NCBI GenBank assembly: GCA_034436375.1
Contig: DAOTVS010000329.1
Coordinates: 1-19,651 of the forward strand
Length of the DNA: 19,651 nt
Direction: 5' to 3'
Source: Anaerolineae bacterium
GTDB taxonomy: Bacteria > Chloroflexota > Anaerolineae > SpSt-313
Shown here: one piece after another, positions 1 to 19,651 of the stretch
Numbering within the stretch: the first letter of the stretch is position 1
Layout: each line of letters opens with the position of its first letter
The notes under the pieces: generated by a model
What the model saw: only the letters and a program-made list of their open reading frames with translations
Database searches by the model: none
Told to the model about the DNA's origin: nothing
Made by a program: the position numbers and the translations under genes

Positions 1-110
1 AGGCGGGTAGCCCACAAGCAAACGAGGCCATGTCCACGGCGTGGTTTCGTGAACAGGGCCTCGTCAGCCTAACCGAGAGATACGCGGCGTTGCATCAATA
101 GAAGAAACCG

Positions 111-170
111 CCGGATACGCTGAGTACATCCGGTGGTGTGGGAGGACGGGGGCCGTGAGGCCCCCTCCTA
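111..170 (-). terminator. Two GC-rich hairpins (111-134 CCGGAT-N11-ATCCGG; 144-170 11-bp stem with one bulge and GTGA tetraloop) downstream of the phosphatase gene stop (231)
   Basis: Inverted repeats read directly. Position is immediately 3' of the minus-strand gene end. No clear T-tract follows on the minus strand, so a canonical intrinsic terminator is not certain. Confidence 0.3.
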
Positions 171-230
171 CCCGATTGGCACGAGTGTTCTGCGAGCTAC
201 AACCCGATCTGTCTGCTGAGCACTGCCTGC

Positions 231-3200
231 CTATCTTCTGACAACCACCACCATTGTCAGATCATCCGCCTGGGGTGCGCCGCGCACAAAGCGGCGCACC
301 GCCCGGCCGATGGCATCCATCAGCCCATTGGCGTCGCCGGCCGTGGCTGAGCGCAGCGCCGCCTGCAGGCCCTCCTCGCCGAACTCGCGCTCCTCCGGGT
401 CGAAGGACTCGGTCACCCCATCGGTATAGAGCGCCAGCGCATCGCCGGGCTCGAGGCGCACCTGTAGCTCCTGAAAGGCCGGACGCTCGATGACCCCCAG
501 GGCGATGCCACGGCAGACGAGCCGCTCCAGCCGCCCATCGCGCCGGCGCAGGTACGCCGGGTTGTGCCCGGCCGAGGCCAGCGCCAGCTCACCCGTCTGC
601 GTGTCGAGGATGCCGTAGAACAGGGTGACGAACATGCCCGAGCGACTGTCGGCGCGCAGGAGGTCGTTGACGCGGCCCAGGGTGTCGGCCGGCGAGCGGC
701 CCTCGAGGGCGATGGCGCGCATGACGTTGCGCGAGAGGGCCATAAAGAGCGCTGCCGGCACCCCCTTGTCGGAAACATCGGCGATGACCAGGCCCAGCCG
801 CTGTGCGGCGAGGGGAAAAAAGTCATAGAAATCGCCGCTGACCTCACGCGCCGGCTGCGAAAGGGCCGCAATGGACCAGCCTGGAATCTGGGGGCAACTC
901 TCTGGCAGGAAGGTCGCCTGGATGCGGCGGGCGACCCGCAGCTCCTGGGCCATGCGTTCGCGCTCCAGCGACTCGCGGTACAGCCGCACATTTTCAATGG
1001 CGATGCCCGCCTGGTTGGTCAGGCCGGAAAGCAGCGCGATGCGGCGCTGGGAAAAGTGGTGCGGCTGCCCCACATAGTCGACGACCATGATGCCCTGCAC
1101 CTCGTCCTGAGAGCGCAGCGGCAGCCCCAGGGCCGAGCGGATGCTGAATGCCTCTGCCAGGGCGGGCGGCACCAGTTCATACAGATCGGCCCCCTCCGCC
1201 GCCAGGGGCGCCCCCGCCTCGCGCACCCGATCGAGCAGCGGAAAATCTCCCACCGAGAGGCTCAAGCCTGCCATACGCTTGCGTAATGGCTCGCTGAGCC
1301 CATAGGCGTGTGAGGGCACATAACGGCGCCGCTCCCCATCCCACAGGAAGATGCAGGAGCGGTCCACCCCCGTCAGCATGGCGGTCAGCCGCACCACACC
1401 GGCCAGGATCTCGTCCAGGTCTTTGGTGCGCCCGGCCAGCTCCGCCACCTGCAGCAGGGCGGTAGAGACCCAGGCCTCCTCACGCTGGGCAATGTAGAGG
1501 TGCGCGTTCTGGATGGCCATGGCCGCCTGGTTGGCAATGCCGCCGAGGACGGCGCGGCGGCCGCCGCTCAGGGGCTGGGGTTCCCGGTAGCCCGTCGCCA
1601 AGGCGCCGATGGTCTCGCCGCCTGCCCGCAGCGGGATGGCCACCCCGGCAGCCAGCCCCAGCGCCGCCTGCGCCTCGCGCCCGGCCTCGGTTTCCGCTGT
1701 CAGGTCCAGCGGAGCGCTGCCAGCTTCCAGGGCCTCAGCCAGGTTGGGCGCCACCTCGCGCAGCGGGCGCCCGAGCAGGTGCTCGCGCGAGGGGTTGCCC
1801 AGGCCATGAGCGCGCAGGACGCAAAGCTCGCCCGTATCCTCATCGCGCAGAAAGATGAAGGAGCGGTCGGCGCCCACCAGCAGGGGCACCAGGCGATTGG
1901 CCGCATCCAGCACTTCATCGAGGCCGGTCAGGTTGGCCAGGCTCTCTGCCACCTGCAGCAGCGCCGTCGAGACCCAGGTCTGCTCCTGCTGGGCGGCGTA
2001 GATGCGGTTATCTTCGATGGCAATGGCCACCTGGTCGGCCAGCGTCTGCAGCACATAGATATCTTCGCTGCCGAACGTATCGGGGCGGTCGCTCTGCACG
2101 TCGAGGATGCCCACCAGGCGCTCATCCACTTTGAGCGGCACTACGGCCTCTGAGCGGGTAGCTTCCAACCCCTCAATCAGCCGGTAGCGGGGCTCGCCAT
2201 GCACCTCGTTGATCACGATGGCTTCGCCCGTCTGCCCGACCCAACCGATCAGCCCCTGCCCCGGGGCCACCCGCACCCCCTGTTCGTTGAGCAGGGGGCT
2301 GGTGCTGGCCTGGAAGCGGATCTCTTGCGAGGCCGGATCGATGGTAAAGATCTGCACGTGATAGTAGCCAAAGGCCTCACGGATCAGGGTAACGACCCGG
2401 GAAAAGAGCTGGTCCATGCCCAAAATCGCCACAACCTGCCGGCTCACCTCGCCCACGGTCGCGACCTGGCGCGCGCGCCGCTGGGCTGCCTGGTAGCTGC
2501 GCGCATTTTGGATGGCCATGGCCGTCTGGTTGGCAAAGGTGGCGACGGTGCGCAGATCATCGCTGCTGAAGGCATTGGGCCGGCCGCTCTCCACGGTCAG
2601 CAGCCCAATCATCTCCTCCGCCGCCTGCAGGGGCACCCAGAGGGCGGCGCGGAAGCGGTGGTCGCCGGCTGACGGGGCAAAGGGCAACGAGTCGCGCTCG
2701 GCGTCGCGCACCAGGAGGGGAGCCGGGCCCTTCTTCACCCACTCGATGAGCTGCGGGTGCGGGGCAGAGGCGCCCCCGGTGGCAATGGCCGGCTCGATAT
2801 GCTGGCGGCGGGCGTCAAAGAGGCCCAGCCAGAAGCGTTGCGGCCCGAGCACTGCGGTTGTGTGCGCCTGCAGCAACTGGCAGAGCGCCTGCACGTCGAG
2901 CTTGCTGGCCAGGAGGGCCCGGCTAAAGGCGTTGAGCGTGGTCAGGTCGGCCACACGCTCACGGGCGTGGTTGAGGGTCATGTTCAGGCGGCGCAGCAGC
3001 TCGCCGACGGCCAGCAGAAAGAGGCCCAGCAGGCCAAGAGCCAGAGGATCCAATATGCGGTAGGCGATAGCCAACACGGCCGCCAGGGGCAGCGGCAGGA
3101 GCTCGACGGCCAGGGAGTAGACCTGGATCGCGCGCAGAAAGCGCTCCAGACCGGCGCTCCCCTCTGCCAGTGCAATGCGCAGGCTCCAGCCCAGGTGATC

Positions 3201-3767
3201 GCCGAGGAACCAGGTGAGGCACAGGGCCAGGAGCGGCGGCAGATCATGCCATTGCAGGGTGGTTGGAGCCCAGCGCCCGCCGAGCAGACCATAGACCTGC
3301 CCGGCGGCCAGCAACACCAGGGCGTTTAGGCCGCCGCTGAAGAGGGCCAGCCGCAGCCGTCTGCCGCCCGAAAAGCTGGACGGGCTGGCCTCATGATCCG
3401 GGTGATGGTCGGGCGAAGGGTTTGCCTGGCTTGGCGCGGGGCGCAGGCGTATCGCCATGAAAATGAGCCCGCCCAGGGTCGCCACCCAGGCCCCACCCGA
3501 GGGGCCCATCACCAGCAGGGCGGCGAGCACGGCCACGCCTGCCAGGCTGTGGGTGACCAGATGCGCGACCCGGAATCCCTCGACCTTGAGCCCTATGGCC
3601 AGGATGAGGAAAAAGAGCGCCGGGGCCACCTCCAACCGCTGCTGCGTGGCCATGGTCGAGGCGATGAGAATGCCCCAACCAACCAGGCCGATGCCCGCCT
3701 CATAGGCCAGGGTGGCCCCTGGTCGGGTTGGTGCAGACGCCGGCGAGAGAGTCAGTCGCTTGCCCAT
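231..3767 (-). CDS. Membrane-anchored multi-GAF PP2C-family serine phosphatase (RsbU/SpoIIE-like). It has 4 N-terminal TM helices, 4 GAF-like domains each ending in an ANQxAMAIQNA-type helix, and a C-terminal PP2C/SpoIIE domain (SGDFYDF...DVSDKG...FVTLFYGILD...LYTDGVTE).
   Basis: ORF 231..3959 (minus strand) in the ORF track. C-terminal motifs typical of the SpoIIE/PP2C phosphatase family. Repeated GAF-like segments. The ORF's upstream 64 codons overlap the STAS gene. Start is placed at ATG 3767 (MGKRLTL...), which precedes the first TM helix and overlaps the STAS stop by 16 nt. No strong SD sequence, so the start is uncertain. Confidence 0.8.
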   Translation of the reverse strand: MGKRLTLSPASAPTRPGATLAYEAGIGLVGWGILIASTMATQQRLEVAPALFFLILAIGLKVEGFRVAHLVTHSLAGVAVLAALLVMGPSGGAWVATLGGLIFMAIRLRPAPSQANPSPDHHPDHEASPSSFSGGRRLRLALFSGGLNALVLLAAGQVYGLLGGRWAPTTLQWHDLPPLLALCLTWFLGDHLGWSLRIALAEGSAGLERFLRAIQVYSLAVELLPLPLAAVLAIAYRILDPLALGLLGLFLLAVGELLRRLNMTLNHARERVADLTTLNAFSRALLASKLDVQALCQLLQAHTTAVLGPQRFWLGLFDARRQHIEPAIATGGASAPHPQLIEWVKKGPAPLLVRDAERDSLPFAPSAGDHRFRAALWVPLQAAEEMIGLLTVESGRPNAFSSDDLRTVATFANQTAMAIQNARSYQAAQRRARQVATVGEVSRQVVAILGMDQLFSRVVTLIREAFGYYHVQIFTIDPASQEIRFQASTSPLLNEQGVRVAPGQGLIGWVGQTGEAIVINEVHGEPRYRLIEGLEATRSEAVVPLKVDERLVGILDVQSDRPDTFGSEDIYVLQTLADQVAIAIEDNRIYAAQQEQTWVSTALLQVAESLANLTGLDEVLDAANRLVPLLVGADRSFIFLRDEDTGELCVLRAHGLGNPSREHLLGRPLREVAPNLAEALEAGSAPLDLTAETEAGREAQAALGLAAGVAIPLRAGGETIGALATGYREPQPLSGGRRAVLGGIANQAAMAIQNAHLYIAQREEAWVSTALLQVAELAGRTKDLDEILAGVVRLTAMLTGVDRSCIFLWDGERRRYVPSHAYGLSEPLRKRMAGLSLSVGDFPLLDRVREAGAPLAAEGADLYELVPPALAEAFSIRSALGLPLRSQDEVQGIMVVDYVGQPHHFSQRRIALLSGLTNQAGIAIENVRLYRESLERERMAQELRVARRIQATFLPESCPQIPGWSIAALSQPAREVSGDFYDFFPLAAQRLGLVIADVSDKGVPAALFMALSRNVMRAIALEGRSPADTLGRVNDLLRADSRSGMFVTLFYGILDTQTGELALASAGHNPAYLRRRDGRLERLVCRGIALGVIERPAFQELQVRLEPGDALALYTDGVTESFDPEEREFGEEGLQAALRSATAGDANGLMDAIGRAVRRFVRGAPQADDLTMVVVVRR

Positions 3768-4129
3768 GTGTGAGCCGACCCACCAGGCGGCGCCGCAAAG
3801 GATGATACTGCCTGCTGGCAAGAATCCCACAGCTCGAAAACCTGGTCGAACCCCGCCAGTGCGAAAATCTGCCGCACCCTTGGCGCCAATGCGCAGAGCT
3901 TGAGGTCGCCCTTCTGCTCGCGCGCCTGCCGGGCCCCCACCAACAGGGCGCGCAGACAACTGCTCGAGACATAGGTCACTGCGGCCAGGTCGACGACCAG
4001 CCGAGTCTGCCCCCCGGCGAGGGCCTGCCGCAGCAGTTCCTCCAGGCGCGGTGAGATGGCGGCGTCAATGCGTCCCTCTGCTGCGATGACCAGGACCCCA
4101 TGGCGTTCGATCTGCCTGAGCTCGCTCAT
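3752..4129 (-). CDS. STAS-domain anti-sigma-factor antagonist (SpoIIAA/RsbV-like)
   Basis: MSELRQIERHGVLVIAAEGRIDA...LVVDLAAVTYVSSSCLRALL...GFDQVFEL is a typical STAS fold signature with the conserved serine region. ATG at 4129 shares one nucleotide with the TGA of the upstream kinase gene (TGATG), suggesting translational coupling. Confidence 0.8.
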   Translation of the reverse strand: MSELRQIERHGVLVIAAEGRIDAAISPRLEELLRQALAGGQTRLVVDLAAVTYVSSSCLRALLVGARQAREQKGDLKLCALAPRVRQIFALAGFDQVFELWDSCQQAVSSFAAPPGGSAHTWASD

Positions 4130-4545
4130 CAATGCCTCCTCTTGTACAGGCGGAGCTCGTTGCCCTCGGGGCCACACCGAAAGACGAGGCGGTCGGTCAG
4201 CTTGCGCATAAAGTAGATGCCCAGGCCTCCGACCTGGCGTTCTTCCAGGCTGCATGTTGTATCGGGCTGAGGCGCCTCGTTAGGGTCAAAGGGGCGGCCC
4301 CGGTCGCGCAGAATCACGACCAGATCATCGCCCTCGATCTCGCAGCGGATGAGGATCTCGCCCGCTACGCCCGGTCCATAGGCATGCTGGATGATGTTGG
4401 TGCAGGCTTCATCGACCGCCATCTGCAGCTCGAATGCCCGCTGCTCATCGAGCCCCAGCGCGGCGGCGGCAGCCGTCACAAACTCGGCGATCTGCTCCAG
4501 GTTGGCCGGGTCGCTCGCGACCGCCAGTTCCAGGGGTTGCGCCAT
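4129..4545 (-). CDS. Anti-sigma regulatory factor, serine-protein kinase (RsbW/SpoIIAB-like GHKL ATPase)
   Basis: 138-aa ORF (minus strand) in the ORF track. Motifs ...AVDEACTNIIQHAY... and ...GGLGIYFMRKLTD... are characteristic of HATPase_c_2 anti-sigma kinases. Located between two STAS genes. Confidence 0.8.
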   Translation of the reverse strand: MAQPLELAVASDPANLEQIAEFVTAAAAALGLDEQRAFELQMAVDEACTNIIQHAYGPGVAGEILIRCEIEGDDLVVILRDRGRPFDPNEAPQPDTTCSLEERQVGGLGIYFMRKLTDRLVFRCGPEGNELRLYKRRH

Positions 4546-4560
4546 GTCGTGTCCCTTGCG

Positions 4561-4698
4561 GGCTATCAGCTATCGGTTGTCGGCTCTGGCCTCCATTCAC
4601 GCGACACTTGATGGTTGCGGGGGCCGCTATCGGCAGAGTTGGGCCAGCAAGCATCATCGCCGATGGAATAAGCTGATAGCTGATAGCCGATAGCTAGA
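4561..4698. repeat. Structured intergenic element. A 14-bp inverted repeat (GGCTATCAGCTATC at 4561-4574 / GATAGCTGATAGCC) flanks ~100 nt. It carries 6-7 copies of the hexamer GATAGC/GCTATC (tandem GCTGATAGCTGATAGCCGATAGCTAG at 4672-4698).
   Basis: Read directly from sequence. Lies between the STAS-2 stop (4694) and the kinase start (4545) inside a minus-strand operon. Confidence 0.6.
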
Positions 4699-5029
4699 AA
4701 CTACCTACCGCATCAACCGTCGTATCATAGCCTGCAAAGAGGACATCGAGCCCCGCCAGGCTCAGCACACCCTGGATGCGCTCGGGCACATTGGCCAGGC
4801 GCACGTCGCCACGGTTCCAGCGGCGCGACTCTTTCAGCGCGGCCACCAGCACGCGCAGGCCCGCGCTGGAAAGGTATTCCAGCCCCGTCATGTCGACGAC
4901 GATGTGGAAACGCCCCTGGTTCAGGATTCCCTGCAGCGCGTCTTCCAGGCGCGGGGCGCTGGCGCTATCGACACGTCCGCTGACCTCGACGACATCTACG
5001 CGTTTGAGCTGGCGAGTCTTGACTTCCAT
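4694..5029 (-). CDS. Second STAS-domain anti-sigma-factor antagonist
   Basis: MEVKTRQLKRVDVVEVSGRVDSASAPRLEDAL...HIVVDMTGLEYLSSAGLRVLV...GLDVLF shows the STAS fold. Start ATG 5029 is preceded by GAGGAGG. The ORF-track ORF (4694..5137) extends further upstream without an SD sequence. Confidence 0.75.
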   Translation of the reverse strand: MEVKTRQLKRVDVVEVSGRVDSASAPRLEDALQGILNQGRFHIVVDMTGLEYLSSAGLRVLVAALKESRRWNRGDVRLANVPERIQGVLSLAGLDVLFAGYDTTVDAVGSF

Positions 5030-5078
5030 AGGGCCTCCTCTGCCTCCAGGCAGAAAACTGTGAACCATAAACCGTAAT

Positions 5079-5112
5079 GCGTGATCCGTAATGCACGGAT
5101 TACGCATCACGC
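5079..5112. promoter_or_regulatory. 34-bp near-perfect palindrome GCGTGATcCGTAAT-gcacgg-ATTACGcATCACGC. A direct repeat of CCGTAATGC (5072 and 5087) precedes it and a small hairpin CTGCCT-CC-AGGCAG (5041-5054) follows.
   Basis: Read directly. It overlaps the stop codon of the ligase gene (5100-5102) and lies 50-80 bp upstream of the STAS-2 start. Locally AT-richer than the surroundings. Confidence 0.5.
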
Positions 5113-6635
5113 ACTTTCCGTGCGCCTTCCGCCGCACCTTCGACCAGCTTGGCCGTGACGATGCCCAGACCGATGATGAGCCAGAAGAGCGTCAGCATGT
5201 GCGAGAAACTGAAGAGCGTATGATCGAACACGCCGCCGGCCAGCCCCGCCGTGATCGACACCGCCGGCCCGATGATCCAGGGGGCCAGGGTGGGGTCGGC
5301 GCGGCCATGGCGCCAGGCGATCCAGGTGATGATGTAGAAGAGCGCCAGGGTGACCAGGTATGCGGCCAGGCCGATGACGCCCGTCTCTTCCGTAATCATC
5401 AGGTAGAGGTTCGATACGCCCACGTAGAGGTCAATATCGGGCGCATCTACAAAGCCGACCCCCAGCCAGGGGTAACGCTGGATGAGTATGAGTGCATCCT
5501 TGTACTCTCCAAAGCGCATCTGCGTGGCCCGGTCCTGCCCCTGCACGCCCTGCTCAAAGTGAGCCACATAGGCCTGTGTTTGGGGTAAGAGCAGGAGCAG
5601 CAGCGCCACCAGCGCAAGGGCCAGGAGCGCCTTGCGATAGCGCCCGATCAGCGACAGGATGGCAATGACTCCCACTGCCAGGCCCGCCAGCGATCCGCGT
5701 GAATAGGTCAGGAAGAGACACACCCCCGCCGAGGCGGCGGCTGCCAGCAGCCAGAGGCGCGGTATGAATGGCCGCCTCTCAAAGAGGTGCGGCGTTGCCA
5801 ACCCGAGGGTCAACGCCATGAGGGCGCCCAGGACGTTAGGGTCTACCGAGGTCGAGATGGCCCGCTGCGGCAGGCTCGGATCATCCTCGATATAGCGCAG
5901 TACGTCGGGCCCAGACGGGTAGCGAAAGATGCCCAGCGCCGAAAGCAGGCGGGTGCTCGTGGCGGGCGGCAGAAAGTAGAGCACAATGCCGATTGCCCCA
6001 GCCAACGCGCCGCCCAGGATCAGCCAGGTCGTCAGCTGCTGCACCTGGCGGCGTGTGCGCACCAGGTTCAGCACGGCAAAGAAAATCATAATGCCCAGGG
6101 GAATCTCGGCGAACTGGCGGAGTGCGGTAGCTGTCAATTGGGCATGGCCCAGGCCTGCGGCAAAGGCGCCCACCGTCGCCAGCGCGAAAATGGCCACAAA
6201 GGCCGAAATAGGCGAGGAAACCCAGCGCCCCTGCCGCCCGGTGGCGATCCGCGCTGCCCACACCAGGAACAGCATCCCCAGGGCCAGGTTCAGAAAGGTC
6301 GGCGAAAAGCCCACATTCAGCGGCAGAGTGCCAAAGGGCAGCAGATAGATGACCGCCACCGTGACCATGAGCGTGAAATCGGGGCTGCGCAGCATCAAAA
6401 GCGCCGCCGCCACGCCCACAACCAGCGCAGCCGCATAAAGCGGCGTCGCGAACGCCACCAGGGCCCCGGCCAGGGCGCCGGCAACCAGGCAAATGGCCAG
6501 CGTTACCAACAGAGACCCGATATCGCGACGCGCCAATACACGCTGCAGGACCAAAACGAGCGGCAAACCATTCACTCCTATTGTGAGGGGCAATACGCTG
6601 CCGGAAACACGCCCCGTGTCACGAAAGTGTAGCAC
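5100..6635 (-). CDS. O-antigen ligase / Wzy_C-family polytopic membrane protein
   Basis: 511-aa ORF with ~12 predicted TM helices. Motif ...LTYSRGSLAGLAVG... and a large periplasmic loop are typical of the O-antigen ligase/polymerase (RfaL/Wzy_C) family. The ORF track starts at a GTG without SD, so the true start may be internal. Confidence 0.65.
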   Translation of the reverse strand: MLHFRDTGRVSGSVLPLTIGVNGLPLVLVLQRVLARRDIGSLLVTLAICLVAGALAGALVAFATPLYAAALVVGVAAALLMLRSPDFTLMVTVAVIYLLPFGTLPLNVGFSPTFLNLALGMLFLVWAARIATGRQGRWVSSPISAFVAIFALATVGAFAAGLGHAQLTATALRQFAEIPLGIMIFFAVLNLVRTRRQVQQLTTWLILGGALAGAIGIVLYFLPPATSTRLLSALGIFRYPSGPDVLRYIEDDPSLPQRAISTSVDPNVLGALMALTLGLATPHLFERRPFIPRLWLLAAAASAGVCLFLTYSRGSLAGLAVGVIAILSLIGRYRKALLALALVALLLLLLPQTQAYVAHFEQGVQGQDRATQMRFGEYKDALILIQRYPWLGVGFVDAPDIDLYVGVSNLYLMITEETGVIGLAAYLVTLALFYIITWIAWRHGRADPTLAPWIIGPAVSITAGLAGGVFDHTLFSFSHMLTLFWLIIGLGIVTAKLVEGAAEGARKVRDA

Positions 6636-6660
6636 AGGGCAGAGGGGTTGACAAATGTGT

Positions 6661-6685
6661 AGGGGCAGGCCTCAGGCCTGCCCCT
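6661..6685 (-). terminator. Perfect 11-bp GC-rich hairpin AGGGGCAGGCC-TCA-GGCCTGCCCCT, followed on the minus strand by ACACATTTGTC
   Basis: Read directly. Located 24 nt downstream of the small minus-strand gene (stop at 6709) and upstream of the ligase gene. Plausible intrinsic terminator or transcriptional insulator. Confidence 0.45.
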
Positions 6686-6708
6686 ATACACCGTCCCACC
6701 GCAGGCGC

Positions 6709-6933
6709 CTAACGAGTAGGGGCGGTTTTCTCTTCCATCACCCGCACGGCCGCGATTGCCGCCGGGTTGATGATGTTCATGCTGCCGGGCGGCGCCTCCG
6801 CCACATCATACACTATCACGGGCCGGGTGCCTGTCATCGCTTCTGAGATCTGCGTCGACACCTGCCCCGGCTTGCCCTGGATCACCCCGTTGACCTCGTC
6901 CCCCGATACGAGGATGAATTGTACCTGAGCCAT
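6709..6933 (-). CDS. Small hypothetical protein (74 aa, no Cys; MAQVQFILVSGDEVNGVIQGKPGQV...)
   Basis: ATG 6933 preceded by GCAGGAGGCGAG (AGGAGG SD). Part of ORF 6709..7041 (minus strand). No recognisable family. Confidence 0.5.
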   Translation of the reverse strand: MAQVQFILVSGDEVNGVIQGKPGQVSTQISEAMTGTRPVIVYDVAEAPPGSMNIINPAAIAAVRVMEEKTAPTR

Positions 6934-7060
6934 CTCGCCTCCTGCACAAGCCAAGGTCCTCACGGGCGGCGCTCGCTTTCCGCCGTACCCCGCTGCCCGT
7001 CCACTGGCCTTCTGTTTCCCTCCCCGCAAAGAGTGTGCCACGGCTTATAGTCAACGACAC

Positions 7061-7089
7061 TTGACGTTTCGCCGCCATTGAGGTATTCT
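7061..7089 (+). promoter_or_regulatory. Sigma-70-like promoter for tRNA-Sec: -35 TTGACG (7061-7066), 17-nt spacer, -10 TATTCT (7084-7089). The -35 sits in the inverted repeat GTCAA-N6-TTGAC (7050-7065).
   Basis: Hexamers read directly. 12 nt separate the -10 from the tRNA 5' end. Confidence 0.4.
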
Positions 7090-7101
7090 AATGCACGGTA
7101 C

Positions 7102-7198
7102 GGGGGTGGTTGAGTCCTGGTGGGCTCCGCGGTCTTCAAAACCGTCTGAGGGGCGCTGCTGAGGCGTCCCTGGTGGGTTCGACTCCCATCCACTCCCG
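7102..7198 (+). tRNA. selC: tRNA-Sec (selenocysteine), anticodon UCA
   Basis: Folded by eye. 8-bp acceptor stem (GGGGGTGG 7102-7109 / CCACTCCC 7190-7197, one G-U wobble). 6-bp D-stem with 4-nt D-loop (7112-7127). Anticodon loop CTTCAAA with TCA at 7136-7138. ~24-nt variable arm with a 6-bp stem (7150-7155 / 7165-7170). 5-bp T-stem with GTTCGACTC loop (7173-7189). Discriminator G7198. CC(A) is partly encoded. The 8/5 architecture plus the UCA anticodon is diagnostic of bacterial tRNA-Sec. Confidence 0.8.
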
Positions 7199-7267
7199 CC
7201 TTTTCGACCCTCGTTGGTGGACCCCTGACTGTGCCCCGGGTTGAGGTTCGGTTTTTCTGGGCGCTCC

Positions 7268-7296
7268 TTGACTTTTTCCGCGAAGGGTAGTACATT
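7268..7296 (+). promoter_or_regulatory. Candidate promoter: -35 TTGACT (7268-7273), 17-nt spacer, -10 TACATT (7291-7296), upstream of small ORF 7369..7626
   Basis: Read directly. A weak -10 element. Confidence 0.3.
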
Positions 7297-7368
7297 TGTT
7301 CTAATGACATCAGGCGCCTGCCGGGTCATTCTTTGCAGGCGTGTTGCATAGACGACGGAGGACGAAAC

Positions 7369-7626
7369 GTGGAGTCAAGCCCGCCCCGGACGCACATTTT
7401 TTGGCGAGAGGATATCCGGAACGTTCTCAAGGCGATTGACCAGGCGAATGTCGCGTTGACGGCGCACCTTCCGGTGGCCCAGGTCGCCATCTACCGCGCG
7501 GGTTTTAGTGCGGCCTTGCAGGCGGTAGCGACCAGTTTTGATGTGAGCCTGGACACTCCGCCGCCGCGTTCCTCTATCGAGTTGTTGCCGCCCGATGCGC
7601 CCCGCTGCTCTGTACCGGGGGAATAG
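7369..7626 (+). CDS. Hypothetical small protein (~85 aa)
   Basis: GTG 7369 preceded by GGAGGA (7 nt upstream). Part of ORF 7333..7626 (plus strand). No family recognised. Convergent with the SPFH gene. Confidence 0.35.
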   Translation: MESSPPRTHIFWREDIRNVLKAIDQANVALTAHLPVAQVAIYRAGFSAALQAVATSFDVSLDTPPPRSSIELLPPDAPRCSVPGE

Positions 7627-7659
7627 CGGCGCCTGCGCAGGGGATAGTGCGACAGGCCA

Positions 7660-9003
7660 TTAGTGTGTGCTGATACGAATATCTCTGGCGATCTGTTCCA
7701 GAGTGCGGCGCCATGCCTCCCATTGCAGGGCGTCTGTAGGCATTTCGTTGGGCGACAGGGCCTCTTTGTAGGCGGTCGCCAGGGTATCCAGCGCCTTGGC
7801 CCACGCTTCGGCGCGCGCTGTGTCGATCTTTTGCACGGCCTCACCCTGGCGGTCTGCCACCCAGGTCCCTGTCGCCGCCTGCACGACCTCCTTTTCTGGT
7901 TGCACATTTTCGATGATGATCCTGTCGATCATCGTGCCGAAGGTCTGTGCGGCACGCCGGGCGCGCTGCAGCACCTGGCGCTCGAGATTGCGGTTATTCT
8001 GGGCTGCGCGCAGTTGGTTAAGATCCAGCCCCGCCACGATCGTGTGCACGCTCTCCGCCACGACGCTGTGTACGCCTCGCTGCCAATCGGGCATGAGCGA
8101 GTCTACCTTTTGGATCACGCTTTTTTCGGTATCATCAAAGGAGCCTGCCGGCGCTGGTTGATCCGGCCCCTGCTCCTGTTGCGAGCCCCTGCCTTTGTTG
8201 GCGTCCTCCGAAGCGCCCCCGCGAGCCGCGAGCGGCGAGATGTTAATGCGATAGGTCACCGCCATGACGATCGTGGTTGAGATCATGTCCTGCGTGAGGA
8301 CGTTGGGAAAGGTCCACTCCTCCTGCCGTGGCCGCAGGTCATAGATGCGTTTGATCTTCTCGGTGTGCTTGACTCCGGTCAGTTTGGCGGGGCCGCAGAT
8401 GCGCGTCTGTTTGCTCCCCTCCTCGAAAATGACGGCATTGTAGGGCTTGATGACGACCGTGCGCGGCGCTGTGGAGGATTTCTCCTTCATCGTGCTCCTG
8501 CCATCCTCGACCGTCTCTGTGACGTCGGCCACGCCGCGCAGGATCCTCCATTGATCCAGCATAGCGGCCCGCAGGCCTTTGTAAGAGCCGCGCGCAGCGC
8601 CGACCGTGAGCGTAAACATGATCAAGCCCGAAAGCGTGGCCAGGATGAGCCCCGGCAGGCCAAAGAGCCACAGGACAGCCGATAGCCAGATGGCGATGAT
8701 CGCCCCCGCCCACCTGGCCTGCGCGCCCCTGGTGCTGGAAAGGCTTATCGCGAGGAGGGCGCAGAAGAAAGCGAACGCGACAGCCCAACCAGGGAGTGGA
8801 GCGGCTTGGGCCTCGTCGGGGGCGTCCATGGTCGTGGCCTCTGCTCTCGCGCTCGGCATCGGGGGGGCAGTTGCGGTGTGAGCAGCAGCCACAGTTTGCG
8901 TTGGGCCAGGGGGTGTTGCGGGCGCGGGCTCTTGCCACAGTGTGACGATCACCGCGATGGCGAGCATCGCAACTGTGATGAGCACGATACGCGTTGTCTT
9001 CAT
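7660..9003 (-). CDS. SPFH/band-7 (stomatin/prohibitin/flotillin-like) domain membrane protein with an extended multi-TM N-terminus and a Pro/Ala-rich linker
   Basis: 447-aa ORF. SPFH-like core (VVIKPYNAVIFEEG...RICGPAKLTGVKHTEKIKRIYDLRPRQ...ISTTIVMAVTYRI) followed by a coiled-coil-like C-terminus. The N-terminus has 1 + 3 predicted TM helices. AGGAGA SD 10 nt upstream of ATG 9003. Confidence 0.6.
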   Translation of the reverse strand: MKTTRIVLITVAMLAIAVIVTLWQEPAPATPPGPTQTVAAAHTATAPPMPSARAEATTMDAPDEAQAAPLPGWAVAFAFFCALLAISLSSTRGAQARWAGAIIAIWLSAVLWLFGLPGLILATLSGLIMFTLTVGAARGSYKGLRAAMLDQWRILRGVADVTETVEDGRSTMKEKSSTAPRTVVIKPYNAVIFEEGSKQTRICGPAKLTGVKHTEKIKRIYDLRPRQEEWTFPNVLTQDMISTTIVMAVTYRINISPLAARGGASEDANKGRGSQQEQGPDQPAPAGSFDDTEKSVIQKVDSLMPDWQRGVHSVVAESVHTIVAGLDLNQLRAAQNNRNLERQVLQRARRAAQTFGTMIDRIIIENVQPEKEVVQAATGTWVADRQGEAVQKIDTARAEAWAKALDTLATAYKEALSPNEMPTDALQWEAWRRTLEQIARDIRISTH

Positions 9004-9081
9004 AGGACAGCATTCTCCTGCCCAGGCCAGGGTGGGCTTGCTCGGGACGAGGAGGATAGCCGATACCGTGGGATACTGTCT

Positions 9082-9110
9082 ATGATAACCCTTGCTGCAA
9101 CCTGTGTCAA
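9082..9110 (-). promoter_or_regulatory. Strong sigma-70-type promoter (minus strand): -35 TTGACA (9110->9105), 17-nt spacer, -10 TATCAT (9087->9082). It is ~75 nt upstream of the SPFH start.
   Basis: Reverse complement of 9080-9112 reads TTGACAcaggttgcagcaagggtTATCAT. Confidence 0.45.
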
Positions 9111-9294
9111 TTGCAGATCGTAGGGTGGGGTGTCATGGGTTAGCGCCGCCACAGGTGGATCGGGGCCGCGCTTGTGCGGAGCATATCAGCCGGCAACCGC
9201 CCGGAAGGGCCGTGGCGCTATTGGCAAGTCGGCGGGCAGCCAGGAGGCCAGCCTTTCCCCGGCCCTCCGGGCTGCCCGCCTGCCGGTGCCGGTG

Positions 9295-10464
9295 CTACCG
9301 CACCTCCACCACTTGGCCCGTCTGCGACGACTCGACAATGGCCGTTACGATCTGCGCCTGTTTGAGCCCGTCCACATGCGTGGGGAGTGGTCCGTTGCCC
9401 TGCCAGCCCTGGGGCTCCAGAGTCCCCTGCAGGATCGAATTGATCACCGGGCCGATGAGCGACATGAGGTTGCCACCGATGCCGGTGCGCTCTTCCAGAG
9501 CCGGCGAGAGCTGCCCACCGCCTGCCGCCAGTTGGCCAGTGCTCGGGTCCGGCCGGTGCAACAGCGCGGCCACGTTCACACCCATGGCCAGCAGGGCGTT
9601 CTGATGCGCGAGCAGTTGCTCGGGCGTTGTGCTGCGGGCCACATTGGCGCGCCAGCCCGAATCGGTGCCAAAGCCGCCGCGCTTGTTGTAGATGAGCGTG
9701 CCCTCGCTGCCCGAGAAGCACTGGTAGAACTCGACCAGCCCGTCCATGTGCTTGATCCACTCAGCCTTGACGCGCACCTTGAGCCCGCTGTCAAAGGTCA
9801 AAAAGGCATCGTACACGTCGGGGGTAAAGCCCAGCACCTGCTGCTGCGCAAAGGCATAGACCTCCGCCACCTCTGCGGGCGCCAGGTACCAGCGCAGGAG
9901 GTCTACCACGTGGCTGAGCAAAAAGTGGGCGGTGGAGGAGCCCGATGCCCACTCTTTGCTGCGGTTGCCCCACAGTGCAAGCGGCACGCTGATGTTGTCG
10001 TCGAGGCGCGACTCGGCGTGCACCACGCGCCCCAACAGGCCCTGCTGAATGACATAGTGGGTGGCGATATCCAGCGGCGCCGCCCGGTTGGCAAAGTTGA
10101 TGTAAAAGCGCGCGCCGTGCTTTTCCACCGCCTCGTAGATGGCCTCGGCATCCTCGCGGGTGGTGGCCAGGGGCTTTTCCTGGATGATATTGGGCACTCC
10201 CGCCTCAATGGCCGCCACAGTCGGCGCCCGGTGCAGGGGGTCGGGCGTGGCCACAGCCACCACATCGAGCGCATGCTTACGCAGCATCTCTTCATAGTCG
10301 GTATAGGCCTGCGCCCCCACCTCGGCCGCCACGCGCTCCGCCGCCTCGGCACGCACATCGGCCACCGCGACCACCTCGACAGCCGGATGCTGCCGGAAAA
10401 AGCGGGCATACTCGCTGCCCAGAATGCCCAGGCCGATCACACCGGCCTTGAGTTGCTTGCTCAT
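9295..10464 (-). CDS. Gfo/Idh/MocA-family NAD(P)-dependent oxidoreductase
   Basis: N-terminal Rossmann motif KAGVIGLGILGSEYARFF...VVAVADV and the family EKP motif (NIIQEKPLATT). Start ATG 10464 is preceded by GGGAGGAG. The ORF-track ORF extends to 10689 without support. A small hairpin CCCGG-CCCT-CCGGG at 9257-9270 lies downstream of the stop. Confidence 0.8.
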   Translation of the reverse strand: MSKQLKAGVIGLGILGSEYARFFRQHPAVEVVAVADVRAEAAERVAAEVGAQAYTDYEEMLRKHALDVVAVATPDPLHRAPTVAAIEAGVPNIIQEKPLATTREDAEAIYEAVEKHGARFYINFANRAAPLDIATHYVIQQGLLGRVVHAESRLDDNISVPLALWGNRSKEWASGSSTAHFLLSHVVDLLRWYLAPAEVAEVYAFAQQQVLGFTPDVYDAFLTFDSGLKVRVKAEWIKHMDGLVEFYQCFSGSEGTLIYNKRGGFGTDSGWRANVARSTTPEQLLAHQNALLAMGVNVAALLHRPDPSTGQLAAGGGQLSPALEERTGIGGNLMSLIGPVINSILQGTLEPQGWQGNGPLPTHVDGLKQAQIVTAIVESSQTGQVVEVR

Positions 10465-10518
10465 CGGTCTCCTCCCTATGGTGATCCCATTCTGATACGT
10501 CCGTGCCGTGCAACCTGC

Positions 10519-10593
10519 ATTATACGAGCAGCCTGCCTTTCCGACGAACGGCCCTTCGGTTGCATTTGCCTCTGCGGGCTCGCGTGGTATGAT
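10519..10593. promoter_or_regulatory. Divergent promoter region. Plus strand: -35 TTGCCT (10566-10571), 16-nt spacer, extended -10 TGgTATGAT (10585-10593) for the histidine kinase. Minus strand: perfect TATAAT (10524->10519) for the oxidoreductase.
   Basis: Hexamers read directly. Perfect AT-rich hexamers are rare in this GC-rich DNA. Confidence 0.4.
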
Positions 10594-10688
10594 GTTGCTC
10601 AGCGCATGCATTCTGGGAGCAGGGGATGGGAGCGTGTCACCACTCCGGCCCGCATGGCATGGCACTCGCTTAGCTTGAGGAGCGGTCA

Positions 10689-12932
10689 ATGGTTGCTAGG
10701 GAAAATGTGGCCGTCTCGGAGGCGCAGTCGGACTTGCGCTGGATGCTGGGGCAGTTGCGGGAACAGGCCGTTATGGCGGCCCTGGCTGCTCTCTATGTCG
10801 CTGGGATTCTCATCCTGGTGGCTGCGCCGCGGGCGACCACGATGGCGCAGGGTGTGTTGACGGGGTTCCTGTCTCTTATTGTGGGGGCAGCGGTATGGCT
10901 GGCACGCCGCAATCACTCTGTCTCGGCTTGGTTGATGGTGGGCGGCTGTGTGCTCGTAGTGCTCCTGACCGCGGCAGTCGAGCGGGTACCCGCGGCCGTC
11001 GTGCTGCTCATCCTGCCGGCAGGTCTGGCCGTGTTGGCGGTGGGCATTGCGGGCGGCCTCGTGACAGCGCTTCTTTGCAGTGTCCTCCTGCTCTTCCTGC
11101 CGGCGACGTCTCTGCCGGTCGGCGGGGACTTGCGCTTGGTGACCGGGCTCGCCGTCTGGGCCGTGGTGGGCATGATCTCGCTGGCGTTGCGCCTGTTGCT
11201 CACGGCCCTGGAGTGGTCCTGGGCCAGCTACCGCGAGAGCCACGGCCTGCTCGAACGTGCCCGAGACACCCACGTGCAACTCAAACAGGCACTTGCCGAT
11301 CTGACCGACGCCAACCTGCAGCTCACGCGCTTGAACCGGCTGACCCAAGCGCTCCGTCAGGCCGCCGAGGATGCGCGGCATGCCTCCGAGACTTTTGTGG
11401 CCAACGTATCTCACGAGTTGCGCACGCCCCTGAACATGATCATTGGTTTCAGCGAGATGATTCTGGATGCGCCGACTGCCTATGGCTGCAACTTGCCCGC
11501 GTCCTTGCTCGCCGATCTTGAGATTGTGCTGCGCAATAGCCAACACCTCTCCGGCTTGATCGACGACGTATTGGACCTGAGCCAGATCGAGGCCGGCCAG
11601 GTGGCACTGACCCGGGAGCGGGTAGTGCTGGCTGAGGTTGTGGATGCGGCGCTGGTGGCCGTGCGCCCTCTGTTCGAATCCAAAGGCCTGTACCTGGAGG
11701 CGGAGATTGACCCCGACCTGACCGCCTTTTGCGACCGTACGCGCATCCGTGAGGTGATCCTCAACCTGCTTTCCAATGCCGGGCGCTTTACAGAGCGCGG
11801 GGGCGCCCGGTTGCGCGCCTGGCGCGAGGGGGGTGATGCTGTGGTCAGCGTGACTGACTCTGGACCGGGCATCGCCGATGAGGACAAGGATAAGGTGTTC
11901 CGCCCCTTTCAGCAACTCGATGGCTCGCTGCGGCGGCGCTATGGCGGCTCGGGCCTGGGCCTCTCTATCAGCAGGAGCTTTGTGGAGATGCATGGCGGCA
12001 AAATGGGCTTCGAGAGTGAGCTCAGCGTCGGCACAACCTTTTACTTCCGCTTGCCGATAGAGCCGCCGACGCCAATCGTTGGGCCGCCCACACGCTGGCT
12101 AAGCGCTGAGTGGCACTATGAGGAGCGGACGCGACGCCCGCTGCCTGCGGCGCTGGCGGTGCGCCCCCGTTTTGTGCTGGTGGAAACGGGCACCTCGCTG
12201 CGGCGCCTGCTTGCCCGCTACTGGGATGAGGTCGAGCTGGTGCCGGCCGGCAGCCTTGAAGAGGGGCTGCACGAGTTGGCACGTGTGCCGGGGCAGGGGC
12301 TTTTGGTTAACGATACACGCGTAGGCGAGGTGTTGCAGCGCCTCAGCGCCTCCGACCTGCCTTACGGCACGCCGATTATGGTCTGCTCGGTGCCTGGCCT
12401 GGCTGAGGCAGCGCATGCCTTGGGGGCACTGCAATACCTGGTCAAGCCGGTGGCGCGTGAAGACTTGCTGGGGGCGCTGGACGACCTTTCTTTGGTAGGA
12501 AAGACCGTACTGATCGTGGATGATGAGCCCGATGCCCAGAGACTTTTCTGGCGGATGCTCTCTACGTCGGGGCGTGGCTACCGGGTTCTCACTGCCGGCA
12601 ATGGCCGTGAAGCCCTGTCGATCCTGCGCGGTGACCAGCCCGATGTGGTATTGCTGGATCTGGTCATGCCCGATATGGACGGTTTCCAATTGTTGGCGAC
12701 AATGCGCAATGATCCGGCCCTTTGCGCCATCCCGACGGTAGTCATCTCCGCACAAGATCCGACGGGTCAGCCTATCATCACTAACACCTTGACTGTTACG
12801 CGCCGCGGGGGGCTTTCGGCGCCGCAGCTCCTGGCCTGCTTGCAGGGGCTGACTCAGATCCTCTCGACGGGCGGGCCATCTCGCGGTCCAGAGCCGCCAG
12901 CAGCGCCGAGCGACTCACCGGCTTGCGTATGA
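10689..12932 (+). CDS. Hybrid sensor histidine kinase / response regulator. Contains ~5 N-terminal TM helices, a coiled coil, HisKA (H-box VSHELRTPLN), HATPase_c, a degenerate receiver-like domain, and a C-terminal receiver domain (VLIVDDEPD...VVLLDLVMPDMDG).
   Basis: 747-aa ORF. ATG 10689 preceded by GAGGAG. Domain motifs read from the translation. Confidence 0.85.
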   Translation: MVARENVAVSEAQSDLRWMLGQLREQAVMAALAALYVAGILILVAAPRATTMAQGVLTGFLSLIVGAAVWLARRNHSVSAWLMVGGCVLVVLLTAAVERVPAAVVLLILPAGLAVLAVGIAGGLVTALLCSVLLLFLPATSLPVGGDLRLVTGLAVWAVVGMISLALRLLLTALEWSWASYRESHGLLERARDTHVQLKQALADLTDANLQLTRLNRLTQALRQAAEDARHASETFVANVSHELRTPLNMIIGFSEMILDAPTAYGCNLPASLLADLEIVLRNSQHLSGLIDDVLDLSQIEAGQVALTRERVVLAEVVDAALVAVRPLFESKGLYLEAEIDPDLTAFCDRTRIREVILNLLSNAGRFTERGGARLRAWREGGDAVVSVTDSGPGIADEDKDKVFRPFQQLDGSLRRRYGGSGLGLSISRSFVEMHGGKMGFESELSVGTTFYFRLPIEPPTPIVGPPTRWLSAEWHYEERTRRPLPAALAVRPRFVLVETGTSLRRLLARYWDEVELVPAGSLEEGLHELARVPGQGLLVNDTRVGEVLQRLSASDLPYGTPIMVCSVPGLAEAAHALGALQYLVKPVAREDLLGALDDLSLVGKTVLIVDDEPDAQRLFWRMLSTSGRGYRVLTAGNGREALSILRGDQPDVVLLDLVMPDMDGFQLLATMRNDPALCAIPTVVISAQDPTGQPIITNTLTVTRRGGLSAPQLLACLQGLTQILSTGGPSRGPEPPAAPSDSPACV

Positions 12933-14118
12933 AAGCGGCCGCCCCCAGCGATAGCGCTAGCTGCTCCTGTGGCAGGATCGTGCAGACGATCACGGGCACT
13001 CCCGTCGTCTGCGGATGCTCGCGCAGCCTACCCAGCAACTCCCAGCCGTCTATGCCGGGCAGCATCACATCGAGCACGATGATCCGGGGAGCGAGTTCGC
13101 GGGCCAGCGCAAGCGCCTGTGCGGGGTCGCGAGCGCCCATGAACGGGTAGCGGGTGCCGGCCAGGTAGCGCTGGAAGAGGTGCAAGGTATCCGCATTGTC
13201 ATCGATCACCAGCACCGCTGCCTGCTCGGCGATGGGCAACGCCAGGATGGCCTTGAAGGGCTGGGATCCGGCTTCATCGGGCACGATCGACAGGACTCCT
13301 CCTGAGAGCCCTACCAGCTGGCGGGCCATCTCCAGGTTGTCGAGCACGTCGCCTGTAGCCGGCCCCATGTCGCCGTGATGGGAGGTAGGGGTAATGCGAA
13401 TCAGCGCCTGATGCTCTTGCTCCTCGATCTCGATGCGGATCGTGCCGCCGGGCACGGCGCGAATAGCCGCGGTGAGGATGTTCAGGCAGGCCTGGCGCAG
13501 TGATGCTACCTGCACAGCTACGCGAGGCAGACCCTGCGGCAGCGCACAGTCGATTCGCACCTGCAAGGCACGGGTGAGTGGTATCACGATCTGGAGCAGC
13601 CCATCGATCAACCCCTGTACGTCCGCAGCTTCGTTGGGCAGGGTCTTTTCCAGCCATTGCAATTCTTCCTCACGGCTGGGGATGGCCTCCGCGTCGCTAG
13701 GCTCATCGCTTGCGCCATTCTCGCTCTCTTCACCCAACAGGGCATCCAGGTGCAGATCATAGTGCACGGCCAAGTAATCGGCCAGCACGCGCAAGGCCAG
13801 GCTCTCCTGGCGGCGCATCTGGCGCAGGCTCAGCCCCAGGGTTGTCGCTACCTCTTGTTGGCTGAACTGATCGACGTAGCGGTGAGTGAGTGTGCGGTAG
13901 GAGCGCCATTCGCTCGATTGCAGCGAGGCATCGGCATCCGGCTTGAGTGCCTCGATGGCTTCGATCAACACCTTGCGCAGCCTGGATGGGCTTTCCTGGG
14001 GCTGCAGGCGGAGCAGTGGCCACAGCGGGCTGGCACGAAGGGCTGCCGGATCGTAGAGGTGCAGCATTGTCCTCCGTAGCGCCCGCAGAAAGGAAACTTC
14101 GGGGGGATTCTCATTCAT
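12796..14118 (-). CDS. Atypical regulator. N-terminal sigma-70-region-4-like HTH (FSQQEVATTLGLSLRQMRRQESLALRVL), a central degenerate GHKL/HATPase-like domain (N-box LNILTAAIRA, no H-box), and a C-terminal receiver domain (VLVIDDNADT...IIVLDVMLPGIDG...FIRKP).
   Basis: Part of ORF 12796..14505 (minus strand). Start assigned to ATG 14118 (MNENPP...), with GGAGAGG ~14 nt upstream. An alternative start at 14268 is possible. Confidence 0.6.
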   Translation of the reverse strand: MNENPPEVSFLRALRRTMLHLYDPAALRASPLWPLLRLQPQESPSRLRKVLIEAIEALKPDADASLQSSEWRSYRTLTHRYVDQFSQQEVATTLGLSLRQMRRQESLALRVLADYLAVHYDLHLDALLGEESENGASDEPSDAEAIPSREEELQWLEKTLPNEAADVQGLIDGLLQIVIPLTRALQVRIDCALPQGLPRVAVQVASLRQACLNILTAAIRAVPGGTIRIEIEEQEHQALIRITPTSHHGDMGPATGDVLDNLEMARQLVGLSGGVLSIVPDEAGSQPFKAILALPIAEQAAVLVIDDNADTLHLFQRYLAGTRYPFMGARDPAQALALARELAPRIIVLDVMLPGIDGWELLGRLREHPQTTGVPVIVCTILPQEQLALSLGAAAFIRKPVSRSALLAALDREMARPSRGSESAPASRPGAAAPKAPRGA

Positions 14119-14185
14119 CGTGACCACATGGCCTCTCCGTGGCCTCTTTTTGGCCTGCACTTGCAGACAGGTACCGATTGGAGTG

Positions 14186-14210
14186 TTATACTGTACAGCA
14201 TACTGTACCA
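14186..14210. promoter_or_regulatory. Operator-like element in the divergent promoter region: direct repeat ATACTGTAC x2 (14188-14196, 14200-14208) with embedded perfect palindrome CTGTACAG (14191-14198). It overlaps a -10-like TATACT.
   Basis: Read directly. It lies between the divergent regulator (start 14118) and the ABC operon (start 14303). Confidence 0.45.
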
Positions 14211-14302
14211 CTTTGAGCGGTAGCTGGCAAGACGCCTCAGAGTGCGCATTGTACGGGCAAAGGGCCATTGGGCCCGGTTTCTCGAAAGGAGATGGATATC
14301 CG

Positions 14303-15781
14303 ATGGAACCCAAGAAGCTATCGCGGCGTGATTTCCTCCGTTGGAGTGCTCTGCTGGCCGGGGTAGCCACCCTGGCAGCCTGTGCACCAGCCAAGCCGAC
14401 AGAGTTGCCCACGGTGGCCGCGAGCGCGGCGAGCGCCACCACCGCCCCCGAAGCGACGGCTGCCTCGGCCGAGCCAACGGGGACCCAGGCTGCCGAGCCC
14501 ACCACAGCCCCGGCGACCGAGGCACCCTCTTTGGCTGGCGAGATCGAGTATTTCTCCTATGATCTGGGGCCGGCCAACAAATCGCGCGAGGAGATTGCCA
14601 ATGCCTTCCAGGCGGCCAACCCCGGCAGCAAAGTCAAGCTCACGGTCCTGCCCTATGGCGATAACTGGAACAAACTGGCCGCACTCATGGCTGCCGGCAC
14701 CCCGCCTGATGTGATCTATGGCGATTTCTCCCTCCTCAAGTATGCCCTGGCCGGCCAGCTGCTCGATCTGACGGAGCAGTTCAATGCCGATCCGGTGCTG
14801 AGCAAGCCCGACCTCTTCACCATGGATATGCGTGATCCCATCCAGGCCAAGTTTGGCACATCGCATCTCTATAATCTCGTCCTGGGCACCTGGGTCCCTG
14901 TGTTGTATTACAACCGCGACATCTTCGATGCTGCCAGCCAGTCCTATCCAGACGACAAGTGGACTTGGGAGGATCTGCGGGCCGTCGCCAAGAAGCTGAC
15001 GGATCCAGCCAAGCAGCAGTGGGGTGTGCAGTTCGGTACCACCCTCGACACCGTCGGCTGGCTCTGGTGGCAGCACCAACCCAAGGATTTCTGGGCAATC
15101 CCCCAGATCTTCCCCGAAAAGACCGATTTCAACAACGAGGTTGGGCTGGACGTCTTCTCCTTCTGGTATAACCTGGGCTCACAGGACAAGTCTGCTGTGC
15201 CGTTTTCTGAGATGGGGTCTTTCCAAGCCTACGGCGCTGCCTTTGGCGCCGGCAAAGCGGCTATGGTTATTGGCGGCGATTGGGATGCCGGCTGGGGGTA
15301 CCGCGAGCTGCCCTTCAAGTGGGGCGTGACCTACCTGCCCACCGTCAAGAAAGACTACCGGCCAGCCCTCAACTGCATGGTGGCCACCTCGACCATTGCG
15401 GCCGCCACCAAGCAGCCGGCACTGGCCTGGCAGTTCGCCCGCTTTATGTCGGCGTCGACCGAAGGCCAGACCCTGATCGGTGAGGGCGCCTACGAGACCC
15501 CCGTGCTCAAGGACGTCGCCCATTCCGACGCCGTTCTCAAGCCAAGTTGGGGGGCACCGGGATATGACGTGCGCGTCAAGGCGGCGGAGTTGCCGGGGCC
15601 TATGTACTGCCCCTATCCGCTGGACATGGATCTGTGGGAGTTCCCCTCCAAGCACTTCGATCCGACCGTGCAAAAGCTCTCGACAGGCGAGATGAAGCCC
15701 GAAGAGGCTGTGGCCTATCTCGACAAAGAAGGCACCCCCTACTTTGCCGAGATGACGAAGAACATGCCGCCCATCAAGTGA
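14303..15781 (+). CDS. ABC transporter substrate-binding lipoprotein (extracellular solute-binding family 1 / CUT1-type) with a Tat/lipoprotein signal (RRDFLRWSALLAGVATLAAC)
   Basis: ATG 14303 preceded by AAGGAG (11 nt upstream). Signal peptide with twin-arginine motif and lipobox Cys. A Thr/Ala/Pro-rich linker follows. The remaining ~440 aa are typical of family-1 SBPs. Confidence 0.85.
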   Translation: MEPKKLSRRDFLRWSALLAGVATLAACAPAKPTELPTVAASAASATTAPEATAASAEPTGTQAAEPTTAPATEAPSLAGEIEYFSYDLGPANKSREEIANAFQAANPGSKVKLTVLPYGDNWNKLAALMAAGTPPDVIYGDFSLLKYALAGQLLDLTEQFNADPVLSKPDLFTMDMRDPIQAKFGTSHLYNLVLGTWVPVLYYNRDIFDAASQSYPDDKWTWEDLRAVAKKLTDPAKQQWGVQFGTTLDTVGWLWWQHQPKDFWAIPQIFPEKTDFNNEVGLDVFSFWYNLGSQDKSAVPFSEMGSFQAYGAAFGAGKAAMVIGGDWDAGWGYRELPFKWGVTYLPTVKKDYRPALNCMVATSTIAAATKQPALAWQFARFMSASTEGQTLIGEGAYETPVLKDVAHSDAVLKPSWGAPGYDVRVKAAELPGPMYCPYPLDMDLWEFPSKHFDPTVQKLSTGEMKPEEAVAYLDKEGTPYFAEMTKNMPPIK

Positions 15782-15789
15782 TCGCCTAT

Positions 15790-15824
15790 GGTGGGAGGTG
15801 GGGCGGGCTGCCCCATCTCCCACC
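15790..15824 (+). terminator. GC-rich stem-loop GGTGGGAG-GTGGGGC-GGGC-TGCCCCAT-CTCCCACC immediately 3' of the SBP gene
   Basis: Inverted repeat read directly. No T-tract. The position (between the SBP and permease genes) is typical of intra-operon attenuators that set SBP:permease stoichiometry. Confidence 0.3.
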
Positions 15825-15909
15825 ACCACCACCGGCGGCCGGCCGGCAGGGATGCGCCTGGCCCGTGGCGACGCCCTCTGGCCGGTTGCTGGAGCTCGAG
15901 GAGGCAAGT

Positions 15910-16860
15910 GTGCAACTCGACCGCGCTCTCAAGCCGGCGGGCCCGCGGGCCAACGCCCATCGCTTTCGCCTGTCTCTGCAGCGTCGTGAAGCGATCGCCT
16001 GCGCGTTGTTCATTGCGCCAGCCGTGCTGGGTTTCCTGGTATTCTCGCTCTTTCCTCTCCTGACCTCCGCCGCTCTGAGTCTGACCGACTACCACCTGGC
16101 GGGGTGGCCCCGCTATGTGGGACTGGCCAACTATGCGACGCTGTTCGGGGACGACCTGTGGTGGCAGGCCGTGCGCGTCACGGGCATCTATGCCCTCTGT
16201 GTCGTGCCCCTCTGGCTCATCAACTCCCTCGCTCTGGCGCTGCTGATGAACCAGAACCTCCGCGGCATGAACGTCTTTCGTACCATCTACTACCTGCCGG
16301 CGATGCTCTCGGGGGTAGCGGTCTCGATGCTGTGGATCTGGTTGCTCAGCTATCGCTACGGGCTGATCAACACCTCGCTCCGCCTGGTGGGCGTCCAGGG
16401 ACCCAACTGGGTGGGCGACAAGCGCTGGGCGCTTTTCTCCATCATCCTGATGAGCCAGTGGAGTGTTGGCTGGTACCTGCCTACCTGGCTGGGGGCGCTG
16501 CAGAATATCCCGACTGAGCTCTACGAGGCCGCCTCCATCGACGGCGGCGGGTGGTGGGCTCGCATCCGCTATATCACCCTGCCCATGCTCAGCGCGGTGA
16601 TCTTTTACAACCTGATCATGAACATCATCTGGGCCACTCAGCTTTTCACCGAAGTGTTCATGGTGACGGGAGGAGGTCCCCAGTTCAGCACCCTCAGCTA
16701 TATGCTCTACCTCTACAACAATGCCTTTGGTTACTCCAAGATGGGCGTAGCTTCGGCCATGAGTTGGCTGTTGTTCCTCGCCGTCCTCCTGCTGACGATC
16801 GCCGTGTTCCGGTCGAGCCCGGCGTGGGTCTACTATGAGGCGGAAAGGAGGCGCGCCTGA
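15910..16860 (+). CDS. ABC transporter permease (MalF/UgpA-like, 6 TM, with EAA-loop region ...YEAASIDGGGWWARIRYITLP...)
   Basis: In-frame GTG 15910 preceded by GAGGAGG (6-nt spacer). The ORF-track ORF 15634..16860 has no Met before this. Stop TGA overlaps the next gene's ATG (TGATG). Confidence 0.75.
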   Translation: MQLDRALKPAGPRANAHRFRLSLQRREAIACALFIAPAVLGFLVFSLFPLLTSAALSLTDYHLAGWPRYVGLANYATLFGDDLWWQAVRVTGIYALCVVPLWLINSLALALLMNQNLRGMNVFRTIYYLPAMLSGVAVSMLWIWLLSYRYGLINTSLRLVGVQGPNWVGDKRWALFSIILMSQWSVGWYLPTWLGALQNIPTELYEAASIDGGGWWARIRYITLPMLSAVIFYNLIMNIIWATQLFTEVFMVTGGGPQFSTLSYMLYLYNNAFGYSKMGVASAMSWLLFLAVLLLTIAVFRSSPAWVYYEAERRRA

Positions 16861-17744
16861 TGAGCACTCCCACGCGGGCTACCCTGCCGCGCCAGCCTTT
16901 CTGGAGCCGGCGCATGCGCCGGACGCTCTTGAAGGTCCTGACCTACTTGGCACTGGTCACGGGTAGCCTCCTCTTCCTGTTCCCGCTGTACTGGCAGGTC
17001 AGCACCTCGCTCAAGACCGCGCAGGATACTGTGCGCTTCCCGCCAGTGTGGTTTCCCGTGCCTCTACAGTGGGGGAACTATCCTGAGCTGTTGCACCGTT
17101 TCCCCTTTGCCCTCTATATGCGCAACTCGGTGTTCATTAGCGCCCTGGTCATCCTGGGTACGCTGCTCTCCAGTTCGTTGGCAGCCTATGGCTTCGCCCG
17201 CCTGCGCATGCCGGGGCGCGATATCATCTTTATGGTCCTGCTCTCTACCCTTATGCTGCCGGGCGCCGTGCTGCTGATCCCACAGTTCGTCATGTTCCAG
17301 AGCCTGCACTGGGTCAACACCTACAACCCGCTCATCGTGCCGGCTTTCTTCGGGAATCCGTTCTCCATCTTTCTAATGCGCCAGTTCTTCATGGGCGTTC
17401 CGCACGATCTGGAAGATGCGGCACGCATCGATGGCGCCGGCTACCTGCGTACTTACGGTCAGATCGTTCTACCCCTGGCGCGCCCGGCTCTGCTGGCCGT
17501 GGCGATCTATACCTTCCTGAGCACCTGGAACGACTTTCTCGGCCCTCTGATCTACCTGAGCGACGAGCAAAAGTACACAGTGGCCGTAGCCCTGCGTTAC
17601 CTTCAAGGCAGTGTGCGCACCCGACCAGAGAACCACCTGCTCATGGCGGCGGCGACGCTTTCCATTATCCCATGCGTCCTGGTCTTCTTCTTTGCCCAAA
17701 GGCAATTCATCCAGGGTACAGTGATCTCGGGGGTGAAAGGGTAG
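16860..17744 (+). CDS. ABC transporter permease (MalG/UgpE-like; EAA motif ...DLEDAARIDGAGYLRTYGQIVLPLARPAL...)
   Basis: 294-aa ORF. One-nucleotide overlap with the upstream permease gene. Typical CUT1 inner-membrane component. Confidence 0.85.
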   Translation: MSTPTRATLPRQPFWSRRMRRTLLKVLTYLALVTGSLLFLFPLYWQVSTSLKTAQDTVRFPPVWFPVPLQWGNYPELLHRFPFALYMRNSVFISALVILGTLLSSSLAAYGFARLRMPGRDIIFMVLLSTLMLPGAVLLIPQFVMFQSLHWVNTYNPLIVPAFFGNPFSIFLMRQFFMGVPHDLEDAARIDGAGYLRTYGQIVLPLARPALLAVAIYTFLSTWNDFLGPLIYLSDEQKYTVAVALRYLQGSVRTRPENHLLMAAATLSIIPCVLVFFFAQRQFIQGTVISGVKG

Positions 17745-17803
17745 ACGCACACCAGATTTTGAGTCTTTGAAGCTTACTCTTAAATGAAGAATGGATATAA
17801 GCT

Positions 17804-19258
17804 ATGACCCATAGCAGAAGCGAACCTTTCTACATGCGTATCTTGAGCGATGCGGAGATTGAGCGCATCTACGACGGCGCGGTGCACGTGCTGTTGCAGA
17901 CTGGCTTTCGCGTGCAGCACCGGGGGCTGCTGGAGCGCCTCGAAAAGCGCGGCGCCCGGGTGGACTATGCGCGCGAGGTCTTTTGGCCGACACCGGAGAT
18001 GATCCGCGAAGTGGAAGCCAGCGCGCGCCGTGGGGCAGGGGAGCCTGCACCCGAGCCTGTGCTGCGCCGGCCCCTGCCGCAGGGCCAACGCGTGGGCTAT
18101 AACGGCACGCTCTACTATGACTGGACAGAGGGCATCCAGCGCCCGGCGACCCTGCAGGACGTGCGCGATATGGTCAAGGTCTGCCACGCCCTGCCCGAGG
18201 TGACGGCGCTGGGACCCTGCATGACGGCCCAGGATGTGCCCTCGCCGGTCGAGCCCCTCGTGAGCTTTGCTGAGGCCATCAAGCTCTCGGATCGGGCAAC
18301 CGTCGGGGTGGAGTTGATCCTGCCGGAGCAACTCCCCTACCTGGAGGAGCTCTTTACCATCGCCCGCGGCGAGCAGGTCTACTACCGTTCCGACGGCTAT
18401 GCCCTCAACCGCTTCACCGTCGATGCCCGAGCTGCCGGCTGCCTGATGGCGATTTGGGAGCGGCGTGGCCTGGAAAGCTGGGCGGTGAGCAGTTGCCCGG
18501 TGGCCGGCGCGAGCGCTCCGGTCACGATTGCCGGGTCCATTGTGGTCGCTGTCGCTGAAACGTTGGGCGCTTGGTGCGCGCCCTGGGCCCTGAGCGAGGA
18601 CTGCCACCTCGGCGCCATCCCTTGCTCGGGTATCATGGATATGCGCACTACGCGCGTTCTCTTTAGCACACCGGAGGCCATTCTGATCGATGTGGGCCTC
18701 TACCAGGTGCTGGACCGTGTGCTTGGTGTCAAGACAGGCATGCTTACCGACTATACCGACGCCAAGGTGCCTGGCCTGCAGGCCATGAACGACAAGGTCT
18801 TCAAGGGTCTGGCCTACAACTGGCTCACCAGCCGGCCTGACCGGCAGCACCGGGGCATGCTCGAAGCGGGCAAAGCCTTCTCCCCGACCCAACTCATGAT
18901 CGATTTCGAGCTTAACCGGGAGTTGGCCCAACTGGCGCGCGGTGTGGAGGTGAACGACGATACCCTCGCCCTCGATGAGATTGCCGCCATCGGTCTTGAC
19001 CATGCACGCTCGTACCTGGACGAGGAACATACCTTCCGCCATTTCCGGTCGGAGCTCTGGTCGCCCGAATTGATGGACCGCACCTGTTGGGACACATCTA
19101 CGGAGGAGCGGCGCAAGGAACAGGCCCTGCTGCACCAGGCCGAGGAAAAGTGGCGAGCCGCACTTGCTCGCTATGAGCAACCCGCGGTTCCAGCGGAGAA
19201 GATCCGCGCCGCCGAGGCGGTGGTGGCGCGGGCAAAGCGGGCCATGGGAGTCTGCTAG
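17804..19258 (+). CDS. MttB-superfamily (trimethylamine methyltransferase-like, non-pyrrolysine) methyltransferase
   Basis: 484-aa uninterrupted ORF. The N-terminus (MRILSDAEIERIYDGAVHVLLQTGFRVQHRGLLERLEKRGARVDY), overall length and the C-terminal helical region match MttB-family proteins. No in-frame TAG. Preceded by an unusually AT-rich leader. Confidence 0.75.
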   Translation: MTHSRSEPFYMRILSDAEIERIYDGAVHVLLQTGFRVQHRGLLERLEKRGARVDYAREVFWPTPEMIREVEASARRGAGEPAPEPVLRRPLPQGQRVGYNGTLYYDWTEGIQRPATLQDVRDMVKVCHALPEVTALGPCMTAQDVPSPVEPLVSFAEAIKLSDRATVGVELILPEQLPYLEELFTIARGEQVYYRSDGYALNRFTVDARAAGCLMAIWERRGLESWAVSSCPVAGASAPVTIAGSIVVAVAETLGAWCAPWALSEDCHLGAIPCSGIMDMRTTRVLFSTPEAILIDVGLYQVLDRVLGVKTGMLTDYTDAKVPGLQAMNDKVFKGLAYNWLTSRPDRQHRGMLEAGKAFSPTQLMIDFELNRELAQLARGVEVNDDTLALDEIAAIGLDHARSYLDEEHTFRHFRSELWSPELMDRTCWDTSTEERRKEQALLHQAEEKWRAALARYEQPAVPAEKIRAAEAVVARAKRAMGVC

Positions 19259-19354
19259 GTCGCAGCCCCGGGCCATCACCTTGATTCCCTCCGTAAATGG
19301 TCAATGCTTGGCCCATCATTGGCGTAACCACACTCATAGGGGCGCTGGTTCCCG

Positions 19355-19360
19355 TATAAT
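19355..19360 (+). promoter_or_regulatory. Perfect TATAAT hexamer (possible -10) 80 nt upstream of the second MttB gene. Followed by hairpin GGCCTG-N15-CAGGCC (19369-19395).
   Basis: Read directly. The -35 is weak (ACTCAT). Confidence 0.3.
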
Positions 19361-19440
19361 AGAGACACCGGCCTGGGAGCATCGCGTGTGCAGGCCTTGC
19401 AGGGTCCCCAGGACCTGCTGGCCTCCGTAGGAAGGATGAC

Positions 19441-19651
19441 ATGATACGATCGCCGCATGAGATGAGATTATTCACGGACGATGAGTTGGAGCGATTGCAC
19501 CAGGGGGCGCTCGCCATCCTGGCCGACCCGGGCATGAAGATCATGGCCCCGTCGCTGCTGGCCGCTTTGGAGGAGCACGGTGCCCGGGTTGACCATGGTC
19601 GGCAGGTTGTCCGCTTTCCGGGGCGTCTGGTGGAAGAGACCCTGGCCGGGA
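19441..19651 (+). CDS. Second MttB-superfamily methyltransferase paralog (partial, 5' end only)
   Basis: MIRSPHEMRLFTDDELERLHQGALAILADPGMKIMAPSLLAALEEHGARVDHGRQV... parallels the N-terminus of the upstream MttB gene (F-x-DxE-ER-I/L-hxxAL-IL...G-xxV...LLxxLExxGARVD). GGAAGGA SD upstream. Truncated by the window end. Confidence 0.65.
   Translation, partial: MIRSPHEMRLFTDDELERLHQGALAILADPGMKIMAPSLLAALEEHGARVDHGRQVVRFPGRLVEETLAG

Follow-up and report, generated by a model that had tools for sequence, protein, structure and literature searches.

The Chloroflexi were already counted among the phyla with selenoproteins in 2006 (PMC1794560). In single-cell genomes of Anaerolineales, selenocysteine (Sec)-containing formate dehydrogenases were found together with SelB, and the distribution of the Sec machinery among these genomes is patchy, A. 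thermophila having SelB without a Sec-containing formate dehydrogenase (Sec-FDH) (PMC4959059). Marine Chloroflexi possess an HdrBCA-MvhD-FdhBA cluster in which FdhA contains Sec (PMC5736913). An (8/4) tRNA-Sec with a bulged 51a was described in Chloroflexi and Actinobacteria, and two further kinds of tRNA have to be distinguished from tRNA-Sec: selC* tRNA-Cys, defined by a U73 discriminator and CysRS identity, and the allo-tRNAs, which have a 12-bp acceptor branch of the 8/4 or 9/3 type (Mukai et al., PMC5389517). The corresponding gene of Escherichia coli K-12, selC (b3658; 3,836,222-3,836,316), is located between yicJ and setC, ~75 kb from selAB (3,758,017-3,761,249) and ~2 Mb from selD (1,846,965).

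Here, a 19,651-bp stretch of DNA (hereafter the window) from an uncultured Anaerolineae (Chloroflexota) bacterium was investigated. It contains one tRNA-Sec(UCA) gene, at 7102-7198, with the canonical 8/5 fold and the stand-alone location known from E. coli. Based on its sequence and on its relatives, this gene is very probably a functional, monocistronic selC with its own promoter, whose aminoacylation and decoding we infer from the characterized systems.

Detection and Fold of the tRNA-Sec Gene

A single tRNA was called by ARAGORN in the whole window, a tRNA-SeC with anticodon tca at 7102-7200, an end that takes in two C beyond the discriminator. With cmscan, RF01852 (tRNA-Sec) was the sole Rfam match above the gathering score in the window, covering 7102-7197 and the full model (1-91); it scored 71 bits, where 47 are required (E = 4.9e-13). 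The initial annotation had placed a tRNA-Sec(UCA) gene at 7102-7198 and had named a tRNA detector as the check on it; both programs call the gene at this locus.

The cloverleaf was obtained from an unconstrained minimum free energy (MFE) fold of the RNA. Its energy was -51.6 kcal/mol, compared with -39.8 +/- 3.6 in shuffles (z = -3.3), and none of the 200 shuffles folded as stably. Every architectural element that had been proposed, namely the 8/5 branch, the 6-bp D-stem with its 4-nt loop, the long variable arm, the UCA anticodon and G73, has its match in this fold (table 1). Together, the acceptor and T-stems form an acceptor branch of 13 bp that is of the bacterial 8/5 type (8 + 5 bp), and the linker between the acceptor stem and the D-stem is 2 nt long. 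The 3' CCA is absent from the gene, in which G73 is followed by CC-TTTT. The element is thus confirmed as a bona fide, standard bacterial tRNA-Sec(UCA) gene and is no chance match.

Table 1. Positions of selC, its parts and signals, and the neighboring genes in the window
Feature	Position	Strand	Basis
GAFx4-SpoIIE/PP2C phosphatase	231-3959	-	Pfam/gene calls
STAS	3752-4255	-	Pfam/gene calls
RsbW-like kinase	4129-4545	-	Pfam/gene calls
STAS	4694-5137	-	Pfam/gene calls
Wzy_C/O-antigen-ligase-like membrane protein	5100-6635	-	Pfam/gene calls
Conserved 74-aa ORF	6709-6933	-	Gene calls, conservation next to selC
-35 hexamer TTGACG	7061-7066	+	Promoter scan; TTGACN at equivalent position in related selC loci
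-10 hexamer TATTCT, 17-nt spacer	7084-7089	+	Promoter scan; conserved in relatives
selC, tRNA-Sec(UCA), 97 nt	7102-7198	+	ARAGORN, Rfam RF01852, MFE fold, covariation, E. coli selC architecture
selC acceptor stem, 8 bp	7102-7109 with 7190-7197	+	MFE fold
selC D-arm, 6-bp stem, 4-nt loop	7112-7127	+	MFE fold
selC anticodon arm, 5-bp stem, 7-nt loop	7129-7145	+	MFE fold
selC anticodon TCA, U35-C36-A37	7136-7138	+	Loop CUUCAAA; ARAGORN, MFE fold
selC variable arm, 9 bp	7149-7171	+	MFE fold
selC T-arm, 5-bp stem	7173-7189	+	MFE fold
selC discriminator G73, unpaired	7198	+	MFE fold
Weak terminator-like hairpin CCGGGTTGAGGTTCGG then TTTTTCTGGG	7236-7261	+	Terminator scan
85-aa ORF	7369-7626	+	Gene calls
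SPFH/Band_7	7660-9003	-	Pfam/gene calls
GFO/IDH/MocA oxidoreductase	9295-10464	-	Pfam/gene calls
Hybrid histidine kinase	10689-12932	+	Pfam/gene calls
Response regulator	12796-14067	-	Pfam/gene calls
ABC transporter (TAT-signal solute-binding protein + two permeases)	14303-17744	+	Pfam/gene calls
Uninterrupted MttB-superfamily protein	17804-19258	+	PF06253 E = 3e-45

Conservation and Covariation among Relatives

A species-representative genome collection and metagenomes were scanned with a search pattern that was constant in D-arm, anticodon arm and T-loop core. The core pattern matched 12 genome loci (L005-L016), all in Anaerolineae, Anaerolineales or Chloroflexota metagenome-assembled genomes (MAGs), and ARAGORN called tRNA-SeC at 12 of 12. 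The 41 matching metagenome loci are known by pattern match alone. The three parts held constant by the pattern (D-arm, anticodon arm and T-loop core) could not vary among the matches, and their invariance is therefore no evidence. The tRNA sequence itself was identical in L018 and L019, two contigs that represent the same population in other samples, that is, in three independently assembled samples.

Among 30 distinct homologous sequences, 96.9% of the cells were paired. Eight pairs, seven of them belonging to the variable arm and one to the acceptor stem, had changed on both sides, and the covariation score of 0.134 (0.072 in column shuffles) was reached by none of 500 shuffles. In the control in which the 3' partners were slid, pairing fell to 47-59%. 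The acceptor and T helices were paired throughout (100%) in these homologues, acceptor pairs 4, 5 and 6 varying and yet staying paired. Moreover, G73 was invariant, in all 34 distinct sequences as well as in the 30 homologues, and the first two T-stem pairs (G-U and U-A), which the pattern had left free, did not vary either. Because the variation among relatives is compensatory, the tRNA fold appears to be under selection.

Promoter and Transcript End

The gene had been proposed to have a promoter of its own, TTGACG-N17-TATTCT. This promoter was found by the scan, the -10 hexamer stopping 12 nt short of the 5' end of the tRNA, and in the region 6700-7600 two promoter-like sites were observed where 0.2 were expected. 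Of 45 distinct regions upstream of the tRNA at related loci, 32 had the pattern TTGACN-N16-18-TANNNT 5-15 nt before the tRNA, compared with 0.03 expected from shuffles; among the other 13, several had different -10-like motifs in comparable places. In L011, the closest relative, TTGACC-N17-TATCCT stands at equal distance even though the upstream sequence is not alignable. With the scan match and the position conserved in these 32 regions, the claim of an own promoter is therefore well supported. A second promoter-like site, TTGACT-N17-TACATT, was noted at 7268-7296 (+), between selC and the 85-aa ORF.

Downstream of the gene, the terminator scan found one site, where 1.4 were expected by chance, and the fold of 7199-7262 was not more stable than shuffles (z = +0.86). 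A clearer hairpin followed by a T-run lies just 3' of selC in several relatives. The hairpin of the window may perhaps mark the end of a monocistronic selC transcript.

Gene Neighborhood in the Window

The gene map was based on Pfam and on gene calls for public contigs (table 1). Pfam agrees with the earlier placement of selC between an O-antigen-ligase locus and an SPFH gene, both on the minus strand. Two small ORFs that had not been noted before also flank the tRNA gene, one of 74 aa on the upstream side and one of 85 aa on the downstream side. The 74-aa ORF has an AGGAGG ribosome-binding site, and seven or more relatives (L011, L025, L031, L035, L049, L058 and L062) have it next to selC, with 64-69% identity; a comparison with L011, in which the substitutions follow a third-position pattern, confirmed its frame, and neither Pfam nor NCBIfam gave a match to it. 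The 85-aa ORF could not be assigned to a family either and was seen in no contigs but those of this population.

A partner-switching module (GAFx4-SpoIIE/PP2C, STAS, RsbW-like kinase and STAS) adjoins the Wzy_C protein on the minus strand (231-6635). The upstream block, from the 74-aa ORF to the GAF-SpoIIE gene, has kept its synteny with selC: it recurs in at least eight divergent relatives, the proteins being 47-74% identical, and in L011 the upstream gene order is that of the window (64-73% protein identity). The relatives with the syntenic partner-switching/Wzy_C block include L011, L024, L031, L049 and L062.

On the downstream side, the genes for the hybrid histidine kinase and the response regulator converge, and their 3' ends overlap by 137 nt (12796-12932) in the public-contig calls. 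The MttB-superfamily protein scored 156 bits with TIGR02369 against a cutoff of 525, and its gene has no in-frame TAG. Together with the ABC transporter genes, which directly precede it, it lies in what looks like a non-pyrrolysine quaternary-amine methyltransferase locus (14303-19258).

Selenocysteine Genes in the Window and in Relatives

SelA, SelB and SelD domains were not detected in the main ORFs of the window, and tblastn with E. coli SelA, SelB and SelD gave no match to it at E <= 1e-6. The in-frame-TGA read-through candidates of the window were all rejected as shadow frames of Pfam-supported genes; one TGA-containing ORF, at 6806-7078 (-), does not share the reading frame of the conserved 74-aa gene. 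Domain search, tblastn and read-through scan were thus all negative, in line with the statement of the initial annotation that these 19.6 kb contain neither selA, selB or selD nor any obvious selenoprotein gene. That annotation had also stressed the isolation of the tRNA gene from sel genes. The isolation holds within the window; the weight given to it was overstated, the arrangement being common and E. coli K-12 having it likewise. An exact-protein look-up identified the window as a metagenome contig (ENA ERZ27247228, k141_921345) and found the same population in several other samples (ERZ27247235, JGI 3300009503 and 3300027863, SRR5248875 and SRR6049666), with no contig extending beyond the window.

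In relatives, genes of Sec metabolism were found beside the tRNA. At L009, which is identical to the metagenome loci L041 and L059, a 634-aa ORF located 186 nt downstream of selC passed the selB model TIGR00475 with 351 bits against a cutoff of 242 (selC-selB pair at 1515-3702). This selB was found by tblastn with E. coli SelB, a 999-aa shadow ORF covering the opposite strand, and no selA was found after it within 8 kb. At L012, a TGA-interrupted fdhA is directly beside selC, with the TGA at the catalytic position (NNVDHCARL-U-HSPTV). The domains found in its two halves are Molybdop_Fe4S4, Molybdopterin and Molydop_binding, and the joined sequence, in its U->C version, scored 868 bits with TIGR01591 against a cutoff of 666. 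An hdrA-like gene beside the same selC has a TGA at FPTLDCST-U-ILGPKMMD and is preceded by a CCG-domain gene. The same TGA-containing fdhA was next to selC at L045 (783-2783). A SECIS-like hairpin after the UGA of the L012 fdhA was no better than in shuffles (z = -1.0).

At the L012 locus (523-7431 in Betzabe_MAG057), the genes adjoining selC are, in all, hdrA(U) and fdhA(U), the CCG-domain gene and one for an Fe-S protein, and the in-frame TGA of both selenoprotein genes stands at the known catalytic or cluster position. Gene calling or picking the longest ORF splits this fdhA into ORFs of 135 and 550 aa and also puts a 691-aa shadow ORF of the opposite strand in place of hdrA. At the high-GC loci of relatives, the longest ORF is sometimes a shadow frame. 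When sel genes were sought in relatives by ORF length, the candidates proved to be MoeA, ABC-transporter, methyltransferase and aminotransferase genes. An AIR-synthase-like ORF at L060 with a weak match to E. coli SelD was not counted as selD, because it scored below the curated cutoff of every family that it matched, selD, thiL and hypE included.

In the complete chromosome OZ252150.1 (L007, 646-6571), selC has two moeA-type molybdopterin genes, one of them fused to a PBP-like domain, and an M50 peptidase gene on one side, and a tRNA cluster (tRNA-Phe, tRNA-Gly and tRNA-Cys) on the other. Such a link between selC and molybdenum cofactor genes would fit the use of formate dehydrogenase. Since selB and the UGA-containing fdhA and hdrA adjoin a tRNA of the same core in relatives, the clade can be said to decode UGA as Sec, and the earlier reading that the organism of the window does so is strongly backed by these gene contexts.

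Two types of selC contig were noticed in one MAG. JPAS_maxbin.107 includes both the selB-linked contig (L009) and a contig of the window type (L011), with GC of 0.677 and 0.688 and a tetranucleotide correlation of r = 0.97, and their tRNAs differ in the variable arm only. Contigs of both types are also present in metagenome Ga0116161. OZ252150.1, the sole complete chromosome matched, had a single match to the core pattern. It is unlikely, in our judgment, that the window-type selC (the one with the 74-aa ORF, WzyC and partner-switching genes) is one of two paralogues in some Anaerolineae, with a selB-linked gene as the second copy; the co-occurrence of L009 and L011 is explained equally well by a bin in which two related populations are mixed.

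Synteny Breakpoint and Alternative Explanations

Homology with L011 ends exactly at the 3' end of the tRNA (7198/7199). Where the sequence of a relative reaches far enough downstream (L011/L035/L049, L031, L058 and L062), a GH2 beta-galactosidase gene follows selC, and the window instead has the 85-aa ORF, the SPFH gene and the GFO oxidoreductase gene. So sharp a break, beside an upstream block that remains syntenic, would suit the idea that the 3' end of selC is a site of integration or recombination and that the downstream block, from the 85-aa ORF through the SPFH and GFO oxidoreductase genes onward, is an inserted island. In enterobacteria, selC is a classic site of island insertion. However, the main downstream ORFs scanned included no integrase or mobile-element gene, no att-like second copy of the tRNA 3' end occurred within the window at <=3 mismatches, no sharp compositional shift was seen in the window, and the downstream genes are of an ordinary, housekeeping type. 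An island is therefore extremely improbable here, and, with neither an integrase nor an att-like repeat found, we would read 7198/7199 as an ordinary rearrangement breakpoint. The island explanation concerns in any case the context of selC, and not the identity of the tRNA.

The reading as a functional selC could be challenged in two ways. On the one hand, selA, selB and selD may have been lost from this lineage, leaving an orphan selC as a decaying remnant or as a serine-inserting UGA suppressor. The lack of any sel or selenoprotein gene in the window would be in keeping with such a loss, as would the fact that no contig of the population is longer than these 19.6 kb, and patchy Sec machinery does occur in Anaerolineales, A. 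thermophila and its SelB without Sec-FDH being an example (PMC4959059). A relic is nevertheless highly unlikely, considering that no stem is disrupted and that three independently assembled samples have the same tRNA, that the promoter has been retained, that the variation among relatives is compensatory, and that selB and UGA-containing fdhA and hdrA stand beside the same tRNA in relatives. On the other hand, the gene might encode a look-alike, either a selC* tRNA-Cys(UCA) or an allo-tRNA inserting Ser or another amino acid at UGA; these share the long variable arm, the long D-stem with a tetraloop and sometimes UCA, and they are false positives in tRNA-Sec searches (PMC5389517). The chance of this is negligible: the discriminator is G73, invariant in 30 homologues, against the defining U73 of selC*; the branch is a 13-bp 8/5 one, against the 12-bp 8/4 or 9/3 branch of allo-tRNAs; and both groups were reported from other phyla (PMC5389517). 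Having weighed these explanations, we retain the functional selC, and selA, selB, selD and selenoprotein genes presumably lie elsewhere in this organism's own genome.

Proposed Function and Comparison with Known Systems

In the scheme that we propose, selC would be transcribed from its own sigma-70-type promoter (7061-7089) and the precursor would be trimmed at both ends, CCA being added after transcription because it is not encoded in the gene. By analogy with characterized systems, SerRS would charge the tRNA with serine, the long variable arm and G73 acting as identity elements, and SelA would turn the Ser into Sec with selenophosphate provided by SelD. SelB would then bring the Sec-tRNA to in-frame UGA codons followed by a SECIS hairpin, and the 13-bp 8/5 acceptor branch would steer the tRNA to SelB and not to EF-Tu.

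The finding is correct but ordinary, since it is normal for selC to be located apart from the other Sec genes, and its relevance is mainly at the level of annotation. The use of Sec in Anaerolineales, the 8/5 fold of tRNA-Sec and the stand-alone selC were all established already, and therefore no open question is touched. What the gene does is to indicate that selenocysteine is probably used in this uncultured population of Anaerolineae. In its genome, genes interrupted by UGA, such as fdhA or hdrA, should therefore be read through, and not be taken for split genes or pseudogenes.

Compared with annotated E. coli selC, folded by the same procedure, the gene of the window has the same architecture (8-bp acceptor stem, 6-bp D-stem with a 4-nt loop, 5-bp T-stem, long variable arm, UCA anticodon and G73), and both genes stand alone, flanked by unrelated genes, that of E. 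coli being far from selAB and selD. In contrast, the stem sequences differ (mean column identity of 82% in a 4-way alignment), the variable arm is 5 nt longer in the window, and the 3' CCA is encoded in E. coli only. The selC genes of the Anaerolineae and Chloroflexota MAGs (L005-L016, e.g., OZ252150.1 and JAKPJZ010000205.1) are much closer, with identical D-, anticodon and T-arms and a nearly identical acceptor stem; they differ from that of the window by compensatory changes in the variable-arm sequence and in the downstream neighborhood, and in some of them selC has selB, fdhA(U)/hdrA(U) or moeA as a neighbor, which is not so in the window. With the (8/4) bulged-51a tRNA-Sec, the gene has the phylum Chloroflexi, the function and the UCA anticodon in common, whereas its branch is the canonical 13-bp 8/5 one, the 5-bp T-stem being regular and free of a bulge. 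Finally, selC* tRNA-Cys and allo-tRNAs resemble it in the long variable arm, the extended acceptor stem and the D-stem with a tetraloop, but selC* has U73 and allo-tRNAs have an 8/4 or 9/3 branch, whereas the selC of the window has G73 and 8/5.

Follow-up and report, generated by a model that had tools for sequence, protein, structure and literature searches.

Among the described systems closest to the regulator at this locus is PhyR, the anti-anti-sigma factor of the alphaproteobacterial general stress response, which has sigma-2-like and sigma-4-like halves with no kinase-like insert and binds the anti-sigma factor NepR, not DNA. The regulator has a region-4-like part only, together with a new 60-residue extension and an inserted domain resembling a degenerate histidine-kinase catalytic domain (pseudo-CA), and the evidence gathered on it points to the reading of DNA. 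Its conserved neighbours are a histidine kinase and an ABC operon, in place of the NepR and EcfG neighbours of PhyR-type proteins. Compared with response regulators of the NarL/FixJ (LuxR/GerE-type) and OmpR/PhoB classes, the order of its domains is reversed, with the output domain first and the receiver last. It also carries an extra pseudo-kinase domain of ~150 residues and is associated with an array of 3-4 units; neither Pfam GerE nor Trans_reg_C matches it.

The inserted domain has its own relatives. ChpT, DivL and RetS likewise have a Bergerat-fold domain that derives from histidine kinases; theirs has lost ATP binding or catalysis and serves as a protein-interaction module. These proteins retain DHp for dimerisation and lack a DNA-binding domain, whereas in the regulator a helix-turn-helix (HTH) takes the place of DHp helix 1 and its histidine. 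RsbW and SpoIIAB share the GHKL fold and an association with sigma-type domains, but they belong to the HATPase_c_2 subfamily and are active kinases. At the level of genome organization, transporter-linked sugar-sensing systems, such as the hybrid two-component systems at Bacteroides PULs and the BceRS-type kinases, for which an ABC transporter serves in sensing, follow the same logic, in which many paralogous sensor/regulator sets lie beside their own uptake loci. This likeness is one of analogy only, as there is no sequence relationship and both the architectures and the phyla differ. The best reading of the data presented here is that the regulator belongs to a large, undescribed Chloroflexota family with a new response-regulator architecture.

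The regulator, its family and its neighbours

The window, by which we mean the whole 19,651-nt stretch of Anaerolineae DNA analysed, contains the regulator gene between a kinase gene and a divergent transporter operon:

10689..12932, plus strand: cognate hybrid histidine kinase, with a multi-pass TM region, HisKA, HATPase_c, a pseudo-receiver and a receiver
12796..14118, minus strand: regulator gene (440 aa), with a putative N-terminal DNA-binding domain, a pseudo-kinase (CA-like) domain and a C-terminal receiver
14303..15781, plus strand: solute-binding protein (SBP_bac_1, TAT signal), divergent from the regulator and first gene of the ABC operon
15634..17744, plus strand: two ABC permease genes (BPD_transp_1), with an uncertain start for the upstream one
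17804..19258, plus strand: MttB-superfamily methyltransferase gene, downstream of the permeases and syntenic in the closest loci (L001, L002)

The regulator lies in a real open reading frame (12796-14505, minus strand), in which the ATG at 14118 gives a 440-aa product. This ORF did not arise by chance, because the product has more than 120 full-length homologues, each at E<1e-113. The start at 14118 appears sensible, since the homologues are 410-450 aa long and begin at an equivalent position; a 490-aa version of the identical protein in public data (P0001) is probably too long. The domains of the 440-aa product are laid out as follows:

13939..14118, minus strand: residues 1-60, a family-specific helical extension with the motif LRxALxHLYDPxxLRxSPL, packed on the HTH
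13759..13938, minus strand: residues 61-120, a sigma-70 region-4-like HTH with recognition helix S97-L-R-Q-M-R-R-Q-E105
13678..13758, minus strand: residues 121-147, a low-complexity, poorly conserved linker, predicted disordered (pLDDT 33-48; 14% mean identity)
13225..13677, minus strand: residues 148-298, a degenerate histidine-kinase catalytic (CA/Bergerat-fold) domain that keeps the tail of DHp helix 2
12874..13224, minus strand: residues 299-415, a receiver domain in which the phospho-acceptor set is complete (D306, D307, D350, T380, F396 and K399)

This agrees with the order of HTH, degenerate HATPase and receiver put forward in an earlier, sequence-only reading of this DNA. Within the N-terminal helical domain, the sigma-region-4-like portion is the last ~65 residues; structural relatives were sought for residues 1-60 and none were found, and sigma-70 region 2, which binds core and recognizes the -10 element, is absent from the protein. 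Pfam Response_reg matches residues 302-410 at E=1.4e-18, above its curated cutoff. D306, D307, D350, T/S380, F396 and K399, the last within a K399-P400 pair, are kept across the family, and the receiver is apparently functional. With a mean pairwise identity of 48% in the family, the HTH region ranks with the better conserved stretches of the protein, and the pseudo-CA, at 31%, is its least conserved folded domain.

The sequence-only reading had regarded this architecture as unusual, and a survey of its spread instead returned a family of thousands. A profile of the N-terminal domain recovered 2,485 clusters (50% identity) at E<=1e-10, essentially all from Chloroflexota; in each of the best 150 the domain is N-terminal and the protein ~410-450 aa long. 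A word-indexed search with the same profile gave 31 short fragments, all of the same family, and no other architectures. In species-representative genomes we found 303 loci, nearly all titled Chloroflexota, with up to six or more paralogues per genome. Database labels of family members say only "response regulator" or "CheY-like", and literature searches on the architecture and on sugar two-component systems of Anaerolineae turned up nothing relevant in the collection searched.

The genomic setting is conserved as well. In the window the hybrid kinase converges on the regulator, as had been pointed out, and their 3' ends overlap by 137 nt. Across 80 loci an orthologous hybrid histidine kinase nearly always converges on the regulator and overlaps its 3' end, and this kinase is found (600-925 bits) in essentially all loci that extend far enough to include it; the overlap is 68 nt in 34 of 78 loci. 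The multi-pass TM region of the kinase lacks a Pfam-detectable sensor domain and, though the kinase is hybrid, no Hpt protein was seen. Across paralogues, identity is 74% in the kinase DHp and 59% in the regulator's receiver. On the other side, the gene divergent from the regulator encodes an SBP_bac_1 protein or the first permease of a CUT1-type ABC transporter operon in nearly all loci. The earlier suggestion that the regulator governs the divergent ABC/MttB operon is plausible, and we infer that it probably controls the neighbouring ABC operon.

The 11-nt array and the recognition helix

The element conserved across the family, overlooked in the sequence-only reading, is a run of 3-4 direct repeats that have a period of 11 nt and a core of GGnCA and lie just upstream of the regulator gene. 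In the window it lies beside two predicted promoters:

14127..14159, minus strand: tandem array of three 11-nt units, TGCAGGCCAAA AAGAGGCCACG GAGAGGCCATG (minus-strand reading), the proposed operator
14164..14192, plus strand: promoter toward the ABC operon predicted by consensus scan only, with -35 CAGACA, a 17-nt spacer and a TG-extended -10 TATACT
14202..14230, minus strand: regulator promoter predicted by consensus match only, with -35 TTGCCA, a 17-nt spacer and a TG-extended -10 TACAGT

The GGCCA cores of the window array occupy 14155-14151, 14144-14140 and 14133-14129. The array pattern matches the window once, against 0.04 matches expected by chance, and the array PWM scores 29.1 bits, against a shuffled maximum of ~19.8. 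A PWM match is present at the 5' end of the regulator gene in 65 of 80 loci; elsewhere, 793 kb hold only ~9 matches, most of them in front of other SBP/ABC genes (L059, L062, L079, L042, L017). Many homologous loci have clear TTGnCA-17-TATAAT promoters in the corresponding position. Relative to the predicted ABC-operon promoter the array falls at about -41 to -73, and relative to the predicted regulator promoter it falls in the 5' leader, at about +36 to +68. The regulator's own leader is the sole family-wide conserved position of the array. In many loci 200-450 nt separate the array from the start codon of the SBP gene, and where the intergenic region is long no second array was seen closer to that gene; control of the ABC operon from this site would then depend on long 5' UTRs or on action over a distance.

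The repeat at 14186-14210, proposed earlier as the binding site, coincides in a consensus scan with two overlapping divergent TG-extended -10 boxes and was rejected as an operator; the family-conserved, co-varying element is the array at 14127-14159. A metagenome scan for the array (GCGGACATNNNGCGGACATNNNNNGGACA) gave at least 120 loci, none encoding a relative of the regulator; the matches are perfect 11-nt tandem repeats in unrelated taxa and a repeated intergenic element of one low-GC genome, and they are uninformative on the regulator family.

The core bases of the array co-vary with recognition-helix residues 101 and 102. Arg102 occurs with G at core base 1. In counts that ignore kinship, core base 1 is C or T, not G, in 11 of 11 scored loci with Gln or Ala at position 102 and in none of 61 scored loci with Arg, Lys or Ser there; four further Gln102 loci, below PWM detection, also have C or T. 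Loci with Met101 have GGCC cores (8/8, again ignoring kinship). Seven of the co-variation loci were fetched later, independently, as a test of the prediction, and the pattern held in all seven. The Gln-type proteins fall into at least four similarity clusters, and their nearest neighbours include Arg-type proteins.

It is also conceivable that the array is a leader RNA or translation element, with its Shine-Dalgarno-like GGAG/ATG units acting as a ribosome standby or decoy, or that it is the site of another factor shared by these loci, while the regulator has its targets elsewhere. The array fills the 5' UTR in most loci, its last unit usually includes the start codon, the units hold GAGG/GGA and often ATG, and similar GCGGACAT 11-nt repeats occur in unrelated taxa lacking a regulator homologue. 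A co-variation with two residues of a recognition helix is, however, hard to explain in this way, and the arrays upstream of SBP genes in L059, L062, L079 and L042 point away from them with no gene start after the repeats. Moreover, the intergenic leader has no Rfam match and no significant fold. We therefore consider this explanation quite unlikely, and favour the array as an operator read by the regulator.

The kinase-type middle domain

The middle domain of the regulator is of the histidine-kinase CA type and, by its residues, catalytically dead. The single regulator sequence gives only a partial Pfam match to HATPase_c, over the N-box part (E=0.01). The family profile matches the CA domains of histidine kinases, including ZraS (2.6e-11), KinB (1.5e-7), RetS (1.7e-5), ShkA and HK853, and in hhalign it finds the CA domain of the neighbouring kinase with a probability of 82% (E=1e-5). 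The Mg-binding Asn of the N-box is replaced by Ala (A218), nearly invariant in the family, and ~17 residues of the ATP lid, spanning G1, F and G2, are deleted; the segment 'TSHHGDMGPATGD' sits within this shortened, poorly conserved lid region. HisKA does not match the regulator and no histidine is conserved across the family, so that the missing H-box was correctly noted.

The proposed origin of this domain from an anti-sigma-kinase-like ATPase is not supported: HATPase_c_2 matches none of 30 family members, and the family profile aligns to the window's own RsbW (4129-4545) with an hhalign probability of only 0.7%. These results bear on the idea that the protein works by partner switching in the manner of PhyR or RsbW. 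A sigma fragment, an anti-sigma-kinase-like ATPase and a receiver would be combined in one polypeptide, with the region-4-like domain acting as bait or being sequestered, and the RsbW/STAS proteins of the window would thereby be tied to a phosphorelay. The middle domain, however, is unlike RsbW, and the region-4-like part is present alone, without the sigma-2-like half that PhyR uses. The N-terminal domain is tethered by a linker predicted to be disordered, and its recognition helix co-varies with a DNA repeat, a relation for which a bait domain would have no use. Furthermore, the partner-switching proteins of the window (GAF-SpoIIE, two STAS proteins and RsbW; 231-5137), to which the sequence-only reading had linked the regulator, have no homologue within +/-6 kb of it in 80 loci. 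A partner-switching role is thus very improbable.

A further, very improbable reading makes the regulator mainly a phosphorelay or scaffold part: as a pseudo-kinase of the ChpT/DivL kind it would dock on the hybrid kinase and pass on or buffer phosphoryl groups, and its HTH would be vestigial. This reading can draw on weak matches of the CA-like part to HPTransfase, the ChpT C-terminal domain (E=0.09 for the window regulator; 4/30 members, best 0.0019), on the relay partner to be expected of a hybrid kinase and on the unusual conservation of receiver and DHp across paralogues, but it is opposed by the absence of DHp helix 1 and of any conserved histidine in the family, the better conservation of the HTH region than of the pseudo-CA, and the co-variation of the specificity residues with the array.

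A proposed mechanism and its implications

We think it probable, from the conserved layout and the co-variation, that the regulator is the response regulator of a three-part Chloroflexota module, made up of a hybrid kinase, the regulator and a divergent CUT1-type ABC operon, and that it reads the 11-nt array. In this mechanism the kinase would phosphorylate D350, and the phosphorylated regulator would bind the array head-to-tail along one face of the DNA. Bound there, it may block its own transcription; we propose this autorepression because the leader of its own gene holds the array. In loci where the array adjoins the ABC promoter (the window, L001/L002 and the Phototrophicaceae clade), the regulator could also activate transcription of the ABC operon from about -40 to -75. 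The dead CA is probably a relic of a kinase core comprising the tail of DHp helix 2, CA and receiver, in which the histidine-bearing helix was replaced by the HTH. Our guess for its present role is protein-protein contact, through which the regulator would oligomerise on the array or dock to its cognate kinase; mirror-tree correlations between regulator and kinase domains, computed to find the partner of the pseudo-CA, gave r of 0.4-0.7 for all pairs and no clear signal.

It is tempting to speculate further that the regulator works by sigma appropriation. Its region-4-like domain, on -35-like GGnCA repeats beside promoters that have an extended -10 alone, would replace region 4 of the housekeeping sigma factor. 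The dead CA, as the most variable folded part, would separate six or more parallel kinase/regulator pairs, whose DHp and receiver surfaces for phosphotransfer are nearly identical, by docking or ligand binding specific to each paralogue, and a code of residue 102 with base 1 and residue 101 with base 3 would insulate the paralogues at the level of DNA. We regard this extension as unlikely.

Chloroflexota, including the Anaerolineae and their relatives, are abundant in sediments, digesters and soils, and their gene regulation is almost unstudied. The present analysis defines a major regulator family of this phylum, to which a predicted operator, a proposed recognition code of two residues and a fixed pairing with a kinase and a transporter can now be assigned. 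The family appears to be a clear natural case in which a response regulator has taken over the catalytic domain of a histidine kinase as a non-catalytic module. The high identity of DHp and receiver across paralogues poses a specificity problem, namely how cross-talk is avoided. With the predicted operator and its code, it may become possible to predict, from sequence, the regulons for carbohydrate and solute uptake in uncultured Chloroflexota.

Domain composition of the regulator and its family

The regulator belongs to the two-component response regulators, and its output architecture is new. Its minus-strand ORF, which ends at 12796, is real and yields 440 aa from the ATG at 14118. A sequence-only reading had placed an HTH, a degenerate ATPase and a receiver in this one polypeptide, and domain searches agree well with that order. 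Sigma70_r4, HATPase_c and Response_reg all match in Pfam, of which only the receiver (residues 302-410, E=1.4e-18) is above threshold; it is also the only domain recognised by NCBIfam, and it retains the acceptor set D306, D307, D350, T380, F396 and K399. Below threshold, Sigma70_r4 matches residues 77-112 (18.8 bits against a cutoff of 24.1), HATPase_c matches 206-243 with its N-box portion (E=0.01), and a ChpT-type HPTransfase domain matches at E=0.09. The full-length structure model (mean pLDDT 85.7) is confident outside residues 129-147, a linker for which disorder is predicted. A near-identical public ENA protein (P0001, 490 aa; differences Y119C and P252L) is called from a start 50 codons upstream of the homologue-supported 14118, so that this call spans the repeat array and promoter region described below.

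The ATPase-like domain had been likened to an anti-sigma kinase, an origin that is not supported. Comparison shows no relation to the RsbW type, and the domain's profile instead matches histidine kinase catalytic (CA) domains in the PDB (ZraS 2.6e-11, KinB 1.5e-7, ShkA 8e-7, also RetS and HK853) and aligns with the CA domain of the convergent hybrid kinase at 82% probability. Aligned to kinase CA domains, the Mg-binding N-box Asn is Ala (A218, nearly invariant family-wide), and about 17 residues are absent across the G1, F and G2 boxes. The H-box is missing, as first read: Pfam gives no HisKA match and the family alignment no conserved His. Because the tail of DHp helix 2 is kept before the pseudo-CA domain (SREEELQWLEK, matched in the alignment by LSQIEAGQVAL of the kinase) and the receiver follows directly, the regulator resembles a DHp-CA-REC kinase core in which an HTH has taken the place of the His helix.

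More than 120 full-length relatives (E<1e-113, about 50% identity, 410-450 aa) are named, where named at all, only "response regulator" or "CheY-like". A survey of how widely the architecture occurs, suggested with the original reading, revealed a large family. A scan of a single genome for each species returned 303 loci; 80 were kept, and these are titled Chloroflexota with one exception (Anaerolineae, Caldilineae, Thermoflexales, Ktedonobacterales, Chloroflexia). Several paralogues can occur in the same genome, at least six in MAG R89_281. Against 1.84 billion representatives clustered at 50% identity, the N-domain profile matched 3,845 clusters with E<=1e-3, of which 2,485 reach E<=1e-10. 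The best 150 are either full proteins of about 410-450 aa with the domain at their N-terminal end or fragments. No paper in the literature collection searched describes the architecture.

A repeat array and the helix predicted to read it

Alignment of the DNA upstream of regulator start codons revealed three to four direct repeats with an 11-nt period, a unit consensus of A-A/G-G-M-GGACA-T-G and a GGnCA core; the ATG is usually contained in the last unit.

14159-14127, minus strand: window array, TGCAGGCCAAA AAGAGGCCACG GAGAGGCCATG (pattern and weight matrix)

The pattern matches once in the window against 0.04 expected, and the array scores 29.1 bits with the weight matrix, where the best shuffled sequences reach about 17-20 bits. 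Run over the homologous loci, 793 kb in all, the matrix places an array at the regulator gene's 5' end in 65/80 loci and matches elsewhere only about nine times. Most of these other matches precede additional SBP/ABC genes and are oriented away from them, and no gene begins behind the array. In each of L059, L062 and L079, for example, an array is found about 100 nt ahead of a second SBP paralogue. In L017, where the ABC operon adjoins the kinase, the array has relocated together with the operon. The array region has no Rfam match, and leader RNA structure is not significant (z = -0.88).

The family's recognition helix reads S97-x-R-Q/H-L/M-R-R-Q-E105, and its variants co-vary with the core bases. 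Loci with Gln at residue 102 (RQLQR) have CGnCA in place of GGnCA, and Met101 loci (RQMRR, window included) have GGCCA cores.

Core bases in seven further family members, fetched afterwards and picked for helix variants
RQLQR, P0040: CGCCA, CGCCA, GGACA
RQMQR, P0119: TGCCA, CGCCA, TGACA
RQAQR, P0107: TGACA, CGACA, CGACA
RQLAR, P0021: TGCCA, TGACA, GGACT
RQMRR or RQMKR, P0020, P0025, P0003: GGCC in 8/9 cores, one GGTCA

At least two non-G first bases occur in 11/11 Gln/Ala102 loci versus 0/61 others (Fisher 3e-13, not tree-corrected), and at least two C third bases in 8/8 Met101 loci versus 11/64 others (also not tree-corrected). Four Gln-type loci missed by the GG-biased matrix (L011, L018, L031, L065) have CG cores too. 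Gln-type proteins are spread over at least four similarity clusters, and in several of these the nearest neighbours are of Arg type, so the Arg/Gln switch probably happened more than once. This co-variation is evidence, drawn from sequence comparison, that the regulator reads the predicted operator.

Similar repeats exist outside the family, in metagenome loci recovered with the array pattern. In a low-GC (~0.45) genome (e.g. ERZ842401 NODE-17, FLNX01001708), a ~150-nt intergenic element recurs dozens of times, 250-380 nt ahead of genes of various kinds; it contains TTTTAGCGGACATGTAGCGGACATGCAGCGGACATCGTGCATACTTTG and, after it, TATAAC-like boxes. Homologues of the regulator are absent from these loci. 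Unrelated contigs (L106, L107, L113, L134, L147, L153, L163, L173) have palindromic double arrays of three to four TGTCCGC units (11-nt spacing), then TTTTAAAA, then three to four GCGGACA units, reminiscent in arrangement of plasmid/phage iteron or centromere-like sites.

Promoters and the divergent transporter operon

In the intergenic region of the window, two overlapping divergent promoters, both with TG-extended -10 boxes, are predicted from matches to the promoter consensus.

14164-14169 (-35) and 14187-14192 (-10, TATACT), plus strand: predicted ABC-operon promoter
14230-14225 (-35) and 14207-14202 (-10, TACAGT), minus strand: predicted regulator promoter

The repeat at 14186-14210 that had been proposed as the binding site coincides with these -10 boxes; the direct repeat itself is ATACTGTAC twice (14183-14210). 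Only a few bp separate the predicted transcription starts, which makes competition between the two promoters probable. The array occupies about -41 to -73 of the predicted ABC promoter and about +36 to +68 in the regulator's leader. A regulator-directed TTGnCA-17-TATAAT is evident 30-40 nt upstream of the array in many homologous loci, which makes the leader the family-wide position of the array. This conservation suggests autorepression, in which array-bound regulator would block its own transcription as a roadblock.

Control of the divergent ABC operon, also proposed originally, is plausible but less secure. In the window, in L001/L002 and in the Phototrophicaceae clade, a plausible promoter directed at the ABC operon lies right beside the array; in many other loci the array lies 200-450 nt from the SBP start codon and no second array is present. 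In L042 a promoter-plus-array segment of about 110 nt is duplicated (4340-4415 and 5880-5955) with near-identical arrays, one copy ahead of the SBP gene, the other ahead of the regulator and a URO-D-like gene; for both, the distance to the minus-strand start codon is about 350-390 nt.

The divergent neighbour is almost always an SBP or the first permease of a CUT1-type ABC transporter (SBP_bac_1 in 23/32 otherwise unlabelled neighbours). An MttB-superfamily methyltransferase gene follows the window's permeases (17804-19258, plus strand; PF06253, E=3e-45) and is syntenic in the closest loci (L001 1034-2734, L002 1042-2742), so the solute transported in the case of this paralogue may not be a sugar but a methylated amine. 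Genes beside other paralogues include GH2 and URO-D-like.

The window also encodes a complete partner-switching set (231-5137, minus strand), and as first noted it holds no sigma factor gene.

231-3959, minus strand: GAF-SpoIIE protein, 1242 aa, four GAF domains and a SpoIIE phosphatase domain
3752-4255 and 4694-5137, minus strand: STAS proteins
4129-4545, minus strand: RsbW-type kinase

The suggested tie between this set and the regulator is not supported: none of the 80 loci has a homologue of its proteins (within 6 kb of the regulator on either side), and synteny shows no relation.

The kinase partner and divergence among paralogues

The convergence of a hybrid kinase onto the regulator is a family trait, with an orthologue (600-925 bits) placed likewise in essentially every sufficiently long locus. 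In the kinase, a multi-pass membrane region in which no sensor domain is recognisable precedes HisKA, HATPase_c, a pseudo-receiver and a receiver. In the window kinase (10689-12932, plus strand) and 71 orthologues, the pseudo-receiver (~490-600) lacks the acidic pocket and has the KP motif, and the terminal receiver keeps its Asp residues; a conserved Lys at the latter's usual KP position was not seen in the alignment. A nearby Hpt gene was not seen.

The two 3' ends overlap, by 137 nt in the window (12796-12932), by exactly 68 nt in 34/78 loci, and nearly always by 2 mod 3 (L002-L080). In the 68-nt class each TGA stop is antisense to a TCA in the partner's conserved C-terminal receiver helix region, so that helix alpha-5 of the regulator and the C-terminal tail of the kinase are encoded on opposite strands of the same stretch. 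The antisense overlap is fixed and seems to date back as far as the family itself; antisense coupling and the lack of room for a terminator would be candidate roles.

Mean pairwise identity across loci
Kinase DHp: 74%
Kinase CA: 64%
Regulator REC: 59%
Regulator sigma-4-like part: 48%
Regulator pseudo-CA: 31%
Kinase TM region: 23%

Paralogues of different loci show little difference in the surfaces that usually set phosphotransfer specificity (the DHp figure is such a comparison); judged by identity, the diversifying parts are the pseudo-CA and the membrane sensor. This pattern fits the idea that the pseudo-CA may make paralogue-specific protein contacts or bind a ligand. A mirror-tree search for its partner gave no informative signal.

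The probable broad function of the regulator, control of an uptake locus, is ordinary. Its family is large and undescribed, and is now equipped with an operator and a recognition code, both predicted.

Follow-up and report, generated by a model that had tools for sequence, protein, structure and literature searches.

We know of thousands of non-pyrrolysine homologues within the MttB superfamily that have no assigned substrate, and every characterized one uses a quaternary amine. Among the closest described systems are the trimethylamine:CoM system MttB/MttC/MtbA of Methanosarcina barkeri (7XCL/7XCN) and MtgB of Desulfitobacterium hafniense (2QNE/9YCE), which functions together with MtgC and MtgA. 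MtgB binds glycine betaine through a motif consisting of Tyr97, Arg312, His348, and Phe356 (PMC13080624). In Eubacterium limosum, MtpB, MtcB, and MtyB share the corrinoid protein MtqC, the second methyltransferase MtqA, and RamQ, and these substrate-specific MttB-family genes are encoded apart from MtqC and MtqA (PMC8604678). Likewise, Ruegeria pomeroyi MtgB is encoded apart from its MtgC/MtgD core, a precedent for corrinoid partners encoded elsewhere (PMC12478193). The E. limosum and Ruegeria enzymes act on acidic quaternary amines and keep the Arg312 equivalent, and their genes show no linkage to glycosidases or sugar kinase/aldolase genes.

The current study concerns a 19,651-nucleotide stretch of DNA (the window) carrying two MttB-superfamily genes, MttB1 and MttB2. 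As an earlier note on this DNA had described, and as Pfam and the gene models confirm, they are preceded by a substrate-binding protein (SBP) gene and two permease genes that overlap by 1 nt (TGATG; Table 1). MttB1 shares with MtgB its Pfam family, the TIM barrel (TM 0.79, E 8e-28), the lack of pyrrolysine, and the Tyr97 equivalent, but the two proteins are just ~22% identical and Arg312, His348, and Phe356 are not conserved here. Unlike the MtgB system, the window lacks a neighboring gene for a corrinoid protein or methyl-THF methyltransferase, and the genetic context is sugar catabolism rather than C1 metabolism. The MttB fold is also common to the M. barkeri system, whose pairing of MttB with MtbA is mirrored by MttB-like and URO-D/MtaA-like genes in loci related to the window (numbered here with the prefix L). 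In contrast to that system, there is Tyr in place of pyrrolysine, no UAG, no MttC-type corrinoid protein, and a URO-D-like partner without a zinc-thiolate site, all within a sugar operon of bacterial hosts.

Table 1. Features of the window and the basis of each assignment.
Feature	Position	Strand	Basis
GFO/IDH/MocA-family NAD(P) oxidoreductase	9295..10464	-	Pfam GFO_IDH_MocA E 2e-28
Membrane hybrid histidine kinase (HisKA-HATPase_c-REC)	10689..12932	+	Pfam
Atypical response regulator	12796..14067 (alternative start 14118)	-	REC E 2e-18
Candidate operator, 3x TGGCC	14129..14157	.	pattern comparison across loci
Sigma-70-like promoter candidate	14164..14192	+	consensus match only
Tat-exported lipoprotein SBP, CUT1 importer	14303..15781	+	SBP_bac_1 E 4e-31, TAT_signal
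ABC permease 1, UgpA/MalF-like	15910..16860	+	BPD_transp_1 E 4e-12
ABC permease 2, UgpE/MalG-like	16860..17744	+	BPD_transp_1 E 1e-18
MttB1, MttB-superfamily subfamily A, 484 aa	17804..19258	+	Pfam MTTB, AlphaFold/Foldseek
MttB2, subfamily B, 5' end (70 codons), gene cut by contig end	19441..19651	+	Pfam MTTB

MttB1 is encoded by a single uninterrupted ORF and matches Pfam MTTB (PF06253) over profile positions 30–500 (E 3e-45, 154.5 bits against a cutoff of 25). Using its AlphaFold (AF2) model (pLDDT 92.3), Foldseek matched MtgB (9YCE/2QNE), MttB (7XCL), and 4YYC with E values of 1e-24 to 1e-28 and TM scores of 0.76–0.80, and the first unrelated match appeared only at E 6e-3. Judged by HMM and predicted fold, MttB1 is an MttB-superfamily TIM-barrel protein over its full length. 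The MttB2 fragment likewise exceeds the MTTB cutoff (32.9 bits, E 2.4e-8), and shows identities of 66% to the N-terminus of the full-length MttB-B protein of L005 (489 aa) and 57% to that of L006. Assignment of both ORFs to the non-pyrrolysine MttB fold is therefore upheld, by HMM and predicted structure for MttB1 and by HMM over 70 codons for MttB2. The absence of an amber codon was directly evident for MttB1, whereas for MttB2 it follows from full-length orthologues having Tyr at the pyrrolysine position. The two genes had also been described as tandem paralogues, but they are not recent duplicates, as they belong to two old and deeply diverged subfamilies, A and B (~29% identity), which share many contigs. 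A pyrrolysine-dependent trimethylamine MttB was ruled out for MttB1, since Tyr317 occupies the pyrrolysine column and the score against the corresponding equivalog model TIGR02369 (155.8 bits) falls below its cutoff of 525. As for the truncation of MttB2, bases 19471–19645 and the end of L027 share 96.6% identity, and because the upstream context of L027 differs, this segment is an assembly-breaking repeat.

Active-site residues were surveyed among 52 subfamily A and 105 subfamily B sequences. The Pyl334 column, occupied in MttB1 by Tyr317 of the motif YTDAK, is Tyr in 52/52 subfamily A and 104/105 subfamily B sequences. All sequences of both subfamilies have Gly/Ala in the column of MtgB R312 and Gly in that of F356, and MttB1 has Tyr, Gly, Arg/Gln, and Gly at the positions of Tyr97, Arg312, His348, and Phe356. 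MttB1 was accordingly rejected as an MtgB-type quaternary-amine methyltransferase. Because the betaine motif of MtgB is missing from the alignments of both subfamilies, a non-betaine substrate is likely, as had been suspected. Meanwhile, the superfamily-wide residues are kept (D119, G235, P239, E252, D279, E291, D319, Q326, G351, S360, and T410), an argument that the core function has been conserved. D106, E170, and Y317 are conserved solely in subfamilies A and B, and subfamily B additionally keeps the MttB active-site residues Gly110 (105/105) and, mostly, Tyr364 (61/105).

The SBP contains an RRDFLRW motif and an LAAC lipobox, with a TAT_signal score of 22.8 bits (cutoff 22.7), and its closest solved relatives are the oligosaccharide binders Lmo0181 (5F7V, E 8e-25) and 4QRZ (E 1e-20). 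The permeases score 100.7 bits against UgpA (permease 1, whose start was set by comparing orthologues) and 143.8 bits against UgpE (permease 2), both under the respective cutoffs. An SBP_bac_1 protein with two MalFG/UgpAE-type permeases, together with the matches to solved oligosaccharide SBPs, confirms the sugar-type CUT1 importer that had been proposed. We found no MalK/MsiK-type ABC ATPase gene in the window or the syntenic loci, and the lack of a dedicated ATPase gene is typical of CUT1 systems in monoderm bacteria; in Gram-positive-type bacteria, a shared ATPase encoded elsewhere is usual. Compared to other CUT1 SBPs, that of the window is longer (492 aa) and is distinguished by its Tat signal, lipobox, Ala/Thr/Pro-rich linker, and genetic coupling to MttB-A. 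Indeed, this SBP subfamily accompanies MttB-A in at least 11 independent loci, with orthologues of 54–96% identity adjoining MttB-A in L013, L014, L015, L018, L019, L025, L029, L032, and L036.

None of the catabolic genes associated with related MttB clusters (GH4, isomerase, kinase, aldolase, aminotransferase) is located in the window. In a syntenic Anaerolinea contig, the downstream genes encode MttB-B, GH4, a third MttB, a DhnA-type aldolase, an AraA-like isomerase, an FGGY kinase, a class-III aminotransferase, and GFO/IDH/MocA. L018 has an MttB-A protein 73% identical to MttB1, and regulator, SBP, and permeases are also common to both. More broadly, MttB genes recur with URO-D/MtaA-like, isomerase, kinase, aldolase, and DeoR genes, often along with an aminotransferase, among Chloroflexota, Lentisphaerota, Acidobacteriota, and Armatimonadota. 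Within ~22 independent loci surveyed with their flanks, an isomerase, FGGY kinase, or aldolase was present in 15, a CUT1 importer in 11, a glycosidase (GH4, GH29, GH38, or DUF4185) in 11, a URO-D-like gene in 10, and both MttB subfamilies in 8. Aminotransferase orthologues (62–66% identity) adjoin MttB-B in both Lentisphaerota and Acidobacteriota, the latter locus (L039) also having an amino-acid-type permease. The GH4 of related loci resembles AglA, and comparisons of the isomerase, kinase, and aldolase point to no particular sugar. Based upon the syntenic loci L018, L014, and L026, we infer that the operon of the window would continue with the remainder of MttB-B, GH4, the third MttB, a DhnA/LsrF-type class I aldolase, the AraA-like isomerase, the FGGY kinase, and the class-III aminotransferase, and then GFO/IDH/MocA, presumably with a URO-D/MtaA-like gene nearby. 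The cluster would then make up no more than the 5′ portion of a conserved operon for carbohydrate/amino-sugar catabolism. The GFO/IDH/MocA oxidoreductase encoded within the window itself may be another member of the module, as such genes recur beside MttB modules in L026, L022, L033, L038, L039, and a 155-kb JGI contig.

The earlier note had reported neither a corrinoid protein nor a methyl-corrinoid:THF methyltransferase in the window, and we likewise found there neither a gene for a corrinoid protein or pterin-binding methyltransferase nor a RamA gene. The same was true of ~40 related loci (~470 kb), where neither scanning for the motif DxHxxG..SxL..GG (432 kb, with L038 and L039 scanned separately) nor precomputed Pfam lists revealed a B12-binding protein, a pterin-binding methyltransferase, or an activase of the RamA type. 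A search for a cobalamin riboswitch found none, and no fusion of the MttB-like or URO-D-like family to a corrinoid domain was seen. Nor do the downstream genes of the syntenic loci form a canonical mtgBCA operon, which the note had considered an outcome that would undermine its proposal of an uncharacterized pathway. Where MtaA/MtbA have their His-x-Cys...Cys zinc site, the URO-D-like partner aligns with an invariant FHSDG (His-Ser-Asp). Across 100 of its sequences no Cys reaches 95% conservation, and the partner scores 96 bits against TIGR01463 (cutoff 235). Having no such zinc site, it was rejected as an MtaA/MtbA methylcobamide:CoM methyltransferase.

Our preferred interpretation, which we hold tentatively and at slightly less than an even chance, is that the window represents the regulatory and 5′ part of an operon importing and catabolizing a methylated, probably amine-bearing glycoside, with the MttB proteins as putative demethylases. 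The glycoside would be imported and cleaved by GH4, after which its methylated group would be bound by the MttB-A/MttB-B TIM barrels, in a pocket having Tyr in place of pyrrolysine and conserved Asp/Glu that might stand in for the betaine-binding Arg and Phe. A corrinoid carrier, whose gene would lie elsewhere, would accept the methyl group on its Co(I), while the URO-D-like protein could serve as second methyltransferase or as an ether-cleaving methyltransferase. The aminotransferase would then remove the freed amine, and the isomerase, kinase, and aldolase would direct the sugar skeleton into central metabolism. An N-methyl group is favored over an O-methyl group because the known chemistry of the family is N-demethylation and because the aminotransferase is a conserved partner. 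The suggestion in the note that the two MttB proteins might handle successive methyl groups is speculative. The Sinorhizobium moc cluster catabolizes rhizopine (3-O-methyl-scyllo-inosamine), which is demethylated by the oxygenase MocDEF. Purely as an analogy, it exhibits a like logic of SBP, GFO/IDH/MocA dehydrogenase, and demethylation of a methylated amine-bearing cyclitol/sugar, although no MttB, URO-D, GH4, FGGY, or DhnA aldolase genes are known to take part in it. It is conceivable, if quite unlikely, that the substrate is instead an O-methylated neutral sugar or cyclitol, such as 2-O-methyl-fucose, 3-O-methyl-rhamnose, 6-O-methyl-hexose, or a pinitol-type compound. In this case, the MttB-like and URO-D-like proteins would be oxygen-independent ether-cleaving methyltransferases that replace P450/Rieske demethylases in anaerobes. 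The isomerase-kinase-aldolase logic does suit deoxy-hexoses, most carriers degrade polysaccharides anaerobically (Anaerolineae, Lentisphaerae, Acetivibrionales), and GH29 fucosidase, GH38, DUF4185, and CE15-like genes adjoin in some loci. The URO-D-like protein also weakly matches CdmB (9RUI) of Acetobacterium malicum subsp. dehalogenans, which we take to be an O-demethylase component, given the ether-cleaving methyltransferases of its host. However, aliphatic alkoxides leave poorly, ether cleavage is not known for any MttB member, and we identified no metal site that could act as a Lewis acid. An amine is indicated by the class-III aminotransferase, a conserved partner, and by the amino-acid-type permease encoded in L039.

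Demethylation of a small quaternary amine (betaine-, choline-, or carnitine-like), as in a classical non-pyrrolysine MttB with a secondary link to sugar genes, seems distinctly improbable, even if the substrate were glycerophosphocholine taken up via a UgpB-like CUT1 system. All characterized non-pyrrolysine members do use such substrates (PMC13080624, PMC8604678), the equivalent of MtgB Tyr97 is kept in MttB1, and the permeases score best against UgpA/UgpE, yet far under the cutoffs. Conversely, the carboxylate-binding Arg312, conserved in all characterized members, is lost to Gly/Ala, Phe356 of the cation-π pair is Gly in every subfamily A and B sequence, and the SBP is like oligosaccharide binders and unlike ProX/OpuAC or UgpB. 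Furthermore, the genes retained as partners encode GH4, an isomerase, an FGGY kinase, and an aldolase, and neither glycerophosphodiesterase nor betaine genes are present. A rather doubtful alternative accepts both the operon and its carbohydrate, whereas the MttB-like/URO-D-like barrels would catalyze corrinoid-independent chemistry (isomerization, epimerization, elimination, hydrolysis, or decarboxylation) rather than methyl transfer. Consistent with this, corrinoid proteins are missing from all ~40 loci, which span at least four phyla, though MT1-like and MT2-like genes stay paired; the MtgB substrate motif and pyrrolysine are both lost; the zinc-ligand Cys of MtaA is replaced, with no conserved Cys in 100 URO-D-like sequences; and corrinoid-domain fusions are absent. 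Against it, we know of no MttB or URO-D-like family member with corrinoid-independent sugar chemistry, and literature searches gave none. The superfamily-wide MttB residues are also retained, and distal corrinoid genes have precedent (PMC8604678, PMC12478193).

Our literature searches turned up no link between MttB and sugar metabolism. The reproducible genomic association, in at least four phyla, of two MttB subfamilies with a complete sugar/amino-sugar catabolic module suggests that methylated sugars are a new class of substrates for the MttB family in anaerobes that degrade polysaccharides, and this association makes the new class directly testable. It also touches upon an ecological gap, namely the oxygenase-free demethylation of methylated sugars by strict anaerobes. 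New chemistry is a possibility, given that a corrinoid protein is consistently absent and that both methyltransferase-like partners have altered active-site motifs. One such scenario, which we consider unlikely, is that the large Tyr-for-pyrrolysine MttB radiation and its Cys-less URO-D/MtaA-like partner constitute an N-/O-methyl sugar/amino-sugar demethylase without a dedicated corrinoid protein, using free cobamide as the shuttle or a new cofactor-independent mechanism. If true, anaerobic polysaccharide degraders could use this corrinoid-protein-free demethylase to strip methyl groups from glycans without oxygen.

The regulator is transcribed divergently from the transporter, and its gene models are 423 and 490 aa. 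It had been described as an HTH/HATPase/REC protein, of which the C-terminal REC domain is well supported, whereas the other parts are weaker. The N-terminal sigma70-region-4-like HTH scores 18.8 bits against Sigma70_r4 in the window, under the cutoff, while the L015 orthologue passes Sigma70_r4_2 (26.1 versus a cutoff of 25.7). The degenerate HATPase_c-like middle part is detectable only in the L018 orthologue, at a marginal E of 0.001. Orthologues of the hybrid histidine kinase (57–61% identity) are found in L018, L014, and L027, where they likewise adjoin this regulator and the MttB cluster, and the kinase is likely the sensor partner of the regulator. The candidate operator contains three direct TGGCC repeats with ~11-bp spacing (ATGGCCTCTCCGTGGCCTCTTTTTGGCC). 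The pattern TGGCC-N5-7-TGGCC-N5-7-TGGCC is present in the regulator/transporter intergenic regions of the window, L005, L014, and L018, and occurs nowhere else in 432 kb searched on both strands. The adjacent candidate promoter, which would serve the transporter-MttB operon, has 9/12 consensus matches plus a TG extension, and its -10 box, TATACT, is conserved in L005.

The current analysis shows that two genes of MttB fold, belonging to distinct subfamilies, lie behind a dedicated CUT1 importer, and that the determinants of both the betaine and the pyrrolysine enzymes are absent from them. The window is GC-rich (about 0.58-0.70), and its + strand carries five genes from 14303 to the end. Both MttB1 and MttB2 exceed the Pfam MTTB cutoff of 25 bits. 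The AlphaFold2 model of MttB1 (47 homologues; pLDDT 92.3, pTM 0.90) has as its only significant PDB neighbours the glycine betaine methyltransferase MtgB (9YCE/2QNE), the pyrrolysine trimethylamine methyltransferase MttB (7XCL/7XCM/7XCN) and a Sinorhizobium homologue (4YYC), all at E 1e-24 to 8e-28 and TM 0.76-0.80, with the next match at E 6e-3. These family matches and structural neighbours confirm the two MttB-family genes proposed in the earlier note. Its statement that neither gene contains an amber codon holds directly for MttB1, while for MttB2 it is judged from full-length orthologues and thus reaches beyond the window. The CUT1-type importer is likewise borne out by the binding protein and two permeases upstream of MttB1. 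The binding protein combines an RRDFLRW motif with an LAAC lipobox and a linker rich in Ala, Thr and Pro, and its closest solved relatives are the oligosaccharide binders 5F7V and 4QRZ; UgpA/UgpE and MalF/MalG are the top NCBIfam matches of the permeases, far under the cutoffs.

Features of the window and of related MttB-bearing loci (L handles) from other genomes and metagenomes
Feature	Position	Strand	Description
Partner-switching module	231-5137	-	
Partner-switching protein	231-3959	-	1242 aa; four GAF domains, SpoIIE/PP2C phosphatase domain
STAS-domain anti-sigma-antagonist-like gene	3752-4255	-	
STAS-domain anti-sigma-antagonist-like gene	4694-5137	-	
tRNA-Sec	7102-7197	+	Rfam RF01852, 71 bits, E 3e-12
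Hybrid histidine kinase	10689-12932	+	Pfam; convergent with regulator
Kinase/regulator 3' overlap	12796-12932		~137 bp
Response regulator	12796-14067 (alternative start 14118)	-	Strong REC domain; divergent from SBP gene
Terminator-like hit	14127-14141		
TGGCC triple repeat	14129-14157		TGGCC-N6/7-TGGCC-N6-TGGCC
Promoter-like site	14164-14192		-10 box TATACT, 3' of TGGCC repeat
SBP	14303-15781	+	SBP_bac_1, E 4e-31; TAT_signal 22.8 bits (cutoff 22.7)
Permease	15910-16860	+	BPD_transp_1
Permease	16860-17744	+	BPD_transp_1; 1-nt overlap with preceding gene
MttB1 (subfamily A)	17804-19258	+	Uninterrupted ORF, 484 aa; Pfam MTTB 154.5 bits, E 3e-45
TATAAT hexamer	19356-19361		
MttB2 (subfamily B)	19441->	+	First 70 codons, 182 bp past MttB1; MTTB 32.9 bits, E 2.4e-8
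Match to L027 end	19471-19645		L027 8423-8597, 175 nt
TGGCC triple repeat, L005	844-872		
TGGCC triple repeat, L014	1805-1833		
TGGCC triple repeat, L018	3293-3321		
GH29-like and ADP-ribosylglycohydrolase-like genes, L016	5268-7919		Beside MttB-A
CE15/glucuronoyl-esterase-like gene, L008	8707-9783		Beside MttB-A
DUF4185 gene, L012	11475-12641		Beside MttB-A
Split URO-D-like gene, L006	11507-12582		
Split DUF4432 gene, L020	11473-12478		

MttB1 and MttB2 are not recent duplicates and represent two subfamilies, termed here A and B. Over its 70 codons, MttB2 matches the N-termini of the 489-aa proteins of loci L005 and L006 at 66% and 57% identity; those two proteins share only ~29% identity with MttB1. 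Subfamily A is nearer to MtgB (95 bits) than to MttB (49 bits), whereas subfamily B is nearer to MttB (131 bits) than to MtgB (105 bits). A search with the A profile through 1.84 billion representatives clustered at 50% identity found only two clusters above 500 bits, followed by a continuous fall to ~230 bits, where B appears. Subfamily A is a small clade found mostly in Anaerolineae MAGs with a few Lentisphaerae and Acetivibrionales; subfamily B is larger (>470 word-sharing relatives) and is hosted by Anaerolineae, Actinobacteria, Lentisphaerae, Terriglobia, Phycisphaerae and Armatimonadota. The two occur together on one contig in at least 8 cases.

The active-site columns were compared in an alignment of 52 A and 105 B sequences with MtgB and MttB. 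MtgB is characterized by the motif Tyr97, Arg312, His348 and Phe356, of which Arg312 is kept in all characterized quaternary-amine enzymes (PMC13080624), and MttB by Gly110, Pyl334 and Tyr364 (PMC9842639). The pyrrolysine column is occupied by Tyr in all 52 A and in 104 of the 105 B sequences (Tyr317, motif YTDAK, in the window protein), and Tyr also stands there in 34 of the 45 nearest 50%-identity clusters, which makes this a broad, uncharacterized "Tyr-for-Pyl" radiation. At the Arg312 position there is Gly or Ala, and all A and B sequences have Gly at that of Phe356. The column shared by Tyr97 and Gly110 is occupied by His or Tyr in subfamily A and by Gly in subfamily B; MttB Tyr364 is kept in 61/105 B sequences. 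Residues D119, G235, P239, E252, D279, E291, D319, Q326, G351, S360 and T410 are retained superfamily-wide, with D106, E170, Y194 and Y317 being conserved in A and B only. From these columns, we read the core function of A and B as probably conserved and their substrate pocket as different.

What lies beyond MttB2 has to be sought elsewhere, as all four contigs with the identical MttB1 stop within ~70 bp of the window end. Locus L027 ends with a stretch 96.6% identical to the 5' part of MttB2, its upstream context being different (a regulator is directly divergent). The MttB-B 5' region is therefore an assembly-breaking repeat, and the break is an artefact that paralogy causes in assembly. This points either to MttB-B paralogues that are nearly identical or to clusters having recombined with each other. 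We therefore infer the probable rest of the window operon from the gene order of three syntenic loci. L018, an Anaerolinea sp. MAG, has an MttB-A 73% identical to that of the window and the same hybrid kinase, regulator, binding protein and permeases. Its order is regulator (on the - strand), SBP, two permeases, MttB-A, MttB-B, GH4, a second A-type MttB, a DeoC/DhnA-type aldolase, an AraA-like isomerase, an FGGY kinase and a class-III aminotransferase. L014 and L026 share this order, and L026 runs on to a GFO/IDH/MocA oxidoreductase and a URO-D-family gene. Within the gap between MttB1 and MttB2, there is also a perfect TATAAT hexamer without a good -35 box, and MttB2 may have its own promoter.

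It is evident from other genomes that this is a recurrent arrangement. Pattern-based genome and metagenome scans gave 7 and 15 loci, respectively, and among ~22 independent loci with usable flanks an AraA/FucI-like isomerase, FGGY kinase or class I aldolase occurs in 15, a CUT1 binding protein with permeases in 11, a glycosidase (GH4, GH29, GH38, DUF4185) or CE15-like esterase in 11, a URO-D/MtaA-like protein in 10 and a DeoR regulator in most. Typical orders are DeoR, GH4, URO-D, MttB-A, isomerase, MttB-B and aldolase (L033); DeoR, aldolase, MttB-B, isomerase, URO-D, FGGY and MFS (L021, Armatimonadota); DeoR, aminotransferase, GFO, aldolase, MttB-B, isomerase, URO-D, GH4, URO-D and further genes (L038, Lentisphaerota); and DeoR, aminotransferase, GFO, aldolase, isomerase, AA_permease, MttB-B, FGGY and URO-D (L039, Terriglobia). 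With 66% (L038) and 62% (L039) identity to that of L018, the aminotransferases are orthologues kept with MttB-B across phyla. In at least four phyla, MttB genes keep synteny with a URO-D-like gene and a catabolic module of carbohydrate type. The GH4 is AglA-like, the aldolase MJ0400/LsrF-like and the isomerase a distant relative of L-arabinose isomerase; the NCBIfam and PDB matches of isomerase, kinase, aldolase and GH4 are far under equivalog cutoffs and do not name the sugar. Individual MttB-A genes adjoin a GH29-like alpha-L-fucosidase and an ADP-ribosylglycohydrolase-like gene (L016, by eye from ORF translations), a CE15-like gene (L008) or DUF4185 (L012 and L025), and these varied neighbours suggest that the presumed methylated sugar may come from different glycans. 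Unannotated ORFs of 186-197 aa beside MttB in L006 and L020 were rejected as candidates for a new partner, since they are the N-terminal halves of URO-D-like and DUF4432 genes broken by frameshifts in "contig_N" long-read assemblies, where the splits are probably indel errors rather than pseudogenes.

Control of the operon presumably involves the divergent regulator. Its REC domain stands as the earlier note described it; the sigma70-region-4 HTH is weak and the HATPase-like middle part degenerate. A triple direct repeat with helical spacing lies in the divergent promoter region between regulator and binding protein, also occupies this position in L005, L014 and L018, and is absent from both strands of the rest of the 432 kb scanned. 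A terminator-like hit overlapping it was rejected as part of this conserved repeat. The kinase and regulator pair is also found beside MttB genes in L027 and L015. We regard kinase, regulator and repeat as parts of the system, with the repeat as a candidate operator. The convergent 3' overlap of kinase and regulator is unusually long, and the same arrangement is seen in L018, L014 and L027.

The best explanation of these features, to which we give somewhat less than an even chance, is an operon for the uptake, GH4 cleavage, demethylation and breakdown of a methylated, probably amine-bearing glycoside. An alpha-linked glycoside would be imported and cleaved by the GH4, its methyl groups would be removed by the MttB-A, MttB-B and URO-D-like proteins and its amine by the aminotransferase and GFO oxidoreductase, and the remaining skeleton would pass through isomerase, kinase and aldolase. 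We favour an N-methyl group on an amino sugar or amino polyol, since N-demethylation is the known chemistry of the family, the aminotransferase is among the conserved partners, an amino-acid-type permease is used in one lineage, and the conserved Asp and Glu could hold a protonated amine. An O-methyl sugar or cyclitol is a serious alternative, though much less probable. A classical quaternary-amine function appears quite improbable. The window protein keeps one of the four MtgB motif residues, and it scores 156 bits against the cutoff of 525 of the pyrrolysine trimethylamine methyltransferase equivalog (TIGR02369), with Tyr replacing Pyl.

A further alternative is that both TIM barrels, MttB-like and URO-D-like, now perform corrinoid-independent chemistry other than methyl transfer. 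As the earlier note had observed, the window has no corrinoid protein or methyltransferase partner. A pterin-binding methyltransferase, a RamA-type activase and an ABC ATPase are all missing from it. The B12-binding domains PF02310 and PF02607 never appear in the precomputed Pfam lists of related loci; a DxHxxG...SxL...GG scan of 432 kb gave only spurious out-of-frame matches in GC-rich sequence; a separate corrinoid-motif scan of L038 and L039 yielded no corrinoid protein; and neither the MttB-B nor the URO-D-like family shows corrinoid-domain fusions. Neither a cobalamin riboswitch nor any other regulatory RNA came up when the window and six loci were scanned with Rfam; the one hit was tRNA-Sec. 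The URO-D-like partner is similar to MtaA/CmuA, with 96 bits for TIGR01463 (cutoff 235) and E 6e-10 for PDB 4AY7, but the His-x-Cys zinc motif of MtaA is replaced by an invariant FHSDG, and the protein has no conserved cysteine. New chemistry is therefore possible, given the systematic absence of a corrinoid protein and the altered motifs in both methyltransferase-like partners. Nevertheless, the lack of a corrinoid gene within the locus is not decisive, because Eubacterium limosum encodes its substrate-specific MttB enzymes, its corrinoid protein MtqC and MtqA/RamQ in separate clusters (PMC8604678), and MtgB of Ruegeria relies on an MtgC/MtgD core that is shared (PMC12478193). We consider the loss of methyl transfer a serious alternative, less likely than the methylated-glycoside reading and ahead of the other two.

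Our literature search found no report linking MttB homologues to sugar catabolism, methylated sugars or fucose; another uncharacterized MttB clade has been tied to split MetH modules (PMC9324843). The conservation of the gene module makes a new substrate class testable. Elsewhere in the window, the tRNA-Sec lies between Wzy_C-type and Band7/SPFH genes, so the organism uses selenocysteine, in keeping with an anaerobic lifestyle. The partner-switching module, in which two STAS-domain genes accompany a large phosphatase-domain protein, is unrelated to the MttB genes.
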